Part shown: one piece after another, positions 1 to 64,000 of the stretch
How the letters are laid out: each line of letters begins with the position of its first letter
How positions within the stretch are numbered: the first letter of the stretch is position 1
DNA from: Thermoplasmata archaeon
GTDB taxonomy: Archaea; Thermoplasmatota; Thermoplasmata; Thermoplasmatales; ARK-15
Length of the DNA: 64,000 nt
Assembly: GCA_049965455.1 (NCBI GenBank)
Contig: JBMFWH010000002.1
Coordinates: forward strand, 1,210 to 65,209
Direction of reading: 5' to 3'
The notes under the pieces: generated by a model
The model's input: the letters and a program-made list of their open reading frames with translations, nothing else
Told to the model about the DNA's origin: nothing
Databases searched by the model: none
Made by a program: the position numbers and the translations under genes

Positions 1-753
1 ATTCAGCATTGGGCATTTTCTGAACAGAACCTATCTGAAATAAAGGGCATCAAAATAGCATATATGGATCTTGGTGAATATGATAATTCCACGTATCCAA
101 ATTGCACCGTTAACCTTACAGGCATAGTAATTGGCTATGATACTCAGTGGAATCAGCCAATAGTTAATGTTTCATCGCCTGAATGGCTCAATTATACTAT
201 CTGCAGGGTAAAATATGATATGAGTCTGGGATTCAATGGTGTGATGTTCGATGATCTGGATATTGTTGAACAATATCCATGGGAAGCATCAGGAATGGTT
301 AAGATAATAGCCACAATACATAGTGATTTTCCAGGTCTTGTCATTGGTATAAACAGAGGATTTGAATTAATAGATAATTTGTCAGCTTATGTAAATTTCG
401 TAGTCTATGAAGATTTTGGAACATATTATAATTTTACAACGAGCTCATATCAATTTTTAAATGGAACAGAGCTATTAGAGCTGCAAAATATCACAGAGTA
501 TATAAAATCATTGGGATTGCCGGTACTCGGATTGGGATATGCTCCGCAAAACTGTGATTATTATGCAAATTTTGACAGCCGGCTTGGCAAGGAACTGGGC
601 GTTCCCGTATACACCGGAAACTGGAACCTAAGTGAGCTATATATGCCATGTTCACATACTTATTATATTTTCCAAGAAGTGACTCCTCCCACAGCTATCG
701 CAGGAGGCTTCCCGTTTCAGCGACCTGTTTTGCCCTTTTGGGTATTGATCTGA
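1..753 (+). CDS. GH114/TM1410-like TIM-barrel glycosidase-like protein, partial at window edge and 3'-truncated by an IS remnant
   Basis: The frame is open back to position 1, so the 5' end lies outside the window. Motifs IAYMDLGEYD, GVMFDDLD and VVYEDFG resemble GH114-type proteins. From about 650 the frame runs into decayed tnpB sequence on the opposite strand, so the last ~35 aa are probably not native. Confidence 0.4.
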   Translation: MQHWAFSEQNLSEIKGIKIAYMDLGEYDNSTYPNCTVNLTGIVIGYDTQWNQPIVNVSSPEWLNYTICRVKYDMSLGFNGVMFDDLDIVEQYPWEASGMVKIIATIHSDFPGLVIGINRGFELIDNLSAYVNFVVYEDFGTYYNFTTSSYQFLNGTELLELQNITEYIKSLGLPVLGLGYAPQNCDYYANFDSRLGKELGVPVYTGNWNLSELYMPCSHTYYIFQEVTPPTAIAGGFPFQRPVLPFWVLI

Positions 754-1243
754 TCTCCACGGGCGTGTCAATTCGAGAGTGCCCATCCCTACCTTTATCT
801 GGTCTTCAATTTGTAAATGGCAATCCAAATTTCCCCAGTTTGGAAAGTCATACATAACCGTTATCCATTATTTTGAATCCGGATTGTGTCTATCTGATTG
901 AATTGTATCTGTCTCTGGATTTGTATCTGGAAAATCCTGCTCTTATGTTTTTTCCGTTCCTCTTTTCATTTATCCTTCTGTAAAAGTTATCAAATGCCCT
1001 GTCCAGTCTTCTGGCAACATCCTGTATTACAAGTGAATGAATATTCTTGTATTCCGGAAAGATCACTTTTATTTCAGGTATTTCATTCTGCTGTGTATTG
1101 GAATTGACCTTCTTTCCAGATCTGTATGTGTATATCCTTTGCTCTAACATTGCATTGTACATTTCAAGGCACAGATCAAGAGTTGTGCTCAGTGATGTGA
1201 TCTGTGAATCTGAGGGGTATATCCTGAACTTATAGGTTCTCAT
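652..1243 (-). pseudogene. tnpB: tnpB (OrfB, RNA-guided nuclease family) N-terminal remnant
   Basis: MRTYKFRIYP...GFSRYKSRDRYNSIR matches the TnpB/OrfB N-terminus. An in-frame TAG sits at 890-892, the frame continues as TQSGFKIMDNGYV, and then shifts into the 652..855 frame. The RuvC and Zn-finger parts are absent. Confidence 0.75.
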
Positions 1244-1652
1244 TGCCTTTTACCTCCTGTGAATCTACATAATTCTTCAAAACAGCAAGGGTAACCTGCC
1301 CTGAAGTTGCAAGAAAGTATGATGGCGACCAGAACTTTCCCTCCCACAGATCTTTCTTCACTTCAGGAAATTTGCGTTGTATCTCCCTTGATGTTATGGT
1401 CTTGATTGCATTGACAAACTGTGGTATTTTGAGTAATGGTGTGGATTTGAAAAGCATGTGAAAATGATCCGTATCACATTCTATATCCAATACCTCAACA
1501 TTGAATGTTTCAGCTATTTCTCTTATCTTGGTCTTGAGAAGGTCCACAACTGCATCATTGGTGAATACTTTCTTCCTGTATTTTACGACCTGGATAAAAT
1601 GATAATATAATGAATATACGGAATGTGCTCCTTTATCCAGTTCGTAAGGCAT
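1230..1652 (-). CDS. tnpA: IS200/IS605 family Y1 (HUH) transposase TnpA
   Basis: 140 aa with an HUH motif (DHFHMLF) and a C-terminal Tyr region (SPSYFLATSG). Size and order relative to tnpB are typical. Confidence 0.9.
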   Translation of the reverse strand: MPYELDKGAHSVYSLYYHFIQVVKYRKKVFTNDAVVDLLKTKIREIAETFNVEVLDIECDTDHFHMLFKSTPLLKIPQFVNAIKTITSREIQRKFPEVKKDLWEGKFWSPSYFLATSGQVTLAVLKNYVDSQEVKGNENL

Positions 1653-1771
1653 AGTTACGACAACGATTCATACACTATAAACAATTCGCTCGCTTTCAGC
1701 CCGCATATGTTAAATATCAAAAAAAGCTTTTTCATAGAAGTTTTAATCATATTTAAAGAAAAGATTAATAA

Positions 1772-2305
<534 letters not shown>

Positions 2306-2526
2306 TGTTTTAACCTCATCTTTCATCCTTAAAAACGGATTTTCCCTCCGCAAATGTTAAATTTTTCAAATCATTTACAATACAAGATATAATTCAAAAC
2401 GTAGTGTTTTAAGTGGAAATTTTAAATGGATATCACTAATTGTCTATATCTTGTTTATGCAACTGTTCAATAAAAGTATATTTAGTAGGTTGTACATTAT
2501 AAAAACTACAAGAAAGGTGATATAAG

Positions 2527-3663
2527 ATGGATGTAGAGTTGCATAGAGGTTTGAAAGGAGTATACATAACCAATACCGAGTTATGCTATATAGACGGACA
2601 GAACGGAAAGCTGTATTATAGGGGGTATCCAATAGAGGACCTGGCTACGAAATCGAATTTTGAAGAGACTTCGTATCTTCTTCTGAACGGAAAATTGCCG
2701 ACCAAAAAAGAACTTGATGATTTTAAAAAATCATTGGTAAAAAATAGAGAAATACCGGAAGAAGTTACGGACACAATAAAAAAAATTGGAAAAATTGCAC
2801 ACCCGATGGATACTTTGAGAAGTGCAGTATCTATGCTTTCAGCATATGACAAAAACATAACCAATACCAAGCCTGAAGAAAATTATAGAAGAGCTATAGA
2901 GCTAACTGCAAAGATTGCGTCAATTGTAGCAATGACAAAGAGAGTTAGAGAAAACAAGAAGATAATTGAACCGGATGCGAGTCTGGATCATGCTGCAAAC
3001 TTTATGCACATGATGGGGCTTAACACAGATCCATTATCTGTGAAAACAATGGATGTAGCTTTGATTTTACATCTTGAACACGGAATGAATGCGTCTACGT
3101 TTTCCTGCGTAGTCACTGCATCAACATTGGCAGATTTGTATGCATCTATTACCTCAGGTATTGCTACTTTAAAAGGTCCTTTACACGGTGGCGCTAATGA
3201 AAAAGCACTTGCGATGTACAGGGCTATTGGAAAGCCAGAAAATGTTGAAACATATATCCGTGAATCTTTCGATAGAAAAGATAGAATAATGGGCTTTGGC
3301 CACAGAGTTTACAAGAACTACGACCCGAGAGCAAAAATCTTGAGAAAGTACATGGAGGATATCGGGAATAGAAACGGGGACAAGGAAAACCTCTTGAAAA
3401 TCGCATTAAAAGTAGAAGACATGATGATAAAAGAACTGGGTACCACAAAAGGTATCTGGCCAAATGTAGATTCTTTTTCAGGGGTTGTATACAACGATCT
3501 TGGAATTCCTATAGACATGTTCACTCCGATCTTTGCGGTTGGAAGAATTGTTGGATGGAGCGCACATGTAATGGAATATCTTAAAGAGAACGAACTGTTG
3601 AGGCCTCTTGACAATTATATCGGCAAGCTAGACCTAAAGTATGTACCGATAGAGAATCGATAA
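2527..3663 (+). CDS. gltA: citrate synthase
   Basis: 378 aa with LHLEHGMNAST, GPLHGGANE and GFGHRVYKNYDPRA signatures. Confidence 0.93.
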   Translation: MDVELHRGLKGVYITNTELCYIDGQNGKLYYRGYPIEDLATKSNFEETSYLLLNGKLPTKKELDDFKKSLVKNREIPEEVTDTIKKIGKIAHPMDTLRSAVSMLSAYDKNITNTKPEENYRRAIELTAKIASIVAMTKRVRENKKIIEPDASLDHAANFMHMMGLNTDPLSVKTMDVALILHLEHGMNASTFSCVVTASTLADLYASITSGIATLKGPLHGGANEKALAMYRAIGKPENVETYIRESFDRKDRIMGFGHRVYKNYDPRAKILRKYMEDIGNRNGDKENLLKIALKVEDMMIKELGTTKGIWPNVDSFSGVVYNDLGIPIDMFTPIFAVGRIVGWSAHVMEYLKENELLRPLDNYIGKLDLKYVPIENR

Positions 3664-3672
3664 AAAATTCTA

Positions 3673-3688
3673 TTTTTTTCTTTTTTTT
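3673..3688 (+). terminator. oligo-T tract downstream of citrate synthase (archaeal-type terminator)
   Basis: T7-C-T8 lies about 10 nt after the stop codon. Confidence 0.4.
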
Positions 3689-4023
3689 GAACCGATTAAT
3701 CTAATTTTTGGAAGTCTTACTTTATTATTATCATATATCACTCTTCTATTATGGCACTCATATGATGTCAGAAATCGATAGCAATTCATAATATTCTATA
3801 TCTCTTACAGGGTTTAATCCAATATTTTTTGTAATCCTCGGCAATTATGGGAAATATTTAAACCATGAAAAATAAAAAAGCAGCCCAAGTTTTTTTAAGG
3901 TTTGTACGTGGTGAGAATAAAAAAACATAAAGGCAAATATTTACTTAAATGAAAAGCTGGATGAATCGTGTCAACTCTTCGTTGATAATTGCTTATTATT
4001 TCATTTTGTTGAAGGCATAGCTT

Positions 4024-4325
4024 TTATCTGAATAATTTAATTTGAATATTTTTTGAAATATGTGTGGTATGATAACTGATGCTATTTTTAATATTTTCAA
4101 CGAAAAATTGACAGCATCGCTGGATGACATCGCCTATAAAGCTAATAAAAGGATCAACATTACTGGTTTGGACCATTTTAGATCTGTAGAGATCTGTTTG
4201 TAACTTTGACCTTTTTTCTTGGCTCTGACAATGTACCTGATTTTTCGTTCTGTGAGTTTCAGAGAGCTCATAAAAGAGCAATCTCTTTTTATAGTCAAAG
4301 GTTTCGGGACTATACACACATCCAA
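4024..4325 (-). pseudogene. IS transposase N-terminal (HTH) fragment, frameshifted
   Basis: LKLTERKIRYIVRAKKKGQSYKQISTDL looks like an HTH. It is split over two overlapping frames (4134..4325 and 4024..4317) and no catalytic domain follows. Its 5' ~45 nt recur at 61391-61431. Confidence 0.5.
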
Positions 4326-4373
4326 CCTTTACAAAAAAATTAAATAATTTAACAATTATAATGATTTCAGAGA

Positions 4374-5831
4374 GTGGATCTAATGAGTGATAAAATTTTA
4401 AGAGAGCAAGAGAGATTCAAGACACCAAGTAGAAGTGGATCTTCAACATCTTCAGATAGCGACTTTATTGAAAATAAGAGAGAGGTCGCTATAATCGCAG
4501 CAGGGATGACCCAGTTTGGGAAAGCAAGAAGAGACTCTACCCAAGAAGAATTAGTAATGGAAGCAGCAAGAATGGCTCTTTTCGAAAACGACCTAAATAT
4601 TGATGCCCTAGATGTAAAGAATATGATAGATGGTACAGTAGTGAGCTATTTTTCAGACCATTTTGAAAAGCAGTTGCTATTTGGAGCTATAATCCGTGAT
4701 TATTTAGGATTAAACCCATTGCAGAGTGTAAGAGCAGAGGGTGGTGGCGCTACGGGAGGATTAGGAGTTAAGACTGGCTTTGAGATGGTAAAATCTGGTG
4801 ATGCGGATCTCGTACTAGTAGCAGGATTTGAAAAAATGTCGGAAGTCTCGACCAGCAAAGGAAATGAGTTTATAGCTTTAGCTTCGGACACGGATTTTGA
4901 TTATCAGGTTGGTGGTTTTTACACAGCCTATTACGCTGCAATGGCGAATAGGTATATGTACGAGTTCGGAATAACCGAAAAGCAACTTGCTAAAGTAGCA
5001 GTAAAAAATAGAAATAATGCTCAATACAACTTTTTTGCGCAGACTAATGCAAAAAACCCGTTTTCAACAAAGAGCACATCAGGTTTTATAACTATAAATG
5101 ATGTTTACAAATCAGATGTTATTGCCACACCGTTAAAGAGGCTTGATTGTTGCTTGATGAGTGATGGTGCTGCGGTAGTTTTATTAGCGGAAAAAAACCT
5201 TGCAAAAAAATTGACCAAGCATCCTGTATCAATCAGCGGTGTCGGTGGTGGCACAGATACCATGAGACCCGGAGACAGACCAACTATTAAGGGGGGACTT
5301 ATTAAAGAAAATTTATTATTGCCGCATGAAAAAGCAGAATGGTATGAAAACATGGTTTATCCCGGATTGCATTCTTTTAGGGCTGGCAGAAAAGCGGCTA
5401 AGATGGCATATACTATGGCAGGAATAAAAGACCCGTTGAAAGAGATTGATGTTGTAGAACTTCACGATGCCTTTACATCTTCAGAGCTCCAGACTTATGA
5501 AGACCTAGGCTTGGCAAGATATGGAGAGGGTGGTAAATTTATAGACACTGGTAAGTTTGACGATAAAAAAGGTGTATTTGAAGACATAAACCCGAAATTG
5601 GGGGACAGGATACATGTAAATCCCTCTGGTGGGTTAATAGGCTGCATGCACGCCGTTGGAGCCACCGGCATAATGCAAATCGGCAGCGTTTTTTGGCAGA
5701 TACAGAACAGCATAGAAAAGTTCTATGGTAGTGATAAACTGCAGGTTAAAAATGCGAAAAGAGGTTTAGCGCACAGCCATGCTGGGACTGGGTCAGACGT
5801 GACTGTATTTGTCTTAGATAAAGGATGGTGA
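4374..5831 (+). CDS. thiolase-like protein (SCP-x / archaeal acetyl-CoA acetyltransferase type)
   Basis: VAIIAAGMTQFGK, a CCLMSDGAAVV region and NPSGGLIGCMHAVGATG at the C-terminal active-site region. It has a Ser-rich ~35-aa N-terminal extension. Confidence 0.8.
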   Translation: MDLMSDKILREQERFKTPSRSGSSTSSDSDFIENKREVAIIAAGMTQFGKARRDSTQEELVMEAARMALFENDLNIDALDVKNMIDGTVVSYFSDHFEKQLLFGAIIRDYLGLNPLQSVRAEGGGATGGLGVKTGFEMVKSGDADLVLVAGFEKMSEVSTSKGNEFIALASDTDFDYQVGGFYTAYYAAMANRYMYEFGITEKQLAKVAVKNRNNAQYNFFAQTNAKNPFSTKSTSGFITINDVYKSDVIATPLKRLDCCLMSDGAAVVLLAEKNLAKKLTKHPVSISGVGGGTDTMRPGDRPTIKGGLIKENLLLPHEKAEWYENMVYPGLHSFRAGRKAAKMAYTMAGIKDPLKEIDVVELHDAFTSSELQTYEDLGLARYGEGGKFIDTGKFDDKKGVFEDINPKLGDRIHVNPSGGLIGCMHAVGATGIMQIGSVFWQIQNSIEKFYGSDKLQVKNAKRGLAHSHAGTGSDVTVFVLDKGW

Positions 5832-5837
5832 AATAGT

Positions 5838-6365
5838 ATGGTAATAAGCGAGCAATATAGATCTAAAAATAAGGATGCGTTAGTGTTGGAACAGCCGTAT
5901 AATATACTTTATAAACACAGCTTTGGAGAGGTTTCCACATATTTTAAAGGTTTGCATGAACATAAACTTATGGGCACCATATGCAGAAATAAAGAGCATC
6001 ATAAAAACAAGCAAGATATTCTGTTTCTACCACCTAGAGCAGATTGCCCAGAATGTATGAGAGAATTGGATGAATGGGTAGAGGTACAGGATATGGATAT
6101 AAGAATATACACCTTCACAAACATGTATTTTGCAGGAGAAAGTTTCTTAGATAAACTTCCCTTAACACTGATCAATATTGACGTACAAGGATTTGATAAT
6201 TCTTATTCCAAGCTTATAAGCATTCTCGTAACCGATGAAAAGGGAGAGATAAATATAGACAAGAAAGATGTAAGGATAGGTATGAAAATTAAGCCTAAGT
6301 TTAAGGATGTACCACTGGAAAAAGTGGATGCTTCTACTCTATATTTCGTACCGTTAGAAAAATGA
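5838..6365 (+). CDS. DUF35-type OB-fold/zinc-ribbon protein (thiolase partner)
   Basis: Zn-ribbon C..(n)..CPEC followed by an OB-like C-terminus. It lies 6 nt downstream of the thiolase gene, the usual archaeal pairing. Confidence 0.7.
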   Translation: MVISEQYRSKNKDALVLEQPYNILYKHSFGEVSTYFKGLHEHKLMGTICRNKEHHKNKQDILFLPPRADCPECMRELDEWVEVQDMDIRIYTFTNMYFAGESFLDKLPLTLINIDVQGFDNSYSKLISILVTDEKGEINIDKKDVRIGMKIKPKFKDVPLEKVDASTLYFVPLEK

Positions 6366-6616
6366 TTTTAGGTATCGGGGTTTAAAAACATTTTTTTATT
6401 TTTTATATTGATTTTTTTAATAAAGAGTAAGGGAATTGTTCTTTGGATCATCAAAATTTACATTATTAACGCCAAAGAAGTAAATTCATGATAGGGAAGA
6501 TATCTTATTTCATGAATATTATAAAAAAGCAACAATTATCTTTATATTTTTACTTTATACTATGATATATGTGTGTTATTTGTTATCAAATATCAGATTA
6601 AATATATATAGTATAA

Positions 6617-8050
6617 ATGCATCTAAGATATAGGAATTGTACAGAAAACAAGGAGGAACGGACTATGAAGTGGATTTACTACGATAGAAATAAAAAAATG
6701 ATAACTCTGGTAATAATAGTAATGTTGATGAGCCCAATACTTGTCTTTTGTTTAACAGACGATTATGCTCAGAACCAGAACAGCACACATAATGTGAAGA
6801 CACCAATATCAGGATCTTTACCGATATATATGTCCCCATTGGATCAAAATATTTTTGGCTTAATACATTCAAACATTGCCAATGTAATGATGACCAATTC
6901 ATTTATTGCTCCAAATGTTACTGTAATTTTGTTGGGGAATAATTATCTGGCTGAAACCAGTTCTACCGGGCTATTAAACATGTTTTCTACGAAAATGCAT
7001 AATGGATATGGATTTTCTGTAATAATATATGGATCATACAGCCAGAGGCATAGGTTTTTTGATGCGTGGTTTGAAGCCTTACAACTTAATAAATTAAGAA
7101 TGCCAGTCGTTTTTGCGTCTACTGTTAACGGGGATAAAAGCAATTTACAATTAGATTCTTTCATTTACAGTGCACCGGCTGTGGCTATTTCTTTAGCCCC
7201 CTATGGTATGTATGTAATCACTAATGGTACAAATATATATAGTGGCATTATCACTGCTGTCAACAAATTCTCAAATGAGGCAACTGTTAATGGTGCTTTA
7301 GTTTCTGATTATACTAATCAAAAACAATATTCATACTCTCCTATGGTGATCACTGAAAACACTTTCACTAATTACCTAGGCTATTTAGGGTGGTATTCAA
7401 ATAATGCATATTCATATGTATGGCCATTTGGGCCTAATGTAAAAGCTGCCACTCAAGAAACTGCAGTAGATTACTATGAGGCACAAACTACTAACGCAAA
7501 AGGTACATGGTACTTTTTCTTAGCATATACTCGCAATACAGTCTTTATGTATTCATATTCTAGGTATTCTTTTACATTAAGTAACATGGAGTCTATTACT
7601 AACTGGAACCCAACAAACTTTGCAGGACAAGTGCTTTATGATTGGGGCCCTACCAATAGTGGCTCAACTTCAGATATGACCTATTCTCTTTCTGCAGGTG
7701 TTAGCGGCGTTGGCGTTTCTGTAAGTTATAGTGAGCAAAATGGGATACCAATAAACTGGCAGGACAAGACAAATCCGAGTTCTGGCTATGTAAATACTGA
7801 TGAGCAGTTAGGCAGTATCAAAGACCCTGCAAAAGATTATATAACTTACGAAGTAAATCCATCATCTATTGGATTATTAGATCCAACTAAATCAGGAGGT
7901 TCTCCACCATTAATAGGCACACAAATATTCGGGGTAAATGGAGGTAATGAAAACGTTTTTATTTCTGGATGGTCATCGCAAATATCATGGAATTTTGCAT
8001 TATGGCCTACTTCTGTAGATCTTAATGGTGGGGCATGGAATAGTAGCTAA
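6617..8050 (+). CDS. hypothetical membrane-anchored/exported protein, Asn/Ser/Thr/Tyr-rich
   Basis: N-terminal hydrophobic segment (ITLVIIVMLMSPILVFCL); the likely start is M at 6665. The large extracytoplasmic part has no motif I can assign. Confidence 0.5.
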   Translation: MHLRYRNCTENKEERTMKWIYYDRNKKMITLVIIVMLMSPILVFCLTDDYAQNQNSTHNVKTPISGSLPIYMSPLDQNIFGLIHSNIANVMMTNSFIAPNVTVILLGNNYLAETSSTGLLNMFSTKMHNGYGFSVIIYGSYSQRHRFFDAWFEALQLNKLRMPVVFASTVNGDKSNLQLDSFIYSAPAVAISLAPYGMYVITNGTNIYSGIITAVNKFSNEATVNGALVSDYTNQKQYSYSPMVITENTFTNYLGYLGWYSNNAYSYVWPFGPNVKAATQETAVDYYEAQTTNAKGTWYFFLAYTRNTVFMYSYSRYSFTLSNMESITNWNPTNFAGQVLYDWGPTNSGSTSDMTYSLSAGVSGVGVSVSYSEQNGIPINWQDKTNPSSGYVNTDEQLGSIKDPAKDYITYEVNPSSIGLLDPTKSGGSPPLIGTQIFGVNGGNENVFISGWSSQISWNFALWPTSVDLNGGAWNSS

Positions 8051-8381
8051 AACTCAAAACATAATAGCGAAGACAAAAAGCAAACAATGACCCAATTTTT
8101 ATATTTTTTTATTAAATGTATTGCCACATACATGTTGAAATTTGTATTCTATCCCGTTCCATTATATGGCCTTAATTTTACAAGATCTTGGATCGTTCGT
8201 ATAAATCAGGCCTGCTAAAGCTTCGCTATATTCATCCTTGCATTGATATCTTAGTAACGCGTGATCACTATGGATAATTAGTTCTGAAACTGCAGATATA
8301 TTAAGTATATATAATACACCTTTTCTGCTCTTCTTTGTTTCTTCTCTTTTCGCTAAACTCTATTTTAAACTTTTAGATAAG

Positions 8382-8467
8382 CGCCGGAGGGGAGATTTGA
8401 ACTCCCGCTCCCCTTAACGGAGAACAGGCTCTCCAGGCCTGCGCCTTTGCCGCTCGGCTACTCCGGC
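8382..8467 (-). tRNA. tRNA-Ser (anticodon GGA)
   Basis: The reverse complement folds as a cloverleaf: acceptor GCCGGAG/CTCCGGC, anticodon stem CAGGC/GCCTG with loop CT-GGA-GA, a long variable arm, and T-arm GGGAG-TTCAAAT-CTCCC. No encoded CCA. Confidence 0.9.
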
Positions 8468-8724
8468 AATAAATATATCAGCGTATGTTAGGAAAATTTT
8501 TATCCCATACCTTGCGAATGGGAACTCCCAGCTCCTAAGTGTTAAAAGCTTATTCTGAAGAAGATCAAGTATGGATCTCAATTTCAGATGATATAAATAA
8601 ATGCATTATATGAACTTTACGGGGGGTTAGAAAAAGCACACGCATTCTAAAACACAGATCCCCTTAAACATAAGATTTAAATAATATATAGATATATAAG
8701 TTATCTATTACTGAAATAGATATT

Positions 8725-8925
8725 AATGCTAAAAAAATACGATTAAGTTTGATATATACATCGTTAGGGCACTTTTTAAATGATGGTGCTTACTTTTTGT
8801 TTCCAATAGTAGTAACATTTTTTTCCGTTCAAAAAGGTTTCTCACCACTGATGATTACTGCCATGTTTGCAGCTTTTTATGCAGCATCAATGATATTTAC
8901 AACCTTGGAAATGGTGCATCAGTAA
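8725..8925 (+). pseudogene. N-terminal fragment of a polytopic transporter (MFS-like)
   Basis: Translates to ...LSLIYTSLGHFLNDGAYFLFPIVVTFFSVQKGFSPLMITAMFAAFYAASMIFTTLEMVHQ*, which is two TM helices and then a stop. No continuation follows. Confidence 0.3.
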
Positions 8926-8933
8926 TTGTTCCT

Positions 8934-9395
8934 TTGATAGGCATAGACATATATGGTTTTAGTAGTGGAGGTGGAGGATGTGTATTAAACAATACTTATA
9001 TTACACTAGCAAACAGAGAACAGGTACCTGTACAAGACCTGAAGGTTGGCGATGAACTCTTATCTTACAACTATAATATAGGGCAATATGTGACTGCTGA
9101 AGTAAGTAATATTTCGGCAAGTAATGTTACAAATATAATAGACATAAATAATGGCTCTTTGTATATGTCTGGACTTGGAGATCAGCCTATGCTCGTGAAA
9201 ATGCAAGATGGTGTGATCGAAACTACTACCTTGGGGCAATTAAATTACGGTATGCAGGTATATGTACCTTTGTTGCTTAAATGGATACCCATCACAAGCA
9301 TAAAGTTGTTAACAGGATCGTTTACAGTATATGACATAAAAACCATAGGCAACGTTGATTATATTGCGAATGGAGTACTGATAATACCAAAATAA
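8934..9395 (+). CDS. Hint (Hedgehog/intein-like) domain protein, probably a degenerate fragment
   Basis: GGGG-C followed by VLNNTYITLANREQVPVQDLKVGDELLS corresponds to intein block A. VYDIKTIGNVDYIANGVLIIPK corresponds to blocks F/G but lacks the terminal HN. The block B His is Gln (LGDQPMLV). Only a TTG start is available. Confidence 0.6.
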   Translation: MIGIDIYGFSSGGGGCVLNNTYITLANREQVPVQDLKVGDELLSYNYNIGQYVTAEVSNISASNVTNIIDINNGSLYMSGLGDQPMLVKMQDGVIETTTLGQLNYGMQVYVPLLLKWIPITSIKLLTGSFTVYDIKTIGNVDYIANGVLIIPK

Positions 9396-9403
9396 CTTTC
9401 AGG

Positions 9404-9502
9404 TTATTACAAAAAATATAATCTCTATCTTTTAAATACAGTGAAAATTACGCATAATACTCGCTTTTATGAAAACTTAACTTCAGAATCGTGACCTATT
9501 AC
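9404..9502 (+). mobile_element. MITE family 1, 5'-truncated copy
   Basis: Right-hand ~99 nt of the 174-bp element, ending in ACTTCAGAATCGTGACCTATTAC. Confidence 0.85.
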
Positions 9503-9510
9503 CAAAAATA

Positions 9511-9684
9511 GTAACTGGTCACGATTATGAAGTGACGATATAACAGAAAGTGCCTTTAATACAATATATTTTTAATTTATTATTATTACAAAATAAAATA
9601 TATTATCTATCCTTTAAATACGGTAAAAATTACGCATAATACTCGTTTTTATGAAAACTTAACTTCAGAATCGTGACCTATTAC
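9511..9684 (+). mobile_element. MITE family 1, complete copy
   Basis: TIRs GTAACTGGTCACGATTATGAAGT / ACTTCAGAATCGTGACCTATTAC. 8-bp TSD CAAAAATA at 9503-9510 and 9685-9692. Confidence 0.9.
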
Positions 9685-9692
9685 CAAAAATA

Positions 9693-9704
9693 GAAATATT
9701 TATC
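9693..9704 (+). promoter_or_regulatory. BRE/TATA-like element (GAAA-TATTTATC) upstream of the 9731 ORF
   Basis: It lies about 30 nt upstream of the ATG. The same GAAATATTT string follows two other MITE copies. Confidence 0.35.
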
Positions 9705-9730
9705 TATATGTTAGATATTAATAAATATTT

Positions 9731-10006
9731 ATGGTACATGTTATAGTTGTCCACAGTTGGGAAGATTCCCAAAAGGATAAAGTAATGGATTTCGCAAAGC
9801 AAGTAACTGATATGGCTAAGAATAAAAAACTACCGAAAGAGTTGAAGTTGCTGAGCATCGATCTGGCAGAAAACAAAAATATGGCTGTTTGCAATTGGGA
9901 TGTAGATTCAGTAGACCATCTTATGCAGGTAGCCGGGCAGTTAAAACCAACCTGGAAAATAGATGCTTTTACAGCAAAGAGTGTTTACAAAAAAGGTCTT
10001 TTATAA
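9731..10006 (+). CDS. small hypothetical protein (91 aa; DUF3303-like alpha/beta pattern, uncertain)
   Basis: Clean ORF with a promoter-like element upstream. Family assignment rests on pattern resemblance only. Confidence 0.45.
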   Translation: MVHVIVVHSWEDSQKDKVMDFAKQVTDMAKNKKLPKELKLLSIDLAENKNMAVCNWDVDSVDHLMQVAGQLKPTWKIDAFTAKSVYKKGLL

Positions 10007-10209
10007 ATTCTTTATCTCTTTTTTATTTTGTGACATTATTACTGTTTTTCAAATGTGAACTTCCCGCTCGAAATGTTAAAATCAATGCATTTAAAGACCA
10101 TTTTTCCAGTTTCATCGCTTTTTACATTTTCTTATGATGATTTTTTATTTCAATATATTATTAATTCAAGATAAATTTATATATTAGTTTGTAAGTATTA
10201 GTCAATACC

Positions 10210-10974
10210 ATGGTTAGAATAGAGCAGAAAATGGAAAATGTACCCAGATGTGTTACTGGTATCGAAGGTCTAGATAATATATTAAATGGGGGAATACCAA
10301 GAGGAAATACTGTTCTAGTCACTGGCTCTTGTGGTACTGGGAAAACCACTTTAAGTCTGGAATTTCTAGTTCATGGCTCTGAAAATGAAGAAACATCATT
10401 ATATTTATCCGTTACAGAAGCTTCTGAAAAGCTTTTTAAGAACATGATCCCGTATACGTTTTTAACAGATAAGATCTTAAAAAGCAAAAAGATGATAGCC
10501 ATAGATCTCCCTGACATTTATGAAAAATTAGGTTTAAACAAGCTAGAATTCTCTATGGATGAAATTGATATATTAATAAACTCCATCATCTCTCTGGTAA
10601 GAGATCTAAATGTAAAGCGGTTGGTTATAGATTCCATTACTTCAATTTGTTACCGGTTAAATACAGAAGAAAAAATCAGGGAATTTATATTAAGGTTAGG
10701 CAAAGGATTATCAGAGTTAGGATGCACTACATTGCTCGTATCTGAACTATTGCCTTCTGCAAAAGGGTATTCGCAGTATGGTGTCGAAGAGGCAATCGCA
10801 GATGGGATAGTTCTCTTAGGAAACCTAGAAAGAAGAGGAGATCTCTTAAGAACAGTTCAGATTATAAAGATGAGAGGAACCACTCATTCTAGAGCCAAAT
10901 ATGTGTTAGATCTGACCTCGATGGGCATATTATTAGCACCTTTATTAAAAGGAGGAAGTGTGGAAGTGAGGTGA
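10210..10974 (+). CDS. KaiC/RecA-superfamily ATPase (COG0467-like), P-loop intact
   Basis: GIEGLDNILNGGIPRGNTVLVTGSCGTGKTT (Walker A), RLVIDS (Walker B) and KMRGTTHS near the C-terminus. The likely start is MENVPR at 10231. Confidence 0.85.
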   Translation: MVRIEQKMENVPRCVTGIEGLDNILNGGIPRGNTVLVTGSCGTGKTTLSLEFLVHGSENEETSLYLSVTEASEKLFKNMIPYTFLTDKILKSKKMIAIDLPDIYEKLGLNKLEFSMDEIDILINSIISLVRDLNVKRLVIDSITSICYRLNTEEKIREFILRLGKGLSELGCTTLLVSELLPSAKGYSQYGVEEAIADGIVLLGNLERRGDLLRTVQIIKMRGTTHSRAKYVLDLTSMGILLAPLLKGGSVEVR

Positions 10975-10981
10975 CCAATTT

Positions 10982-11545
10982 ATGAGTTTATTACCAGATT
11001 TTTCCAAGAAATTATTAGATTTGCAGGAATCTGCATCGGTATCTATACAAATTTCTATAAACACGTATTTCGATGTAATAAAAACTCTTGTAGACGATTT
11101 TTCTAACAATAAAGGTACAAACATATTTTATATTTCAGCTACAATACCTTCTAGAAACATATACAGCGTTTTGGAAATGTACGGGACCAATATTGCCAAT
11201 TTATACTTTGTGGATTGCATCTCGCACATAATGATGAGCACTACAGAATACAGTGATAAGATCTTGTATGTCGAAAGCCCAACAATGCTAGAGACGATAA
11301 TGATAAAAATTGATTTTTTGCATAGAAAATTCAAAGATAGACCGAGCTTGGTAATAATAGATTCTGTAAACTCTCTAGCCATACACAACGATCTAAAAAT
11401 CTTATCTGAATTCCTGCATATTTTTGTAACTAATCTAAGGGCTAAAAATTCTTATTTGTTCATACTTTCTATGAAAGAACAGAGCAATGCAGAGATTAAC
11501 AACACACTGAATTTGGTGAGCGATGAGATAATTAATAGCGAATAA
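10982..11545 (+). CDS. short KaiC/RecA-like paralog lacking a P-loop
   Basis: 187 aa. It keeps a Walker-B-like strand (SLVIIDSVNSL) and the NIFYIS / LYFVDC pattern of KaiC-like cores, but has no GxxGxGK[ST]. Confidence 0.55.
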   Translation: MSLLPDFSKKLLDLQESASVSIQISINTYFDVIKTLVDDFSNNKGTNIFYISATIPSRNIYSVLEMYGTNIANLYFVDCISHIMMSTTEYSDKILYVESPTMLETIMIKIDFLHRKFKDRPSLVIIDSVNSLAIHNDLKILSEFLHIFVTNLRAKNSYLFILSMKEQSNAEINNTLNLVSDEIINSE

Positions 11546-11565
11546 CAATCAGGGGGTTCAAAATT

Positions 11566-12306
11566 ATGAAAGTTACTACAACCGGAATAAAATATCTAGA
11601 TGAATGGTTGATGGACGGCATACCTTTAGGGTACACTACATTGATCACTGGCAACTCCGGTGCAGGAATAGAGTTGTTTGCAAAGCAATTTGCAGGGTCA
11701 CACGAAGAAGATGAGAATGTAGTATATTTTACCACCTCGGAGCGAGACGAGGATCTTCTCTCTATCTTTAATAACTTTAAATGGAAGTCTGATATAAAGA
11801 TTGTAAATATCGGATCCCTGTACTACAGGACAGTTTTGGAAAAAGAGTTAGAAATTAGCAAATACAGGGAAGAGGGAATTCCTGCTGGAGAACTATTAAC
11901 ACCTAGCCGTTATATCCCAAGCAAAAAAGTTGATTTCATGACTATGATTACGTATGAGATTTCTAAATTAAAACCACCCTTCAGGTTGATCATTGATTCT
12001 TTAGATTTTTTTCTTACCTTAGGAGAGCAATCTCGCATGATCTCCTCATTAAGAACTATTAAATCACATACTCAGCATAATGATGGTACTGCGTTAATAA
12101 CCATACTCACCAGTCTTGGTTCTCAGTCGGTAGAGATGGCTATCGAAGAGATCGTTGACATCATATTCAGTATGGAAATGATCAGGTCCGGAACTGGAAT
12201 AGAACGCCTATTTACCATTAAAAAGTTTAGGAACCATCCTGAAAAAACAGGAATTTTTAGATATGAAGTTACAGATTCCGGGATAAACATAAAACCATTT
12301 AAATAG
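11566..12306 (+). CDS. KaiC/RecA-like protein with degenerate Walker A
   Basis: GIKYLDEWLMDGIPLGYTTLITGNSGAGIE shows Lys-Thr replaced by Ile-Glu. RLIIDSLD is Walker B. The C-terminal FTIKKFRNHP...GINIKP matches the KaiC-like tail. Confidence 0.75.
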   Translation: MKVTTTGIKYLDEWLMDGIPLGYTTLITGNSGAGIELFAKQFAGSHEEDENVVYFTTSERDEDLLSIFNNFKWKSDIKIVNIGSLYYRTVLEKELEISKYREEGIPAGELLTPSRYIPSKKVDFMTMITYEISKLKPPFRLIIDSLDFFLTLGEQSRMISSLRTIKSHTQHNDGTALITILTSLGSQSVEMAIEEIVDIIFSMEMIRSGTGIERLFTIKKFRNHPEKTGIFRYEVTDSGINIKPFK

Positions 12307-12408
12307 CATCTCTCTTTTATCATATCAAGAGAGCGTGAGACTATTAAAGAAAAAGATTGGATAAGACTAGAAAACGCATTTACGTCTATATTTAGTGAGT
12401 ATGATAGA

Positions 12409-13023
12409 ATGAACCATTTTATGTCTTTAGGCAATGACATAGCACTTAGGCTAGAGGCTATTAAGAATATTCCCGAAAACTCTCTGGTACTGGATGCAGG
12501 TTGTGGGCCCGGCATAATGTCCAAAATCGCATTGCTTGAAATAAATCCAAAGAAGATAGTAATGCTGGACCCAAATAAATTTTTATTGGACAATATTTCC
12601 ATAGATTCCAGCAAGATTGAAAAAGTGCAGGGGACCTTCGAAAAATTACCATTTGCAGACTCTTATTTTGATGCTGTTATGTGTGGCTTTTCATTTAGAG
12701 ATGCCATTGATTTTAAGATTGCTTCTTCCGAGCTGGCCAGAGTGCTAAAAAAAGATGGGGTATTAGTTTTAGTGGATCTCGGCAAACCAGATAACATTTT
12801 AAGATATTTCTTCTATGTTTATCTGGCAATTATGCCTACCAGTTTAATATTGTTCCTAAACCGAAAAAAACTAAAAGATTATTTAACATTATATAAGACC
12901 TTTAGAAATTATATAACATATTCGGAGATTCAGAGTTTATTTAAAAATAATGGCATGAAACTTTTTAAATTCAGGAAGATTTTAATGGGCGGTTTGATCT
13001 ATATGATCTGGAGAAAGGAGTAG
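12409..13023 (+). CDS. ubiE: UbiE/MenG-type SAM-dependent (demethyl)menaquinone methyltransferase
   Basis: (YDR)MNHFMSLG and the SAM motif VLDAGCGPG. Family-typical residues continue upstream of the first ATG (see findings). Confidence 0.8.
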   Translation: MNHFMSLGNDIALRLEAIKNIPENSLVLDAGCGPGIMSKIALLEINPKKIVMLDPNKFLLDNISIDSSKIEKVQGTFEKLPFADSYFDAVMCGFSFRDAIDFKIASSELARVLKKDGVLVLVDLGKPDNILRYFFYVYLAIMPTSLILFLNRKKLKDYLTLYKTFRNYITYSEIQSLFKNNGMKLFKFRKILMGGLIYMIWRKE

Positions 13024-13027
13024 TATT

Positions 13028-14446
13028 ATGTTTAAAGATTTGAGAGAATATATAGAAACGTTAAAAACCAATAACATGCTTACGGAGATTAATACTGAGA
13101 TAAGTGCAGATCTTCAGATTTCTAAGATCCTGAGGGAGTACCTTCCTCTAAAAAAATCGATTATTTTCAACAATGTACATGGGTACAAAATGAAGGTATT
13201 CGGAAATGCATTTGCATCGATGGAGCACATGCACACTGCCCTGAATCTTACAGACTTTTCAGAGCCAGCAAACAGGATATTAGAACTTACAAAACAGTTG
13301 CCCGGGGGATATTACGAAGCATTAAAACAGCTATCCAAGCTGAAAGATCTATTTTCAGTAAAGCCCAAATCCGTTAAGAATGGGCCTGTAAAAGAGGAAG
13401 TTTCAGATAAACTTGATTTTAACTCTCTTCCTGTTCTGAGAACCTGGCCTGGAGATGCAGAGAGATTCATTACGTTCCCTTTGGTGGTAACAAAATCAAA
13501 AGATGGCAGATACAATATGGGAGTTTATAGAATGCAGATCTATGACCCCAAGACTGCAGGTATGCACTGGCAGATACATAAACATGGTGCGGAAAATTTC
13601 GAAGAGTCTACAGGAAATATCGATGTAGCAGTGGTGATTGGCGCAGATCCGGCTACGATATATTCAGCAGTAGCCCCTGTTCCAAAGCAGATTGATGATT
13701 ATTTATTCTCTGGCCTTTTAAGAGGATCGCCTCTGGAGCTTGTAAGTTGTGAATCGATAGATTTAGAAGTTCCTGCAAATGCTGAGATAGTACTGGAAGG
13801 GTATGTGAAAAAAGACGAGTTAAGAGAGGAAGGACCGTTCGGGGACCATACAGGATACTATACGCCCCCAGAAAAATATCCGGTATTTCATCTAAAAAAC
13901 GTAATGATGCGATCTGACCCTATATATCATGCCACTGTTGTTGGCAGGCCCGTGATGGAAGATGCCTATATTGGGAAAACAATAGAACGCATGTTTTTGC
14001 CACTGATACAGATGTTTTTACCAGAAGTTATAGACATTAACTTGCCTTTTGAAGGGGTTTTTCATAATATATTATTGGTTTCTATAAAAAAGAGGTTTCC
14101 TGGCCAAGCAAGAAAAGTCGTGTTTGGATTATGGGGCCTGGACATGCTAGCTCTAACCAAATATATAATCGTGGTAGATAGCGATATAAACGTTCAGAAT
14201 CTTGGGGAAGTATTATGGGCTCTGGGCACTAGATCAGATCCAAAAAGAGATAGCATAGTCACAGAAGGACCATTGGATGTATTAGATCATGCTTCTTACA
14301 GAGAAGGATTTGGTGGTAAGATGGGAATAGACGCCACTAAAAAACTGAAAAATGAGGGATATGACCGGGACTGGGCTGATACAATAGAAGAATCAAGAGA
14401 GATAGAAAAATGGTTTGAGCAAAGGAAGAAAGATTATGGGCTCTAA
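13028..14446 (+). CDS. ubiD: UbiD-family (prenyl-FMN dependent) decarboxylase
   Basis: 472 aa with RYNMGVYRMQ, GPFGDHTGYY and the MEDAYIGK region typical of UbiD. Confidence 0.9.
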   Translation: MFKDLREYIETLKTNNMLTEINTEISADLQISKILREYLPLKKSIIFNNVHGYKMKVFGNAFASMEHMHTALNLTDFSEPANRILELTKQLPGGYYEALKQLSKLKDLFSVKPKSVKNGPVKEEVSDKLDFNSLPVLRTWPGDAERFITFPLVVTKSKDGRYNMGVYRMQIYDPKTAGMHWQIHKHGAENFEESTGNIDVAVVIGADPATIYSAVAPVPKQIDDYLFSGLLRGSPLELVSCESIDLEVPANAEIVLEGYVKKDELREEGPFGDHTGYYTPPEKYPVFHLKNVMMRSDPIYHATVVGRPVMEDAYIGKTIERMFLPLIQMFLPEVIDINLPFEGVFHNILLVSIKKRFPGQARKVVFGLWGLDMLALTKYIIVVDSDINVQNLGEVLWALGTRSDPKRDSIVTEGPLDVLDHASYREGFGGKMGIDATKKLKNEGYDRDWADTIEESREIEKWFEQRKKDYGL

Positions 14447-15317
14447 CTTTGACCCTGGTGCTGCTAAAAGTACTAGTAAAAAGATCGTTTTATTTTTCAG
14501 ATTTATAAGGGTTGAACACACATTATTTTCATTGCCTTTCGCTTACATTGGCTCTTTTTTAGCGTTACGTAATATACCGACGCTCTTGCAGTTTTTATTG
14601 ATTGCCATAGCGGTATTCGGAGCAAGAACTGGCGGAATGGCAATGAACAACTTAGCGGATAGAAACATAGACAGATTAAATCCTAGAACAAAAGACAGAC
14701 CTACCGCTACCGGGATCATTTCAGCCAAAGATACAATATATTTTGTAATTTTCAGCTATTTATTATTTGAAATCTCCGCTTATTTTTTAAATCCACTGAG
14801 TTTCAAGCTATCTCCATTTGTCGTGTTGATTGGCGTAATATACCCGTACACAAAGAGATTCACGAGCAATGCGCATTTGTTTATGGGATTGAATAATGCC
14901 ATAGCTCCGGTTGGAGGATGGATCGCGGTTTCTGACTCTTTTGACCCGAGAAGCCTGTTTCTATTTTTTGCAGTAATGCTCTGGGTTGCAGGGTTTGACA
15001 TTATTTATTCTTTAATGGACGAAGATTTTGATCGGTTAAATCATTTACATTCTTTTCCAGTCTTATTTGGCAAAAAAAGATCCTTGTACATATCCTTGCT
15101 TTTTCATATTCTTACGATCTCCTTTCTAATAGCATTTTATTTTGTCTATCCCCTCTCCATATATTATATCTTTCTTATAATTATAATTGCAATGCTATTG
15201 TTTTATCAACAATACCTTGTTAATTTAAGACTTGAGAATATAGAAAAAGCCTTTAATATTAATCTTTATATTGCAATACTGCTATTTTTCTCTATATTTC
15301 TTGGAGTTTTTTTATAG
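14415..15317 (+). CDS. ubiA: UbiA-family aromatic prenyltransferase
   Basis: Polytopic membrane protein with NNLADRNIDRLNPRTKDRP and a second Asp-rich motif (DIIYSLMDEDFD). The likely start is MGSNF at about 14436, overlapping the ubiD stop. Confidence 0.85.
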   Translation: MSKGRKIMGSNFDPGAAKSTSKKIVLFFRFIRVEHTLFSLPFAYIGSFLALRNIPTLLQFLLIAIAVFGARTGGMAMNNLADRNIDRLNPRTKDRPTATGIISAKDTIYFVIFSYLLFEISAYFLNPLSFKLSPFVVLIGVIYPYTKRFTSNAHLFMGLNNAIAPVGGWIAVSDSFDPRSLFLFFAVMLWVAGFDIIYSLMDEDFDRLNHLHSFPVLFGKKRSLYISLLFHILTISFLIAFYFVYPLSIYYIFLIIIIAMLLFYQQYLVNLRLENIEKAFNINLYIAILLFFSIFLGVFL

Positions 15318-15399
15318 GAGGCAATCTAAATTGATTTTTATCTTTTAAATAAAGGTTATATATAGGTTAAAATTATCCAGTATTTAAAGTGGTGAAATT

Positions 15400-15954
15400 A
15401 TGGGCAATGAAAGTAAGATAAATATTGAAAATATCGTAGCTTCAACTACCCTTGCAGAGAAACTGGATCTTAGCAAGATCGCTTTGGCTCTTGACGGTTC
15501 AGAATATGAACCTGAGCAGTTTCCAGGGTTAATATATAGATTAACTGAACCTAAAACCGCTGTATTAATATTCAGAAGTGGCAAAGTGAACTGCACTGGC
15601 GCCAAAGATCTAAACAGCGTAAAATTAACAATCCAGACTATTGTTAAAAAACTTAAAAGTGCAGATATAGATGTATATGATGAACCTGAGATAATTGTCC
15701 AGAACATAGTAGCAGTATATGACCTGAATGCAGAACTTAACTTAACGGACATTGCGATGTCCCTGGGCCTAGAAAACGTAGAATATGAACCTGAGCAGTT
15801 TCCAGGACTGGTTTACAGGGTAGAGGATCCGAAAGTCGTGCTATTGCTGTTTGGATCAGGGAAAGTTGTATGCACTGGTGCTAAAAAAGAAGAAGAGATA
15901 TTAGAGGCAGTAGCGAAACTTAAGAAAGAATTAACAAAAGTAGGGTTCTTATAA
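15400..15954 (+). CDS. tbp: TATA-box binding protein
   Basis: Two direct repeats, each with EYEPEQFPGL(I/V)YR...GK(V)..TGAK. 184 aa. Confidence 0.95.
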   Translation: MGNESKINIENIVASTTLAEKLDLSKIALALDGSEYEPEQFPGLIYRLTEPKTAVLIFRSGKVNCTGAKDLNSVKLTIQTIVKKLKSADIDVYDEPEIIVQNIVAVYDLNAELNLTDIAMSLGLENVEYEPEQFPGLVYRVEDPKVVLLLFGSGKVVCTGAKKEEEILEAVAKLKKELTKVGFL

Positions 15955-15986
15955 TTTTATTTATTTTTTATGATTTTAGTGATGCA

Positions 15987-17537
15987 ATGAACTATTATTT
16001 AATTTTTTTAATTATTTTAATAATCTGGTTTGGATTTTTATATGCGATAAATTCTTATTTAAAAAATAATAAAAATTTTTCCTTGTATGGCCCTGCGCTT
16101 ATGTTTAAAACAGAAAGGGGAAAAAAATTTATTGAGCGAATATCAAGATATAGGATATGGAAAAGATACGGTGATTTTGGGGTAATACTGAGTTTTGCCA
16201 TTATGTTTGGCACTCTGGCATTACTGATCTGGGAGGCTACGCTGGTACCTTTAATTCCAAAATCAAGAGCGCCATCACCCATTGAGGCGCTGGGATTACC
16301 TGGCATAAACCCTTTGATTCCAATATGGTACGGACTTTTAGCCATAATTATAGCAGTAGTGATCCACGAGTTTTCTCATGGAATACTCACTAAAACTCAA
16401 AAAATGAAAATCAATTCGTTAGGCATATTATTTTTCATAATTCCGGTTGGTGCTTTCGTAGAGCCTGATGAAGAAGAACTTTCAAAAGCGCCAAGATTAA
16501 AAAGGATGAGGGTATATGCTGCAGGAGCAACTACAAACATTGTTGTAGCCACAATTGCAGCTTTGCTGTTTCTGTCATTGTTCAGTGGCGTGACTCCCAT
16601 ATCTCATGGCTCAGTGATTACATCCGTTTATTCAGATCCTTTTAACAGCTTAAACACAGGAATGGAAATAACCAATTTTAATGGCACTTCTATAAATTCC
16701 ACGACTCAGTTCAATTCAGTAATGGTTAATCCAGGATCAAAAGTAAACGCAACGGTATTTTATAACAATAACTTCCACAATATCGAGATCTATGCTGGGG
16801 TAATGATAATAAATGTTCTAGCAGGCACTCCTGCCGCGAATTCAGGATTAAAATCCGGAGAGCTCATTAAAAATATAAATAATGTTACTATTTACAATAC
16901 GCAAATACTTGACAATTTTCTGGGCAGTAGCCTGTCTGGGCAGATGATTAATATATCTTTATTGCAGTATTCGAGCACTGGCATTATGCAGATTAGCAGG
17001 TCTGTTACGCTGATGGATAAATATGCTTATTACGCCCAGAACGATCCTGCCGCAAATAACAATTCATATAAAGGGCATGGCTTTTTGGGTATATCATCTT
17101 CTTATCTGGGAGTAGCAATGATGAATGTGAGTTTGATACCTGCTATCATGTCTAATCCGGTCGGCTCGATCAGCATACAAAACCTGTTTCATGGCTTTTT
17201 ATTGTTTATCTCACTCCCTTTTCTTGGTCTAGCGCCTCTATCAGGCTCTCTTGCCAGCCTATATACCACTCCTTTTTATGCCCCTCTTTTCTGGATCATT
17301 GTTAACATAATTTACTGGATCTTCTGGCTTGATTTAATGCTGGGCATGACCAATTTGTTACCCGCAATACCTCTTGATGGCGGGTACCTCTTTAGAGATG
17401 CATTTTCAGAGTTTTTGCACAGGATTAACTTAAAAATAAAAAATTTTGATCGAGCTGCCAATATCATAACAGGAACATTATCCCTATTGATCCTATTTTT
17501 GATTTTATGGGAGTTTATAGGCCCAAGAATTTTTTGA
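15987..17537 (+). CDS. site-2 protease family (M50) intramembrane metalloprotease with PDZ-like insert
   Basis: HEFSHG (HExxH) in a TM helix, NLLPAIPLDGG near the C-terminus, and multiple TM segments. Confidence 0.85.
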   Translation: MNYYLIFLIILIIWFGFLYAINSYLKNNKNFSLYGPALMFKTERGKKFIERISRYRIWKRYGDFGVILSFAIMFGTLALLIWEATLVPLIPKSRAPSPIEALGLPGINPLIPIWYGLLAIIIAVVIHEFSHGILTKTQKMKINSLGILFFIIPVGAFVEPDEEELSKAPRLKRMRVYAAGATTNIVVATIAALLFLSLFSGVTPISHGSVITSVYSDPFNSLNTGMEITNFNGTSINSTTQFNSVMVNPGSKVNATVFYNNNFHNIEIYAGVMIINVLAGTPAANSGLKSGELIKNINNVTIYNTQILDNFLGSSLSGQMINISLLQYSSTGIMQISRSVTLMDKYAYYAQNDPAANNNSYKGHGFLGISSSYLGVAMMNVSLIPAIMSNPVGSISIQNLFHGFLLFISLPFLGLAPLSGSLASLYTTPFYAPLFWIIVNIIYWIFWLDLMLGMTNLLPAIPLDGGYLFRDAFSEFLHRINLKIKNFDRAANIITGTLSLLILFLILWEFIGPRIF

Positions 17538-17553
17538 GAATATATATGTATTT

Positions 17554-17835
17554 TTGATCATAAAAATGCTATTTAAATCGAAACCAAAAATTTTAATAGT
17601 GCACTCTCTATCATTCATAGTGAGTGAAACAATGAGCAGATGCATTATTTGTGGGAAAAAGCTAGCATCAGAAATCAGTATCTATTGCCCAGACTGTGAA
17701 TATGAACTGAAGAGAGTGAGGTTGAAAGGGGAAGAGTCCCTTTCTGATTACATTGCAAGGGTCGAAGAGGATAGAAGCGAGATGATTAAACCAGGGAAAA
17801 ATATTAAAAGTTTGATGGAGTGGGATAAACAATGA
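17554..17835 (+). CDS. small zinc-ribbon protein
   Basis: CIICGKK...CPDCEY. The probable true start is MSRC at 17632. Its stop overlaps the next gene's start (ATGA). Confidence 0.5.
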   Translation: MIIKMLFKSKPKILIVHSLSFIVSETMSRCIICGKKLASEISIYCPDCEYELKRVRLKGEESLSDYIARVEEDRSEMIKPGKNIKSLMEWDKQ

Positions 17836-18974
17836 ACAAAAAGATAAAGGATATTATGAGCAAAAGCGCAGTTACTGCTACTTCTGAAGATACTTTATCT
17901 ACGCTTTTGAACAAGATGAAAGATTACAATGTCAGAGAAGTGCCAGTAATAGACGAAAAAGGTACGTTGCTAGGATACTTAGATTACAAGACCATTGCCA
18001 AAAGAAAAAATATTTCTCTTTATTCCAGAGTCATGAACATGATGATACACCCAAGCTTTATAAAAGATAGCGATGATATGGATACAGCAATAGAGGCAAT
18101 GGTAAACAGCGGATTAAGGGCATTGCCAGTAGTTAATGGCAACAAAAAGCTGTTAGGAATAGTATCCATCACGGATATAATATCTCAATTAAAAGATTCT
18201 GATGAATTTTCAGACTTGAGCATTGAGGACATCATGATAGCAGATCCAGCAGTGCTAAACAAAGAACAGAGCATATTTGACGCCTTGAGCTTTATGGATA
18301 AATGGGACGAGCTTAGTGCGCCTGTTGTTGACGACGACAACAAGCTTGTAGGCATGGTTCATATGCCAGATATCACCAAGATAATCTGGAGAGGCAAAGA
18401 ACGACTTCAGTATGGAACTTACAAAGGCCAGAAAGAAAAGATCGAGATGAAGATCAAAGATATAATGTGCGCTCCTGTTAAAATATCTAAAAATTCAACA
18501 GTGAAAGATGTTCTAAACGTATTAGCACAGTCAAAGACCGACATGTGCATAATAGTGGATAGAGAAAACAACCCGGTAGGCATAATAACCCAGAAAGACA
18601 TTCTTGATCAGGCATACAACGGAAAAAATGAAAAAGGGGTATTTGTACAGATTACGGGCCTTGAAAGTTCAGATCCGGAGCCATATAATATTGTATACGA
18701 GATGATCGAAAAATTCTTGAATCGAATAAACAAATACAGCAAGTTTAAGCCACAGCTAATGACATTTCATGTAGAGATACACAAGCCGGAGGGTGAAGAG
18801 GTAAAATACAGTGTTCGTGCAAAATTACAGACCGATAAAAAAACGTTTTTCTACACAGACTATGACTGGAACATGTACAAACTCTTTAAAAACGTATTAG
18901 ATAGATTGGAGAGAAATATAAGAAAAGAGAAAGAGCGCACAGAGGAAAAGCGTGTAAAAGTCAGAGGCGAGTGA
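17832..18974 (+). CDS. four-CBS-domain protein with C-terminal HPF/RaiA-like (S30AE-fold-like) domain
   Basis: Four CBS repeats (for example VREVPVIDEKGTLLGYL, ALPVVNGNKKLLGIVSITDI, SAPVVDDDNKLVGMVHMPDI, CIIVDRENNPVGIITQKDI). The tail VFVQITGLE...KYSVRAKLQTDKKTFFYTDYDWNMYKLFKNVLDRLERNIRKEKER parallels HPF/YfiA. Confidence 0.6.
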   Translation: MNKKIKDIMSKSAVTATSEDTLSTLLNKMKDYNVREVPVIDEKGTLLGYLDYKTIAKRKNISLYSRVMNMMIHPSFIKDSDDMDTAIEAMVNSGLRALPVVNGNKKLLGIVSITDIISQLKDSDEFSDLSIEDIMIADPAVLNKEQSIFDALSFMDKWDELSAPVVDDDNKLVGMVHMPDITKIIWRGKERLQYGTYKGQKEKIEMKIKDIMCAPVKISKNSTVKDVLNVLAQSKTDMCIIVDRENNPVGIITQKDILDQAYNGKNEKGVFVQITGLESSDPEPYNIVYEMIEKFLNRINKYSKFKPQLMTFHVEIHKPEGEEVKYSVRAKLQTDKKTFFYTDYDWNMYKLFKNVLDRLERNIRKEKERTEEKRVKVRGE

Positions 18975-18978
18975 GCAA

Positions 18979-20358
18979 ATGTATGAAGAGCTTTTAAAAA
19001 AACTGGAAAAAAAAGTAAAGTATGCAGATATACGGAAGCAGAGGTACCAAATATCTGAATTAGTAATGAAAAACGGAGTGGTTAGCGGAGTAAATTACAC
19101 GGAAGAAGAGGGTATTGCCATTCGAGTTTTAAATCATGGAATCGGATATCTGACCACCAACAAACTTGATGAAAGTTATATTGCAGAGCTTGCAGAAAAA
19201 GCGATTAAGTTTGCTTCGTCCATAAATCGCGATAACTTAAAATTCTCTGAAGAACCCGTATACAAAGAGAATTGGAGCGTGGAAGAAACCATAAAAATAA
19301 AGGATGTTTCTAATGAAGACAAGCTCCAATATTTAAAAGAGGTAGAGGCAGAGATGATCTCTTCACAGGTGCCTATGAGAATACAATCGATAAGAGACAA
19401 GATTGTAGAGACAGAGTATGTTAATACAGAAGGCACTACAATTAGCTCCACATTACCTTCAGTTAGCTATTTTTGCATGATGGGAGTTATGGAAAACGGA
19501 AACTTTGAACAGTCTTCGATAGAGCACGGGAGAACGGGAGGATATGAAGCATGGAAAGAATGGAACATTATAGATCGTGTTAAAGATGAGATCAATATAT
19601 TAAAGAAAGTGGCAAAAAGCAAGAAAATACCAGAGGGAAAAGTAGATCTTGTAGCCGGGCCTGAAGTTGCCGGAATTGTTGCACATGAATCAGGAGGGCA
19701 TCCTTCAGAATCAGATCGCATATTTGGCAGGGAAGCGGCACAGGCAGGAGAGTCTTTTATAAAGCCTGATATGATTGGAGAGAGAGTAGGTTCAGACATC
19801 GTTAACGTGGTAGATGACCCGACATACGAGCACAGTTACGGATACTATAAATATGATGATGAGGGCGTTAAAGCCAGAAAAAGGTATCTTTACAAAAACG
19901 GCAAAATAAATGAATTTTTAACAAATAGAGAATATGCATCCAGGCTTGGAACAAAGAGCAATGCTGCAGCCAGATCTTCATGGTGGGACCAAGAGCCAAT
20001 CGTGAGAATGAGCACTACATATATAGAGCCTGGAGAACACAGCGTTGAAGAGCTTATTGAGGATATTAAGTATGGAGTCTACATGAACTCATTCACAGAA
20101 TGGAACATTGATGATACCAGATTTAATGAAAAATACATAGGTCGTGAGGCTTACTTGATAGAGAACGGGGAGATTAAAGAGACGATCAAGAGACCGGTCC
20201 TTGAAATAACCACCACCGGATTCTACGGAGCTATAGATGCAATTAGCAAAGATTTCAAGCTTTTTGCAGGGACATGTGGCAAAGGAGATCCTATGCAAGG
20301 TGTTGATGTATTGATGGGCGGGCCCCATCTGAGATTAAGAGATGTTTATCTGAGGTGA
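18979..20358 (+). CDS. tldD: TldD-family metalloprotease
   Basis: HESGGHPSE (HExxxH), the GTCGKGDP region and family-typical length of 459 aa. Confidence 0.88.
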   Translation: MYEELLKKLEKKVKYADIRKQRYQISELVMKNGVVSGVNYTEEEGIAIRVLNHGIGYLTTNKLDESYIAELAEKAIKFASSINRDNLKFSEEPVYKENWSVEETIKIKDVSNEDKLQYLKEVEAEMISSQVPMRIQSIRDKIVETEYVNTEGTTISSTLPSVSYFCMMGVMENGNFEQSSIEHGRTGGYEAWKEWNIIDRVKDEINILKKVAKSKKIPEGKVDLVAGPEVAGIVAHESGGHPSESDRIFGREAAQAGESFIKPDMIGERVGSDIVNVVDDPTYEHSYGYYKYDDEGVKARKRYLYKNGKINEFLTNREYASRLGTKSNAAARSSWWDQEPIVRMSTTYIEPGEHSVEELIEDIKYGVYMNSFTEWNIDDTRFNEKYIGREAYLIENGEIKETIKRPVLEITTTGFYGAIDAISKDFKLFAGTCGKGDPMQGVDVLMGGPHLRLRDVYLR

Positions 20359-21680
20359 AATTGATGTTAGATCTTGCCGAAAATATTGTGAAAAAATTAC
20401 AGATGCAGGGTATTGATGAAGTTTCGGTCATTATTGAAGAGAGAGACCAAAAACAGATCAGGTTTTCTAACAACGAAGTGGATATTTACAAAAATTGGAT
20501 AGACTCAGAGATCCGCCTGTTTTTAGCAAAAGGCAAAAAAACTTTGAGCACCACTATCAAAGATTTCAATAAGATCGACGAGCAGTTATCAACGTTTGTA
20601 AAGCTGGTAAACCAGGTACCGGACAATGATGATTTTTACGGCTTGAACAGTAATAAGCAAACCTACCGCGCGCATGTTCCAGATCTAAAACTGAAAGAAC
20701 TGGACGATCTTTCATATTATGCTAAAAATGCGATTAATGGAGCTTTAGAAAAAAATGCAAAGCGAGTTTCTGGAACAATATACCATACCTTTGAAAAGAT
20801 ATATCTAGCCACCAATTACAATAGCGTATATGATGAGCTGGTCAATTTTGAAATTTCAGTGAGGGCATTCAACGAGTTCAATGCCCCTGGCGCAAGCGTC
20901 TTCATGACCTCAGATCATAGGCAGCTGAGAGAAATTGATCCGTATGATGTTGGACAAGAGGCTGGGGAATTTGCAAGAATGGTGGAAAATCCAGTAGAGG
21001 GTAAAGAGGGAAAGTTAGACATACTGTTTCATCCGCTCTGTTTTGGATCTTTGGTCACGGATGCAATGAACATGGCCTCAGCGTTTCAGGTAGACTCAGG
21101 CATGAGCTTTTTTGCGGACAAAATTGGAAAAAAAGTAGCATCTGAAAAACTTACATTATATGATGATCCAACATTTGAGCAGGGTGTTGGATTCAGATTA
21201 TTTGACGATGAAGGTACCGCTACTAGGAAAAACACCATAATAAAAGATGGTGTTTACAAAACACATTTGCACAGCTATTCTACCGCCAAGAAATTTGGCA
21301 CAGAAACTACTGGAAATGCAGGTATCGTGTTTCCTGGAGCTTGGCAGCCGGTAATGCAGGAAGGAAAAGAGAGCGAAACTGATATTCTGGCAAACATGAA
21401 GAGAGGATTATACATCCTGAATACATGGTACACGAGGTATCAGGATTACAGAAATGGAGATTTTTCGACTATTCCGAGAGATGGAATATTTTATATTGAA
21501 GATGGAGAAATAGTAGAGTCATGGAAAGGTATCAGGATCAGCGACAATATACTGAGAATTCTGAAAAATATTGACTATATCAGCGTTGACCGAGAACAGG
21601 TAAAATGGTGGGATACCGTAATGCCTTCTGTACTTCCATACGTGCTCGTCAAGGATGTGAACATTACAAAAGCAAAGTAA
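20355..21680 (+). CDS. pmbA: PmbA/TldE-family protein (TldD partner)
   Basis: Paralogous to the upstream gene but lacks HExxxH. 4-nt overlap with tldD. Confidence 0.85.
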   Translation: MKLMLDLAENIVKKLQMQGIDEVSVIIEERDQKQIRFSNNEVDIYKNWIDSEIRLFLAKGKKTLSTTIKDFNKIDEQLSTFVKLVNQVPDNDDFYGLNSNKQTYRAHVPDLKLKELDDLSYYAKNAINGALEKNAKRVSGTIYHTFEKIYLATNYNSVYDELVNFEISVRAFNEFNAPGASVFMTSDHRQLREIDPYDVGQEAGEFARMVENPVEGKEGKLDILFHPLCFGSLVTDAMNMASAFQVDSGMSFFADKIGKKVASEKLTLYDDPTFEQGVGFRLFDDEGTATRKNTIIKDGVYKTHLHSYSTAKKFGTETTGNAGIVFPGAWQPVMQEGKESETDILANMKRGLYILNTWYTRYQDYRNGDFSTIPRDGIFYIEDGEIVESWKGIRISDNILRILKNIDYISVDREQVKWWDTVMPSVLPYVLVKDVNITKAK

Positions 21681-21692
21681 AAAATAGGTTTT

Positions 21693-22811
21693 TTATAGCC
21701 CTATGTCCCCTAATTTTTCAGGCAGATAAGTATCCGTAACGTAGTTTAATCCGTATTTAGCCAAAGCCTGTTGTTCTGCCTTTTTGCCGATTTTGAGCAT
21801 CAGTTCAATCTCATCTTTCCAGAAAGCAGTGTTAAATCTCGGGTCTGTCTTTTCAGCATTGAGCGCATCTATGTCTTTGTCATTTAGATTGTCTGTAGGA
21901 AGCTTATAGTTCAATATATCATTAGCTGTTATACCTATGAATTCCGCACTGGGCGTAGCCAGATACTCGGATATGTGCGCGGTCTTGATTGCCCCGTACG
22001 CAACTGAAGCGTAGATCCTGAAAGACCAGGGATCTCCATCTGTGAATATCACAATCGGCAACTTAAGTTCGGTATTCATTCTTTTAATAAGCCTTCTGGT
22101 GCTTCTTGCAGGTTGCCCTTTTAAATGCACCAGAATGGCTCTGAAATCTTCATCAAACCTGTTTTCTACGAGTCTGTCGAACATACCACCTGTTTCAATT
22201 GCTATCACAAAATCTGCATCCACGTCCTTAAACTTTATTTTATCAGACTCTACGTTGTAAGGGATCGTATATCCTGCATCGCCTACATCATCACGACAGT
22301 TTATTTTTCGAGGAACTCCTTTCCTGTTTATCTCTTCCAACGTGATGTTCCCTATTACCGTGGCCCCGTCCTCTTCAGGCCTAAGCTTAAAATCTTCCCT
22401 CATGTATTTAGTCACGATTTCAATATCTTCAGCAAGCCTGTTAGACTCGTCCTGCGTATGAAATTTTGCAAGGTTCCAGCCTTCAGAAATATAGTACATC
22501 TCTCTCAGTGTTGAAGACTTGCTTTGCTCGATCATCTCTTTTATGAATTCTAGAAGGTACATGGTCCTTAAAAGCGTATATGCACCGTCCAGCTTTTTTG
22601 CAGACCTGGTAATTTTAGAATCTCCGAGAACCCACACTCCGGATCTAAGATCAAAATTTATGTTGTACTTGTTTCTGGCTTCAAGACTCATCTTTGGAAT
22701 CTTACCGGCATTCATGTCTTCATATATGTCAGATACCAATCGCTCCAATGCTTTTAAAGCATCGTCATAGTTCGTCATTTTCATCTTCCTCCATTTCGCT
22801 ATCGTCAGCAA
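21693..22811 (-). CDS. top6A: DNA topoisomerase VI subunit A (Spo11-like)
   Basis: Conserved YYISEGW region and a Toprim part ([20 protein letters not shown]). The true start is probably M at 22778 or 22784. Confidence 0.93.
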
Positions 22812-24705
22812 TAATCGCCTTTAAGTCCTCTATATTCCAGTCTCCTGGCAACGGTTCAGCACCTACCACATATACGGGATTTATGCCTTCTACATAATAT
22901 GTGCTTTCTTTGTAAGTACCGGCCATAATATTGGTAAGCGTAAACTTTAAAATCTTCTGCTCCAGACTCTTTATTGATATTTCCCACTCTATGGAATCAT
23001 TTTCTGGATCTATCTTGCAGTCACGGTCTGCACTGCCTTCCAGCACCTTGCCTTCAGGCAGATCTGCGTATAGCGTGAATTTTTTTTCATCAGCCGTGAA
23101 ATTTGATACTCTAACAGTAACTTTTACCGTGTCTTTTGACTCTTCAATATCCTCGTCGATCCAGACTACATTCATTATCTGCGTAATTATCGGCTCTAGC
23201 TTTGGAACTGGCTTATTCAATATATTGGCACTTTTAAGCGCAATTTGTGGCAATATCTTTTGAACCAGAAAGAACTTTTCCGATAGTTTTGCCTTGATCT
23301 CTTTCTTTGTTAAAAAGGTACGAATCTGCCTTGCAAGATCTCTCAATGCAAGCTTTATCTCATCTATAATCTCAGGCACTTCTGCTATTGCCTCTTTTGA
23401 TTCAGACGTGAACGGAACTTTGGTGGATGCAACATGCACCAATACTATTGCTGGTCCCGAAGGTATGCCTGCCCCACTTTTTTGTTCAAACCCGTATTTT
23501 CTCCAATCCATGTCAGATACTGCCTTAGTGATTGCACAGGCTCCTGCTTGATATAAAAGAGGTACTTTGTTTGCAAATCGCATTATTGATATCTGTTCTT
23601 CTTTTGGCAGGTCACCGCCATATACCATTCCCGCCTCCACGATAAACACGTTGCCATGATATATTGCCGGTTTTCTGGAAACAGGTATGGCGTAAAAGCT
23701 TGGTTTATATGCTCCCAATACATTTTTTAAGCCTTTCTTAATCAGGTTTTCTCCAATCGGAGAAAGAGATTCTGAAGAAGGCGGCAAAAGCTTTGTCTGC
23801 TTGAAAGATTCCAGTATGTTTTTAGCGTCTACAAGTTTTAAAGTGGAAGGGTCCATACTCGGGTCTAATTTTGTCATAGTACATATTTCAACTGCTATTT
23901 TGTTGCTTACCTTACTGAACTCGCCGCTGAGGAAGCTTGTGAGTGTTTTGTGTTTTGTGTTTTTTGCAAGCTCTAAAATGTCCCCGATCTCTAACCCCAT
24001 AGGATGCGGTTTTGTTTCTTTTGGCGGTGCTGGAATCTTGTTAGTTACACGATCAAATATTATAACTGAACCGTCAGGATCTGTAAACTTGATCTTTGCA
24101 TAAGGGTTTACTATTGCACTGTTTTTCAAATATTCGATTATTGACTGTTTCCCTTTTACGTATTTTCCTTTCATATAAAATTCTATCTTTAGCCCATGCT
24201 CTTTAGAAACTATGATAACGTCTTCAGATACTGTTGCCGCCCGGTTCTCTTTGGTGTCAATAAACATTTTTACCTGATACGCAACATCAGATTCCTTTGT
24301 TTTAGAGGTAATAGATATTGGCTTGCCAGATGTAATCTGAGAATATAACACCACCGCAGAGATACCGATCCCCTGCTGTCCCCTGGCTTGCTGCATCGAG
24401 AAAAACTTGGAGCCGTACAGAAACTGGCCAAATATTTTTGGTATTTCTTTTCTTATTATGCCAGGTCCATTATCCTCTACAGATAGGTAATATTCATCCT
24501 TGCCGACGTTTTTCAAAACCACTTCAATTTCCGGCAATATTTCTGCCTCTTCACAAGCGTCCAGAGAGTTATCAACGCTTTCTTTTACGGCCATGATCAA
24601 CGATTTTTGAAGCGAGTCAAACCCTAAGATCTGCTTGTTCTTTTCAAAAAATTGTGCTATTGAGATCGCTCTCTGCTTTTTTGCCAGCTCTTCTGCAATT
24701 ACCAT
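22765..24705 (-). CDS. top6B: DNA topoisomerase VI subunit B (GHKL ATPase)
   Basis: Bergerat-fold motifs [17 protein letters not shown] and GQQGIG. It lies directly upstream of top6A. Confidence 0.93.
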
Positions 24706-24776
24706 TAATGTATTGAAATGATTATTAATATAAAGTTTTTTTTGAATATGTTCTCGATTTCAATATCTTTTTCAGC

Positions 24777-25967
24777 TTATTTTAGATCTTTCTTTTCAAT
24801 TGCGTTTGCGGCCTTGCTTATGGACACGCTTGAAATGATGTTGGTTAATATTATAATCATAAAAGAGATATAAAAAATCTCGTTAAAATATGCGCCTCCG
24901 AGAGATAACAATATGCTTGCCAGTACTGCTACTGTCAACCCTCTAGGCACCAATGACATCATGAACCCTTGATACTCTTTCTTTCTTACCACTATCTTTA
25001 TCTCGATCACCCGGATCGCTAATAAAACTAATGTTATTAAAAGAGCGTAAAGAAAGTATGTAACTGAAATAATGGCGATCAATCCTATAAAAACAAAGAA
25101 AAATGTCCTGACGAGAAACTCTAGTTCATCTTCTACAAGATTCATCTCATTTTCGTGTATGTCAATTTTAAAGTTCAGGTGCTTTCCTATGGTTTTATAA
25201 CTTCCTATAATGATAGCAAATATGAATATAGAAACTACCGCCGCACCACCTAAAAAATCCACGACACCATAAAGTAAAAAAGCTACTCCTATTGTAGCTA
25301 CATATCCTTTTGTGCTCTTTAAGATGTTAATAGTGAACAGCCATATGAATCCTACAACAAATCCCATGAATACAGCTACACTTATATAATCTACCACATA
25401 TTTTGTATATGAATACGCCAAGAATCCAGAACCCGTTACCAATACCAGCAAAAGATAGAAAATCAGAATGTCCACAACAGAATTAAATGTTGCCTCTGTA
25501 ACTGCCATGTTGTACAGGTCCCCCGGAATTTTTATTCTTGTAGCGACAGGGACAATCACCACCGCCGTAGTTTCTCCTATTATAGCCCCCAGTATCGCGC
25601 CATAAATTAAAGGCCAAGAAAATACATATCTCATCAAAAATGCCACTGAGAGCATCGATAATACTATATCAAGAGTACCAAGCAGTAAACCAATACCACT
25701 CGCGGAAACAGACGTGCCGATGTTTATCTTCCTGCCTCCATCAAACATTATCATGATCAGGGCAATGCTGCCAAACAATGGTACAAAGTCTCGTAATACA
25801 TCCACATATTTCAGGGGGATCAGATGCCCAAACGGAACTAAAATTATGCCAATAAGCATCAATATCAATATTTCAGGGATCCTCGTTATTCTGAACAATG
25901 CATCGCTAAAATACCCAATAATTATTATTACGGCGATGGCAATTAGTATCAGATAGCTACTTATCAT
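24777..25967 (-). CDS. cation:proton antiporter (Na+/H+ exchanger family)
   Basis: 396 aa with about 11-12 TM segments and a composition typical of CPA-type exchangers. Confidence 0.65.
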   Translation of the reverse strand: MISSYLILIAIAVIIIIGYFSDALFRITRIPEILILMLIGIILVPFGHLIPLKYVDVLRDFVPLFGSIALIMIMFDGGRKINIGTSVSASGIGLLLGTLDIVLSMLSVAFLMRYVFSWPLIYGAILGAIIGETTAVVIVPVATRIKIPGDLYNMAVTEATFNSVVDILIFYLLLVLVTGSGFLAYSYTKYVVDYISVAVFMGFVVGFIWLFTINILKSTKGYVATIGVAFLLYGVVDFLGGAAVVSIFIFAIIIGSYKTIGKHLNFKIDIHENEMNLVEDELEFLVRTFFFVFIGLIAIISVTYFLYALLITLVLLAIRVIEIKIVVRKKEYQGFMMSLVPRGLTVAVLASILLSLGGAYFNEIFYISFMIIILTNIISSVSISKAANAIEKKDLK

Positions 25968-26057
25968 CCCATTTTTATATACTTTATTTATCTATATAAA
26001 GTTTTCACGAGGTACTGTTAAAATTTAAATACTCATTTTTATTAATTAGAAAACATA

Positions 26058-27161
26058 ATGAGATTTAGATTGCATCCACACATTTACAAATTGATAATCA
26101 TATCTGCGTTATTTACAATTTTTATTGGCACTTTATCACTGTTCACGCCCATTTCGTTCAGTTTCTTTAGCCCAAATCTCATAAAAGAACGTGGAATATT
26201 CACAATATTTATAGGATTCTTTTTACTGGTAATAAGTTTTGGCATAAAAAACAAGTCCCGGCTTGCATGGAGAGTAATCGTACTGTTTTTGCTGCTGTCT
26301 ATATTTATCATATTTTTGAAGGGTTTTACAATCTATTACATAGATCTATTTGCGATAGGATTTGATATATATATATTGATCTTGCTGATAATCCACAGGA
26401 AAGAGTACAACTACCCGACCCGATTTTTCAGCAGGCCTGAGATCTCCGTAGCATTGGTGACAATAATATTTACAGTCTCTTATGGCATTGGAGGGTCATT
26501 ACTATTTGGCTCTCAGTTTAAGCCTGAAATCAAAGATTTTTACACTGCATTATATTATACGATTGAAACTGTAACCACATTGGGTTTTGGGGATATATTG
26601 CCAGTAACTACAGTTTCTAGAATGTTTACTGCGTCTCTTGCTGTAATGGGGCTTGCAAGCTTTTTTGGTGCAATAACTATATTACTAGCCCCGATATTTC
26701 AGCAGCGAGTAAGTGAGGTGATAAATTTTATGGAACGTTTCGAGTCAAAGAATTTTAAGGACCATATCCTGGTCTGCGGGTATTCTCCCATAATTTCAGA
26801 TTTCTTGGATACCCTGAAAGACCAGGAGAAATTATTTGTAGTGATCGAGAAAAATGCGGAAAATGCAACAATGTTAAAGAATAAAGGATACATAGTCATC
26901 AATGATCATGCGGATAATGAGAAACTTTTGAACACTCTGAACTTAGAAAGTAGTCAAAAGATCCTGATATCCTCTGATGACGACGGATATAATCTCCTGA
27001 TTGCCATAACCATCAAGCAACTGGATATCGGTAAAAAATTAAAAGATCGGACGATCATCGTGGTAAACGACTCAAAAAATTATAATAAGTTTAAGGATTT
27101 TTCAGATTCTATAATAGATCCAAATAACATTTTCAAAAACTATATTTCAAAATTGATCTAA
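26058..27161 (+). CDS. potassium channel with C-terminal RCK/TrkA-N domain
   Basis: Selectivity-filter-like TVTTLGFGD followed by a Rossmann-like HILVCGYSP domain. Confidence 0.8.
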   Translation: MRFRLHPHIYKLIIISALFTIFIGTLSLFTPISFSFFSPNLIKERGIFTIFIGFFLLVISFGIKNKSRLAWRVIVLFLLLSIFIIFLKGFTIYYIDLFAIGFDIYILILLIIHRKEYNYPTRFFSRPEISVALVTIIFTVSYGIGGSLLFGSQFKPEIKDFYTALYYTIETVTTLGFGDILPVTTVSRMFTASLAVMGLASFFGAITILLAPIFQQRVSEVINFMERFESKNFKDHILVCGYSPIISDFLDTLKDQEKLFVVIEKNAENATMLKNKGYIVINDHADNEKLLNTLNLESSQKILISSDDDGYNLLIAITIKQLDIGKKLKDRTIIVVNDSKNYNKFKDFSDSIIDPNNIFKNYISKLI

Positions 27162-28828
27162 ATCCTCTTTACAAATCTGTAAATTTCGATTCCTACATTA
27201 TGCATGTTCCTAACCACGTTTTTCTTGGACCAGACAAGATCATCTTTTTCAAATATTATCGGCCCCATATACCTGCCTCTCTTCAAAACATTCTGGTCCA
27301 GTTCTTTAAGTTGCTCTTCGATTCTTCTTTCAAGAGTATCATCCACTATCGCACCCCTCTCTACTCTCAGCTTTACCAGCTCCAGTGCCGATTTATAAGT
27401 GGCATAGGCTATATCATTTTTTGTCATTTTGTCCGTCTCATAGTTCAAAAAATCAATCCATGTGTCATTACTGTTCAGCAGGTTATAATGATCTTTTAAG
27501 GTTTTTGCTTTTATCTTCAACCCATATAGATCAGATTTTTCGAAAGCAAGACTTCCAGGATCCACAAACGGGGATATAGGAGATATGAATGTGGACAGAT
27601 TCTTAGGGAATCTCGCGTAAAGTTTTTTAACATATTCGACATCGTTATCTACGTCTGAAACGCTCTGTCCGGGAATACCTACAGAAAAGAATATATCCAT
27701 TCTTCGCGCATCATATTTCATGGCATACTCTATATTTTTCTCCAGCCCTGAGTTCGCATAATATTTACCAGATAATGCCCTTATATTCTCGCTAGAAGAC
27801 TCTGGAGAGATCTCTACCGTGAACTCAGATATATTCTTGGATATTGCCTGATAATAGCTTTCTGGTGCAGGAGTAAAAATTTCGAACAATATAGGGATAT
27901 CTATACCCTCTCTCTTAACAGCTTCCAGCAGTTTAATATCGAAATCCTTGCCGGCCTCATGTATATCTCCAGTAATAAATGCCGGGCTACCCAGATTCTC
28001 TTGAATGGATTTCAGTTCTGATACAATGGTATCTATCTTCCTAACAGATACTTTGTTTCTGCAATAAAAGTTCTTGTACGCAAAATTAGAGCCGCCACAT
28101 ATCGTGCAGTTATGATGGCACCCTTTCTGGATCAATGTCATTGCTGAGGGATTGTCTACCCAGTCCCCATATGGCAAATGGTCTTCAGCACTCATAGTTT
28201 TTACAGCATTTCTATAAATTATTTTGTAATCAAGAGATACTTTATCAATGTCCTTGTCTGGATCTCTGCATTGGTTCTCCACGATTTTAGAATTGTCACG
28301 CCATGCTAGATTTGGTATCGAGCTTAAATCACCATTTCTCTCTACCGCATCTATAAGCAACGGGAAGAACGGCTCGGTTGTATCACCTTTGAGTACAAAG
28401 TCTATGAATTCATAGTTTTTTAATAGCTCGACCGCATAATATGTGGAGGAAAGCCCCCCAAATACAATCTTTGAATTTGGATGCTCTTCTTTTATAATCT
28501 TTGCTATCTCTAAAGAACCCTGAACATGAGGTAGCCAGTGCAGATCCAGCCCATATATTTGTGATTCCTGTTTTTTAATGTAATTTCTAACATCAAAGTT
28601 TTTGTGGTAAATCATCTTCACCGCTAAATTAATTATTTTAGCTTTAAACCCGTTGGAGATGATATTGTTCAGGATGCTCATAAAACCTATTGGGTACATC
28701 TCAAATATTGGTGTTGATGGTACCACATCACTGATAGGCCCTAGATTTGTACTTTTTTTTCTGAAATCGTATATACTTGGTGAATGTACTAATATAAGAT
28801 CATACATATTAGAATTGGGATATTGCAT
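27158..28828 (-). CDS. B12-binding-domain radical SAM protein (class B)
   Basis: N-terminal Rossmann-like DLILVHSPSIYDF / GLDLHW segment and a CxxxCxxC cluster (GCHHNCTICGG). 556 aa. Confidence 0.75.
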   Translation of the reverse strand: MQYPNSNMYDLILVHSPSIYDFRKKSTNLGPISDVVPSTPIFEMYPIGFMSILNNIISNGFKAKIINLAVKMIYHKNFDVRNYIKKQESQIYGLDLHWLPHVQGSLEIAKIIKEEHPNSKIVFGGLSSTYYAVELLKNYEFIDFVLKGDTTEPFFPLLIDAVERNGDLSSIPNLAWRDNSKIVENQCRDPDKDIDKVSLDYKIIYRNAVKTMSAEDHLPYGDWVDNPSAMTLIQKGCHHNCTICGGSNFAYKNFYCRNKVSVRKIDTIVSELKSIQENLGSPAFITGDIHEAGKDFDIKLLEAVKREGIDIPILFEIFTPAPESYYQAISKNISEFTVEISPESSSENIRALSGKYYANSGLEKNIEYAMKYDARRMDIFFSVGIPGQSVSDVDNDVEYVKKLYARFPKNLSTFISPISPFVDPGSLAFEKSDLYGLKIKAKTLKDHYNLLNSNDTWIDFLNYETDKMTKNDIAYATYKSALELVKLRVERGAIVDDTLERRIEEQLKELDQNVLKRGRYMGPIIFEKDDLVWSKKNVVRNMHNVGIEIYRFVKRI

Positions 28829-28857
28829 GAAAATATAATAAACTATTGTTTGACTTT

Positions 28858-29589
28858 TTAATATTGAAAAACTTCTTTTTTCATGTCTCTAATATGTAAT
28901 AAGATATGGTTTGGCAAAAGTTGCCATAACAAATGATCTGAATTGAATGGCTCTGTAGAATACATGAATGTCCCATCAGATATGGATTCGTAAATGGTAT
29001 AATACTCTTCTTTCTCATTTGCGTATCTGAAAACATAGAGCTCTTCTTTATTGCCCATCATAAAATTAAAAGATTTAGCGCCCAAATCCGCACTTAAAAT
29101 CTTTGAAATGGCATCTTTCATTTCTTTGCCATTTTTCAACTGTTGAACGATGTAATGAAATAATATTTCTGAATCCGTACCCCCTTCCAACCCGGTCACT
29201 TTGAGCTTGCTAGCATTCTTAATAGTGCCATTATGGCAAAATCCAAATCCTCCATATAAGAATGGATGTGCATTTTTGTCGGATCTTTCTCCTACTGAAC
29301 CCTTCCTTGCATGCATTATGAAAAAATCAGTAATAATCTTATTTTTAAATTTTTCATTGCTCTCAGGATCCTTATCAATGCTGTTTTTTGTCTTATACAG
29401 TTTTAATGCTGAACCCTCTGAATACAGTACACCCCATCCATCTTCGTGTGGTGCGTGAGAACCGTTTATAGCCTGATATTTCAACTCATTCAGGTAGGGA
29501 TTCAATATTAGATCCTTATTGCTGATTCCACAAATCATTCTGCACATATGAAAGGGCCATAGGCAAAAAATATATATAAGGTTTAGCAT
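28858..29589 (-). CDS. class II (Ntn) glutamine amidotransferase, YafJ-like
   Basis: (M)ICGIS nucleophile region, HEDGWG and HARKGSVG. The nucleophile Cys is preceded by extra N-terminal residues. Confidence 0.7.
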   Translation of the reverse strand: MLNLIYIFCLWPFHMCRMICGISNKDLILNPYLNELKYQAINGSHAPHEDGWGVLYSEGSALKLYKTKNSIDKDPESNEKFKNKIITDFFIMHARKGSVGERSDKNAHPFLYGGFGFCHNGTIKNASKLKVTGLEGGTDSEILFHYIVQQLKNGKEMKDAISKILSADLGAKSFNFMMGNKEELYVFRYANEKEEYYTIYESISDGTFMYSTEPFNSDHLLWQLLPNHILLHIRDMKKEVFQY

Positions 29590-29682
29590 AATTTTTATTT
29601 ATTGTGGCTGGTTTTTTATAATAGCCCCTTGTACCTCCCATAATATAAGAAAAATTAAAAGCAGGGGTGTTATAATCATATT

Positions 29683-30546
29683 ATGAATTTCAGCATAGTG
29701 GTGATTATTGTACTATTATTCGGGCTTTTTGTAAATAGGTTATATTTTCCTGCAAAAGCAAGGATAATAGCTGAAAAAGCCACTTTGCTGCTGGTTCTAA
29801 TATTGATATTCCTCATTGGCACTTTTTTAGGCAGTACTTTTTCTAATCTTTCAAACCTGTTTTTAATTCCCTTAAGCTTTGCCATCTCGATAGTTATCCT
29901 GGCAACCACCATATTCATTGGTTATGTATTAAAGCATAAGTTTGTTTCAAGTAAAGTACAAAAAAGAGAATATAACTATAAAATGTCTATTTTCATATTA
30001 TTATCGCTTATTCTTGGAATAATAGAGCATTTTACTCTGGACCTTAAGAATCTGAACATAGATATTGTACTATATTTACTATTATTTGTGGTAGGGTACC
30101 AGATAAATTTCAGCGTTCGTTACCTAAAAAGCTATTTTAAGGAAATATCGTTGAGCTTAATTGCAATAATTGTTGGAGCATTAATAATCGTTCCTATGGC
30201 CTTGCTTTTTAATATGAACATTAAAGCATTGTTGATCTCTTCGTTTGGGCTTGGATGGTACACGTTTTCTGGCCCTTTTATAGCTTTAGCGTACGGACCG
30301 GTATATGGCTCAATAGCATTTTTGATAAACTTGTTCAGAGAGCAAATGACCATACTTCTATCTCCTTACATCTCAAAATTCGGGCACATATCTTTGATAT
30401 CCAGTGCTGGAGCAACGGCTATGGACACTTCTCTTCCTTTTATAAAAATGCTGTTTGATGACTCTGTAATAATCCCTGCATTTATGACAGGCGTAATAGT
30501 AACATTACTGGTGCCTCTACTCTCCTCGATACTCTATTATTTATAA
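29683..30546 (+). CDS. polytopic membrane protein (DUF340/LysO-like, tentative)
   Basis: About 8 TM segments in a two-part architecture. The family call is from overall pattern only. Confidence 0.4.
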   Translation: MNFSIVVIIVLLFGLFVNRLYFPAKARIIAEKATLLLVLILIFLIGTFLGSTFSNLSNLFLIPLSFAISIVILATTIFIGYVLKHKFVSSKVQKREYNYKMSIFILLSLILGIIEHFTLDLKNLNIDIVLYLLLFVVGYQINFSVRYLKSYFKEISLSLIAIIVGALIIVPMALLFNMNIKALLISSFGLGWYTFSGPFIALAYGPVYGSIAFLINLFREQMTILLSPYISKFGHISLISSAGATAMDTSLPFIKMLFDDSVIIPAFMTGVIVTLLVPLLSSILYYL

Positions 30547-30568
30547 GTTCATAATAAAAAATAAAAGA

Positions 30569-33235
30569 TTATTTTTTAGATTGCTTCTCTTTGATTGCTG
30601 CTTGCGCTGCTGCTAGCTTAGCGATCGGTACTCTGTATGGCGAACAGGATACATAATCTAAACCGATCGTGTGGCAAAACTCCACAGATTTAGGATCTCC
30701 ACCATGCTCTCCGCATATACCTACCTCCAGGCCAGGCTTAGTTTTTTTACCTCTTTCTGTTGCAATCTTCAAAAGTTCACCTACACCATCTATATCAATG
30801 GTTTCAAATGGATCTGCGGGTAATATGTCGTTTTCAACATAGTATCCTAAAAACTTGCCTTCTGCATCGTCCCTGGAATACCCGAACGTAGTCTGGGTCA
30901 GATCATTAGTGCCAAATGAAAAGAAATCTGTGTACTTTGCAATCTTGTCGGCGGTCAATGCTGCTCTGGGAAGTTCTATCATGGTCCCTATCAGGTACTT
31001 GATATCAATACCCTCTCTTTCGATCAGCTGATTTGCGACTGGTTCCAAACGCTCTCGCAATATTTTCAGCTCTTTGTCAATGCTGGAGATCGGTATCATT
31101 ATCTCTGGGTAGATCTCGTATCCCTGTTTTTTAGTTTCAATTGCAGCCTCTATAATGGCGGTTACCTGCATCTCATATATTTCAGGGTACATTATTCCAA
31201 CTCTGCACCCTCTAAAACCGATCATTGGATTGAACTGTTGCAGATTCTGCACAATGCTCAATATTTTTTCCTTTTCTGAAATCTCTTTGATCAAAGTATC
31301 TATCTCTTTTGTATTTGCTGTTACTCTCAACTGCATCTTAAGCTCGAATAGCTCTTGCATCAATTCTATCTTGTCCGGTAAAAATTCATGAAGCGGAGGA
31401 TCTAACAATCTGATAATTACAGGGAATCCTTTCATCGTTTTGAAAAACTCGACAAAATCGGATCTCTGCATGGGCAATAGCTTATTCAACTCTTTAATTC
31501 TCTCTTCCTTCGTTTTGCTCATAATCATTGCCTGCATAATCGGTAGCCTATCTGGCCCAAAAAACATACGCTCTGTTCTTGCAAGGCCGATTCCTTCCGC
31601 CCCGAACTCTCTTGCTTTTACAGCCTCGGCAGGAGTGTTTGCATTTGCTCTTACACCCAGCTTTCTATAGCTATCCGCCCAGTCTATCACGACTTTCAGC
31701 TCTCCTGACATGGAAGGCGTTATTAGATTCTTAGCGCCTTTGTAAACCTTTCCTGTAGAGCCGTCGATAGTAATTATATCTCCTTTATGAATCTCAACAT
31801 TACCGGCTACAAACTTATCTCCTCTGGTATCTACAGTGATCTCTTCGCACCCTACTACGGCAGGTTTACCCATAGCCCTTGCAACCACTGCAGCATGAGA
31901 GGTCATGCCACCTTTGGATGTAAGAATACCCTGAGATACTGCCATCCCGTGTATATCATCAGGACTCGTTTCAGTTCTCACTAAAATTACTTTCTGTGTT
32001 TTTGATAATTCAACAGCCTCTTCTGAATCTAATGTCACTACACCTACACCTGCACCCGGAGAGGCAGCCAACCCCTTTGCAATGGGCTTATCCATCTCTT
32101 TGGAATCCAGTTGCGGATGCAAAAGAGCGTCTATGTGCGAAGGATCAACTCTTAAAAGCGCTTCTTCTTTCGTTAGCACCTTTTCAGAAACCATGTCCAC
32201 TGCAATCTTTACTGCCGCATAGGCAGTTCTCTTTCCAGCCCTGGTCTGTAGCAGATAAAATTTAGAGTTTTCAATGGTGAACTCAATGTCCTGTATATCT
32301 TTATAGTGCTTTTCGAGGATATCCGCGCTTTTTACAAGATCTTTGTAAGCGGAGGGAATATCTTCTTTAAGATTTTCTATAGCCTTTGGAGTCCTAATTC
32401 CAGCTACTACATCTTCTCCTTGCGCGTTTATCAAGTATTCTCCAAACAGTTTTTTCTCTCCCGTATTAGGATTTCTGGTAAAAACTACCCCTGTGGCAGA
32501 AGTATTGCCCATGTTCCCAAATACCATCGAAACAATGGTAACTGCCGTGCCAAGCTCCTCGGATATATTGTTTAGTTTTCTATATACCTTAGCACGATCA
32601 TTGTTCCATGATTCAAATACGGCCATTATTGCCATTTTAAGCTGCTTGTAAGGATCCTGCGGAAATTCTTTATCCTTGACAACGTTCTTGAACTCTTTTA
32701 CCAACTTTTTAAGATCCTCAGTATTTAAATCTATATCAGTTTTAGCACCGGTACTTTCTTTCAAGGCTTCTATTTTATTTTCAAAATCTGATGCTGGAAT
32801 ACCCAACACTATCTTTCCAAACATCTGTATTAACCTGCGATATGCGTCCCATGCAAATCTCTCATTTTTAGATATTTTTGCGAGTGTAACTACTGTATCA
32901 TCATTTAGGCCTATGTTCAATACCGTATCAAGCATTCCTGGCATTGATATGGGAGCACCTGATCTTGCAGAAACTAGTAATGGATTCTCTTTATCTCCGA
33001 ATTTCTTGCCCGTTAACTTTTCTAACTTTTTAATAGACTCAACAGTGTCGTTCCATAGATCCTCTGGCAAAGTGCCTGTTCTAACATAATATTTGCATGC
33101 TTCTGTAGTTATCGTAAAACCTGGCGGTACTGGTAATCCCAGGTTTGTCATCTCTGCTAGTCCTGCTCCTTTTCCTCCTAGCAAATTCTTCATATCTTTG
33201 TTACCCTCATCAAAAAAATAAATATACTTTGTCAT
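30569..33235 (-). CDS. ppdK: pyruvate, phosphate dikinase
   Basis: 888 aa with GGKGAGLAEM, the phospho-His region GGMTSHAAVVARAMGKP and the C-terminal FFSFGTNDLTQ motif. Confidence 0.95.
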   Translation of the reverse strand: MTKYIYFFDEGNKDMKNLLGGKGAGLAEMTNLGLPVPPGFTITTEACKYYVRTGTLPEDLWNDTVESIKKLEKLTGKKFGDKENPLLVSARSGAPISMPGMLDTVLNIGLNDDTVVTLAKISKNERFAWDAYRRLIQMFGKIVLGIPASDFENKIEALKESTGAKTDIDLNTEDLKKLVKEFKNVVKDKEFPQDPYKQLKMAIMAVFESWNNDRAKVYRKLNNISEELGTAVTIVSMVFGNMGNTSATGVVFTRNPNTGEKKLFGEYLINAQGEDVVAGIRTPKAIENLKEDIPSAYKDLVKSADILEKHYKDIQDIEFTIENSKFYLLQTRAGKRTAYAAVKIAVDMVSEKVLTKEEALLRVDPSHIDALLHPQLDSKEMDKPIAKGLAASPGAGVGVVTLDSEEAVELSKTQKVILVRTETSPDDIHGMAVSQGILTSKGGMTSHAAVVARAMGKPAVVGCEEITVDTRGDKFVAGNVEIHKGDIITIDGSTGKVYKGAKNLITPSMSGELKVVIDWADSYRKLGVRANANTPAEAVKAREFGAEGIGLARTERMFFGPDRLPIMQAMIMSKTKEERIKELNKLLPMQRSDFVEFFKTMKGFPVIIRLLDPPLHEFLPDKIELMQELFELKMQLRVTANTKEIDTLIKEISEKEKILSIVQNLQQFNPMIGFRGCRVGIMYPEIYEMQVTAIIEAAIETKKQGYEIYPEIMIPISSIDKELKILRERLEPVANQLIEREGIDIKYLIGTMIELPRAALTADKIAKYTDFFSFGTNDLTQTTFGYSRDDAEGKFLGYYVENDILPADPFETIDIDGVGELLKIATERGKKTKPGLEVGICGEHGGDPKSVEFCHTIGLDYVSCSPYRVPIAKLAAAQAAIKEKQSKK

Positions 33236-33306
33236 ATTTAATCACCAATCATTATGTTTCTTTATGCTAAAAAAGTATATATTTTTATCTGGCTTAAATT
33301 TTTGGT

Positions 33307-35226
33307 TTACACAGCTTTCCCGATACTGAACCCCTGTGACACCGCATTAATGATCCTTCCCACCTTTAATGCGTCCCCAATAATATATGTTTGATATTTG
33401 TTTTTTAGTTGGTTGTATAATGTATGATCACGAAATCCTCCAAATGAAATTATGAAATAGTCCATTAAAACTTCGGTATTTCCTGCAATTACAGAATTTT
33501 CAGTAATCTCATTGACAGGAGCGTTTAAAAGATATTTTACATTATGCTCATCCAGTTCCCTTAAAAGATAATTTCTGCTCAATGTTTCCATATCTGTAGC
33601 TAGCTCAGGCAGCATTTCTATAATAGTTACCTCATTACCCTGCGTTGCAAGAAATAAAGCTGTTTCACAACCTACCAAGCCTCCACCACCAACCACCACT
33701 TTCTTGTCCCTTATTTTTATTTTGCCGTTCAGTACGTTTCTGGCAGGAACAATATTGCTATTTTTAATTCCCTTTATGGATGGAATATAGCATTTTGCAC
33801 CTGTTGCAATAATTATTGCATCGGGGTTTAGATACTCTACCTTGTCTAATGTAGCCTCTTGATTAAATTTTATGGGAATATCAAGTTTTTTTGTCATATG
33901 ATCATAATACTCAAGCAGCCAGTTTAACTTTCCTTTTCCTGGTGGCACAGCAGCAAGTTTTAATGCTCCTCCAATAGTCCCCTCTTTTTCCCAGATTTCC
34001 ACAATATGCCCTCTTCTTTTAGCGGTTATTGCTGCCTCTAGACCCGCTATGCCGGCACCTACTATCAAGATCTTCTTTTTTTCTGTGCTTTTTAACAGTA
34101 ACTCTTCAGATTCAAGCTTTCCGAGTGTTGGATTTACGCCACATCTTATCGCCGTGCCCTCATCATGCCTGGCCTTTATGCACTCGCTGCATCCAATGCA
34201 TCTTCTTATTTCAGTATCTCTCCCACTTTCTGCCTTTACCGGCCAGTCTGGATCTGCAATAAGCGTTCTTCCAAGTGCTACAAGATCTGCCTTGTTCGAA
34301 TTCAGTATCTCCTCTGCAAACACTGGATTTCGGATCATTCCTACTGCGATAACTGGAATTTTTATGCCACCTTGTTTTAGTGCCGCGGCAAGATATACTC
34401 TCCATCCCTCTTCATACTGCATTGGTTCCAATCTTTTTTCTTTGTTTCCAAACCCCACATCTGCATGAACCGCATCATATCCCATCTCTTCAAACAATTT
34501 TGCAATCTGTACCCCCTCATCCAAATTTATTCCGTCTTTAACAAAATCTATGACCGGCAGTCTTGCAGTGACAGAAAAGCTCTGCCCGCAAAGCATTTTT
34601 ATCTTTTCAATAATAAGTTTCGCAAACCTGACCCTGTTCTCTAAGCTTCCCCCAAACTTGTCTGTTCTTCTGTTGGTATATGGCGATAAGAACTGGTTTA
34701 CTAAAAGCCCATGAGCAGCTTCTATTTCTACGCCGTCAAAATGGGCTATTTTAGCCCTATAAGCCGCTTTTGCGTATTTTTCAGCAAGGTTATTAATTCC
34801 GTTCTCGGTGAGTTCTTTCACCTCACTTTTATCCTTTCTTAAAGGCACTTTAGAGGGAGCTACAGGTAATTCCCCACCATTTACCTCACGCTCCGCAAAT
34901 AAGCCTGGATGTGTCAATTCCATAAATGCGAGGCTACCATGTGAATGTATAGTGTATGCAATTCTGCTCAACCCGGGAATAAAAGCATCATCGTCGATTC
35001 TGGGCTGTGTAGCGCCACTTCTTCCGTCAGGATAGCTTATGCACATATTTTCCATTGTAATAAGTGCAGCACCACCCATTGCCCTTCGCTCATAATGATA
35101 TATCAGCTCAGCATTCACATTTCCGGTTGAATCCGCAAAGTTAGTGGAAATTGGCGGGAATATTATGCGATTTTTTAAAGTTAAACTTCCGATCTTAATT
35201 TCTGAGAACAATAATTCTTTACTCAT
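33307..35226 (-). CDS. two-domain flavoprotein: OYE-like NADH:flavin oxidoreductase plus FAD/NAD(P)-binding domain (2,4-dienoyl-CoA reductase-like)
   Basis: N-terminal OYE TIM-barrel pattern, a Cys cluster (RRCIGCSECI...RCGVNP), then GAGIAGLEAA and GGGGLVGCE dinucleotide folds. Confidence 0.8.
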   Translation of the reverse strand: MSKELLFSEIKIGSLTLKNRIIFPPISTNFADSTGNVNAELIYHYERRAMGGAALITMENMCISYPDGRSGATQPRIDDDAFIPGLSRIAYTIHSHGSLAFMELTHPGLFAEREVNGGELPVAPSKVPLRKDKSEVKELTENGINNLAEKYAKAAYRAKIAHFDGVEIEAAHGLLVNQFLSPYTNRRTDKFGGSLENRVRFAKLIIEKIKMLCGQSFSVTARLPVIDFVKDGINLDEGVQIAKLFEEMGYDAVHADVGFGNKEKRLEPMQYEEGWRVYLAAALKQGGIKIPVIAVGMIRNPVFAEEILNSNKADLVALGRTLIADPDWPVKAESGRDTEIRRCIGCSECIKARHDEGTAIRCGVNPTLGKLESEELLLKSTEKKKILIVGAGIAGLEAAITAKRRGHIVEIWEKEGTIGGALKLAAVPPGKGKLNWLLEYYDHMTKKLDIPIKFNQEATLDKVEYLNPDAIIIATGAKCYIPSIKGIKNSNIVPARNVLNGKIKIRDKKVVVGGGGLVGCETALFLATQGNEVTIIEMLPELATDMETLSRNYLLRELDEHNVKYLLNAPVNEITENSVIAGNTEVLMDYFIISFGGFRDHTLYNQLKNKYQTYIIGDALKVGRIINAVSQGFSIGKAV

Positions 35227-35292
35227 TTTTTATAGAGAGTGTATGTGATTTTATTATTAATATTTTTAGCTCTAAACGGATGTGGGACAAAA

Positions 35293-35595
35293 TTATTTGA
35301 CTTGATCTTTTAGTTCCTTTTTATCTTCTTCTGTTAAAATTATTTTCCTTGTAAAAATAGTTGCATTATATTCTTCAAGGAATCTTTTTACAGCATCAAG
35401 ATGCGGTTCTTCTATTATTATTACTCCTCTGATTAATTTTTTATGAGGTAGATCATCAAGCAATCCATGTCTATGATAATGATATTTTCCTTTCCAAGAC
35501 GAAGAATTTTGACCATAGAACTTCTTGCAGAACTGGTTTATTTGATTTGTTTTCGTGCCTTTTGGCAATCTAAATACTACTATTATTCCTTCCAT
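35293..35595 (-). CDS. IS-borne hypothetical protein (100 aa)
   Basis: Intact ORF entirely inside the IS and divergent from the transposase. Its stop codon overlaps the inner edge of the left IR. No family recognised. Confidence 0.5.
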   Translation of the reverse strand: MEGIIVVFRLPKGTKTNQINQFCKKFYGQNSSSWKGKYHYHRHGLLDDLPHKKLIRGVIIIEEPHLDAVKRFLEEYNATIFTRKIILTEEDKKELKDQVK

Positions 35596-35657
35596 TATGG
35601 GTGTAATAACCCATAACTATTTAAACTTGTTTGTTAGTTTGTTATATACTACATATA

Positions 35658-36609
35658 ATGCCAAAATTCTTTGATAATGATATCAGGGAAAAATTGAAAG
35701 AACTAGAGGAACACATCAAGAAAGAATATCTTAGCTCCAGGAAGAAAAAGAAAAGGGACTGGAGAACATATGAACAGGAATTTTCAAAGAGAATCATGGA
35801 TGCGATAACGCTACTTGATCCATTGATCAAGGAATCTGTGCAAATGATACATATAGAGAAAGGTGCTGGAAGACCGGCAAATCTAAATCTAGAACATAAA
35901 ATGAATTTGATCTTAACAAAACAGCTTGTTGGAGAATCAAATCGTATGTTTCAGGTATGCTTGATTTATTCACTCTTCTTTCAGGCATTGAAATATCCTA
36001 CAAAACTATTGAAAGATTGTATTCTGAAGATACAGTTAACATGGCTCTCCATAATTTGCATGTACTATTATTAAAAAAGAAGAATGTGGAAAAAGTTGAT
36101 GCTACTGGCGATGGAACAGGATACTCAATGATAATATCCAAACATTATGAAACATACATTCAGAAATTAAAGGAAAGGAAAATAAAGGGACAAATAAAAA
36201 AAGGGCGAAGAGAAGATTGTTTGCATATACATTCAGGATCATGGATCTGAAAAGCAAGATGTACATAGCATATGGTACGAGCTTGAAATCAGAAAAAGAT
36301 GCATTTGAAAAAGCGATGAGAATGCTAAGATCGCACGATACAAATATAGAGATGGATAGTATCAGGCTTGATAGATATTATAGCTCTCCAAAATACGTAG
36401 ATAAATTTGGAGCTGCTAAAGTATATATAATACCAAAGAAAAATGCCACTTTAAATGGATCAATAAAATGGAAAAACACAATGAAAGAATTTGTAGGAAA
36501 TACACTGGAATATCTGGGGCAATATTATTTAAGGAATAATTCAGAAAATGGATTTTCGGCAGATAAGAAAATGCTAGGCTGGTCTGTAATGCAAAAAAGA
36601 GAGGATTGA
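35658..36609 (+). pseudogene. DDE transposase with Y-2-R-3-E-6-K motif, interrupted by two -1 frame changes
   Basis: Three overlapping frames (..36074, 35957..36250, 36217..36609). Candidate DDE residues are VDATGDG, IRLDRYY and YYLRNNSENGFSADKK. The shifts map to a T-run (~35949-35951) and an A7 run (36196-36202). Confidence 0.75.
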
Positions 36610-36722
36610 ATAAATTGTGCATTGAAAACCATTGGTCTTTGGCACAATTTATTTAATGTTGGAAGATCTTAGAATTTTGTCCCACATCCGCTCTAAAACT
36701 TAAAAAAGCTTAAATCTTTTTT

Positions 36723-38243
36723 GTGCATATCAGAATTATGATCATTATAGATGGAGAGAACTTGAAAATTGAAGATGTGGTTGCCGTTGCTAGAAATTAT
36801 GAAAAAATTGAACTTTCTGAGAAATCAATAAAAAATGTTAGAGAAAATCGGAGCAATCTTGAAAAGTTGATAGCTTCCGGGGCAATAGTATATGGCGTCA
36901 ACACCGGCTATGGAGATCTCGTAAACACTCGCATTAGCCACGATGATATGAAAAAGTTGCAGAAAAACCTGATAATGAGCCATTCGGTTGGTGTTGGAAA
37001 GTATTTTGATCTTGACATTGTAAGGGCAACGATGCTGATACGGCTGAACACCCTACTTAAAGCAAAGTCCGGGGTTAGACCTGAAGTTTTAATACTTTTG
37101 AAAGAACTTCTCAATAAAAATGTAGTTCCAGCAATACCAGAGAAAGGTAGCGTTGGCTCTAGCGGAGATCTTGCACCTCTGGCACATATGACCCTTGTGA
37201 TGATCGGAAAAGGAAAAGCATTTTACCACGATAAATTGCTAGAGGGAAATGAGGCTCTAAAACTTGCGTCTATATTGCCCATAGAATTAAGCTATAAGGA
37301 GGGAGTGGCGCTTATAAACGGAACCAGCGTGATGAGTGGTGTTGCGGCATTGAACATACATGATTCTATTAACCTATTGAAAAATTCTCTTATTGCTTCA
37401 TCTTTAACTTTGGAAGCCTTAAATGGTAATGATGACGCTTTTGATCCAAAGATATTATCCTTAAGGCCACATGAAGGTCAGGTTAAAACTGGTGCCATTG
37501 TAAAAAGCATGGTAGAAGAGAGCAAGATCATAGAAGAAGCTAAAAAGTTCAAGATCCAGGATGCCTATTCATTGCGATGCATACCGCAGGTAGCTGGAGC
37601 AGTATACGACACGATTGTGTTTGCAAAAAACATTGTAGAAACGGAACTTAATTCTGTTACAGATAACCCCATAATATTAGAACGTGCATATTCCGGCGGC
37701 AATTTTCATGGAGAATATATAGGATTTGCAATGGATTATCTGGGCATTGCAATGGCTGAACTGGCAAATATTGCTGAGCGCAGAATTGCGCGCATGGTAG
37801 ATCATAAATTGAGTGATCTGCCAGCATTTTTGATTGAAAACTCCGGGTTGAATTCTGGCATGATGATGATTCAGTACACTGCCGCGGCATTAGTATCTGA
37901 GAATAAGGTACTGGCACATCCGGCGACAGTAGACTCAATACCCACCAGCGCTAATCAAGAAGATCATGTAAGCATGGGAACTATTGCAGCAAGAAAAGGT
38001 AGGGACATAATAAACAATGTAAAGCACGTGATCGCAATTGAATATTTAGTAGCTTCCCAGGCTTTAGAATATCGAAAACATGAAATGGCAAAAAATACAG
38101 AAATAGCGTATAAACTCATAAGAAAAGGAGTTAACCCTTTGACAGAAGATCGAGAGATGGGAGAGGATGTAAGATATATAATAAAGATGATTGATGAGAA
38201 AACTTTTAATAATAATCTGAATTTTGTAGACCGTTTAATATGA
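36723..38243 (+). CDS. hutH: histidine ammonia-lyase
   Basis: MIO-region GSVGSSGDLAPLAH, plus NGTSVM and QEDHVSMG motifs. The likely start is MIIIDGENL at 36738. Confidence 0.88.
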   Translation: MHIRIMIIIDGENLKIEDVVAVARNYEKIELSEKSIKNVRENRSNLEKLIASGAIVYGVNTGYGDLVNTRISHDDMKKLQKNLIMSHSVGVGKYFDLDIVRATMLIRLNTLLKAKSGVRPEVLILLKELLNKNVVPAIPEKGSVGSSGDLAPLAHMTLVMIGKGKAFYHDKLLEGNEALKLASILPIELSYKEGVALINGTSVMSGVAALNIHDSINLLKNSLIASSLTLEALNGNDDAFDPKILSLRPHEGQVKTGAIVKSMVEESKIIEEAKKFKIQDAYSLRCIPQVAGAVYDTIVFAKNIVETELNSVTDNPIILERAYSGGNFHGEYIGFAMDYLGIAMAELANIAERRIARMVDHKLSDLPAFLIENSGLNSGMMMIQYTAAALVSENKVLAHPATVDSIPTSANQEDHVSMGTIAARKGRDIINNVKHVIAIEYLVASQALEYRKHEMAKNTEIAYKLIRKGVNPLTEDREMGEDVRYIIKMIDEKTFNNNLNFVDRLI

Positions 38244-39526
38244 ATATCGATAAACTTCGGGGTTTTAGGGAAATATATCCGGAAGAAATGTACATCCGGA
38301 AGAGAGTATTTGAAATTATAAAAAATATAGCAGAGAACTTTGGATTTTCTCAAATAGATGGCCCTAGTGTAGAACCGTTAGAGTTGTTTGAGGTTAAGAG
38401 TGGCCAGGAACTAGTTTCTCAAACGTTTTCATTCAAAGATAAATCAGACAGATTGGTAACTCTTATTCCAGAGATCACACCTACAGTATCAAGAATGATA
38501 GCTAAGAGAAAAGACCTATCAGTGCCTGTGAAATGGTATTCTTTTCCAAAACTATGGAGATATGAAGAACCACAATCAGGCAGGCTCAGAGAATTTTATC
38601 AATTTAACGCTGATATTTTTGGAGTGTCAAATGTAGAGGCTGACGCAGAGATTATAGTACTGGCAATATCTATTTTAAACAGTCTCGGTTTAAATGGGAA
38701 GTACAAGATAAAAATAAGTGATCGGATTTTAATAGAGAACGTGTTAAAGCAGATGGGCGTAGAGAATATAGAAGAGATGTTTAGAATCATTGACAAGAGT
38801 GATAAAATATCCCAGGAAGAATTTGTAAAAATGTTAGGGAAATTTCTGAGTGATGACAAAATTTTAAAATTGACGGAATTATTAAAATTTGAAGGTTCAG
38901 CAGAGGATTTAAGATCATTAATTGGTACCGAAGACAATGAGATAAAAAATAGATTAGAGATACTTCAGACTCTGGAAAATTATTTTAAAGCATATTCTGT
39001 GACTGAATATAAATTTGATTTTGCCACTGTGAGAGGTTTATCTTATTATACTGGCATCGTATTTGAAGCAAAGGATGAGAAAGGAGAGTTCAGATCAATA
39101 CTTGGTGGCGGCAGATACGATAAGATTGTTGAGCTTTTTGGATCCAGACCCGTCCCTGCGGTTGGGTTCGGGATGGGGGATGTAGTATTAGAAATGCTGA
39201 TGAGGAGAGAAGGGTTATGGGTTAGTCCACCAGTGCAACTAGATTATTATATAATTAATGATAACAAATTCAGGGCCTATGCGATCCAGGTCCTTTCTAA
39301 AATCAGGAGCTATGGATTAATGGCAGATATAAACATGATAGATCGTACCATATCAAATCAGTTCAAGTATGCAAATAAGATTAAGGCAAAAAATGTCATT
39401 ATTATCGGGGAGCAAGAAGTTGCAAATAACTCCATATCTGTCAAGGATATGAGTTCTGGTAAACAGATTTCGTTACCTGTTTCTGATTTTTTGAGAATAC
39501 AATCTGAAAATATTTTTAAGCAATGA
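38240..39526 (+). CDS. hisS: histidyl-tRNA synthetase
   Basis: Class II motifs (RGFREIYPEE, FRYEEPQSGRLREFYQ, GGGRYD) and a C-terminal anticodon-binding domain. 4-nt overlap with hutH. Confidence 0.92.
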   Translation: MNIDKLRGFREIYPEEMYIRKRVFEIIKNIAENFGFSQIDGPSVEPLELFEVKSGQELVSQTFSFKDKSDRLVTLIPEITPTVSRMIAKRKDLSVPVKWYSFPKLWRYEEPQSGRLREFYQFNADIFGVSNVEADAEIIVLAISILNSLGLNGKYKIKISDRILIENVLKQMGVENIEEMFRIIDKSDKISQEEFVKMLGKFLSDDKILKLTELLKFEGSAEDLRSLIGTEDNEIKNRLEILQTLENYFKAYSVTEYKFDFATVRGLSYYTGIVFEAKDEKGEFRSILGGGRYDKIVELFGSRPVPAVGFGMGDVVLEMLMRREGLWVSPPVQLDYYIINDNKFRAYAIQVLSKIRSYGLMADINMIDRTISNQFKYANKIKAKNVIIIGEQEVANNSISVKDMSSGKQISLPVSDFLRIQSENIFKQ

Positions 39527-39544
39527 GGTATTTTCCCTCTTAGA

Positions 39545-41641
39545 GTGATATATATGCATTCGTTAGATCCTATATTTAAACCAAGATCAATCGCAATAAT
39601 TGGTGCGTCGAGAGAGCCTTATGCAATTGGATATACAGTAGTTAAAAATTTACTTACTACTCGATACGAGGGAAAAATATACCCGATAAATCCAAAAGCG
39701 GATGAAATTTTAAACTTAAAATGTTATCATTCGATCTTAGACGTTCCTGATCCAGTAGACCTTGCAGTTATTACAGTCCCTGCAAAGATCACTCCTGCTG
39801 TGGTAGAAGAGGCAGGAAAGAAAGGCGTCATAGGAGTAGCAATAATAGCTTCCGGATTCAGCGAAGTGGGGGAAGTAGATTTAGAAAATAAGATTGTAGA
39901 GATCGCAAAAAAGTATAGAATGAGGATTTTAGGACCAAATATAGTAGGCTTAATGAACAATCCGCTGAAGATGAACGCGTCTTTTGCCCCCTATTTACCA
40001 TACCCTGGCAAAATTGCAATGTTGTCGCAGAGCGGTGCGCTATTAATAGCATTGGACAGCAGAACATGGCTTGATAGGGTTGGTATGTCGCATTTGATAA
40101 GCATTGGGAACATGGCAGACCTGGATTTCGCGACATTAATAGAGTATTTCAGTATCGATGACCAGACAAATTGCATTTCGCTGTATGTAGAGGGCATTAA
40201 AAATGGCAAAAACTTCATAGAGGCAAGCAAGAAAGTGCTTGATAAACCGATAGTAGCGCTAAAATCAGGCGTGTCTAAAAGAGGTGCCATGGCTGCAGCT
40301 TCTCATACGGGCTCACTTGCCGGCTCTTCAAAGATATATGATGCCGCGTTTAAGCAGGCAGGTGTTATAAAGGCCACAGATTTGAATGACCTATTTGATA
40401 AATCTCTGGCACTTGCAAATCAACCACCAATGCATGGTGACAACCTGTTAATAATCACTAATGGCGGGGGCATAGGAGTTCTCGCGACGGATTCTGCAGA
40501 GAAAAATGATCTTCAGATCAAAGATCCACCGGATGATCTGAAAGAGAAGATAAAAGCTATAATTCCTGATTTCGGAAGTACGAAAAACCCGATCGATGTC
40601 ACCGGAATGGCCAATGATGAATGGTACAAAAACACTCTTTCAGCAGCGTTAGAGCATCCATGGGTAGATGGGATTGTAGTTCTATACTGCGAAGTGGCAG
40701 TGCTTGACCCGAAAGATCTGGCTGCGGCTTTGCATGAAGTCATAGCATGTTCCAGGACTACAAAACCGATCACTGTTGCTTTTGTGGGCGGAGAGCTTAC
40801 CATGAGAGCTTCTGAATGGCTCCAGAAAAAAGGTGTGCCAGTTTATCAGTCTCCGGATAGAGCAATAAAGGCAATGGCTGCATTGCGTGATTTTGGAAAG
40901 ATCAGAGAAACAGGCTTTGATATTTTTGAGCCCTATACTGACATAGACAAAGATAAAGTTAGGGCAATACTATCAGATATCAACAAAAGAAAAGTCAGAT
41001 ATGTTACTGAAATTGAGGCAAAACAGATATTTGAAGCGTATAAAATACCTACCGCAAAAAGCATGCTCGCAAAAACAGAGGATGATGCAGTTTCGCTGGC
41101 TAAACAGATTGGTTACCCTGTAGTAATGAAGATAGTATCTCCTCAAATAATACATAAAAGTGATGTTGGGGGAGTAAAAGTTAACATAAAGACCGATGAT
41201 GAAGTTAGAAAAGCATATAATCAGATAATAAGCAATGTTTCTAAAATTGATCCAAAGCCCGAGATTCTGGGGATATTGGTGCAGGAAATGGCTCCTTCTG
41301 GCACTGAATGCATAATAGGTTCCACGCAGGACCCACAATTCGGTGCAACAGTCATGTTCGGGCTGGGCGGAGTATTTGTAGAAGTATTGAAAGATGTGAG
41401 CTTTAGGATAGCCCCATTTTCCAAGAATACAGCAAAGCAGTTAATTGATGAGATAGAGGCAAAAGCTATTTTGCATGGAACCAGGGGCGAGAAACCAAAA
41501 GACCTAGAAAGTTTAGCGGAAACTATCAGCAGGTTCTCTCAGCTTGTTGAAGACTTTCCAGAGCTGAAAGAAGTAGATGCAAATCCAACAATCCTATATG
41601 AAAAAGGATTGAAAGTAGTTGATGCCAGAATAATTTTATAA
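39545..41641 (+). CDS. acd: acetyl-CoA synthetase (ADP-forming), fused alpha-beta
   Basis: N-terminal CoA-binding/succinyl-CoA-synthetase-like part (SIAIIGASREP, GPNIVG, SQSGAL, HTGSLAG) plus a C-terminal ATP-grasp (YPVVMKIVSPQIIHKSDVGGV). Confidence 0.9.
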   Translation: MIYMHSLDPIFKPRSIAIIGASREPYAIGYTVVKNLLTTRYEGKIYPINPKADEILNLKCYHSILDVPDPVDLAVITVPAKITPAVVEEAGKKGVIGVAIIASGFSEVGEVDLENKIVEIAKKYRMRILGPNIVGLMNNPLKMNASFAPYLPYPGKIAMLSQSGALLIALDSRTWLDRVGMSHLISIGNMADLDFATLIEYFSIDDQTNCISLYVEGIKNGKNFIEASKKVLDKPIVALKSGVSKRGAMAAASHTGSLAGSSKIYDAAFKQAGVIKATDLNDLFDKSLALANQPPMHGDNLLIITNGGGIGVLATDSAEKNDLQIKDPPDDLKEKIKAIIPDFGSTKNPIDVTGMANDEWYKNTLSAALEHPWVDGIVVLYCEVAVLDPKDLAAALHEVIACSRTTKPITVAFVGGELTMRASEWLQKKGVPVYQSPDRAIKAMAALRDFGKIRETGFDIFEPYTDIDKDKVRAILSDINKRKVRYVTEIEAKQIFEAYKIPTAKSMLAKTEDDAVSLAKQIGYPVVMKIVSPQIIHKSDVGGVKVNIKTDDEVRKAYNQIISNVSKIDPKPEILGILVQEMAPSGTECIIGSTQDPQFGATVMFGLGGVFVEVLKDVSFRIAPFSKNTAKQLIDEIEAKAILHGTRGEKPKDLESLAETISRFSQLVEDFPELKEVDANPTILYEKGLKVVDARIIL

Positions 41642-41702
41642 TTTTTTATTATTTTTTACATCTTTATTCGAACTTTAACAATGTGCAGGGGAAACGTCCA
41701 AA

Positions 41703-41896
41703 CTATGACAGAAATAAAGCGTTAAATTTATTACTATTTCCTTGCTTTTTTATTATATATTAAAGTGCATTGGTGATAGTTTTTCTTTAAAAAGTAAATA
41801 CCCCCTACACTTTTAATATCTTGGAGATCCACTACTTTCCGATACTTTTTAGTTATGAGTATATAAAGGTGGTCTAACGGTTTGTTTCTGGCATAG
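41703..41896 (+). mobile_element. MITE family 2, copy 1
   Basis: 194 bp with TIRs CTATGACAGAAATAAAGCGTTA / TAACGGTTTGTTTCTGGCATAG. 8-bp TSD CGTCCAAA at 41695-41702 and 41897-41904. Confidence 0.88.
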
Positions 41897-41938
41897 CGTC
41901 CAAAATAAATTTTAAATAGAAGATGGAAGTAAGAGATA

Positions 41939-42373
41939 ATGATGATAGACATATCTGAAAAACAGGATGTTCTGAGATCTGCCGTTGCCGGTGGTGAGAT
42001 TGTACTTAAAACTACAACTATTAAAGAGATAGAAAATAACAATATCAAAAAAGGCAATGTTTTCGAAGTTGCGAAGGTTGCCGGTAACAATGCCATCAAA
42101 AAAACCAGTGATTTAATTCCCTACTGCCATCAAATTTCTGTTGAAGCCGCAGATTTCAATTTTAAGATTGATGGAAACAGGATAATTGCAAGGTGCAGTG
42201 TTAAAGCACACTACAAGACTGGTGTGGAGATGGAGGCTTTAGTGGGTGTGAGCATTGCGCTGCTAACCATATGGGACATGGTTAAATATCTGGAAAAGGA
42301 TGACTCAGGAAACTATCCAATAACCTCCATAAAAGATGTGGAAGTGATTGAAAAAATAAAAGAGATAAAATAA
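41939..42373 (+). CDS. moaC: cyclic pyranopterin monophosphate synthase MoaC
   Basis: KGNVFEVAKVAG, LIPYCHQ and GVEMEALVGVSIALLTIWDM motifs. Confidence 0.9.
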   Translation: MMIDISEKQDVLRSAVAGGEIVLKTTTIKEIENNNIKKGNVFEVAKVAGNNAIKKTSDLIPYCHQISVEAADFNFKIDGNRIIARCSVKAHYKTGVEMEALVGVSIALLTIWDMVKYLEKDDSGNYPITSIKDVEVIEKIKEIK

Positions 42374-42615
42374 TGATCATCAAAGTACTCTATTTTGGGA
42401 TATACAGAGACTTGACTAAAAAAGAATATGAAAAAGTAGAACTGGACGAGGAGGCAGATACTGCTTCGTTACTAAAGTTCTTGAAAACAAAATATCCCAT
42501 CTTAGAAAAATATCCTGATATGATTATATCCTTAAACTACAGGTACTGTGATAAAACCTGCCACCTGAGCGAAAATGATGAGGTGGCAGTAATGTCTCCC
42601 GTAAGTGGCGGTTAG
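42373..42615 (+). CDS. moaD: molybdopterin synthase sulfur-carrier subunit MoaD
   Basis: 80 aa, ubiquitin-like, ending in the C-terminal Gly-Gly (PVSGG). It abuts moaC. Confidence 0.85.
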   Translation: MIIKVLYFGIYRDLTKKEYEKVELDEEADTASLLKFLKTKYPILEKYPDMIISLNYRYCDKTCHLSENDEVAVMSPVSGG

Positions 42616-43007
42616 GGTTCGATCTCGTACTCTATATCAAAAACAGTACCGCTTCTTTTTAGCATGATGCTGGCAGAACAGTATTTTTCCTGAGACAAAT
42701 CTATCGCTTTTTTCAGGTCCTTTTCTTCTATGTTTCCCTTTACAGTGTACTTTAACTTTATGCGCGTATAAACTTTGGGATATTCTTCAGCCCTCTCCCC
42801 CTCGATATATACTTTTAATCCTTTCAGGTCTGCGCGCATCTTTTTTAGAATAGTTACAACGTCACTGCCTGTGCAGCTAGCAACCCCTATCAATACAAGC
42901 TCCATCGGGGCTGCCCCGATCTTTGAATCGCCGTCAATTATTAGGCCGTGTGATGCCCTGCTAATCGCTATAAACTTTGAGTCTTCAGTCCACTCGATAA
43001 TTGCCAT
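42612..43007 (-). CDS. OsmC/Ohr-family protein
   Basis: 131 aa with paired Cys regions (GVASCTGSD and KYCSAS) typical of OsmC. Confidence 0.8.
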   Translation of the reverse strand: MAIIEWTEDSKFIAISRASHGLIIDGDSKIGAAPMELVLIGVASCTGSDVVTILKKMRADLKGLKVYIEGERAEEYPKVYTRIKLKYTVKGNIEEKDLKKAIDLSQEKYCSASIMLKRSGTVFDIEYEIEP

Positions 43008-43030
43008 TAAAGCTCATTAATAAGAAGGTA

Positions 43031-43795
43031 TTAATTAAATTTTATTTTTAAGGTGCTAATGTACTGGTATATTTCTTGGTTTCTGTCTTTAGCTAGTTTT
43101 TTTAATATCTTGTTTATTCCACTCCCGTACTGTGCAGCTTTCTTTTTCCTTGCTGCAATTTCTTCCGGCAATCCGAGAATTATCGCTGCTTTTCGGAGTA
43201 TTATCTTCTCGCTATCATTGTTTATCTTGTCTGAATCGGTGAGAGATCCTGAAAAATTTAGTATCTCTGAATCTAAGTAAGGGGTTTTAAGTGCTTTATT
43301 AAAATAGTTTGCTATCTTTCTCTCTTTAACAATTGTGGAGTTTAAAAGTTTGTTCAAATCTTCTTTCATTCTCATTGGCTCTGTCTTATATTTCTTATAG
43401 CCTCCAAAAACTTCATCGCTCCCCTGCCCTGTTAATAGAATATTTTCTTTCGCGTTTTTACACACAAAATATAATGGCAGATTAAAGGACAATTCCAGAG
43501 CATCCTGTGAAGAATCGATATTTATCAGTTCTATTATACCTTCATACACGTCCTTCTCGCTGATAACGATCTTATTTATGTTTATTCCCAAAAGTTTGCC
43601 AGCACTATCAGCAGCCTTGAAATCATGGGAGCCTTCCACTCCAACAGTATATGCAACAATACTTTTCAGTTTAGATGCAACATAGGCAAGTAAACTGCTA
43701 TCTATGCCACCTGATAAAAGTATTGCCCAGTCATCAGCAATTACATTTTGCACAGCTTTCTGAATCAAAGCTGCTAACTGTTCTTCCTTACTCAT
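43031..43795 (-). CDS. asparagine-synthase-domain (PP-loop) protein without glutaminase domain
   Basis: PP-loop LLSGGIDSS and TGQGSDEVFGGY. 254 aa only. 4-nt overlap with glyS. Confidence 0.7.
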   Translation of the reverse strand: MSKEEQLAALIQKAVQNVIADDWAILLSGGIDSSLLAYVASKLKSIVAYTVGVEGSHDFKAADSAGKLLGININKIVISEKDVYEGIIELINIDSSQDALELSFNLPLYFVCKNAKENILLTGQGSDEVFGGYKKYKTEPMRMKEDLNKLLNSTIVKERKIANYFNKALKTPYLDSEILNFSGSLTDSDKINNDSEKIILRKAAIILGLPEEIAARKKKAAQYGSGINKILKKLAKDRNQEIYQYISTLKIKFN

Positions 43796-45483
43796 AACAC
43801 TTCAAATTTTAATGTACCATCAATCAGTTTGCTCAAATTTACAATAATGTCTGAGATGTTCAATCTTACCTGCTTTGTTGAGTCACGCTCTCTCAACGTT
43901 ACTGTTTGATCACTTAAAGTTTGATAATCTACGGTTATGTTGAACGGTATTCCTATCTCATCAGCTCTAGCATACCTTTTACCTATAGACCCCGAATCAT
44001 CATAGTACGCTTTAAAATGATTATTTACTAGAAGGTCGTGAATTTTTTGGGCTTCTATGTCTAAACCGTCTTTTGACATCAATGGAAAGACAGATACTTT
44101 AATTGGCGCAATTTTAGGCGTCAATCTTAAAACGCGAAACTCTGAATCTTCACGCTCATAATACGAATTCTCAAGAAGTGAATAGAGAATACGGTCTATG
44201 CCATATGATGGCTCTATAACATTTGGAACGATCTTTTCGCTGCTTATTTTTTCAACTTTTTCTATAATGGTATATGCTTCCTTAGGAACTACTATTTCCT
44301 CTCCGTTAACCTGCACTTTTAAATCTTTTTCTTCTGTTACTTTATGAGCTTCTATTTCTTTGGCAATCAATTTTGCCTTATCTTTGAATATAGGCCCTAA
44401 TACTTTCTCTATCGGTTTATATTTCTTTATGTTTTGTGTGATAGGAGTTTCATATCTTATCGTTACTTTTAAGTCTTTTCCTGATTCTAACTCATGCTGG
44501 GTAAGATCATAAGTGCCACGATCTGCAATGCCTACACATTCTATCCATCCATATGAGCTCTCAATCTCACAGTCCCAGCAATCTATTGCATAATGTGCTA
44601 GCTCTGTGTCTGTGTGTTGCCTGAACCTGATTTTATTGGCAGGTATACCTATATCAATTAGAAATAGATGTGTTAACCCTATAAAATAGGCAATTGCCTC
44701 AGAACTAATAATTTTATTATCAACCCCGTCTTTCAAAGGCCCTGTGATATCTTGCTCATTTTTGCTGATTATCCTAACGTTCAAATCCTTTATAGTATCA
44801 AATTTTTTCCATTTTTTGTTTTTTGGGTCAAAGAATAGTTCCACTTCCGCCATATTGAATTCTCTCTGCCTTATTAACCCCTGCCTGGGTGCAATTTCGT
44901 TTCTGAACCCTTTCCCGATCTGTGCAACTCCAAATGGTAATTCTTCCCTAAAATATCGATATATGTTATTGAAATTAACAAATATTCCCTGCGCTGTTTC
45001 TGGGCGTAAATATCCAGACTTAAAGTTGCCCGGTCCTACTTTCGTTTCAAACATCAGGTTAAACTTTTCTGGTCTGGTTAACTCGCCTCCACATACCGTA
45101 CATTTTATATTAAATTTTTCAATGCCTGTAATTATGTCTTCGTTGCTTTTAATTACAAAATCAGGCACTTTCTCCTTTAATAGCTCATCCACCCTAAAAG
45201 CAGTTTTACAGTCTTTACAATAACTGATGTAGTCTGTGAACTCTTTTAAATGTCCAGACGCTCTAAACACTTCCTCGGGAGAAATGTTCGGGGTGTCTAT
45301 AAAAGCCAGCCCTTCTCTATTAACATAATAATCTTTCCAGACAGATATTATATTATCTTTTACAAGTGCTCCTATGGGCCCATAATCATAAAATCCTGAA
45401 AACCCACCATATATCTCGAATGAGCCCCAGAATATGCCCCTTCTTTTGGCAAGATCAAACAGTTTTTTGCTTAACATGTACAT
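43792..45483 (-). CDS. glyS: glycyl-tRNA synthetase (archaeal/eukaryotic alpha2 type)
   Basis: 563 aa with RPETAQGIF, FRNEI.PR, EPSYGIDR and a C-terminal anticodon-binding domain. Confidence 0.92.
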   Translation of the reverse strand: MYMLSKKLFDLAKRRGIFWGSFEIYGGFSGFYDYGPIGALVKDNIISVWKDYYVNREGLAFIDTPNISPEEVFRASGHLKEFTDYISYCKDCKTAFRVDELLKEKVPDFVIKSNEDIITGIEKFNIKCTVCGGELTRPEKFNLMFETKVGPGNFKSGYLRPETAQGIFVNFNNIYRYFREELPFGVAQIGKGFRNEIAPRQGLIRQREFNMAEVELFFDPKNKKWKKFDTIKDLNVRIISKNEQDITGPLKDGVDNKIISSEAIAYFIGLTHLFLIDIGIPANKIRFRQHTDTELAHYAIDCWDCEIESSYGWIECVGIADRGTYDLTQHELESGKDLKVTIRYETPITQNIKKYKPIEKVLGPIFKDKAKLIAKEIEAHKVTEEKDLKVQVNGEEIVVPKEAYTIIEKVEKISSEKIVPNVIEPSYGIDRILYSLLENSYYEREDSEFRVLRLTPKIAPIKVSVFPLMSKDGLDIEAQKIHDLLVNNHFKAYYDDSGSIGKRYARADEIGIPFNITVDYQTLSDQTVTLRERDSTKQVRLNISDIIVNLSKLIDGTLKFEVL

Positions 45484-45497
45484 TCCTTTTTCAGATA

Positions 45498-46370
45498 TTA
45501 TTTATAATGTTGATGCTGCGATAATACCGATATTAAATCAATATCGTAAATCATTGCCACCAGATCATCATATGCATTTTTTACCGGTAATTGGCTAAAA
45601 TCATTATCTACCATTATACTTGCTACCTTGGATATAGGGGTCTTGGTATGTGCATATACTGGGTCTTTAATCATCAACTCACTTACTTTTATGGCCGGAA
45701 TCTCCAATTTTTCTTCTAAATATAATATTTTTAATACGTTTCTTATTCCTTCCCATGTCCATGCATCTTCATCTTCGCCCATACCTACCTGGGACATGGA
45801 TGTAGATACATCTACTTTGGCGCTATTTATTATATCCCGGTCTGTGATAATTCCAACCAGGTTTAAGTCATCATCAATAATCGGAAATGCAGTTAGTTTG
45901 GTAAGAGACATAGTTTTGTAAACTACCTTTAAAGGTACATCCACATATATTGGAATACAAGGGTTACGGATGTATTTTTCTATCGGATTTGAAATGTTTT
46001 CTTCTATTATTATTTTCAAAAACTCTTTTGGAGTTATTATCCCTTGCAACTTGTTTTTATCATTAACAACGGCGATGTGTCTCCTGTTTATTTTTACCAT
46101 TGAATTTACTGCTTCTGCAATAGATTCCGTACCCATAATTTTCGGGCCATCTTTGCGCATCAATAACGCGATTTGCTCTTCTTTTGGATTTTCAAAGATG
46201 TCTCTTCTGCTCACAATACCCAAGAACGTGTCTTCCTCATCCACTATCGGTAATGCGCTGACATTCTTTTTAGCCATTAATTTAAGTGCATCTGTCCTGC
46301 TCGCCGGGGCTTTTAATACTATTGGATTTTTATTCATGATTTTTGTAATTTTATCAGTCATCAGAATCAC
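45498..46370 (-). CDS. CBS-domain protein (four CBS repeats)
   Basis: Repeated h-P-V/I-hD-x-x-x-G-I-h-T/S-x-x-D motifs (ALPIVDEEDTFLGIVSRRDI and others). Confidence 0.8.
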   Translation of the reverse strand: MILMTDKITKIMNKNPIVLKAPASRTDALKLMAKKNVSALPIVDEEDTFLGIVSRRDIFENPKEEQIALLMRKDGPKIMGTESIAEAVNSMVKINRRHIAVVNDKNKLQGIITPKEFLKIIIEENISNPIEKYIRNPCIPIYVDVPLKVVYKTMSLTKLTAFPIIDDDLNLVGIITDRDIINSAKVDVSTSMSQVGMGEDEDAWTWEGIRNVLKILYLEEKLEIPAIKVSELMIKDPVYAHTKTPISKVASIMVDNDFSQLPVKNAYDDLVAMIYDIDLISVLSQHQHYK

Positions 46371-46424
46371 TCTATAAATCTGTATAGTAAAATTGTTTCT
46401 GTATATTAAATTTATCTATAGTTG

Positions 46425-46597
46425 GTAACTGGTCACGATTATGAAGTGACGATATAACAGAAAGCGCCTTTAATACAATATATTCTAAATTTATTATTAT
46501 TACAAAATAAAATATATTATCTATTCTTTAAATTCTGAAAAATTACGCATAATACTCGCTTTTATGAAAACTTAACTTCAGAATCGTGACCTATTAC
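46425..46597 (+). mobile_element. MITE family 1, complete copy (no intact TSD)
   Basis: Same TIRs and interior as 9511-9684. The flanks ATAGTTG / CGGAAAAC do not match each other. Confidence 0.88.
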
Positions 46598-46601
46598 CGG
46601 A

Positions 46602-46617
46602 AAACGAAATATTTTTA
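46602..46617 (+). promoter_or_regulatory. BRE/TATA-like element (ACGAAA-TATTTTTA) for guaB
   Basis: Centred about 27 nt upstream of the guaB ATG, consistent with a leaderless or short-leader transcript. Confidence 0.4.
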
Positions 46618-46640
46618 TTTATAAATGTTATTAATACTCT

Positions 46641-48092
46641 ATGTTTATAGAAAAGTTTGAATATATTAAAACAGGGCTTACATTCGATGATGTACTCTTA
46701 ATACCCTCTAGAACAAGTGTTGATCCTAAAGATACTCATGTCTCTTCTTCTGTTTCTAGGCATATAAAATTGAAGATTCCAATAGTCAGTTCTCCTATGG
46801 ATACAGTAACTGAAGATGCCATGGCCATTGCAATGGCTAGAATGGGGGGATTAGGAATAGTCCATAGAAATTTAACAGTGGATGAACAGGTGGCAATTGT
46901 AAGAAAGGTAAAGAAAGAAGAGAGTATAATAATAAGGGATTTATATACTGTTTCCCCTGATACGCCGATTAAAGATGCTCAGAAAATCATTTTAGATAAA
47001 AAAATTACGGGCTTGCCTGTCATAATGGAAGGAAAGTTAGTGGGGATACTGACTTCAAGAGATATTAGATTTTATAAGGGAGAGAACCTATCAGTAAAAG
47101 ACCTTATGACAAAAGAAGTGGTAACCGGCTCAGAAGATATCAAGATAAGTGAGGCAATAAAAATATTGCATGATAATAGAATTGAAAAATTACCAATCGT
47201 AGATGGCCAGAATAGATTGGTAGGATTGATAACTGCCAGTGATATTGAAAAGAGAGAAACATATCCCGATGCAACTAGAGATAAAGAGGGCAGGCTGAAG
47301 GTAGGTGCTGCTGTTGGCCCGTTTGATATTTTAAGGGCAGAGATGCTTGAAAAATCAGGAGTAGATTTGCTGGTGGTTGACACCGCTCATGCACATAACG
47401 AGAAAGTTATGGCAGGAATAAAAGAAATTCGTAAAAAGCTGGATATTGACATTATTGCCGGGAACATTGCCACTAAAGAATCTGCAGAAGATATCATAGC
47501 ATTGGAAGTAGACGGATTGAGAGTCGGCATAGGGCCAGGTTCAATCTGTACTACCAGGATAATTGCCGGCGCTGGAATGCCACAATTAGAAGCTATTTCA
47601 CAGGCCGCAGAAATTGCTGAAAAACAGCAGATTCCGGTGATTGCAGATGGAGGCATTAGATATTCTGGAGACATTGTAAAAGCTATTGCTGCAGGAGCAA
47701 ATGTAGTAATGCTAGGAAGCCTTTTGGCAGGCACGGATGAGGCCCCGGGAGAAGAAATGTTTATAGAAGGAAAGAAATTTAAGAGTTATAGAGGAATGGG
47801 CTCATTAGGCGCAATACAGAAAGGCATTTCAGACAGATATGGTAAGATAGGTGGCACAAAGTTTGTTCCGGAAGGCGTTGAAGCAGCAATACCATATAAA
47901 GGCAAAGTTAAAGACACGATTTTACAGCTGATTGGTGGGATCAGATCAGGAATGGGGTATGTAGGGGCAAAAGATATAGATTCATTGAGAAAAAATGCCA
48001 GATTCATCAGGATTACGCAAAGTGGTCTGATTGAGAGCCATCCACATAACGTCACCATAATCTCCGATTCGCCAAACTATCCTGTTAAATAG
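46641..48092 (+). CDS. guaB: IMP dehydrogenase
   Basis: GLTFDDVLLIPS, an internal CBS pair, the catalytic loop GIGPGSICTTR, and GGIRYSGD. Confidence 0.95.
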   Translation: MFIEKFEYIKTGLTFDDVLLIPSRTSVDPKDTHVSSSVSRHIKLKIPIVSSPMDTVTEDAMAIAMARMGGLGIVHRNLTVDEQVAIVRKVKKEESIIIRDLYTVSPDTPIKDAQKIILDKKITGLPVIMEGKLVGILTSRDIRFYKGENLSVKDLMTKEVVTGSEDIKISEAIKILHDNRIEKLPIVDGQNRLVGLITASDIEKRETYPDATRDKEGRLKVGAAVGPFDILRAEMLEKSGVDLLVVDTAHAHNEKVMAGIKEIRKKLDIDIIAGNIATKESAEDIIALEVDGLRVGIGPGSICTTRIIAGAGMPQLEAISQAAEIAEKQQIPVIADGGIRYSGDIVKAIAAGANVVMLGSLLAGTDEAPGEEMFIEGKKFKSYRGMGSLGAIQKGISDRYGKIGGTKFVPEGVEAAIPYKGKVKDTILQLIGGIRSGMGYVGAKDIDSLRKNARFIRITQSGLIESHPHNVTIISDSPNYPVK

Positions 48093-48972
48093 TCGTTACC
48101 ACAATTCCATTGGCTGTTACTAAAAAAGTATGCTCTGCTTGTGTTACAAGACCTTTCTTTTTTTCTTTTAATATTGGGAATTTGTACATATTCTTATTTT
48201 TTACGAGCAAATCTATTATTATATTATGATTTTCAATGCTATTAAGCCATCGTTCAGCAAAAGGTAACATATTGAATCTCTGGTATAATAGATCATAATA
48301 TCCCATCAGATCTTTTTTGGGGGGCTCTGTAAGTATTGCAATACCCCCGTAATTATGTTCTTTTATCAATCCCACTCCATTTGTAGCAAAAGGCTCTATG
48401 GCTACAGCCATGCCCACTTCCAGTTGTGCATGATCTTTATTGTTGTAGTTCGGAACTGTTTTTCCACTGTGCAACTTAAATTTTGATAGTTCATGGCCGG
48501 TAAGATTATAGATAGGGTTATATTCATAAAATTTTATGGTATCCTCTATTACAGTGCCTATCTCAGCAAGCTCCATCCCTACATGAATCTCCTTGACCAC
48601 ATTTTCTAATGCTTTTTTAGACGCGTTGATCAAGAATTCATTGTTGTTGGAGCCTACTTCTACTGTAACAGCAGTATCTGCAATGTACCCATTAATGTGA
48701 GTTCCTAAATCAAGTTTTATCAGGTCACCTCGCTTAAATAACCTGGAATCGTTATATGAAGGGGTATAATGTGCCGCTTCGTCATTTGCTGAAACATTAA
48801 CAGGAAATGCTAGATTACCCCCCTGCTCCATTATGTAATTTTCTATTTTTGTAACTGTTTCAAAAACAGATGTATTTTCTCTTATGATGCTTTTCCCATA
48901 TTCTATTGCGCTTTTTGCTATTTTACCAGCTTTAATATAAGATTCTAATGCTTCTATACTAAAATCATTCAT
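48085..48972 (-). CDS. map: methionine aminopeptidase, type 2
   Basis: 295 aa with a pita-bread fold pattern (AFPVNVSANDEAAHY, DLGTHINGYIAD, GHEL, VAIEPF) and the archaeal-type insert. Confidence 0.9.
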   Translation of the reverse strand: MNDFSIEALESYIKAGKIAKSAIEYGKSIIRENTSVFETVTKIENYIMEQGGNLAFPVNVSANDEAAHYTPSYNDSRLFKRGDLIKLDLGTHINGYIADTAVTVEVGSNNNEFLINASKKALENVVKEIHVGMELAEIGTVIEDTIKFYEYNPIYNLTGHELSKFKLHSGKTVPNYNNKDHAQLEVGMAVAIEPFATNGVGLIKEHNYGGIAILTEPPKKDLMGYYDLLYQRFNMLPFAERWLNSIENHNIIIDLLVKNKNMYKFPILKEKKKGLVTQAEHTFLVTANGIVVTTI

Positions 48973-49574
48973 AAGCTTTTATATTCGTTAACAATATTTA
49001 TAATTTTCTTCCATTTAAAGACACCTTCTCTTACAAGCTCGATACTGTTTTCATTAACTTTAATTACCGTTGAAGGTATTCCGGACAAAGTACCACCATC
49101 TAAAAACATCTGCACCCTACCTTTCAATTCCTCAATAGCGGTTGATAAAGTATTTGGAGCTTTACCTCCATGTAAATTAGCACTGGTAATAGTGATCGGG
49201 CCAGCGATCTCTACAAGTTTTGAAATAACCTCAGAATTCGGGATCCTAATACCGACAGTATCACTTACCAGACATTTCGGTACTTTCTTGTTTTTTAAAA
49301 CTAATGTTATTGCTCCTTTTGGTGTATTATCTAAAATTTTTATTGCCAGATCCGGCACTTCTGCCAGATCGTACATCATCTCTATAGAATTAACAGCGAC
49401 AGGCACGGGTACATTGTCAGTCCTGTTTTTTAAATTGTATATTTTTGCCGCATTTGCTGAATATATGGAAATTGAAAGTGCATATAAAGTATCTGTAGGA
49501 ACTACTGCAAAGTCATTTTTAATAAACTCTCCGAGTATATGTATATCATTTTCATTTATTTTCAAAATTTGCAT
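48969..49574 (-). CDS. YrdC/Sua5-family threonylcarbamoyl-AMP synthase (YrdC domain only)
   Basis: VPTDTLYALS, IRIPN and ITITSANLHG motifs. 201 aa. Confidence 0.85.
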   Translation of the reverse strand: MQILKINENDIHILGEFIKNDFAVVPTDTLYALSISIYSANAAKIYNLKNRTDNVPVPVAVNSIEMMYDLAEVPDLAIKILDNTPKGAITLVLKNKKVPKCLVSDTVGIRIPNSEVISKLVEIAGPITITSANLHGGKAPNTLSTAIEELKGRVQMFLDGGTLSGIPSTVIKVNENSIELVREGVFKWKKIINIVNEYKSL

Positions 49575-49751
49575 AATTGATCACGGTCCGCTAAATGTGA
49601 TTGAACTATTCCCAGCTAAAGCATCTGAGCTTCCTGAAATACCTTTATAGATATATTCCAAAGCAATACCTTGCAATTTCACAGACGTAAATACGGGTTT
49701 GCCAACCCTGCTTTCATCAGTCTTATCTTTGCTGTTTTTTGATGTTATAGG

Positions 49752-49824
49752 CGCCGCCGATCGGATTTGAACCGATGACCACTCGGTTAACAGCCGAGCG
49801 CTCCACCTGCTAAGCTACGGCGGC
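49752..49824 (-). tRNA. tRNA-Asn (anticodon GTT)
   Basis: Reverse complement reads GCCGCCG-TA-GCTTAGCAGGTGGAGC-G-CTCGG-CTGTTAA-CCGAG-TGGTC-ATCGGTTCAAATCCGAT-CGGCGGC-G. No encoded CCA. Confidence 0.9.
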
Positions 49825-50081
49825 ACATTTTCTTATGATAAAAACCATTATGTTAAGGCACTATTTATATTTTTCAAAGATTGATTTTCTTAATTGTTCA
49901 TTGAAAAATTTTGTAGGATTATCGACATGACCAATCAATATACTTTAAAAATATATTAAATTAAGTACTTTTCATCCCGTATCTTCTATTAAAAGGCCTA
50001 TTTTACAAGGCCAAAAAGATGCGATTTTTATCCTTTTTAGACTTGGCTTATATGTGCTCTATCATTCTATTTTCTCTTAAA

Positions 50082-51044
50082 TTAAAGCTTTGCCTCGGAC
50101 CCTATCAAGTAAAGATATGCCAACAATGCATCCAGCTGTATCTTTTCCGTAGCACCTTCGTTTATTCTAAAGTCAATTTCTCCAAGTTTCTCTATTATTT
50201 TAATTATTATTCTATCCTCAATAGTCAGGTCTAGGACTGTTCTGTGTATTCCTCTAATTAGATCTGGGGCCGTAACTCCACCATTTATAAGCATTTTATC
50301 AAGCATGTTCCTAGCTTTAGTGAAATCACCCTTTAGTGCAGAAGTTATCATGATTTCAATATCTTTTTTACTGGCACTACCAGTAACATTATATATTGTG
50401 GTTTCATCTATATTCTTGGAAAATACCGCTGCAGTTTGCAAAATTATTATTGCCCTCCTTAAATCGCCTTCTGAAAGATGTTCAATAACTTCCAGTGCAG
50501 GTTCTGTAATTTCTATTTTTTCAAGCTTGGAGATCTGTTTTATCCTGTTTTTTATCATTTCTTTGTCAATGGCCTTAAATCTGAAAATACCGCATCTAGA
50601 CTGAATAGGCTCTATTATCTTTGATGGATAATTTGCAGATAGAATGAACCTGCACGTTTGAGAGTACCGTTCCATAGTTCTTCTTAATGCTGATTGCGCG
50701 TCAGAGGTAAGGTTATCCGCCTCATCTAGAAATATAATCTTGAATTCTGCATTTGTCAGCGAGGATGATCTTGCATATTCCTTTATGTCATCTCTGACAA
50801 CATCTATTCCTCTCGCATCACTTGCATTCAATTCTAAAAAATTCATACGATACTGATCTCCATAAAGTTCTCTAGCCAGAGCTATAGCACAGGTAGTTTT
50901 TCCAGTCCCGGCTGGTCCTGAAAATATCATGTGCGGTAAGTTCTTTTCTGCAACATATGCCTTCAGACGTGCTACTATCTCATCTTGCCCGACCACTTCA
51001 CTGAGATTTTTCGGCCTGTATTTTTCTACCCACAAGTCTTCCAT
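50082..51044 (-). CDS. rfcS: replication factor C small subunit
   Basis: WVEKYRP, GPAGTGKTT, FLDEADNLT and SRC motifs. 320 aa. Confidence 0.95.
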   Translation of the reverse strand: MEDLWVEKYRPKNLSEVVGQDEIVARLKAYVAEKNLPHMIFSGPAGTGKTTCAIALARELYGDQYRMNFLELNASDARGIDVVRDDIKEYARSSSLTNAEFKIIFLDEADNLTSDAQSALRRTMERYSQTCRFILSANYPSKIIEPIQSRCGIFRFKAIDKEMIKNRIKQISKLEKIEITEPALEVIEHLSEGDLRRAIIILQTAAVFSKNIDETTIYNVTGSASKKDIEIMITSALKGDFTKARNMLDKMLINGGVTAPDLIRGIHRTVLDLTIEDRIIIKIIEKLGEIDFRINEGATEKIQLDALLAYLYLIGSEAKL

Positions 51045-51244
51045 AATACATTCAACTCTATATTATTGCTTACCTTCCGTCTAAGCCAAAGTGTGGAGGT
51101 ACACACTTTAAACAGGTACTTTATTGCTGGATGAATACGCTATTTTATTATTATAGCAAAACGCTATTTAAACATTTTTATTGACTAAATTGCGTGCAGC
51201 TCCTCTCCAAAGATCTTATGTAAAAATAAAAAGAGTAAGAGCCT

Positions 51245-51379
51245 TTATCGCGCTTTTACTTCTTTCTCTATGTTTGGGCGCTCTTTAAAAAATATGGTAG
51301 AACCGCATTCACAAGTCAAATCATAAGCTGTCATTTTACCAGTATATGGTCTACCACATACTGCACATCTATATACCAT
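51245..51379 (-). CDS. rpoP: DNA-directed RNA polymerase subunit P (Rpo12)
   Basis: Not in the ORF track (44 aa). Translates to MVYRCAVCGRPYTGKMTAYDLTCECGSTIFFKERPNIEKEVKAR, a Zn-ribbon in the conserved position downstream of rpl37ae. Confidence 0.8.
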   Translation of the reverse strand: MVYRCAVCGRPYTGKMTAYDLTCECGSTIFFKERPNIEKEVKAR

Positions 51380-51380
51380 C

Positions 51381-51641
51381 TTAGCTCTCTCCCGTGGTTT
51401 CAGCTGCTTTTATCTCTTTCTTCACTTCAGGAGTATATGCGCCACCAGCAAATGTATAACCGCACTTGCGGCATTGCCAGATTCCAGTAGACTTTCTATA
51501 CACGGTTTTATGATTGCATCTGGGGCAGGTATATGCTTCTATCTTTAATTCCATGGTCTCTTTCCATTTTTTCTTGGCCGCTACACCATATCTTGGCCCG
51601 AACCTGCCGGATATGCCAACTTTCTTCGTTCTATTCGACAC
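51381..51641 (-). CDS. rpl37ae: 50S ribosomal protein L37Ae (eL43)
   Basis: GRFGPRYG and a CPRC...CRKC zinc ribbon. 86 aa. Confidence 0.93.
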   Translation of the reverse strand: MSNRTKKVGISGRFGPRYGVAAKKKWKETMELKIEAYTCPRCNHKTVYRKSTGIWQCRKCGYTFAGGAYTPEVKKEIKAAETTGES

Positions 51642-51643
51642 TT

Positions 51644-52441
51644 TTACTCACCTTTTTTAATTATGTATTTTTCTCGGATCTCGTTCCCTATTTTAATAGT
51701 AGTATTAATAATTTTCTTTATTTCTTCAATACTGAATGAACCTGTTGATCCTTTTTGCATAGCATTAACGTTTCCAAGCTCATTTGCAGCAACGGTTAAT
51801 CTGGCGCTGGATATATTTTCTTCGTCTAGGTTGGGATCGATCAATATTGAATTATCAATTTTTACAGCAGTGATCTCAACTGGATAGTGATTCACTGGTA
51901 ACTTAAAGTCCTCTCCATAACCATACTTCGACGCAGGCACTACTGCCTCAGTTAGTGCAATCATTGATGCCAGAGACGAAGCATCGAACAGATTCCCATC
52001 ATAATCGAGAACATGAAGATCTATAAATATGATCCATACCAGCTCGTTTTCCTTTATTACCAGCTTCTCTAAGTCTATGGTTTTACTTTCTCTCAACCCT
52101 CTATCTACCACTCTCGCAAGTTCTATGGCATCTTCTCCAGGTGGCCCAGATTCAAATGTAGGAGATGCAAGAGGTACTAATTCTGCATTTGTGGTGATCA
52201 CGCCCACATTTGGGGTATCAGGAAATGGCTCTCCAGGCTCAATCTTTATCCCTGCAAGTACCTGGGTATTGCCTATCTTTACCAGCGCGGAACCATTGGC
52301 TCTTGTCACAAAATTTCTTATTACCTCTATGTTTCTGTACTCTTCCAATCCTCGATTATCAATTCTCAAGCCTCCAGCTGCAAGCTTTTGTATGTAGCTT
52401 TTCTTGATTTCAGAAACTACACCCTCAGTAAATCTTGACAT
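51644..52441 (-). CDS. rrp42: exosome complex component Rrp42
   Basis: RNase PH-like (RIDNRGLEEYR...GSALVKIGNT) in the conserved position after rrp41. Confidence 0.9.
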   Translation of the reverse strand: MSRFTEGVVSEIKKSYIQKLAAGGLRIDNRGLEEYRNIEVIRNFVTRANGSALVKIGNTQVLAGIKIEPGEPFPDTPNVGVITTNAELVPLASPTFESGPPGEDAIELARVVDRGLRESKTIDLEKLVIKENELVWIIFIDLHVLDYDGNLFDASSLASMIALTEAVVPASKYGYGEDFKLPVNHYPVEITAVKIDNSILIDPNLDEENISSARLTVAANELGNVNAMQKGSTGSFSIEEIKKIINTTIKIGNEIREKYIIKKGE

Positions 52442-52444
52442 GGA

Positions 52445-53185
52445 TTACTCACCCTCTTCTAATACTTTTAAGTATTTGTTTTTAAGTGCCTCTTTCTGCA
52501 GTTCATAAACTTTCATGGATGCATTGTATGCTAGATCCATCCCTTTGTCTAATTCTTCCAAGGACATGTTGCCATCCATCTGTAAAAGTACTATCTCCTT
52601 GGTTCTAGGAATTATAGCAATTGGTAGATCTGCTTCCCCAAAATTATCTTCATCTTTATTTAGGTCTAAAACTACCTGCCCACCAACTTTACCCGCAGCA
52701 CACCCTGCTATGAGATCCCGCATGGGTATCCCTGCATCAACTAATGCCACAGATGCCGCTGTTAGACCCGCGATTCTGGTACCTGCATCAGATTGTAGAA
52801 CCTCTATGAACACATCTATAGATGTTCTCGGAAACTGCTCTGCTAAAACTACACTTTCTAACGCATTGGAGATTACCATTGATAGCTCTACACTTCTTCT
52901 ATCTGGTCCAGGCCTTTTTCTCTCATCCACAGAAAATGCGGCCATATTATATCTGGCTCTTACTATTGCCTTACTTGCATCCTGTAAATGCTTTGGAAAT
53001 ACTTCCCTTGGTCCATAAACCGCCGCCAAAATCTTGTTTTCTCCCCATTCTATGTATGCAGATCCATCTGCTCTCTCTAATACGCCTACTTCTATCTTTA
53101 TTGGCCTCAATTCATCAAACTTTCTTCCATCTGTTCTTATCCCGTTTTCATCTATTAACTTAATATCTGTTTTCATGCCACTCAT
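52445..53185 (-). CDS. rrp41: exosome complex exonuclease Rrp41
   Basis: RNase PH domain ([31 protein letters not shown]). Confidence 0.92.
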
Positions 53186-53871
53186 TTCTGTTCACTCCTA
53201 TTTAACTCTTCCAAATAAGCCTTAATCCGGTCTGTCAATCCTATTGTATGTGCTTCTCGCTCAATAATTCGTATAGTTTTAATCACTTCTAAAGTCTGCT
53301 TTGGCTCGCCATCAATCCATATTTCTCCGTTTTGGCCCACATAGATTTTTGTGTTTGTTGCTTCTTTTAAAAGCTTAATCATAGAGCCTTCTTTGCCAAT
53401 GATCCTGGATACTTTTGTCGGTGATACTGTTATCAAGAATCCACCTTCCAACTTTCTTAATCCAGGCTCTTTCATAGAAACCCATATTTGGTTTGATTCT
53501 GTAATATTAGATACTTTTACAAGTACGACATCTCCAATATTTAAGAACCTGGATGTGTCTCCGAACTCTATTCTCCATGGCACATCATTAACGTGTAACG
53601 GCGCTGTATAAGGTGCATTGATATCCACTACCCAGTTTGTGGGGGTAAGATCCACTATTTTTCCTATAACTTTATCACCTTTCTCTGGGAAATATTTCCC
53701 GGCAAGAGGCATAATGTTAAGGTATCCAGACTTTTCAGATTTTGTGCCTAAATATACTGAATATGCTTTCTCGTTTTCTATGTATATACCTATACCAGGT
53801 TTATTCGGGCCTAAATCAATCTCTTCTCCTGGTAAAACAAACTCTCTAACACTTTTCATAATTATTATCAC
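53182..53871 (-). CDS. rrp4: exosome complex RNA-binding protein Rrp4 (S1 + KH)
   Basis: VLPGE start, an S1-like middle part and a KH motif ([12 protein letters not shown]). Confidence 0.9.
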
Positions 53872-54570
53872 CTAACTTTTTAAAATTTTAGTCTGCGCAT
53901 TTCCATGCGTCTTTTTGTTTAATATATCAAAAAACTCAATTTGAACGCCAGCAGGTATCTCTATTACCCCTACCCAAGAACCATCGTTTTGCCATTCTTC
54001 CTTCAATACAGTACCCATCTTTGTGATTTCCTGATAACTTTTCAAGTAATCTTCTCCAGAAATCTTTACCGCAATTTTTATTTTTTCAAATTTTATTGGG
54101 AGTATCAGTCTGATAGCTTTTACAACCGTATTAACCTGTTCTTCCACACTTTTAAAGGGGTCTATATGCACTTTTGCCTCCTCAATTGCAGTCTCAATGC
54201 GCTGGGGAGGATGAGGGGTATTCGTTTGTGGGTTAATTGCATTTTTTGAGATCTCCATTATAATCTGCCTTTTTTTATCTTCAAGCATCTTTCTTCTCTG
54301 CTCTGTGGTTAACTGTACCTGCCCCTTCAAAATAATATGTTTTACTATCTCCTGTATGTTATCCGTCTCAAATACTTCTTTCAAAACCTCTTCGCTAGCT
54401 CTGTCCCCTTTATTGGCATCTTTAAAAATCGTATCACTTACCATATACTCTATAACATCGACATCTTTACCAGCTTTTATAATATCAACTAGTGCCGGAT
54501 CTATAAGTATTTCAAATCGATGCCCATGGCTCTCAAATCTTGCAATTATTGAATCTTCTAATTTTACCAT
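53872..54570 (-). CDS. sdo1: SBDS-family ribosome maturation protein (Sdo1)
   Basis: 232 aa with the N-terminal FYSH-like HRFEILIDP and the conserved position between psmA and rrp4. Confidence 0.88.
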
Positions 54571-54578
54571 AGTCTCTT

Positions 54579-55286
54579 TTAAATTTTATTTAGATAATTC
54601 TCAGTTTCTGATTCCTCTAATATTCTGAACCCTTTGTCTTTGGTAACAATACCTATCTGCGCAATGATTGGCGTATTTGGGTCTTCAGCAGCTTTTTTTA
54701 AGCCTTTCAGTGCTAATATGATCGCTTCATCCATGCTCATATTATCCTTGTACTCTTTTTCAAAAATAGGCATTATTATGTCTCTACCAGCTCCTATACA
54801 ATCTGCTTTATATCCTAAAAATGCTCCGGAAGGCTCGGTCTCAAATAGATGAGGCTCATCATCTACACCTGCTATTAATAAAGATGCTCCAAACGGTCTA
54901 GCTCCACCGTACTGCGTATATTGCTGCACATAATCGCTTACTTTTTTGGTTAAAACCTCTACTCCTACCTTCTCGTTATAAGTTACTTTTTCAACCTGAG
55001 CATTAACACGTGCATAATCTACAAGCATTCTTGCATCTGCCACTAAGCCGGAAGATGCTGCACCTATGTGCTCATCTATCATGTAGATTTTCTCGATGCT
55101 TTTTGGTTCTATCAAGTTGCTCCTCACCTTTTTATCGATTATTAAAGCAACTCCATCCTTGAATTTCATACCTATAGTTGTAGATCCTCTTCTTACTGCT
55201 TCCCTAGCATATTCAACCTGAAACAATCTCCCATCTGGTGAGAAGACTGTTATAGCTCTATCGTATGCCATCTGTGCTTGTTGCAT
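54579..55286 (-). CDS. psmA: proteasome subunit alpha
   Basis: [21 protein letters not shown]-terminus. 235 aa. Confidence 0.95.
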
Positions 55287-55346
55287 TTTTTCACCTCTGT
55301 TCTTAAATCCTTATAATCTTTTATATTATAAACTTTTAGTTTTTTA

Positions 55347-55540
55347 CTATGACAGAAATAAAGCGTTAAATCTATTGCTATTTCCTTATGGTTTTATTAT
55401 GTATTTCAGGGCATTTATGATAGCTTTTCTTAAAAAAGTACATACCCCATACACTTTTAATATCTTGGAAATAAACTATTTTACGATACTTTTTACTTAT
55501 GAGTATATAAATGTGGTCTAACGGTTTATTTCTGGCATAG
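55347..55540 (+). mobile_element. MITE family 2, copy 2
   Basis: Same TIRs and interior as 41703-41896. 8-bp TSD GTTTTTTA at 55339-55346 and 55541-55548. Confidence 0.88.
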
Positions 55541-55584
55541 GTTTTTTAGTTAATGTTCAGTATGTTATGTTTTTAGCATTTGTG

Positions 55585-56127
55585 CTATCTTGACTCTTTA
55601 CAATCCTGGCATATGAACATTCCATTGTAAAATTCTAGTGACGTGGAGAACCTGCCACACAATTCGCATCTTCCTGTTATATGTTCATGTACCTCATTCA
55701 TATAATGCTCATTTGATATATTGTTCCATTCATTTGCAAGTAAAATCAGATCCGGGGATATTTTTACTATGTCATTTTCTGATAACAACCCGATAATTTT
55801 ACCGCCCTTTATTACAGGTAGTTTCCGAATCTTCTTCTTTACCATCAATTTAGCACAATCTTCTAATTTATCATCTTCTGATACTGCTACAATTGGAGAA
55901 CTCATTATGGATCTTAAAAGTGTCTTAGCTGGATCTCTATTTTCAGAAACTACCTTTAAAACAATGTCATGCTCAGTGACTATCCCTAATGGCTCGCTAT
56001 TCTCAGATACTATTATGGTACTTACATTGTTATGAACCATTTCTCTTACCGCTTTCAAAACAGTAAGGTCTAGATCTAATAGCAATGGATTTTTAGACAT
56101 TATTTCTTTGATCTCAATTCGTTTCAT
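55585..56127 (-). CDS. CBS-pair protein with C-terminal zinc ribbon
   Basis: Two CBS repeats, then CELCGR...CQDC. Confidence 0.75.
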   Translation of the reverse strand: MKRIEIKEIMSKNPLLLDLDLTVLKAVREMVHNNVSTIIVSENSEPLGIVTEHDIVLKVVSENRDPAKTLLRSIMSSPIVAVSEDDKLEDCAKLMVKKKIRKLPVIKGGKIIGLLSENDIVKISPDLILLANEWNNISNEHYMNEVHEHITGRCELCGRFSTSLEFYNGMFICQDCKESR

Positions 56128-56178
56128 ACAAATATAATGAATTTATTATGCTTTAATAATCTTTTGGCTTTTCGACCC

Positions 56179-56214
56179 TGCCTGAATAGTGAATTTTCTT
56201 AACGACCAGCTTTT
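56179..56214 (+). repeat. 36-nt conserved motif, copy without adjacent IS (TGCCTGAATAGTGAATTTTCTTAACGACCAGCTTTT)
   Basis: 33/36 identical to 60397-60432, which lies directly upstream of the IS110-type ORF. Confidence 0.7.
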
Positions 56215-56443
56215 CATTTTAAAAATCTTTTATATACCATAAATTTTAAGATGTTAGCAAATGTTCGTCTATTAGCTTAAACATATCATTTAATAAATAA
56301 CTTGAACCTGTTATAAAAATTGATTTTAGGCTATGTTACAAACAGTAATTGATAAATAATAGGGATGATCGTGAAATAATTGGCAACATCTAGTTTGAGC
56401 AAGATTTATATATTTATGTAGTATTATACATATCGGGATTATT

Positions 56444-57613
56444 ATGAATGTAAAAGCAATAGTTACAGTAACAGTAGTTATTTCGCTGATCTTAGGCTTT
56501 ATGGCAGGATTTGAGTACAGCGCTATTTCTTCACCCGCACCGACAAAACAGGGGATAACAGTAATTGCTGCTGGCTCTCTAGGATATGCTTTTAGAGATA
56601 TTGGACAAAACTGGTCTGCGCTCTATCCGAACAACCCAATACTCTCAGCAGGGGGTATATTTATGGGTAGCGTTAAGGCTGCAGATCAGATCGCAGAGCT
56701 GGGGCAGAAATATGATGTGTTTGCATCCGCGGCTTCAGACGTGATTCCAATGGTACTATCTCCTACATATGCCTCTTGGATGATCGTTTTTGCAACAAAC
56801 GAAATTTCCATATTATATGAGCAAAATTCTACTGCAAAAATATCCATTAACAACCAGACTTATTTCACAAATCAAATCAACTCAAGTAACTGGTGGATGT
56901 TTGTCACCGCCCCTGGAGTTACAATTGGAGTAAGCAATGGTAGTACTGACCCTGCAGGCTTCCAAGCTATTCAAGCAATGAAATTGGCAGGTATATACTT
57001 GGTCCAAAATGATAATCTTGCATATAACAATTGGTTCCATAATGTTCTGGGATATCCAATGAACGATACAAATGCTATTTTTGAACAAATATGGATTCAC
57101 AAGTCCCAGTCAAATGAGCTGAGACCTGTTGGTATCGAAGCTAGCTTGGATTCAATGATCGCCACTGGCGCGCCTTATTATGGTATTTCATACAGGAGCC
57201 TTGCTAAATCATATGGGTTAGGTTTTGTAGAACTTCCTTGGCAGGTTAACTTAGGATCTATAAACAGCACTGCGGTAAACTATTATGCACAGGTAAACAG
57301 CAGCGGCGCTCCACTTTTATTAAGCGGCAGTACCTCTGAAGCTAACAGTCCGGCCGGTCCGATATTTTATGCAGTTACTATCCCAAAAAATGCACCAAAT
57401 CCTAGCCTGGCATTAGACTATGTCGTGTTGCTTCTTAGCCAGATAGGCCAGCAAATATTTAAAAATACATATTTTGATCCAATACCGGTCCCATATGCTG
57501 TACCATTCTCTGGCGGCAGTATACCCGCTCAGCTGCAACCATTTACAGAAACTCTGCCACCATATTTACAATCCGGATCTGGCAATACTGCTATAATGGG
57601 TGGCTCTTCATGA
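56444..57613 (+). CDS. membrane-anchored ABC substrate-binding protein (molybdate/tungstate/sulfate-type, tentative)
   Basis: N-terminal TM anchor. VIAAGSLGYAF...GSVKAADQI...YDVFASAA resembles the ModA/WtpA pattern. It is convergent with the ABC ATPase/permease pair. Confidence 0.5.
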   Translation: MNVKAIVTVTVVISLILGFMAGFEYSAISSPAPTKQGITVIAAGSLGYAFRDIGQNWSALYPNNPILSAGGIFMGSVKAADQIAELGQKYDVFASAASDVIPMVLSPTYASWMIVFATNEISILYEQNSTAKISINNQTYFTNQINSSNWWMFVTAPGVTIGVSNGSTDPAGFQAIQAMKLAGIYLVQNDNLAYNNWFHNVLGYPMNDTNAIFEQIWIHKSQSNELRPVGIEASLDSMIATGAPYYGISYRSLAKSYGLGFVELPWQVNLGSINSTAVNYYAQVNSSGAPLLLSGSTSEANSPAGPIFYAVTIPKNAPNPSLALDYVVLLLSQIGQQIFKNTYFDPIPVPYAVPFSGGSIPAQLQPFTETLPPYLQSGSGNTAIMGGSS

Positions 57614-58567
57614 TATTTTTGTAAATTTTTTTATTTTTATTTTTATAATATCTTTTGAAATAGTTATATTCTCAGTTGTTTTTATTTCTACTTTTTCACT
57701 AAATAAGTAACCTAAAATCATAAAGCTTTTCCCTATTTTTATAATTTGCTCTACTTCAACTTCAAACCCGTCTTCACTTAATATCACATCCTCGGACCTG
57801 AATGCTATAATGTCATTTTCTCCAAGTCCTAACCTTTTGTTTAGTTCCTGATTTTTAACTATGTTATTCAACCCCATAAATTTAGCTATAAACTCATTAT
57901 TTGGCTTTGAAATTATACTATTATAATCCCCGACCTGCACTAATTTACCGCTGTTAAATACTCCGATCCTGTCGGCTAAATCTATTGCCTGAGCAGGTTC
58001 ATGTGTAACGTGGATAGTCGTAAGACCGTATTCTTTATGTATCCTCTTTAGCTCATATGTAAATTTCTCTTTTATGTTTAAGTCCAGGCCGGTTAATGGC
58101 TCGTCCAACAACAGTAATTTGGGTTCTATTGCCAAAGCTCGCGCAATCGCAACTTTTTGCTTTTCACCACCACTAAGCACTTCTGGCCTTTTATACAGTA
58201 ACTTTTCAAGATCCAATGTTTTGATAAGTGGCGCAATTTTTTTTTCTGCCTCTGCTTTATATATGCCTCTAACTCTCAATCCAAAAGTAATGTTGTCTTT
58301 CACACTCATATTATTAAACAGTGAATATTCCTGTGGCACATACCCTATATGCCTTAGTTCAGGTGACTTAAAAGTGATCTCTTCCCCATCCAAAAATATG
58401 TGCCCTTTATCAGGGCGGTATGCCCCTGCTATTATATCTAAAAATAAGCTTTTTCCTGCACCTGTGGGGCCTAACAATATGAAATATTCATTATCCTGTA
58501 TCTTTATATTTACGTCAGCGATTGTCAACGTTGGCACGCTCAGAGATATGTCTTCAATCCTAATCAT
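57608..58567 (-). CDS. ABC transporter ATP-binding protein with C-terminal TOBE-like domain
   Basis: GPTGAGKS (Walker A), LSGGEKQKVAIARAL (signature) and LLLDEP (Walker B). Confidence 0.88.
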   Translation of the reverse strand: MIRIEDISLSVPTLTIADVNIKIQDNEYFILLGPTGAGKSLFLDIIAGAYRPDKGHIFLDGEEITFKSPELRHIGYVPQEYSLFNNMSVKDNITFGLRVRGIYKAEAEKKIAPLIKTLDLEKLLYKRPEVLSGGEKQKVAIARALAIEPKLLLLDEPLTGLDLNIKEKFTYELKRIHKEYGLTTIHVTHEPAQAIDLADRIGVFNSGKLVQVGDYNSIISKPNNEFIAKFMGLNNIVKNQELNKRLGLGENDIIAFRSEDVILSEDGFEVEVEQIIKIGKSFMILGYLFSEKVEIKTTENITISKDIIKIKIKKFTKIS

Positions 58568-59418
58568 CTTTCAACTCCTGGCACATAAAATATTTTATGT
58601 TGCCCCTGTACAACCTTCAATACTATAAAAATCACAATCGATATTATTATCAATACTGAAGATAGACCAACCGCACCCGTCAACCCCGTAACTTCAAACT
58701 GGTTGTATACCTGTACTCCTGCAATTTCCTGGTACTCTGGCAGTATATAAGGTGCCACAATCAGTATGGCTCCTACTTCACTCATTGCCCTTCCCCAGCT
58801 CAGTATAGTTCCCGTAAGAATGCTTCTGGCTGTCTGGGGAATCATTACCTTGGAAATAACTTGCCACTGTGATGCGCCAAGTGTTCTGGCAACTAGCTCT
58901 ATTCTTGGATCTATGCTTTTTATTGCTTCTTCCATAGTTTTAATGGCGTAAGTTCCACTGACAAATATGTACGCCATGACCACAGCTAACATATTATAGC
59001 CGAAGGATATATTAAAAATGTTCAGAAAAGTACCTCCTGGTTCAGCGGTTGCAAAAACCAGTAAAAGTGCGATTCCCACTACGCTATGCGGTATCATTAT
59101 AGGGACTTCGATAATTGAGTCCATTATCTTTTTCCCTGCAAATTTGTACCTTGCTAAGAGATACGCTAGTGGAAATCCAAATAATACCACTATTATGGAT
59201 GAGATGGTAGCACCTATAACCGTGATCTTAATAGAGTTCATGTTTGTTGCGGACATAAACTGGCTAAAAAGGTACTGCGGGGATACGTAAGTTATCAGCC
59301 TTATTATAGGGACCACAAAAAATAAGATTACTATTATGGATATGATCCATACAAAAACAGGGAAGGATTTACTATCTGATATGGTTCTTGGTATCTTTTT
59401 TCCGATATGCATAAACAT
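58564..59418 (-). CDS. ABC transporter permease (CysT/ModB-type)
   Basis: Six TM segments with an EAA-like loop (EEAIKSIDPRIELVARTLGAS). 4-nt overlap with the ATPase gene. Confidence 0.8.
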   Translation of the reverse strand: MFMHIGKKIPRTISDSKSFPVFVWIISIIVILFFVVPIIRLITYVSPQYLFSQFMSATNMNSIKITVIGATISSIIVVLFGFPLAYLLARYKFAGKKIMDSIIEVPIMIPHSVVGIALLLVFATAEPGGTFLNIFNISFGYNMLAVVMAYIFVSGTYAIKTMEEAIKSIDPRIELVARTLGASQWQVISKVMIPQTARSILTGTILSWGRAMSEVGAILIVAPYILPEYQEIAGVQVYNQFEVTGLTGAVGLSSVLIIISIVIFIVLKVVQGQHKIFYVPGVER

Positions 59419-59459
59419 ACATTATGATTCTCCCTATTAAAATTTTATTATGCGTATTT

Positions 59460-60146
59460 TTATGTTGTTTTTAAGCCTGAAATCTCTTCCACTTTATCCT
59501 CTTTCCCGATCAATAAAGTGTCTATAAAACCGATGAATAAGCCAACTTCTACTACGCCAGGAACATATTTTAGCTTTTTATATAATACCTCTGGGTTTTC
59601 AAAGTTAAGATTTTTACAATCTATAATATAATTTTTGTTGTCTGTCAGATATGTCTTGCCTGTAACTTTTCTAATCTCACAGATAGCCCCCATTCTTTCA
59701 ATGTTGTTAATGACAGACAGATATGAAAAAGGTATAACCTCAATAGGTAAAGGGTAGGTTCCGAGCCTGTTTTTTAGTTTGGATTCATCTATCACTATGA
59801 CCCTATACTTAGAATTGTAGGCCAGTACCTTTTCTCTCAATAGCGCTCCGCCACCGCCTTTGATCATATTTAATTTATTGTCAACCTCATCAGCGCTATC
59901 TATGTAAATATCAGATGTCTGGCCCTTAAACTTCAAGACTCTGATATTTGCCTGCTTTAATAATTCTTCAGATTTAGAAGAACTTGCAACTGTGTTAATT
60001 TTAAGGCCGTCATTTACTTTTTTTGCCAGCTCTTCGATGACAAACTTTACTGTAGACCCTGTCCCTATCCCAACTAAATATCCATCATTTATGTATTCTA
60101 CCGCTCTTCTAGCCGCCAATTGCTTTTCTATGTCCTGTAAATTCAT
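59460..60146 (-). CDS. rpiA: ribose-5-phosphate isomerase A
   Basis: GIGTGSTV, DSADEVD and KGGGGALLREK motifs. 228 aa. Confidence 0.92.
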   Translation of the reverse strand: MNLQDIEKQLAARRAVEYINDGYLVGIGTGSTVKFVIEELAKKVNDGLKINTVASSSKSEELLKQANIRVLKFKGQTSDIYIDSADEVDNKLNMIKGGGGALLREKVLAYNSKYRVIVIDESKLKNRLGTYPLPIEVIPFSYLSVINNIERMGAICEIRKVTGKTYLTDNKNYIIDCKNLNFENPEVLYKKLKYVPGVVEVGLFIGFIDTLLIGKEDKVEEISGLKTT

Positions 60147-60191
60147 GATTAAAAGATATATTCAATCAATTGATATAACTTTCCATTGGGA

Positions 60192-60365
60192 GTAACTAGT
60201 CACGATTATGAAACGGCAATATAAAAGAAAGTGCCTTTAATGCAATATATTTTTAATTTATTATTATTACAAAATAAAATATATTATCTATCCTTTAAAT
60301 TCGGTAAAAATTACGCATCATACTCGTTTTTATAAAAACTTAACTTCAGAATCGTGACCAGTTAC
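60192..60365 (+). mobile_element. MITE family 1, complete copy
   Basis: 8-bp TSD CATTGGGA at 60184-60191 and 60366-60373. Confidence 0.9.
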
Positions 60366-60396
60366 CATTGGGATCTTTTGTAAAAAATTGAGATAT

Positions 60397-60432
60397 TGCC
60401 TGAATAGTAAATTTTCTTAACGGCCGGCTTTT
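60397..60432 (+). repeat. 36-nt conserved motif, copy adjacent to the IS110-type gene
   Basis: TGCCTGAATAGTAAATTTTCTTAACGGCCGGCTTTT, followed by the hairpin GACACC-N12-GGTGTC and the transposase start. Confidence 0.7.
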
Positions 60433-60442
60433 TTGAGACACC

Positions 60443-61330
60443 ATGTCAGGCATTGGTGTCGCTAGGAGGATAAATATGAAATATACAAAAAACCATAACA
60501 AAAATATGAACGCACCTGCCGTTGGAATTGATATTGGAGAGAGTGAAAGCGTTGCTCACTTTGTCTCTGCTTCTGGAGACACTCTTGAGCATTTTAGCTT
60601 TAAGATGGATGATGCTGGATTCAATGAATTCAGAAGAAAGATACCTGTTAATGCAAGAATTGCATTTGAGGCATCTGGCCTTGCATATCCAGTCTTCAAA
60701 AAACTTAAGAACTTAGGATATGAAGATATTACGGTTGCACATCCTAAAGAGTTATCATGGATTATAAAATCGAAGAAGAATGATCATGTGGATAGTATTA
60801 AAATAGCTAAATTACATTTAGTTGACATGCTACCCAAATCAAATCTTCTGAGCCAAGAAGAGCAGATATTTAGGGACTTGCTAATACAGAGAGTTAAGAT
60901 TGGAAAACAGATATCAAACTTAAAGAACAGCATCATAGGATATCTTAAACGATAAGATCTGTTCAACAAATTACCTGAATAATAATTTCCGGGAAAGAGG
61001 AAAAAAGCGATAAAAGCGATAAAGTTTGGAGGCCAGAGAGACTTAGTAATAAAGACCATGATGGATCACATGGAATTCTTGGAGAACCAACAAAAACCGA
61101 TAGAAAAATAGATCAAGAAGATAGCAAGGGAGAATGACGATGTAAAGTTACTGATGACAATCAAGGGTGTTGATTATTATCTTGCATCTCTGCTCTCCTC
61201 CTATATAGGAGACATAACAAGGTTTGAGAGCAAAGATCGACTGGCAAGTTTCTTTGGAGTATTACGAGCCATTATTTGCAGACGCCGGAAGAAGCATTCT
61301 GGAGCAGATTACCGGAAGAATGCAAGCTAG
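60443..61330 (+). pseudogene. IS110-family (DEDD) transposase, N-terminal domain intact, C-terminal domain decayed
   Basis: N-terminus VGIDIGESESVA...AFEASGLAYP. After the stop at 60955, further frames give DDVKLLMTIKGVDYYLASLLSSYIGDITRFESKDRLASFFGV (the IS110 C-terminal domain) with stops and shifts and no intact end. Confidence 0.75.
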
Positions 61331-61441
61331 GAGTATTTTATGCATTGGTTGAAGGAGCTGAAAAAGATGAGAAAAAATAAAAATATGAGGAGCCTTTATA
61401 TAATCAAAGGATCTGGGACTATACATCCAGCACAAAATTCA

Positions 61442-61614
61442 GTAACTGGTTACGATTATGAAGAGGTAATTTAAAAGAAAGTGCCTTTAATACAATATAT
61501 TTTTAATATATTATTATTACAAAATAAATATATTATCTATCTTTTAAATATAGTGAAAATTACGCATAATACTAGCTTTTATGAGAACTTAACTTCAGAA
61601 TCGTGACCTATTAC
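61442..61614 (+). mobile_element. MITE family 1, complete copy
   Basis: 8-bp TSD AAAATTCA at 61434-61441 and 61615-61622. Confidence 0.9.
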
Positions 61615-61622
61615 AAAATTCA

Positions 61623-61634
61623 GAAATATTTAAA
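61623..61634 (+). promoter_or_regulatory. BRE/TATA-like element (GAAA-TATTTAAA) upstream of the 61671 ORF
   Basis: About 40 nt upstream of the ATG, with a GGAGG Shine-Dalgarno-like sequence in between. Confidence 0.35.
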
Positions 61635-61670
61635 TACTGAAAACTTATAAACATTTATTGGAGGATTTAT

Positions 61671-62117
61671 ATGATTAATCAACAAAACCAAATGCCAGAT
61701 AATCCACAACCATACCAACAGCCACAACCAATGCCTAATGCATATTACCCTCCAAGAGCTAGCATATCAGAAACACTATCTAAAGATAATATGATAGCTA
61801 TCTTAACTATATTAAGTGTATTTTTGATGTGGTTAGGATATCTATTAGAGATCGTAGGAGCAATACCTTCCAACACTGGTGCAACAAATGATACAATTAT
61901 AAGCTCTGGAGCAATAATTTTTGAATTAGGTGCATTTATGCTTGTACTAATGCTAATTCTAGTGGGACTTTTGCGATTTATATTCCCAGCATGGCAAAAA
62001 CATGAGGCAGACAGATGGGTCAGAGTTTTCCTAATATTGGCTGGTCTGGTAATAGTTGTGATAGCATTTTCATTCATAACATCATTTGGCACACTATCTG
62101 CGCTATTACATATATAA
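61671..62117 (+). CDS. hypothetical membrane protein with Pro/Gln-rich N-terminus
   Basis: QQNQMPDNPQPYQQPQPMPNAYYPP followed by four hydrophobic helices. Confidence 0.5.
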   Translation: MINQQNQMPDNPQPYQQPQPMPNAYYPPRASISETLSKDNMIAILTILSVFLMWLGYLLEIVGAIPSNTGATNDTIISSGAIIFELGAFMLVLMLILVGLLRFIFPAWQKHEADRWVRVFLILAGLVIVVIAFSFITSFGTLSALLHI

Positions 62118-62182
62118 ATTCCATTTTTTTATTTTTTATTCTTAAATTCTAAATGTTTCGGTAATATCTGATAGAACTATGG

Positions 62183-62326
62183 ATGAAAAATAGTGTTGAA
62201 GATTCCATGAAAGAATTTGTAGCTATCGAGATCAAGAAAATAGGTCATAATTATTATATTTACAAAGTTTCTAGTGCTTATAACAAAGAGAAAAAAAGAG
62301 CCAAAGTATGTAGGCTCTTAACATAG
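62183..62326 (+). other. 47-aa ORF, possible N-terminal stub of a mobile-element protein, ending 1 nt from the tRNA-Thr 3' end
   Basis: MKNSVEDSMKEFVAIEIKKIGHNYYIYKVSSAYNKEKKRAKVCRLLT. The IKK.G..YYIY.V.S.Y.KEKKR pattern resembles N-termini of some archaeal transposases, judged by pattern only. Confidence 0.25.
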
Positions 62327-62399
62327 AGCCACTGGAGGGATTTGAACCCTCGACCTACTGATTACGAATCAATCGCTCTTCCTGCTGAGCTACAGTGGC
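62327..62399 (-). tRNA. tRNA-Thr (anticodon CGT)
   Basis: Reverse complement reads GCCACTG-TA-GCTCAGCAGGAAGAGC-G-ATTGA-TTCGTAA-TCAGT-AGGTC-GAGGGTTCAAATCCCTC-CAGTGGC-T. Confidence 0.9.
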
Positions 62400-62403
62400 A
62401 AGA

Positions 62404-63171
62404 TTATTTGCTAATGAATGTTTCATACACATCTTCGTAGGTTGGCGGGATATTTGCCATATCCTGTAAATCTTTAGGTGGTACAAAAGCTTTTAGTTCT
62501 TCCTCTAAAGTACCGTCATCCTTTACCCCTATTTTGGATAATGCGTTTTCCGGGCTATATCTTTTTAGCAGATCCCTCAATTTTAACAGGAAAAGGTCCA
62601 GGTATTGTGGATCTAAAGCCAAATATGATATTTTAGATCCAAGTTTTTCAGATTGCTTGATTGTTTCATATATAAATCTGTGCTCGTAAATATTCAGTCT
62701 CAGTAATGATATATTTGGCCCCCAAACAGGCTCTTTCAACAGAAATAAAATTGCCCATCCAGCCCATGGGTCGGTGGTGGATATAAACTTTCTGCCTACT
62801 ACCAGATATTTTAATTTAATTAATAATACAGTAGGCTTGTTTCTTAAATCAATCTTTACATTTGGCGCCCCAAAAGGTGTATTGTATCCCAAAAAATAGT
62901 TTTCATAAAGCTTTGCACGAATTATCTTAGCGCCCTTAATTTTTTCAGAGCTGAAGCCAGGCCGGTATAAGCCTATGTATATAGAGACAAAAATTAATAT
63001 CAATCCAAATACCAGAAGGTCTGTTTTGATAGCTCCTGTTTTCAAGTTTAATGTGAGAAAAGATATTAGGATCATGAGAGCTCCCATTATCAAAAAGATA
63101 ATTGCTAGAACGGATTCAGAGAAGTATATAACACGGTAAAGCCATCTATCTATATATTTTCCTTTATTCAC
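62404..63171 (-). CDS. hypothetical membrane protein (N-terminal TM helices plus soluble C-terminal domain)
   Basis: Long clean ORF. No recognisable motif. Confidence 0.45.
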   Translation of the reverse strand: MNKGKYIDRWLYRVIYFSESVLAIIFLIMGALMILISFLTLNLKTGAIKTDLLVFGLILIFVSIYIGLYRPGFSSEKIKGAKIIRAKLYENYFLGYNTPFGAPNVKIDLRNKPTVLLIKLKYLVVGRKFISTTDPWAGWAILFLLKEPVWGPNISLLRLNIYEHRFIYETIKQSEKLGSKISYLALDPQYLDLFLLKLRDLLKRYSPENALSKIGVKDDGTLEEELKAFVPPKDLQDMANIPPTYEDVYETFISK

Positions 63172-63236
63172 GTTGAGAAGAATAGAATATACATATTTAT
63201 AATTTTAGAGAGTTTAAAAAATAAAAAAATAAAATA

Positions 63237-63428
63237 TTAAGCAACTGCTTTAACAGGTTCATTTACTTCGAAATCCTCATATAGTCCCAGATCGTAAAGT
63301 AGGTTCAGGATCTCCTGGATCTTGGTGTTGTACTCAGAGCCTGAGTTAAAATAGTCTATCTCCAGATCAGAAAAATTGTGCTCTTTCATCCAGATCTTTA
63401 CATCTTTTGGTATCTTATTAGCATACAT
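63237..63428 (-). CDS. hypothetical small acidic protein (63 aa)
   Basis: Clean ORF with a GGAGG-like sequence upstream (aaggaggtatgaaat on the coding strand). No family recognised. Confidence 0.4.
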   Translation of the reverse strand: MYANKIPKDVKIWMKEHNFSDLEIDYFNSGSEYNTKIQEILNLLYDLGLYEDFEVNEPVKAVA

Positions 63429-63554
63429 ATTTCATACCTCCTTATATTTATTGTCTGATTTATGTCTGACAATATTTAGATATATTTAACTAGTATATAA
63501 ACATTTTTACAAATTGCACTGTTTTTCAAAAATATATGAGAATATAAAAAATAT

Positions 63555-64000
63555 CTAGAATTTAAAAAGATCACTGATCTTCGCGCCTTTTTTTGCAATC
63601 GTAGGCAGTATGTCAAGAAATGCGAGTGCTGCGCCGGAAAACATCATTAAAAGGCTGACAATCGTAAATATGAGCCCACTGGTAAAAGTATTGAGAATCG
63701 TATGGTAATAATATGTTTGCTGGAACTGGATCGCGACATGCACTGTGTTATATGTGTAGATCATAATATTCAAACCGCCAATGAAGAATATTATTCCTAC
63801 TATTATTAAAATCAGACCAGTAAGGAGGTTTGAGTATCCCAGATTTCTCACACCTCTCCCTAATATCACGCCACCTATTATAGTGACTATTGTGAAAATT
63901 GCAAGTGGATACAGAGTGTATCCAAAATACCCTAAATAGACCAGTAAAAGTAAAATAAGTCCTACCAAAAGCACCAAAATCCCATAGATAAGATAATCAT
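63555..64000 (-). CDS. hypothetical polytopic membrane protein, 5' end probably beyond the window
   Basis: The frame stays open from the GTG at 63977 to the window end. It has four or more TM helices. Confidence 0.45.
   Translation of the reverse strand, partial: DYLIYGILVLLVGLILLLLVYLGYFGYTLYPLAIFTIVTIIGGVILGRGVRNLGYSNLLTGLILIIVGIIFFIGGLNIMIYTYNTVHVAIQFQQTYYYHTILNTFTSGLIFTIVSLLMMFSGAALAFLDILPTIAKKGAKISDLFKF

Follow-up and report, generated by a model that had tools for sequence, protein, structure and literature searches.

A conserved gene trio of Thermoplasmatota encodes a predicted KaiC-like ATPase and two putatively inactivated KaiC-fold partners

Introduction

Among the candidate signaling proteins of archaea, none are as expanded or as little understood as the KaiC-family ATPases. 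To our knowledge, their inactivated relatives are known from comparative genomics only, and a molecular switch built with them has been predicted and never studied. Analogous arrangements exist among other RecA-fold proteins: in the Elp4-Elp5-Elp6 ring of eukaryotic Elongator and in Rad51-paralog complexes, three distinct RecA-fold paralogs, some or all of them without canonical ATPase motifs, make up one hetero-oligomer. The concepts of the inactivated KaiC (iKaiC) and of the KaiC signal transduction hub go back to Makarova, Galperin and Koonin (mBio 2017), as cited in PMC5847659 and PMC4858521. Among single-domain archaeal proteins, PH0186 and PH0284 have been reported to be hexamers, and RecA-like ATP sites require residues from the adjacent subunit (bioRxiv 10.1101/2021.03.19.436134).

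Here, we analyzed three adjacent genes, g1, g2, and g3, within a 64,000-nucleotide stretch of a Thermoplasmata archaeon contig (JBMFWH010000002.1), referred to as the window. An earlier note on this DNA had described them as KaiC/RecA-like, separated by gaps of 7 and 20 nt, with one competent ATPase followed by two P-loop-dead paralogs, and this description holds in its coordinates and motifs alike.

In line with the KaiC hub proposal, a single-domain KaiC ATPase is encoded beside KaiC-like domains that lack ATPase motifs, and the domain type of g2 recurs elsewhere as a fusion with membrane or sensor-like regions and within PAS/GAF/HAMP clusters. Unlike in that proposal, the trio is a fixed unit of three genes that is kept throughout the phylum and includes two distinct dead paralogs; it contains no input or output domain, and g1 is under housekeeping-level constraint. 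The Haloferax cirB, cirC, and cirD genes, for comparison, are dispersed and do not form one operon. Cyanobacterial KaiC, mainly its CI domain, is the best sequence and structure match of g1 and g3, sharing the positions of Walker A and B, the catalytic Glu, and the Lys/Arg finger as well as the C-terminal hairpin. In contrast to KaiC, a CI-CII tandem of about 500 aa, the trio proteins are single-domain (254, 187, and 246 aa), and Glu/Ala occupy the S431/T432 positions. Size and fold are also shared with the solved KaiC-like/RadA-paralog proteins PH0284 and PH0186 of Pyrococcus horikoshii and SSO2452 of Sulfolobus; however, these have intact P-loops, assemble into hexameric rings, and crystallized as homo-oligomers, whereas two of the three trio proteins are dead. 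ArlH (FlaH) of the archaellum motor is another KaiC-like single-domain protein and partners another machine in a nucleotide-dependent way, but, unlike g3, it has an intact Walker A, autophosphorylates, and sits in arl operons. The likeness of the trio to Elp456 and Rad51-paralog complexes is one of functional analogy only.

Results

The trio and its immediate surroundings contain the following features.

9731..10006: upstream open reading frame (ORF), 91 aa
10176..10183, + strand: TATA-box-like element TTTATATA, about 30 nt 5' of the g1 ATG, function predicted
10210..10974, + strand: g1, 254 aa, single-domain KaiC-like ATPase with all catalytic motifs
10968..10974, + strand: Shine-Dalgarno-like GAGGTGA within the end of g1, 7 nt before the g2 ATG
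10982..11545, + strand: g2, 187 aa, stand-alone, putatively inactivated KaiC-like domain
11552..11557, + strand: Shine-Dalgarno-like GGGGGT, 8 nt before the g3 ATG
11566..12306, + strand: g3, 246 aa, predicted KaiC-domain pseudo-ATPase
12310..12333, + strand: weak 7-bp inverted repeat CTCTCTT...AAGAGAG with a T-tract, just 3' of the g3 stop

The expression signals in this list are readings of the sequence. Archaeal TATA boxes are centered about 26 to 27 nt before the transcription start, and the position of the TATA-like element would thus imply a leaderless or near-leaderless trio transcript. The GAGGTGA motif in front of g2 fits the translational coupling seen in the intergenic distances of related genomes (see below). 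With low confidence, the inverted repeat after g3 may mark the end of the transcription unit; beyond it, across a 102-nt spacer, lies a ubiE-like gene. A terminator scan missed this repeat and a σ70 promoter scan showed no enrichment, both searches being of the bacterial type and uninformative for an archaeon. No further KaiC-like paralogs were found within the window. The ORF upstream of g1, which the earlier note had called DUF3303-like, is a real, constrained gene (dN/dS of 0.009), but it has no Pfam match, DUF3303 included, and its family comprises only nine proteins without any domain. The two homologues examined elsewhere (loci L063 and L064) are not located near the trio, so that we rejected this ORF as a fourth component and see no support for a link between it and the trio.

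g1 carries every active-site motif of a KaiC-type ATPase: Walker A (GSCGTGKT, residues 39 to 46, with K45/T46), the catalytic Glu70, the Walker B residue D141 within RLVIDS (residues 137 to 142), and Lys220/Arg222 at the finger positions of KaiC CI. These catalytic motifs are invariant across 44 to 45 orthologues, and phylum-wide identity is 63 to 81%. Against the Pfam KaiC family (PF06745; gathering threshold, 26.6 bits), g1 reaches 185.5 bits (E = 1.2e-54), and its PDB matches include KaiC (E = 2.5e-57) and PH0186 (E = 2.3e-40). By its motifs, g1 is a complete, catalytically competent KaiC-like ATPase. More specialized models score below their cutoffs: NCBIfam KaiC NF006799 (153.7 and 71.9 versus 408) and, for g1, the thermophile KaiC pair TIGR03877 and TIGR03878 (137.0 versus 307.25 and 38.8 versus 232.2) and the archaeal KaiC groups TIGR03880/03881 (123.1 versus 249.45 and 115.5 versus 247.8). 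PADLOC returned a 30-bit mad8 match for g1 and nothing for g2 and g3, and an anti-phage defense system was rejected as an explanation.

The suggestion that the trio might work as a KaiC-type phospho-switch found no support. Glu194/Ala195 of g1 align with S431/T432, which are phosphorylated in KaiC CII, and E193/E194/A195 are invariant in 45 g1 orthologues; in g3, the S431/T432 positions are taken by E194/E195. Both g1 and g3 resemble the CI (ATPase) half of KaiC. Furthermore, no KaiA or KaiB Pfam match appeared in the scanned neighboring ORFs, nor was kaiA or kaiB seen in the related loci inspected.

g3 passes the PF06745 threshold as well (96.6 bits, E = 1.9e-27), and HHalign relates it to the g1 family with 97.8% probability. 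Its GNSGAGIE motif (residues 29 to 36) keeps the glycine frame of the P-loop, with Ile in place of Lys and Glu in place of Thr. None of 121 relatives has a Lys at the Walker A Lys position, while the Thr position holds Glu in 113 and Asp in 8 of them. The family retains the Walker B residue D144 (121/121), which lies in RLIIDS (residues 140 to 145), and the finger residues K220 (121/121) and R222 (118/121). The C-terminal beta-hairpin, FRYEVTDSGINIKPF, aligns to KaiC CI, bearing out the earlier reading that g3 keeps Walker B and a KaiC-like tail. The AlphaFold2 model (pLDDT of 88.3) matches KaiC CI, PH0186, and FlaH in Foldseek at TM scores of about 0.7, and a family-specific insertion, consisting of a helix (82 to 102) and a flexible loop (about 105 to 123), sets g3 apart.

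Because relatives of g3 are annotated in databases as “RAD55 family ATPase” or “recombinase RecA,” among others, one may ask whether the trio mediates recombination as a complex of RadA paralogs, comparable to Rad55-Rad57, Rad51-paralog, or Shu complexes, in which active RecA-fold subunits work together with inactive ones. We consider this highly improbable. Generic RecA, RadA, and RadB profiles do match, and in five loci a gene for an ERCC4/Hef-like nuclease adjoins the trio in convergent orientation. However, the names stem from the broad COG0467 (KaiC-GvpD-RAD55) label, KaiC matches surpass those to RadA, RadB, or Rad51 by tens of orders of magnitude (for g1 in the PDB, E = 2.5e-57 versus about 1e-3), and the NCBIfam RadB and RadA models score far below their cutoffs for g1 (31.1 versus 172.4 and 31.8 versus 259). 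Moreover, no DNA repair gene is consistently linked to the trio.

g2 is the most divergent of the three proteins. The claim that it has no P-loop and retains LVIIDS was correct (residues 123 to 128, with the Walker B-like D127-S128), but the description of g2 as core strands only was not: nearly all of the RecA core is present, and what is missing is the P-loop, the catalytic Glu, and, as the protein ends before it, the C-terminal hairpin with the Lys/Arg finger. GxxxxGK[ST] is missing, with Y29/D31 occupying the P-loop site, and the P-loop is absent across 46 to 51 relatives. Ile55 stands in place of the catalytic Glu, as does an Ile in 48 of 51 relatives. The family alignment and the 51 locus orthologues reveal invariant positions, namely Y29, D31, ESPTMLE (98 to 104), D127-S128, and H135-N136. 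At 22.8 bits, g2 stays below the PF06745 threshold, so that profile assignment places g1 and g3 in the KaiC family but not g2, even though a PF06745 match is precomputed for many of its orthologues; the weak Pfam matches of g2 are to KaiC, DUF7090, and DUF7504. Profile-profile comparison detected no similarity of g2 to g1 (7.7% probability) or g3 (1.8%). In contrast, the AlphaFold2 model of g2 (pLDDT of 90.8) finds PH0284, an archaeal protein forming KaiC-like hexamers, as its best Foldseek match (E = 4.6e-8, TM score of 0.75, root mean square deviation of 2.8 Å). g2 is thus KaiC-like at the level of the fold only.

The g2 profile is matched by 1,565 representative clusters. Domains of this type (the DUF7504/DUF7090/DUF835 group) form the C terminus of receptor-like, TPR/CARDB, and DUF835 proteins, the N-terminal parts of such fusions being membrane, coiled-coil, TPR/CARDB, or DUF835 regions; a KaiC ATPase fused to a g2-type domain (KaiC-iKaiC) was sought among them and not found. 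In one locus (L062), KaiC ATPases and HAMP-PAS/GAF proteins accompany the g2-type domain. This domain matches the “inactivated KaiC” class of comparative genomics. Both g2 and g3 have the properties of an iKaiC partner, in that Walker A or catalytic residues are lost family-wide and the genes are linked to that of an active KaiC ATPase.

An Elongator Elp456 ancestry of the trio was prompted by Pfam matches to PAXNEB (Elp4; 21.2 versus a cutoff of 28) and Iki1 (Elp5; 17.2 versus 22.5). We rejected it, because these sub-cutoff matches fall on generic RecA motifs, because the g2 and g3 family profiles found no Elp or Rad51-paralog chain in the PDB with an E value better than about 0.6, and because the best folds are those of archaeal KaiC-like proteins, with no Elp chain among the best 50 Foldseek matches listed for g2. 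No Elp3-type gene was recognized among the window ORFs examined, and the radical-SAM gene at 27158 to 28828 is of the B12-binding type.

Next, we turn to conservation. Of 58 Thermoplasmatota genome loci, which cover Thermoplasmata, Aciduliprofundum/DHVE2, Methanomassiliicoccales, and related metagenome-assembled genomes, 54 have g1, g2, and g3 in the same order and on the same strand (three further loci are cut by contig ends). Across 49 loci, the g1-g2 gap has a median of -1 nt (range, -4 to 11) and the g2-g3 gap a median of 1 nt. These overlapping or near-zero gaps strongly suggest that the three genes function together.

Measured against a close relative, dN/dS is 0.010 for g1, 0.043 for g2, and 0.049 for g3, while TBP (0.007) and UbiD (0.051) serve as yardsticks. 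Purifying selection is strong on each of the three genes, and the constraint on g1 is TBP-like, at the housekeeping level. The alternative that g2 and g3 are decaying, functionless copies of g1 has the loss of the canonical Walker A as its single argument and is refuted: more than 50 genomes carry both as intact ORFs, with conserved lengths and 40 to 62% identity, their dN/dS values resemble those of neighboring enzymes, and they combine invariant family-specific motifs with confident structure predictions. In particular, recent pseudogenes, which the earlier note had named as the outcome that would speak against it, are ruled out by the conserved trio order, the selection, and the family-wide nature of the dead substitutions. 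In the alignments, the loss of nucleotide-binding residues in g2 and in g3 proves to be ancestral to each family.

In contrast to the trio itself, its flanks vary by clade. Type IV pilin or membrane sensor genes adjoin it in some lineages. ORF clustering of the 58 loci gave clade-specific neighbors only (HtpX, an HPS-RraA fusion, pilin, DUF763, ABCE1, a Hef-like nuclease, and others), and a universal fourth gene was therefore rejected. g3 is absent from two loci: in L008, the genes after g1 and g2 encode a zinc-finger protein, a membrane protein (HisKA_7TM-DUF835), and an RHH regulator; L060 is a two-gene variant with KaiC and a g2-like gene, followed by Pilin_N. g3 is thus not obligatory for g1 and g2.

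If the neighborhood were taken as a guide to function, the trio could assist or regulate a type IV pilus or a machine resembling the archaellum, acting on a secretion ATPase as ArlH does on ArlI. In the largest clade, about 20 loci have a Pilin_N gene, sometimes in two or three copies, about 250 bp 3' of g3, and, as mentioned, such a gene follows the two-gene variant; a g2-like gene of Diapherotrites abuts T2SSE/T2SSF genes; and an association of KaiC-family ATPases with archaeal type IV pilus loci is documented (PMC4858521). g3 also matches FlaH structurally (4yds; TM score of 0.73) and, weakly, the NCBIfam ArlH model. Yet that model gives 50.5 bits for g3 (E = 2.1e-13) and 40.7 for g1, compared with a cutoff of 215, pilin adjacency is clade-specific and outside the operon, and neither the window nor four other clades have pilin, ArlI/ArlJ, or T2SSE/F genes beside the trio. 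Taken together, we regard this explanation as rather improbable.

Discussion

Kept together across an archaeal phylum, the three genes most likely form one molecular switch. With a probability of roughly 55%, we read the trio as a self-contained, translationally coupled operon whose products make up a mixed KaiC-like complex, with a single type of catalytic subunit, that acts as a nucleotide-dependent switch or adaptor. g1, g2, and g3 would assemble into a mixed, pseudo-symmetric oligomer of the KaiC/RecA type, of which a ring is the simplest form; for g2, it is the modeled fold that suggests a place in this ring. Given that the Lys/Arg finger of an ATP site is supplied by the neighboring subunit, that g1 and g3 have K220/R222, and that g2 lacks the finger hairpin, the finger of g3 would point to the ATP site of g1 and that of g1 to the pocket of g2, leaving the g3 pocket to face the fingerless g2. 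ATP would be bound and hydrolyzed at the g1 sites only. The invariant acids in the dead pockets, Glu36 in g3 and Asp31 in g2, may replace a bound phosphate and thereby lock these interfaces, which would leave one type of ATP-controlled interface as the switch. Partners may bind through g2 and through the g3-specific insertion. Such a complex would correspond, as a switch or adaptor, to the “KaiC hubs” that have been proposed in archaeal signaling; as the operon contains no input or output domain, this role is assigned by analogy only.

Alternatively, g1 may form a homo-hexameric KaiC-like ATPase, with g2 and g3 docking onto it as regulators, adaptors, or substrates, in the manner of KaiB/KaiA or of ArlH on ArlI. 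Since g1 keeps its own finger along with all other active-site motifs, an active homo-hexamer could arise without g2 and g3, as reported for PH0284 and PH0186; g2-type domains are modular add-ons on many unrelated proteins, and g3 is dispensable in L008 and L060. However, the near-invariant finger and the preserved P-loop glycine frame of g3 are hard to explain for a protein outside the ring, and tight translational coupling is more typical of stoichiometric complexes. We therefore see the homo-hexamer as a possible but doubtful explanation.

The mixed complex can also be cast in a stricter form, which we put forward tentatively and consider unlikely as it stands: an obligate, pseudo-symmetric 2:2:2 hetero-hexamer of KaiC folds that would be, in principle, a prokaryotic counterpart of the Elp456 and Rad51-paralog rings. 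Here, Glu36 of g3 and Asp31 of g2 would mimic phosphate and capture the Lys/Arg finger of the neighbor, and the g1 sites alone would cycle ATP, yielding a single-site timer or switch essential to Thermoplasmatota physiology, with which a constraint on g1 as high as that on TBP would be consistent.

Whether strict or loose in composition, a mixed complex with one catalytic subunit type would not overturn current ideas. The trio is compact, sensor-free, and exceptionally conserved, with one live and two different dead subunits and a TBP-like constraint on g1, and these properties make it a clean system for asking how pseudo-ATPases tune a RecA-type ring. It could thereby reveal the role of a KaiC hub in a phylum that comprises acidophiles, deep-sea vent archaea, and gut methanogens.

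The three genes and their protein families

The trio of KaiC/RecA-like genes (g1, g2 and g3) lies in an archaeal chromosome segment of ~36% GC, and when the coordinates were re-read they agreed exactly with the earlier note in ORFs, strand and gaps (7 nt between g1 and g2, 20 nt between g2 and g3). The expression signals listed with the genes were read from the window sequence.

10210-10974, + strand, g1, 254 aa
10982-11545, + strand, g2, 187 aa
11566-12306, + strand, g3, 246 aa
~30 nt 5' of the g1 ATG, + strand, TATA-like TTTATATA
ahead of g2, + strand, SD-like GAGGTGA
ahead of g3, + strand, SD-like GGGGGT

The motifs described there were also recovered: GSCGTGKT (residues 39-46) and RLVIDS (137-142) in g1, LVIIDS (123-128) without any GxxxxGK[ST] in g2, and GNSGAGIE (29-36) and RLIIDS (140-145) in g3. 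No further paralogs of the trio occur elsewhere in the window, which also codes for TBP and ubiquinone/menaquinone-type UbiE/UbiD/UbiA-like genes and whose remaining ORFs resemble typical archaeal housekeeping genes; PADLOC detected no defence-system signature for the trio.

By sequence, g1 encodes a single-domain ATPase of the KaiC family that is complete (PF06745, E 1.2e-54; PDB matches to KaiC, E 2.5e-57, PH0186, 2.3e-40, and PH0284, 1.1e-34), which aligns best to the CI half of KaiC (127 vs 67 bits). Its homology to g3 was recovered by profile-profile comparison with 97.8% probability, and g3 is clearly a KaiC-domain protein (PF06745, E 1.9e-27; KaiC in the PDB, E 3e-14), whose AlphaFold2 model (pLDDT 88.3) matches KaiC CI, PH0186, PH0284 and FlaH. 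The g2 protein is far more divergent: PF06745 scored 22.8 bits, under the cutoff, matches to DUF7090 and DUF7504 were weak, no PDB sequence match was obtained even with a 46-sequence profile, and profile-profile comparison with g1 and with g3 gave insignificant similarity. Its placement among KaiC-like proteins rests on predicted structure, the AlphaFold2 model (pLDDT 90.8) superposing best on the hexameric archaeal KaiC-like PH0284 (TM 0.75, rmsd 2.8 A), followed by KaiC, PH0186, SSO2452, RecA and DMC1. None of the three proteins reached the curated cutoffs for the circadian KaiC, ArlH, RadA/RadB and TIGR "archaeal KaiC" subfamilies. We consider it highly improbable that the trio is a recombination mediator. 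Kinship to Elp456, raised by weak PAXNEB and Iki1 matches, was unsupported by family-profile PDB and fold searches.

Conservation and selection

Database relatives of g2 (>1000) and g3 (293) share ~45-60% identity; Thermoplasmata MAGs supply most of them, and others belong to Aciduliprofundum, "Proteinoplasmatales" and Methanomassiliicoccales. The neighbourhood conservation that the earlier note proposed to analyse was scanned with one genome per species, which yielded 58 loci; the order g1-g2-g3 on a single strand is kept in 54, contig ends interrupt three, and a single locus (L008) has g1 and g2 followed by other genes. Compared with the window proteins, g1 is 63-81% identical, g2 42-62% and g3 40-59%, leaving out L001, a near-identical locus from a hot-spring Thermoplasmatota MAG. 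Across 49 loci the g1-g2 gap has a median of -1 nt (range -4 to 11) and the g2-g3 gap a median of 1 nt. Because the flanking genes vary between clades, the trio is a self-contained unit.

Comparison of the window with L001 (dS ~0.5) gave dN/dS values of 0.010 for g1, 0.043 for g2 and 0.049 for g3, with 0.007 for TBP and 0.051 for UbiD as comparison genes. The degenerate g2 and g3 are, on these estimates, not decaying, and the possibility that they are recent, unconserved pseudogenes is contradicted by breadth, synteny, coupling and selection. Taken together, the comparisons establish a conserved, co-translated unit in which one KaiC-fold protein is catalytic and the other two were inactivated anciently.

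Nucleotide sites

The g1 orthologues (44-45 sequences) show no variation at Walker A K45/T46, the catalytic E70, Walker B D141 or K220/R222. From the alignment and KaiC structures, we take K220/R222 to be the trans-acting Lys/Arg positions of KaiC CI, that is, the "finger" that a neighbouring subunit supplies to the ATP site. The KaiC CII phosphosites S431/T432 align to E194/A195; g1 therefore resembles CI, and phospho-switching of the KaiC type at these positions is excluded. Four g1 cysteines are near-invariant (C14 and C147 in 44/44, C172 in 43/45 and C41 in 39/44 orthologues), with C41 inside the P-loop, C147 right after Walker B and C172 opening the next core strand. The latter three should lie near the nucleotide site, a placement suggestive of an ATPase that responds to redox state or metals.

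Among 121 g3 relatives, the P-loop keeps its glycine frame (G29, P31, G32, G34). The Walker A lysine site holds T, L, V, I, M or A, with K in none of them (0/121), and the threonine site holds Glu (113) or Asp (8). D144 and K220 are retained in all 121 and R222 in 118. A family-specific insertion comprises a conserved helix (82-102) and a low-confidence loop (~105-123). In g2, the beta1-alpha1 junction at the P-loop site carries Y29 (49/51 orthologues) and D31 (Asp/Glu in 50/51), both invariant in the g2-family alignment A1; Ile55 occupies the catalytic Glu site; all 51 orthologues share D127-S128, H135-N136 and the heptad E98-SPTML-E104; and the C terminus stops short of the finger-bearing hairpin.

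A putative mixed complex

ATP sites of the RecA/KaiC type form at subunit interfaces and require residues of the neighbour, and the closest solved relatives are mostly hexamers (bioRxiv 10.1101/2021.03.19.436134). The g3 protein has a finger and a dead pocket, g2 a conserved pocket without a finger, and g1 both. We favor a mixed complex of g1, g2 and g3, at a probability of roughly 0.55 for this general kind of assembly, in which co-assembly is our inference. The subunit order that we propose satisfies this tally: the finger of g3 would reach the ATP site of g1, that of g1 the pocket of g2, and the pocket of g3 would stand opposite g2. The invariant acids of the dead pockets (E36 in g3, D31 in g2) could stand in for phosphate and fix those interfaces, which would leave a single nucleotide-controlled type of interface, and the g3 insertion and the invariant surface motifs of g2 would be candidate docking sites for an output partner. 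Alternatively, g1, which holds both elements, might build its own ring, with g2 and g3 docking on it as regulators; we regard this as less likely.

Genomic contexts of the g2-type domain

A g2-family profile search matched 1565 representative clusters at E <= 1e-3, of which only 32 reach E <= 1e-30. The others comprise stand-alone proteins of ~185 aa, some from DPANN Diapherotrites, and C-terminal domains of larger proteins, joined to TPR plus CARDB/NEW3 Ig-like domains, DUF835, membrane segments or coiled coils. Four neighbourhoods from other genomes or contigs illustrate the contexts.

L031, 6499-7462, and about 20 related loci, one to three Pilin_N genes 3' of the trio (Pilin_N E 1.5e-13)
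L060, 4582-5302, Pilin_N region after a two-gene variant
L008, 5565-8256, g3 absent; next to g1 and g2 on the 3' side, genes for a CPxCG zinc-finger protein, a HisKA_7TM membrane protein and an RHH regulator
L062, 1-8445, metagenomic contig with genes for KaiC ATPases and DUF7504 proteins, one HAMP-PAS and one GAF protein

Within the largest clade of Thermoplasmatota, the trio has a gene for a type IV pilin ~250 bp on its 3' side. The two-gene variant of L060 pairs a KaiC ATPase (GDTGTGKT) with a g2-like gene, downstream of which a 75-aa protein without Pfam match and a Pilin_N protein are encoded, and a Diapherotrites g2-like gene adjoins T2SSE/T2SSF genes. Pilin loci often also encode a small conserved protein (75-105 aa) that has no Pfam match; these proteins share a C-terminal G-W-(I/L)-W motif. 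KaiC-family ATPases have been associated with T4P loci (PMC4858521). With these neighbors on one side and the varying flanks and unreached ArlH cutoff on the other, we judge it improbable that the trio is a pilus or archaellum accessory.

In L008, the HisKA_7TM protein carries two DUF835 (inactivated KaiC-like) domains and the RHH regulator is double, so that the cluster could possibly form a complete sensor-to-transcription pathway around the g1-g2 pair. The 8.5 kb of L062 are an extreme case of clustering of a KaiC/inactivated-KaiC (iKaiC) network, with three KaiC-family ATPase genes (one two-domain) and four short genes either of DUF7504 type or with a weak KaiC domain; its g2-like protein is acidic and Lys-poor.

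Other genes of the window

890-1652, - strand, IS200/IS605-type element
1230-1652, - strand, intact Y1 transposase TnpA (Y1_Tnp E 1.2e-38)
890-1243, - strand, TnpB cut down to a 117-aa N-terminal HTH fragment (HTH_OrfB_IS605 E 1.4e-8)
6617-8050, + strand, 477-aa protein without Pfam match
8934-9395, + strand, 153-aa stand-alone ORF (weak matches: Hint E 0.013, Intein_splicing E 0.025)
9731-10006, + strand, 91-aa ORF without Pfam domain

The 91-aa ORF upstream of the trio had been labeled "DUF3303-like", a similarity that Pfam did not return. Its dN/dS of 0.009 indicates very strong purifying selection, and its database relatives number nine, one of them labeled Thermoplasmatota; its homologues in two other genomes are unlinked to the trio, in unrelated contexts. 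The ORF is a real, constrained gene for a small orphan protein. The 153-aa ORF opens with glycine-rich sequence and then a Cys; it may encode a Hint-domain protein that stands on its own, or be a hostless intein remnant. The 477-aa protein, with an N-terminal hydrophobic segment and many N-x-S/T sequons, probably represents a glycosylated surface protein restricted to the lineage.

Relation to described systems

The overall reading of the earlier note holds for the most part in outline: the ORFs and the one live and two dead paralogs stand; the phospho-switch and the DUF3303 label do not. KaiC-like ATPases with inactivated KaiC domains as archaeal signalling hubs are a concept cited in PMC5847659, and the trio and the contexts of the g2-type domain fit this pattern. 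A full-text search, whose range stopped short of the original 2017 hub description, found no literature on this exact trio. The trio fits best within the computationally predicted KaiC/iKaiC class, as a new variant with unusually strong conservation, and is not a categorically new kind of system. The operon offers a compact experimental entry to pseudo-ATPase regulation in KaiC-type rings.

Follow-up and report, generated by a model that had tools for sequence, protein, structure and literature searches.

Genes and features at the locus

The window, by which we mean the whole 64,000-nucleotide stretch of Thermoplasmata DNA analysed here, carries a gene cluster in the order zinc ribbon (znf), hibA, tldD and pmbA (Table 1). 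The hibA reading frame starts with ATG and encodes 380 residues, as a sequence-only reading of this DNA had given it. An identical protein is present in NCBI, with a Thermoplasmata MAG as its source, and is named there only 'CBS domain-containing protein'. Close homologues carry the JGI automatic annotation 'CBS domain-containing protein/ribosome-associated translation inhibitor RaiA'. The start codon of tldD lies 4 nt past the hibA stop codon, and pmbA begins within the end of tldD, with a 4-nt overlap at the stop. The TldD-type product matches the NCBIfam archaeal TldD family with E=1e-72, a score under the equivalog cut-off, while the zinc-ribbon ORF gave no Pfam match. A separate gene in the window encodes a standalone CBS tetrad of the CM-3/HhpR type, the only standalone type that the genome carries.

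Table 1 Features of the znf-hibA-tldD-pmbA cluster, in positions of the window
Feature	Position	Strand	Basis
67-aa CxxC...CxxC zinc-ribbon ORF, no known family	17632..17835	+	sequence; stop overlaps hibA start (ATGA)
hibA/AHA orthologue, 380 aa	17832..18974, stop codon included	+	ATG-start ORF; profile match to P. abyssi HibA
N-terminal CBS module, residues 1-264, two Bateman modules	17832..18623	+	Pfam, AF2, Foldseek
Long basic CBS3 loop K189-E205, equivalent of HibA 'PTC loop' / AHA 'loop 3'	18396..18446	+	alignment
C-terminal HPF/RaiA-type domain	18639..18968	+	PF02482, TIGR00741, AF2, Foldseek, PDB profile search
TldD-type zinc metalloprotease, HESGGH motif	18979..20358	+	Pfam PmbA_TldD domains 1-3; NCBIfam
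PmbA/TldE-type partner without HExxxH motif	20355..21680	+	Pfam PmbA_TldD_3rd E=6e-64; NCBIfam

The C-terminal domain is homologous to bacterial HPF/RaiA

The C-terminal domain of the hibA product is homologous to bacterial HPF/RaiA but is no equivalog of the bacterial type. Residues 290-370 match PF02482 (Ribosomal_S30AE) with E=6.2e-8 and 33.7 bits, over the gathering cut-off of 23.7; the alignment places 81 residues on 72 profile positions, the match starting only at profile position 16. The TIGR00741 score (34.8 bits) falls under the equivalog cut-off of 40.9, as expected for a divergent archaeal branch. PF02482 is matched independently by 23 of 24 homologous C-terminal domains.

A full-length AlphaFold2 (AF2) model was generated from 50 homologues (mean pLDDT 82.4), and residues 265-380 modelled on their own (pLDDT 87.9) give the same secondary-structure layout. 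Both have the β-α-β-β-β-α topology of HPF, and the elements that the sequence-only reading had picked out are all found in the full-length model. The VFVQITG strand lies in the region of E271-275, the amphipathic helix YNIVYEMIEKFLNRINKY corresponds to the modelled helix H282-300, the strands MTFHVEIHK, KYSVRAKLQT and KTFFYTD to E307-317, E325-334 and E338-345, and the final helix to H348-379. In the β2-β3 turn there is a four-residue surplus relative to HI0257. When the 265-380 model was compared with the PDB by Foldseek, the top 33 matches were all HPF/YfiA/RaiA/PSRP1-type chains, with E-values down to 2e-5 and TM-scores (normalised to target) reaching 0.82. A profile of the domain searched against the PDB finds HibA first, followed by 9l96_a, a second full-length CBS-HPF protein, and then bacterial HPF/RaiA chains; a single unrelated chain comes last, with E=0.35. 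A literature search on the code 9L96 found nothing.

The genome has a low GC content (36.6%), lysine and glutamate are frequent in the C-terminal tail, and single-sequence phmmer comparisons with bacterial HPFs give weak E-values (1e-3 to 1), all of which would fit a chance or compositional likeness of such a tail on an ordinary CBS protein. This explanation is refuted by the Pfam score, the matches of the homologous domains, the confident AF2 model with exact HPF topology, the uniform Foldseek result and the end-to-end homology to HibA, whose HPF fold has been solved on the ribosome, and we assign it a negligible probability. The resemblance is far beyond chance.

The bacterial and plastid proteins HPF, RaiA (YfiA, protein Y) and PSRP1 thus share a homologous domain of the same fold with the archaeal protein, and homology to HibA and AHA suggests that the site in the 30S mRNA/tRNA channel would be the same too. 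The overall layout differs. Bacterial HPF is either a standalone protein of ~95-115 aa or carries a C-terminal dimerisation domain (long HPF), whereas here the HPF domain is itself C-terminal, with a 264-residue CBS tetrad before it that is predicted, by the same analogy, to engage the 50S subunit as well. The terminal helix is also longer in the archaeal protein.

An AMPK-gamma-like CBS module with a long CBS3 loop

The four CBS repeats (two Bateman modules) of the sequence-only reading are recovered by Pfam as four stretches of PF00571 with E=1.9e-45, and in the AF2 model four β-α-β-β-α units lie within residues 1-263. Across 50 homologues CBS2, CBS3 and CBS4 keep their G-h-h-[ST]-x-x-D motifs, and only CBS1 is degenerate. 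The ribose-binding Asp/Thr positions are retained at D115 (49 of 50), D180 (48), T/S253 (49) and D256 (43); D180 is the nucleotide-site residue of CBS3, and T253 and D256 those of CBS4, conserved in 43-49 of the 50. These motifs make the CBS3 and CBS4 sites of the module very probable places of adenine-nucleotide binding.

In Foldseek searches the CBS tetrads of SriA, AMPK-gamma and Dri match the module with TM-scores of 0.65-0.85 normalised to target. When the whole model is searched, SriA ranks first (E=5e-21, TMt 0.85), SriD is matched too, and many AMPK gamma chains are found at E ~1e-16. AMPK gamma shares the four-CBS fold, including nucleotide sites 3 and 4, at an identity of 13-18%, but is a subunit of a kinase heterotrimer with neither an HPF domain nor ribosome binding. 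All matches from the search of the PDB with the whole protein were CBS-tetrad proteins (SriA, AMPK-gamma, Dri). Chains of HPF or HibA were absent from them, since the CBS module, as the larger part, governs the alignment and the library, which ends on 8 April 2026, had no HibA entry, the HibA paper being dated 27 April.

The third repeat carries a long basic loop, which aligns with residues 190-207 of Pyrococcus abyssi HibA and has the motif QYG...G[E/Q]K in common with it. The spacing from D180 to M212 is 31-32 residues in 43 of the 50 homologues, and in the loop core G195, G199 and K201 are conserved in 37, 35 and 31 of them, respectively. Residues 188-202 have pLDDT <50 in the AF2 model. 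A role of the equivalent loops in the peptidyl-transferase centre (PTC) is described in the HibA (PMC13324472) and AHA (PMC12934967) papers.

The protein belongs to the HibA/AHA family

HibA was described from Pyrococcus abyssi (PAB0961) and Thermococcus barophilus (Madru et al., Nat Commun 2026; PDB 9SR9-9SRF, 9T7H; PMC13324472) and AHA from Haloferax volcanii (HVO_2384; Souza et al., bioRxiv 2026; PMC12934967). The hibernation role of HibA was established by cryo-EM, in-vitro translation inhibition and a knockout that shows delayed recovery and ~60% fewer 70S ribosomes (PMC13324472), and that of AHA by a knockout and a cryo-EM structure (PMC12934967). Both occupy ribosomes at levels like those of ribosomal proteins. 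The combination of four CBS repeats with an HPF/RaiA domain is therefore already known from work published in 2025-2026. The premise of the sequence-only reading that HPF/RaiA is a bacterial and plastid family is out of date, as 47% of archaeal genomes are reported to encode HibA (PMC13324472).

The hibA product is a Thermoplasmata member of this family of archaeal ribosome hibernation factors. Its family profile aligns end to end with P. abyssi HibA (9sr9_H; profile positions 6-375 on residues 4-379, E=6.3e-75) and scores 255.8 bits, compared with 155.6 for Dri, 145.4 for SriA and 139.6 for PH1780, which are matched in their CBS part only; HibA thus precedes all Sri, Dri and HhpR-like CBS tetrads, and Sri/Dri-type chains cover only profile positions ~6-267. 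Searched against the PDB as a single sequence, the protein finds the same chain first (E=4e-23), in an alignment of low identity that extends through the C-terminal domain but begins only at residue 75, and the CBS1 region can be aligned at profile level only. With the CBS module alone HibA still comes first, narrowly (77.7 bits vs 74.7 for PH1780). The order and size of the parts agree, HibA having its CBS module at ~1-269 and its HPF/RaiA domain at ~270-390 of 392 aa, and both proteins have the long CBS3 loop with the QYG..G.K motif. The HPF domain of HibA has two archaea-specific insertions, β13-α11 and β14-β15. The hosts differ, HibA coming from a Thermococcales hyperthermophile and the present protein from a low-GC Thermoplasmata MAG.

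AHA belongs to this family too and differs in name only. Its CBS tetrad is related to AMPK-gamma and has AMP sites at CBS3 and CBS4, its loop 3 enters the PTC, and its HPF domain is bound to the 30S subunit. The present protein keeps D180 and T253/D256 at the CBS3 and CBS4 motif positions. The host of AHA, unlike ours, is a halophile. The factors SriA-D and ARC-A/P of Methanosarcinales and Dri of Thermoproteota have a related CBS tetrad and occlude the tRNA and mRNA sites, but they lack the HPF domain that is present here, and their distribution is largely exclusive with that of HibA. CM-3/HhpR is the sole CBS-tetrad type reported as not exclusive with HibA, and its being the only standalone type in this genome agrees with the assignment.

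A main role away from the ribosome was also weighed, in which the protein would act as a CBS-type regulator or as a partner in replication or recombination and the HPF-like domain would be an RNA- or protein-binding module. The related CBS tetrad HhpR regulates transcription, and pull-downs of Thermococcales HibA also contained proteins of replication and recombination, which leaves room for further roles. We nevertheless regard this as very improbable for the main function: the CBS module is nearest to HibA rather than to HhpR, for which the window has its own candidate gene, conservation extends to the HPF domain as well as the PTC loop, and the two characterised orthologues sit on ribosomes in abundance.

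Predicted mode of action and nucleotide control

By homology to HibA and AHA, we consider it highly likely that the gene encodes a ribosome hibernation factor of this uncultured Thermoplasmata archaeon and that it works as they do. The HPF/RaiA-like domain would lie at the decoding centre of the small subunit, within the mRNA/tRNA channel, and the CBS tetrad on the large subunit, where it would cover the tRNA sites and the long basic CBS3 loop would extend into the peptidyl-transferase centre. Because a single polypeptide would touch both subunits, vacant 70S ribosomes would be held together and the binding of mRNA and tRNA blocked, silencing translation. Ribosomes could in this way be shielded from dissociation and degradation during stationary phase or stress. 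Ribosome binding, AMP binding and a physiological role in the host are what we infer for this protein from its characterised orthologues.

The sequence-only reading had proposed an energy-sensing, nucleotide-gated factor. The hibernation part of that proposal is supported by the HibA and AHA experiments together with the end-to-end homology, and the gated part is not established. In a gated factor of the HibA type, a high AMP/ATP ratio would drive ribosome binding, for instance through exposure or ordering of the CBS3 loop, and ATP would cause release, making the protein a switch on energy charge; the rival view is control by abundance or competition. The conserved nucleotide-site motifs of CBS2-4 across the family are consistent with gating, as are the affinities of the HibA CBS module (Kd 12 µM for AMP, 65 µM for ADP and 113 µM for ATP; PMC13324472). 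Ribosome-bound AHA has two AMP molecules beside loop 3, and gating is its authors' hypothesis (PMC12934967); the related ARC-A/P factors are reported to be mobilised off ribosomes by ATP. However, the conformational classes of reconstituted HibA-70S complexes stayed largely the same in 5 mM AMP or ATP, with no clear effect on binding, and native HibA complexes were without visible nucleotide (PMC13324472). Nucleotide control of ribosome binding is unproven, for HibA as well, and we regard gating as a tentative reading with the balance somewhat against it. Both papers leave open how such factors come off the ribosome in archaea (PMC13324472, PMC12934967).

A conserved gene neighbourhood

In this Thermoplasmata clade the gene lies in a tightly packed, conserved cluster that is absent from the description of HibA: the znf-hibA-tldD-pmbA linkage is mentioned neither in the HibA paper (PMC13324472) nor in the AHA preprint (PMC12934967). 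Immediately downstream of hibA, tldD is found in 9 of 13 lineage clusters, and pmbA comes after tldD wherever the sequenced locus extends far enough. In 11 of the loci retrieved, the zinc-ribbon ORF (42-89% identity) is the gene just before hibA; these represent 4 of the 13 lineage clusters, the one in the window included, and the arrangement suggests that the ORF is probably co-transcribed with hibA. Mere residual local synteny was rejected as an account of the trio hibA-tldD-pmbA, since the three genes remain adjacent although each lineage has different genes around them. Linkage to tldD is not a general property of HibA either; it is absent in homologues of <=34% identity and in two lineages at 42-44%.

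One reading of this arrangement is that Thermoplasmata related to Aciduliprofundales have a hibA-tldD-pmbA operon, joined in a sub-clade by the zinc ribbon, through which hibernation is functionally coupled to a protease; we consider such coupling unlikely but conceivable. TldD/PmbA might remove HibA or clear peptides on leaving dormancy, or might recycle peptides and proteins on entering it, and the 67-residue zinc-ribbon protein might serve as an accessory or regulatory subunit that has so far escaped notice. When the literature was searched for papers connecting TldD with hibernation, the one finding was a TldE homologue among the proteins upregulated in stationary phase of T. kodakarensis, which is suggestive and not evidence.

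Implications

Working from raw sequence alone, the sequence-only reading re-derived a real discovery of 2025-2026, that proteins joining HPF/RaiA to an AMPK-gamma-like CBS tetrad hibernate archaeal ribosomes. The gene itself adds one further uncharacterised orthologue to HibA, a practical gain for annotation. The conserved znf-hibA-tldD-pmbA cluster is the sole feature described here that goes beyond the literature examined and, if the linkage is functional, it would point to a protease partner for entry into or exit from hibernation.

A C-terminal HPF domain follows four CBS domains

Pfam searches of the 380-residue hibA product located four CBS stretches (PF00571, E=1.9e-45) and, at residues 290-370, a Ribosomal_S30AE domain (PF02482, 'sigma-54 modulation protein / S30EA'; E=6.2e-8). 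The latter, at 33.7 bits, exceeds the gathering cut-off (23.7 bits), and it reached 35.1 bits when the C-terminal 116 residues were the sole query. The four CBS domains and HPF-like C-terminus proposed in the sequence-only reading are confirmed in full. The HPF signal is a property of the family rather than of one sequence, PF02482 being matched independently by the C-terminal domains of 23 of 24 homologues. The NCBIfam model for HPF/YfiA, TIGR00741, scored the protein at 34.8 bits, short of the 40.9 that its strict equivalog cut-off requires. The protein is homologous to bacterial HPF/RaiA but, because of this score and its different architecture, is not an equivalog of the bacterial type.

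A full-length AlphaFold2 model was built from 50 homologues (mean pLDDT 82.4, pTM 0.73). Its C-terminal domain has the strand and helix order E271-275, H282-300, E307-317, E325-334, E338-345, H348-379, and the topology was unchanged when residues 265-380 were modelled separately (pLDDT 87.9). Against the PDB, Foldseek places only HPF, YfiA/RaiA/protein Y, plastid PSRP1 and mycobacterial homologues among the top 33 matches of this model, with E=2e-5 at best and TM-scores (normalised to the target) no higher than 0.82. A PDB search with a profile of the homologues' C-terminal domains returned HibA, one other CBS-HPF chain and bacterial HPF/RaiA, plus a single unrelated chain at E=0.35.

The protein is a full-length homologue of HibA and AHA

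With the single sequence as query, the best PDB match was 9sr9_H (392 aa, E=4e-23), labelled 'Dehydrogenase', in an alignment that extends through the C-terminal domain. Entries 9SR9-9SRF and 9T7H show ribosome-bound HibA of Pyrococcus abyssi (Madru et al., Nat Commun 2026, PMC13324472, data-availability statement). The 50-homologue profile aligned to HibA end to end (positions 6-375 to residues 4-379; E=6.3e-75, 255.8 bits), a match that supports the hibernation-factor reading. Second came a full-length CBS-HPF chain, 9l96_a (406 aa, E=3e-57), and lower scores, over the N-terminal two thirds only, were obtained for Dri (9e6q_3), SriA (9znf_4), SriC/D and PH1780/HhpR-like proteins. The CBS ribosome factors Sri, ARC and Dri have no HPF domain, whereas the window protein carries one. 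When the CBS module was the sole query, HibA ranked first by a narrow margin over PH1780. The window protein shows every computable feature of HibA/AHA except a pair of archaeal HPF-domain insertions, which could be judged only in part.

Chain 9l96_a belongs to entries 9l96, 9l98, 9l9c and 9l9v and is labelled merely 'CBS domain-containing protein'; its acidic sequence suggests a halophile origin, and a literature search on the code 9l96 found no citing paper.

The sequence-only reading had left open whether this architecture was catalogued; it is, and it has been explained by experiment. HibA was discovered in cryo-EM work on stressed P. abyssi. The C-terminal domain lies in the 30S mRNA/tRNA channel, placed like bacterial HPF, and the CBS module occupies the 50S subunit at three positions (PTC, uL5 and L1 stalk), so that the A, P and E sites are covered (PMC13324472). 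HibA inhibits translation in vitro, and removing hibA from Thermococcus barophilus makes the lag at exit from stationary phase twice as long and cuts 70S ribosomes by about 60% (PMC13324472). HibA was detected in 47% of archaeal genomes, in a survey set whose members include Aciduliprofundum boonei and several hundred Thermoplasmatota (PMC13324472). AHA is the same protein, discovered independently in Haloferax volcanii, with 3,160 homologues across 17 phyla (Souza et al., bioRxiv 2026, PMC12934967). Its HPF domain sits on the 30S subunit, its CBS tetrad covers the A and P sites and has its loop 3 inside the PTC, two AMP molecules are bound at CBS3/CBS4, and the knockout loses ribosomal proteins in stationary phase (PMC12934967). 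The sequence-only reading was soundly reasoned and agrees with a discovery of 2025-2026, and a specialist today would not be surprised by the window gene.

An identical protein from a Thermoplasmata MAG is listed at NCBI under the name 'CBS domain-containing protein' only; the JGI pipeline applies 'CBS domain-containing protein/ribosome-associated translation inhibitor RaiA' to close homologues. Annotation lags, most homologues likewise being named just 'CBS domain-containing protein' by NCBI. A precomputed PF02482 match is missing in about half of those listed (P0001-P0120), the domain nonetheless being present.

The PTC loop and nucleotide motifs are retained

In the third CBS domain of HibA, residues 190-207 form a long 'PTC loop', and the window protein has an equivalent loop, K189-E205, which aligns to it with the common motif QYG...G(E/Q)K. 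Its length and glycine/lysine core are kept among homologues. Residues 188-202 have pLDDT below 50 in the AlphaFold model, which fits a loop that would become ordered on the ribosome alone.

Three of the four domains carry an intact copy of the canonical CBS ribose/phosphate motif, G-h-h-[S/T]-x-x-D, which is kept among the 50 homologues: GIVSITD in CBS2 (D115 in 49/50), GMVHMPD in CBS3 (D180 in 48/50) and GIITQKD in CBS4 (T/S253 in 49/50, D256 in 43/50). The CBS1 motif is degenerate. Judged from these motifs, CBS2-CBS4 would be compatible with AMP binding at the CBS3/CBS4 sites, as in AHA and HibA. HibA binds AMP (Kd 12 uM) and ATP (Kd 113 uM) with no clear effect on ribosome binding (PMC13324472), and the 'nucleotide-gated' step of the sequence-only reading therefore stays hypothetical and somewhat doubtful.

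hibA lies in a compact cluster with tldD and pmbA

The order zinc-ribbon ORF, hibA, tldD, pmbA occupies 17632..21680 on the plus strand, with overlaps or gaps of a few nucleotides only.

Features of the window around hibA and at the other CBS genes
Feature	Coordinates	Strand	Remarks
TBP gene	15400..15954	+	1-2 kb upstream of hibA
Zinc-ribbon ORF	17632..17835	+	67 aa; CxxC...CxxC; stop and hibA start share an ATGA
hibA/AHA-type ORF	17832..18974	+	380 aa; intact; ATG start
TldD-type metalloprotease		+	HESGGH motif; begins 4 nt past hibA stop
PmbA/TldE-type partner		+	Overlaps tldD stop by 4 nt
UbiD-like decarboxylase, UbiA prenyltransferase			Overlapping pair near hibA
M50 site-2 protease with PDZ domain			Near hibA
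Topoisomerase VI subunits A and B		-	Near hibA
Putative glycyl-tRNA synthetase gene	43792..45483		Sequence reading; adjoins CBS tetrad
Standalone CBS tetrad	45498..46370	-	290 aa; long CBS3-CBS4 loop; HhpR/PH1780-like, full length
IMP dehydrogenase	46641..48092	+	CBS protein
CBS pair with C-terminal zinc ribbon	55585..56127	-	180 aa; CxxC...CxxC

The zinc-ribbon ORF (MSRCIICGKK...CPDCEYELKRVRLKGEE...; two CxxC pairs) matched no Pfam or NCBIfam family. It lies directly upstream of hibA in 11 fetched loci at 42-89% identity, and its conservation begins at ATG 17632, not at the TTG 17554 chosen by the ORF finder. Upstream of this ATG there is an AT-rich, TATA-like ATTTAAAT at 17571-17578.

Homologue loci from genomes and metagenomes were compared after grouping at 80% HibA identity, which gave 13 lineage clusters. 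In 9 of the 13, tldD-pmbA immediately follows hibA at distances of -26 to +11 nt (9/11 among clusters with 35% or more identity to the window protein), and the zinc-ribbon gene precedes hibA in four. The compact cluster recurs in homologue loci L001, L008, L012-L015, L018-L019 and L021-L032. The upstream flank varies by lineage (FtsZ, SerRS, ARMT1-like or YjeF), as does the downstream one (DUF1614, FtsJ, epimerase or SOD). Merely inherited synteny is ruled out as an account of hibA-tldD-pmbA, since the genes outside differ in every lineage; the cluster is thus maintained as a unit.

The linkage was not found at the loci of more distant Thermoplasmata homologues and is missing in two lineages at 42-44% identity. 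In one of these two, L016 (44% identity), a hydrophobic membrane-protein ORF, putatively DUF1614-like, directly follows hibA (1877..2318, minus strand); in A. boonei (L008) DUF1614 is the gene after pmbA (8830-9522). The L016 arrangement suggests a secondary loss of tldD-pmbA by deletion.

TldD, PmbA and operon context are not mentioned in the HibA paper (PMC13324472) or the AHA preprint (PMC12934967). The sole related hint found is that T. kodakarensis upregulates a TldE homologue, among other proteins, in stationary phase. We treat the link of hibA to TldD/PmbA as a lead, not a finding, and think it unlikely that hibernation is functionally coupled to the protease and the small zinc-ribbon protein in the clade with this cluster.

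Other CBS proteins in the window

Window GC is 36.6%, and the hibA neighbourhood (13028..17537 and 21693..24705) holds ordinary archaeal housekeeping genes. A TBP gene also lies 1-2 kb upstream of hibA at 2222..2800 in L010, a distant Thermoplasmata locus without tldD-pmbA; the common position may be residual synteny.

Searching the window by tblastn with the hibA product revealed no second HPF domain and three further CBS proteins. The standalone tetrad matches NF053603 (E=3e-44, under the model's strict cut-off) and PDB 2yzq (E=7.5e-37). HhpR is assigned to CM-3, the CBS-module family not exclusive with HibA (PMC13324472); the HhpR-like protein being of this type, the genome fragment fits the published co-occurrence pattern.

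Proposed mechanism

The analysis establishes what the protein is built of, how it folds, that it belongs to HibA/AHA and that it keeps the loop. By homology with HibA/AHA, the window protein would act as a single polypeptide bridging the 30S and 50S subunits of a vacant 70S ribosome. Its HPF domain would block the decoding centre and mRNA path, and the CBS tetrad with its basic loop the tRNA sites and PTC. From this analogy we infer that the protein binds ribosomes and has the same physiological role, by which translation would be silenced and ribosomes protected in starvation.

Follow-up and report, generated by a model that had tools for sequence, protein, structure and literature searches.

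The window, that is, the whole 64-kb stretch of DNA that was analysed, carries four full copies and one fragment of a short repeat, MITE family 1, of which further copies occur in relatives. About 86% of the window is coding, and all catalogued copies are intergenic. The copies and the features at their ends are as follows.

9404-9502, + strand: older fragment, the right half of a MITE family 1 copy, with 91% identity to copy A
9503-9510, + strand: left target-site duplication (TSD) of copy A, CAAAAATA; these are also the 8 nt that stood 3′ of the older fragment
9511-9684, + strand: MITE family 1 copy A, 174 bp, with CAAAAATA on both flanks
9685-9706, + strand: right TSD of copy A, CAAAAATA, then GAAATA+TTTATCTA, putative promoter core of the 91-aa ORF 9731-10006; TATA start 32 nt before the ATG
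46402-46424, - strand: N8 CAACTATA, then GATAAATTTAATATA, putative promoter core of the divergent CBS-domain gene 45498-46370; abuts the left end of copy B
46425-46597, + strand: MITE family 1 copy B, 173 bp, TIRs GTAACTGGTCACGATTATGAAGT / ACTTCAGAATCGTGACCTATTAC
46598-46605, + strand: 8-nt spacer CGGAAAAC between the right end of copy B and the guaB promoter core
46606-46619, + strand: putative guaB promoter core, BRE-like GAAATA and TATA-like TTTTTATT/TTTATTTA, 27-29 nt before the ATG at 46641
60170-60191, - strand: TSD TCCCAATG, then GAAAGTTATATC(AA), putative promoter core of the rpiA-like gene 59460-60146
60192-60365, + strand: MITE family 1 copy C, 174 bp, TSD CATTGGGA at 60184-60191 and 60366-60373
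61442-61614, + strand: MITE family 1 copy D, 173 bp, TSD AAAATTCA at 61434-61441 and 61615-61622
61623-61636, + strand: GAAATA+TTTAAATA, putative promoter core upstream of ORF 61671-62117 (148 aa)

The copies have the anatomy of MITEs: they are 173-174 bp long, non-coding, bounded by TIRs, multi-copy and flanked by TSDs, and they have a TIR in common with an autonomous IS. The right end reads ...CGTGACCTATTAC, and the fold of copy B amounts to pairing of its TIRs and nothing more. An Rfam search of the window returned three tRNAs only, and MITE family 1 had no Rfam or Pfam match. Perfect 8-bp TSDs were found for copies A, C and D and for L010e2 (second of the MITEs before guaB in sister strain L010). 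Copy B has no TSD, its flanks being the hybrid pair TATAGTTG (left) and CGGAAAAC (right). An IS200/IS605 mechanism, considered for the TTAC-reading ends, is ruled out by the 23-nt TIRs and the 8-bp TSDs. The TTTAAATA box that a preliminary description of this DNA had placed inside the element, about 70 nt from its right end, exists 64-71 nt from that end in copy A (9613-9620) and reads TTTAAATT in copy B; it is conserved among the copies, but no more than the rest of the element.

The 9-mer GAAATATTT begins exactly 8 nt past the right end of copies A, B and D (9693, 46606 and 61623, + strand), as that description had stated, at 38, 35 and 48 nt from the start codons of ORF 9731, guaB and ORF 61671, respectively. 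The window holds 7 matches to this 9-mer (3.16 expected), or about 7 per 128 kb with both strands counted, so its occurrence at one fixed position in three of four copies is far beyond chance. The 8 nt between the MITE end and the promoter core are the 8-bp TSD. The count of three in four had been taken from right ends and stands for these; copy C obeys the same rule at its promoter-facing left end, on the minus strand, where GAAAGTTATATC sits 37 nt upstream of the rpiA-like gene. That the MITE always has the same orientation toward the gene applies to the three quoted copies only: copy C and the L010 guaB copy present the opposite end to the promoter, and L003 and site A also differ from each other in this respect. 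The identity of the 8 nt as a TSD, the compliance of copy C and the IS66/ISBst12-type partner described below were absent from the preliminary description.

Targets have been re-used. Site A (9404-9692) is laid out as fragment-CAAAAATA-MITE-CAAAAATA-promoter, and some other strains carry the full IS at this junction, before the 91-aa ORF. At the guaB site of L010, a different, inverted MITE is followed by a true TSD, GTAAAAAC, and then by the same GAAATATTT. The other side of copy D is taken up by a dead IS110 remnant.

Promoters were called from the sequence and the distance to the start codon. This reading of the junction boxes is supported by the MITE-free genes of this genome, since these have the same spacing, with the TATA box mostly 29-44 nt before the ATG and an A-rich hexamer directly before it. 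The junctions likewise have a BRE, purine/A-rich and about 6 nt long, directly before the TATA box. In GAAATATTT, the TATA-like octamer begins at an offset of 6 nt, and thus 32, 29 and 42 nt from the ATG of ORF 9731, guaB and ORF 61671, respectively; the range of 29-32 nt seen at guaB, the 91-aa ORF and rpiA fits leaderless mRNAs. In L003, the TATA box starts 27 nt before the 5′ end of a tRNA. An A-rich BRE followed by a TATA box is also known from Thermococcus (PMC5316973). The earlier interpretation of GAAATATTT as a BRE plus a TATA-like box is supported, as it consists of GAAATA and the start of the TATA box at a normal distance from the start codon. It is not itself the determinant of insertion, being one variant of a broader BRE and TATA target (others are, for example, GAAAAGTTAATATA, AATAAATTTATATA and GGAAACTTTATATA), and it also occurs at a MITE-free promoter, upstream of gene 8777-9106 in L023.

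MITE family 1 is non-autonomous and derives by deletion from a 1635-bp IS of the IS66 family (ISBst12 group) present in sister strains. Sister strains are represented in the JGI samples 3300047581-84, 3300050361/85 and 3300052694 and in the runs SRR29605747/934. IS and MITE have in common a 23-nt TIR, GTAACTGGTCACG[A/G]TTATGAAGT, and about 60 nt of right sub-terminal sequence, and the full IS copy at L023:9340-10974 shows GTAACTGGTCACG... at both ends, as does every MITE copy. The partner transposase (467 aa, L018:2-1402) matched NF033517 IS66 with 242.8 bits (cut-off 180), PF03050 with 134.1 bits and zf-IS66 with 28.3 bits, and a homologue from Cuniculiplasma, P0128, carries the UniRef name 'ISBst12 group IS66 family transposase'. 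The 1635 bp of the IS are taken up by a single transposase frame, which has 467+ aa in L018 and is frameshifted in L023, and tnpA/tnpB accessory genes are absent. The partner IS thus has the DDE transposase, the TIRs beginning with GTAA, the 8-bp TSD and the single ORF of the IS66/ISBst12 group, which it also resembles in its NF033517/PF03050/zf-IS66 domains, the TIR start GTAAC and the length of 1.6 kb. TSDs of 8 bp were read as CAAAAATA, CATTGGGA, AAAATTCA and GTAAAAAC for MITEs and as GGTTAATG, TTAGAAAC, TAAAAATA and ATCGAATA for related ISs. ISDge4, a bacterial member of the group, has the TIR GTAACTGC... / GTAACTGCTCAGCA and an 8-bp direct repeat (PMC12898284). Bacterial members of the group, ISDge4 among them, are reported to lie within coding genes (PMC12898284), whereas the archaeal members described here lie 6 bp upstream of TATA boxes; the promoter-edge trait is therefore not constant across the family.

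We catalogued 16 element-end flanks of the family 1 IS/MITE at 13 independent sites in the species and its relatives. In 11 of the 16 flanks, N8 is followed by an A-rich hexamer and a TATA-like box, and GAAA stands directly past N8 at 6 of the 13 sites (null 0.83% per flank, P = 3e-8). The genes downstream of these junctions include guaB, rpiA, a thermosome gene and a tRNA. A further test was made on 17 sites that had played no part in forming the hypothesis, with a TATA box defined as at most one mismatch to TTTAWATA. Such a box started 4-8 nt past the TSD at 9 of the 17 sites, compared with 4.1% per flank in intergenic DNA (P = 2e-6) and 6.4% at positions drawn at random 40-140 nt before start codons (P = 3e-7). 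The sample is small, at about 20 sites; metagenomic contigs are broken at repeats, and some of the flanks belong to chimeric or recombinant copies. For 20 junctions picked as promoter-facing, among them those of IS66 relatives from Cuniculiplasma and a DPANN-like archaeon, the consensus is nnnnAAnA directly followed by GAAAAnTTTATATA, with A at +4 in 20/20. After the TSD, GAAAAnTTTATATA reads as a 6-nt A-rich BRE and then a TATA box, which starts 6 nt past the TSD in most promoter-facing junctions (range 4-8 nt).

The signal is one-sided, in that the other flank has no mirror-image motif, and conservation is highest 7-14 bp beyond the cut. The one site with a symmetric palindromic target, TTTC-N8-GAAA, was that of guaB in L010, and such symmetry is no general feature. 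No promoter-like box was seen at L011:77, at the left flank in L023 and at one or two DPANN-like IS sites, and one promoter-like target lies inside the 3′ end of an HxlR gene, so that the target need not be a working promoter. When the MITE right end was scanned against larger collections, the matches listed comprised 3 loci in Thermoplasmata MAGs in the genome collection, and 1 real and 4 chance matches in the metagenome collection; in viral contigs, scanned for the TIR core and for the end of the DPANN-like IS, matches were due to chance or absent.

The same geometry recurs in distant relatives. In the DPANN-like archaeon, an IS66-type IS whose transposase is only 38% identical has the junctions TTAGAAAC-TAAAAG-TTTATATA, TAAAAATA-GGAAAC-TTTATATA, ATCGAATA-GGAAAG-CTTTTAAA and ATAGTTTC-GATAGC-TTTTTAAA. 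In Cuniculiplasma divulgatum, a TATA-like box comes after the TSD GGTTAATG, about 30 nt ahead of a gene start. P0141 represents one site, recurring in many samples. P0208 (Methanomicrobiales-type IS66) and P0162 showed no recognisable GTAA TIRs within 400 nt and were excluded from the set.

Other elements behave alike. As stated in the preliminary description, MITE family 2 (at moaC and psmA) and the 35.3-kb IS (at hutH) lie just upstream of promoter-like boxes. Elements with three unrelated kinds of termini and a DDE_Tnp_1-type IS are all found just upstream of promoters, and two small elements other than family 1, with unrelated termini, have the same distance of N8 to the promoter, which makes a purely transposase-specific explanation awkward. 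The TIR of MITE family 2 is CTATGMCAGAAAYAAA, and another of these elements lies upstream of the TBP gene. L010 has the empty site of a family 2 copy, in which the moaC promoter is native and older than the insertion, and the TSD abuts the BRE although about 47 nt of free spacer were available. No copy of family 1 had an empty site among the strains compared; for copies C and D, look-ups of the neighbours ORF 61671 and L37ae yielded none, because ORF 61671 (148 aa) is not on record and L37ae gave same-species context only.

We believe that these data are probably best explained by an IS66-type transposase that integrates at the upstream edge of promoter cores, which would serve as a safe haven. 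The fixed geometry, the TSDs, the partner IS, the element anatomy and the recurrence in distant relatives are direct observations, and we infer that the choice of site is made at the integration step. The ISBst12-group transposase would make an 8-bp staggered cut such that the duplicated 8 bp end exactly where the 6-nt A-rich BRE and the TATA box begin. As promoter and gene would stay intact, such insertions would be nearly neutral, and elements could build up ahead of housekeeping genes at a coding density of about 86%. Each insertion would also regenerate the 8-bp target beside the promoter, so that the spot could be hit again, giving tandem and nested copies, and recombination between copies would produce hybrid flanks. 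Of the two alternatives offered in the preliminary description, the broader data favour the recognition of promoter DNA at target selection.

How the promoter edge is recognised can be read in two ways, and a read-out of the DNA by the transposase is as possible as recognition of DNA that TBP/TFB have bound and bent. The former could be an ordinary sequence preference, for an A-rich/T-rich 14-mer whose likeness to promoters is unconnected with transcription factors or promoter function, a reading we regard as a serious possibility but one to which we give less than even weight. The well-defined GAAAAnTTTATATA consensus, the zf-IS66 DNA-binding domain of the transposase and the target in the 3′ end of a gene, away from any annotated promoter, all agree with it. 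However, a two-fold symmetric transpososome reading DNA would usually show symmetry, the best-conserved part of the one-sided target lies 7-14 bp past the cut, and the geometry is common to elements with unrelated termini. Such a preference leads to the same outcome, promoter-edge insertion, and is a sub-case of the explanation favoured here, not a true alternative.

A bolder form is that the TBP/TFB-bound promoter edge is a host-defined integration hot spot, where transposases sense the complex or its bend and not the sequence; we advance this tentatively. It is with similar reserve that we suggest that IS66-type and perhaps other 8-bp-stagger transposases would use such a hot spot, as an archaeal counterpart of Ty3-TFIIIB, in at least Thermoplasmatota and a DPANN-like lineage.

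Promoter-edge integration has to be weighed against random or merely AT-biased insertion, followed by purifying selection that keeps only the copies sparing genes and promoters in a compact genome. The high coding density, the intergenic position of all copies and the essential nature of the neighbours (guaB, rpiA, psmA, thermosome, tRNA) speak for such a filter, and as it acts on all elements, it also predicts that those with unrelated termini and the DDE_Tnp_1-type IS lie upstream of promoters. We nevertheless consider it unlikely, as it does not explain single-nucleotide precision: insertions a few nt further upstream should be equally tolerated, as in the free spacer of the empty moaC site, and copy D sits at N8 despite the dead IS110 remnant on its other side. 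The excess also persists against the null of positions 40-140 nt upstream (P = 3e-7), and one promoter-like target sits in the 3′ end of a gene.

Still less probable is that copies were retained for a benefit to the downstream gene, to which they would supply an outward promoter from the internal TTTAAATA, a regulatory site upstream or insulation from read-through. The conservation of that box among copies, 64-71 nt from the right end, and the single orientation of three copies relative to the gene had pointed this way. However, both orientations are found at promoters (copy C; L010 guaB), the box is no better conserved than the remaining element, and the full IS and elements with unrelated termini hold the same position, once the same junction, without common sequence. 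The native promoter core is intact in addition, and in the case of the family 2 copy it is older than the insertion; the second alternative of the preliminary description, that copies are kept as an added promoter or 5′ region, thus finds no support. Finally, the identical 9-mer at an identical distance in three copies might mean that GAAATATTT is part of the mobile unit or that the three sites are segmental duplicates, which would make its recurrence uninformative on target choice, but this is refuted by the perfect 8-bp direct repeats outside the TIRs of A, C and D, which end the element before the 8 nt, and by the unrelated sequences past the 9-mer, and different BRE/TATA variants at other junctions and GAAATATTT at a MITE-free promoter leave it a negligible probability.

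If promoter-edge integration is true, these would be, as far as found, the first archaeal transposons that aim at basal promoters with nucleotide precision. Within openly searchable papers, the literature on archaeal MITEs (SM1-SM4, MITEHsal) yielded no promoter-edge targeting, and that on IS66/ISBst12 target preference and archaeal promoter-targeting transposons yielded nothing relevant. Such targeting would explain how a compact genome holds about one MITE per 13 kb without harm to housekeeping genes, why elements stand in tandem or nested in intergenic regions, and why copies serve as points of recombination at which gene order is reshuffled from strain to strain (L014). It would also provide a sequence-only promoter marker for uncultured archaea, in which the element end plus 14 nt leads to the TATA box, and suggests a possible tool for marker-free insertion beside archaeal promoters.

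Integration at a fixed distance from promoter-bound factors is known from eukaryotic retroelements, namely Ty3, Ty1, Dictyostelium TRE/DGLT-A and S. pombe Tf1, which are LTR or non-LTR elements whose integrases are tethered through proven protein contacts. The elements described here resemble them in their nucleotide-scale fixed distance from a basal promoter element, the TATA box lying mostly 6 nt past the TSD (range 4-8), and in their position ahead of essential genes, a tRNA gene in L003 among them, as a safe haven, but they belong to an archaeal DDE DNA transposon. TBP and TFB/Brf1 homologues are the factors that bind such promoter sites. If promoter-edge integration is true, the present system would make it possible to test directly if the TBP/TFB complex, the eukaryotic homologues of which guide Ty3, can be used by a DNA transposase.

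Tn7, through TnsD at attTn7, inserts beside a protein-induced DNA distortion, in one orientation and with dedicated target-selector proteins. The elements here are similar in that a one-sided signal lies beside, not within, the duplicated target and the neighbouring essential gene stays intact, but they have a single-ORF IS and insert in both orientations (copy C, L010, L003 compared with site A), and a Tn7/TnsD-like site-specific insertion was therefore rejected. Archaeal MITEs, for example SM1-SM4 of Sulfolobus and MITEHsal of Halobacterium, are small, TIR-bounded, non-coding elements mobilised in trans by ISs, and they show hybrid TSDs after recombination (PMC7002104). MITE family 1 is like them as a small derivative, while the partner families differ.

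The stretch is AT-rich (G+C about 36%) and comes from an uncultured Thermoplasmata archaeon, and its DNA is also present in the MAG assemblies GCA_049967915.1, GCA_049967235.1 and GCA_049977025.1. Five copies of MITE family 1, four full and one a fragment, were found in the 64-kb window by a repeat finder, and each full copy carries 23-nt terminal inverted repeats (TIRs), GTAACTGGTCACGATTATGAAGT and, on the opposite strand, GTAATAGGTCACGATTCTGAAGT.

Copies of MITE family 1
9511-9684, copy A, perfect 8-bp direct repeats CAAAAATA on both sides
46425-46597, copy B, flanking direct repeat absent
60192-60365, copy C, perfect 8-bp direct repeats CATTGGGA
61442-61614, copy D, perfect 8-bp direct repeats AAAATTCA
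9404-9502, right-half fragment

The preliminary description had placed GAAATATTT exactly 8 nt past the right end of three copies, and this was borne out for copies A, B and D (starts at 9693, 46606 and 61623); the 8-nt spacer is the target-site duplication (TSD). The fourth copy is no exception to this: the left end of copy C obeys the same rule on the minus strand, with TSD TCCCAATG and then GAAAGTTATATC, which begins 37 nt before the start codon of an rpiA-like gene (59460-60146, minus strand). The constant orientation toward the gene that had been claimed extends no further than the three quoted copies: each of the four copies has a BRE/TATA-like core at this distance, but the end that faces it varies. 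Two promoter-like boxes flank copy B, CGGAAAAC / GAAATATTTTTATTTATAAA ahead of guaB on the right and, on the minus strand, CAACTATA / GATAAATTTAATATA ahead of a divergent CBS-domain gene on the left. The guaB product has one relative at 98% identity, the next ones being at 69%, and in the sister strain with the 98% identical guaB (L010) a different copy, inverted and 78% identical, lies upstream of guaB; its TSD, GTAAAAAC, is perfect, and GAAATATTT comes next here too. When the 8-mers beside the guaB/CBS element were compared (46417-46424 and 46598-46605 in the window, L010:9405-9412 and 9958-9965), they differed at both junctions solely in the 3 nt adjoining the element (CGG/GTA and CAA/GAG, the latter in promoter sense), with the other 5 nt and the promoters identical. 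The element also has an internal TTTAAATA box, 64-71 nt from its right end (9613-9620 in copy A, with an equivalent site in the other copies), which reads TTTAAATT in copy B and is preceded by CTATCC, not an A-rich BRE.

Looking up the 91-aa ORF at 9731-10006 gave ten contexts from several strains. A longer element replaces the MITE upstream of this ORF in L015, L016, L018-L020 and L022, and the contigs L017 and L021 begin inside its end with an identical junction. This end reads ...ACTTCATAATCGTGACC(A/G/T)(A/G)TTAC, followed by (C/A)AAAAATA and GAAATATTT, a junction as in the window. The longer element encodes a 467-aa protein matching the NCBIfam IS66 transposase model at 242.8 bits (cut-off 180), Pfam DDE_Tnp_IS66 at 134 bits and zf-IS66, and a complete copy of this IS spans 1635 bp (L023:9340-10974). 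A 52-nt solo IS left end (L023:9288-9339) directly abuts this copy, and a MITE begins 13 nt past its right end (10988 onward), forming a nested cluster at the contig end. Transposase homologues at about 50% identity are frequent in Thermoplasmata, and the homologue in Cuniculiplasma divulgatum bears the name 'ISBst12 group IS66 family transposase'. ISDge4, of the ISBst12 group, is like the family 1 IS and MITE in having TIRs that begin GTAAC and an 8-bp duplication (PMC12898284). Because MITE family 1 and the IS have TIRs and about 60 nt of right sub-terminal sequence in common, the MITE is IS66/ISBst12-derived. Among the public matches listed, the repeat was found in Thermoplasmata MAGs only.

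Every readable element end in sister strains and relatives was taken into the junction list, including those of an IS whose transposase is just 38% identical and which occupies several sites in a host whose L7Ae is closest to Woesearchaeota/Nanoarchaeota.

Junctions with promoter-like boxes (8 nt / hexamer / box)
L014, left end, AGAGCATG / AATAAA / TTTATATA, upstream of the thermosome gene
L003, IS left end, AAAAGTAA / GAAAAG / ATTTAATA, 27 nt ahead of a tRNA
L002, both ends, GATAAATA / GAAAAG / TTAATATA and ATAAATTA / AAAAGTTAAATATA
L005, TATAATGT / AATATC / TTTATATA
L001, TTCAAAAA / ATAAAAAATTTATAC
38%-identity IS, matching TSD, TTAGAAAC / TAAAAG / TTTATATA, ahead of a cold-shock gene
38%-identity IS, matching TSD, TAAAAATA / GGAAAC / TTTATATA, 31 nt ahead of a gene start
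38%-identity IS, matching TSD, ATCGAATA / GGAAAG / CTTTTAAA
38%-identity IS, other end of one copy, ATAGTTTC / GATAGC / TTTTTAAA, ahead of the L7Ae-S28e-L24e operon

A Cuniculiplasma IS copy likewise shows TSD GGTTAATG, and the TATA-like TTATTAATA that comes after it stands about 30 nt ahead of the next gene, and the IS of a third relative (P0141) shows ATTTCAAA / GAAAAA / TTAATATA on one side. Among the ends read, no box was seen on the far side of the second MITE upstream of guaB in L010, at L011:77 (flank read on one side only), at the left flank of the L023 cluster, or on either side of one site of the 38%-identity IS (GGAAAATT). The far sides of copies C and D have no promoter-like box either; such boxless far sides, that in L010 included, are expected if the signal is one-sided. 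The target of the P0141 IS, GAAAAATTAATATATGG (L024:2840-2908, another Thermoplasmata lineage), occupies the final codons of an HxlR-family gene, on the antisense strand. Since this box is inside the 3′ end of a gene, what insertion correlates with is sequence that resembles a promoter and need not function as one.

Chance expectation per flank (TATA box: TTTAWATA with 1 mismatch or none)
Window intergenic DNA, TATA box exactly 6 nt after the 8-nt gap, 0.87%
Window intergenic DNA, TATA box 4-8 nt after the gap, 4.1%
Window intergenic DNA, GAAA directly after the gap, 0.83%
Conservative null, random gene-facing positions 40-140 nt ahead of start codons, TATA box at 4-8 nt, 6.4%

GAAA immediately followed the 8 nt at 6 of 13 family 1 sites (P = 3e-8), and 5 of 13 had a box at exactly +6 with 1 mismatch or none (P = 2e-6). 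Outside the hypothesis-forming set, the box started 4-8 nt after the TSD in 9/17 sites (P = 2e-6; conservative null, 3e-7), a count that omits the incomplete right flank of L040 and becomes 9/18 with it. A position matrix of 20 junctions read nnnnAAnA / GAAAAnTTTATATA, with A at +4 in 20/20 and no C at +1 to +5; its flanks were picked as promoter-facing, and it illustrates the pattern and is not a test of it.

In element-free genes of the species, TATA boxes mostly start 29-44 nt ahead of the ATG and are preceded by A-rich hexamers (e.g., GATAAA, ATAAAA, AAAAAT, GAAAAA), the same A-rich BRE plus TATA architecture as described for Thermococcus (PMC5316973). The MITE-adjoining box starts 29-32 nt ahead of the ATG at guaB, the 91-aa ORF and rpiA, a spacing that would fit leaderless mRNAs. 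Because GAAATATTTATTAAGG precedes a MITE-free gene in L023, GAAATATTT is evidently a normal promoter variant and not element-borne.

Two further small elements with unrelated termini show the same geometry, an 8-bp TSD, 6 nt and then TATA.

Other elements
41703-41896 and 55347-55540, MITE family 2, about 194 bp, TIR CTATGMCAGAAAYAAA, TSDs CGTCCAAA and GTTTTTTA
L016:5670-5830 and L017, third small repeat upstream of the TBP gene, about 140 nt, another copy at L010:9591-9782, ends poorly defined
35277-36690, DDE_Tnp_1-type IS, 1414 bp, TIR CGGATGTGGGACAAAATT, 7-bp TSD CTCTAAA

As the preliminary description had it, family 2 lies upstream of promoter-like boxes at moaC (CGTCCAAA / ATAAAT / TTTAAATA) and, on the minus strand, psmA (TAAAAAAC / TAAAAG / TTTATAAT), and the IS at 35.3 kb ends 18 nt short of the TATA-like CTTAAATC of hutH (36709), itself 29 nt ahead of the ATG at 36738. 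The transposase of that IS is frameshifted and its DDE_Tnp_1 match weak. L010 has no family 2 MITE ahead of moaC and shows a bare putative promoter, ...CCCAAA / ATAAATTTTAAATAG (empty site L010:4846-4929), so this putative promoter is older than the insertion. The third repeat has an apparent TSD TTTTTTAA directly ahead of ATAAAG / GTTATATA, the putative TBP gene promoter, and is absent there from the window (about 15.3 kb) and L013:13699-13780.

Direct reading of DNA by a symmetric transpososome would, as a rule, be visible as a symmetric signature at the target; here only one side carries the signal, and insertions of both orientations occur. The geometry of several elements hints at a host-side feature, in the form of DNA bound and bent by TBP/TFB, and it is possible, though in our view less likely than not, that the elements are aimed at such DNA. 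IS66-type enzymes with diverged ends might just as well mobilise the other small elements; family 2 has termini unlike those of IS66, and no IS was found that could be its partner. Ty3 integration is guided by TFIIIB, and TBP/TFB-directed archaeal insertion would be parallel to it, if true. The likeness to promoter-tethered eukaryotic retroelements is one of outcome, and unlike Tn7 these archaeal elements have neither orientation specificity nor a selector protein. The element itself, an ISBst12-group IS with its MITE, is of a known kind, and what stands out is its targeting behaviour; the searchable, non-subscription literature yielded no account of an IS66-family transposon, or of any transposon of archaea, that targets promoter edges.

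Target choice at integration is the simplest and most likely account. The transposase would position its staggered 8-bp cut such that the duplicated bases stop right at the BRE's upstream edge, with the TATA box 6 bp further on, leaving the promoter intact and allowing insertions ahead of essential genes to persist. The promoter-proximal TSD copy would rebuild the target, and the same spot could be hit again, giving the fragment-TSD-MITE-TSD-promoter array at 9404-9692, the IS-13 nt-MITE array of L023 and the stack of elements at guaB in L010. Copies recombining with one another would yield TSD-less elements flanked by two different promoters (copy B, L002, L014), whose flanks fit the sense of 'hybrid TSDs', a term used for Halobacterium elements (PMC7002104). 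Selection alone, as an explanation of the promoter-adjoining positions, is weak against the nucleotide precision seen where tens of free nucleotides were available, and against copy D, which is bordered on its other side by a dead IS110 remnant. Retention for regulatory benefit is unlikely given both orientations and the presence of the full IS and unrelated elements at the same kind of position.

Compared with 9511-9684 in the window, the MITE at L014:3274-3447 (GCA_049967915.1) also lies upstream of the 91-aa ORF, with another left neighbour, the thermosome gene, and no TSD; this joining is a rearrangement through recombination of two MITE copies at two promoters. Three tRNA genes on the minus strand (8382-8467, 49752-49824 and 62327-62399) were the sole Rfam matches in the 64-kb window, and around the second the window and L009 differ from L010 by about 150-200 nt. 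An IS110-family transposase pseudogene with DEDD_Tnp_IS110 and Transposase_20 fragments lies between copies C and D (60443-61330), and L011, of the same species, departs from the window within this remnant, at 60620.
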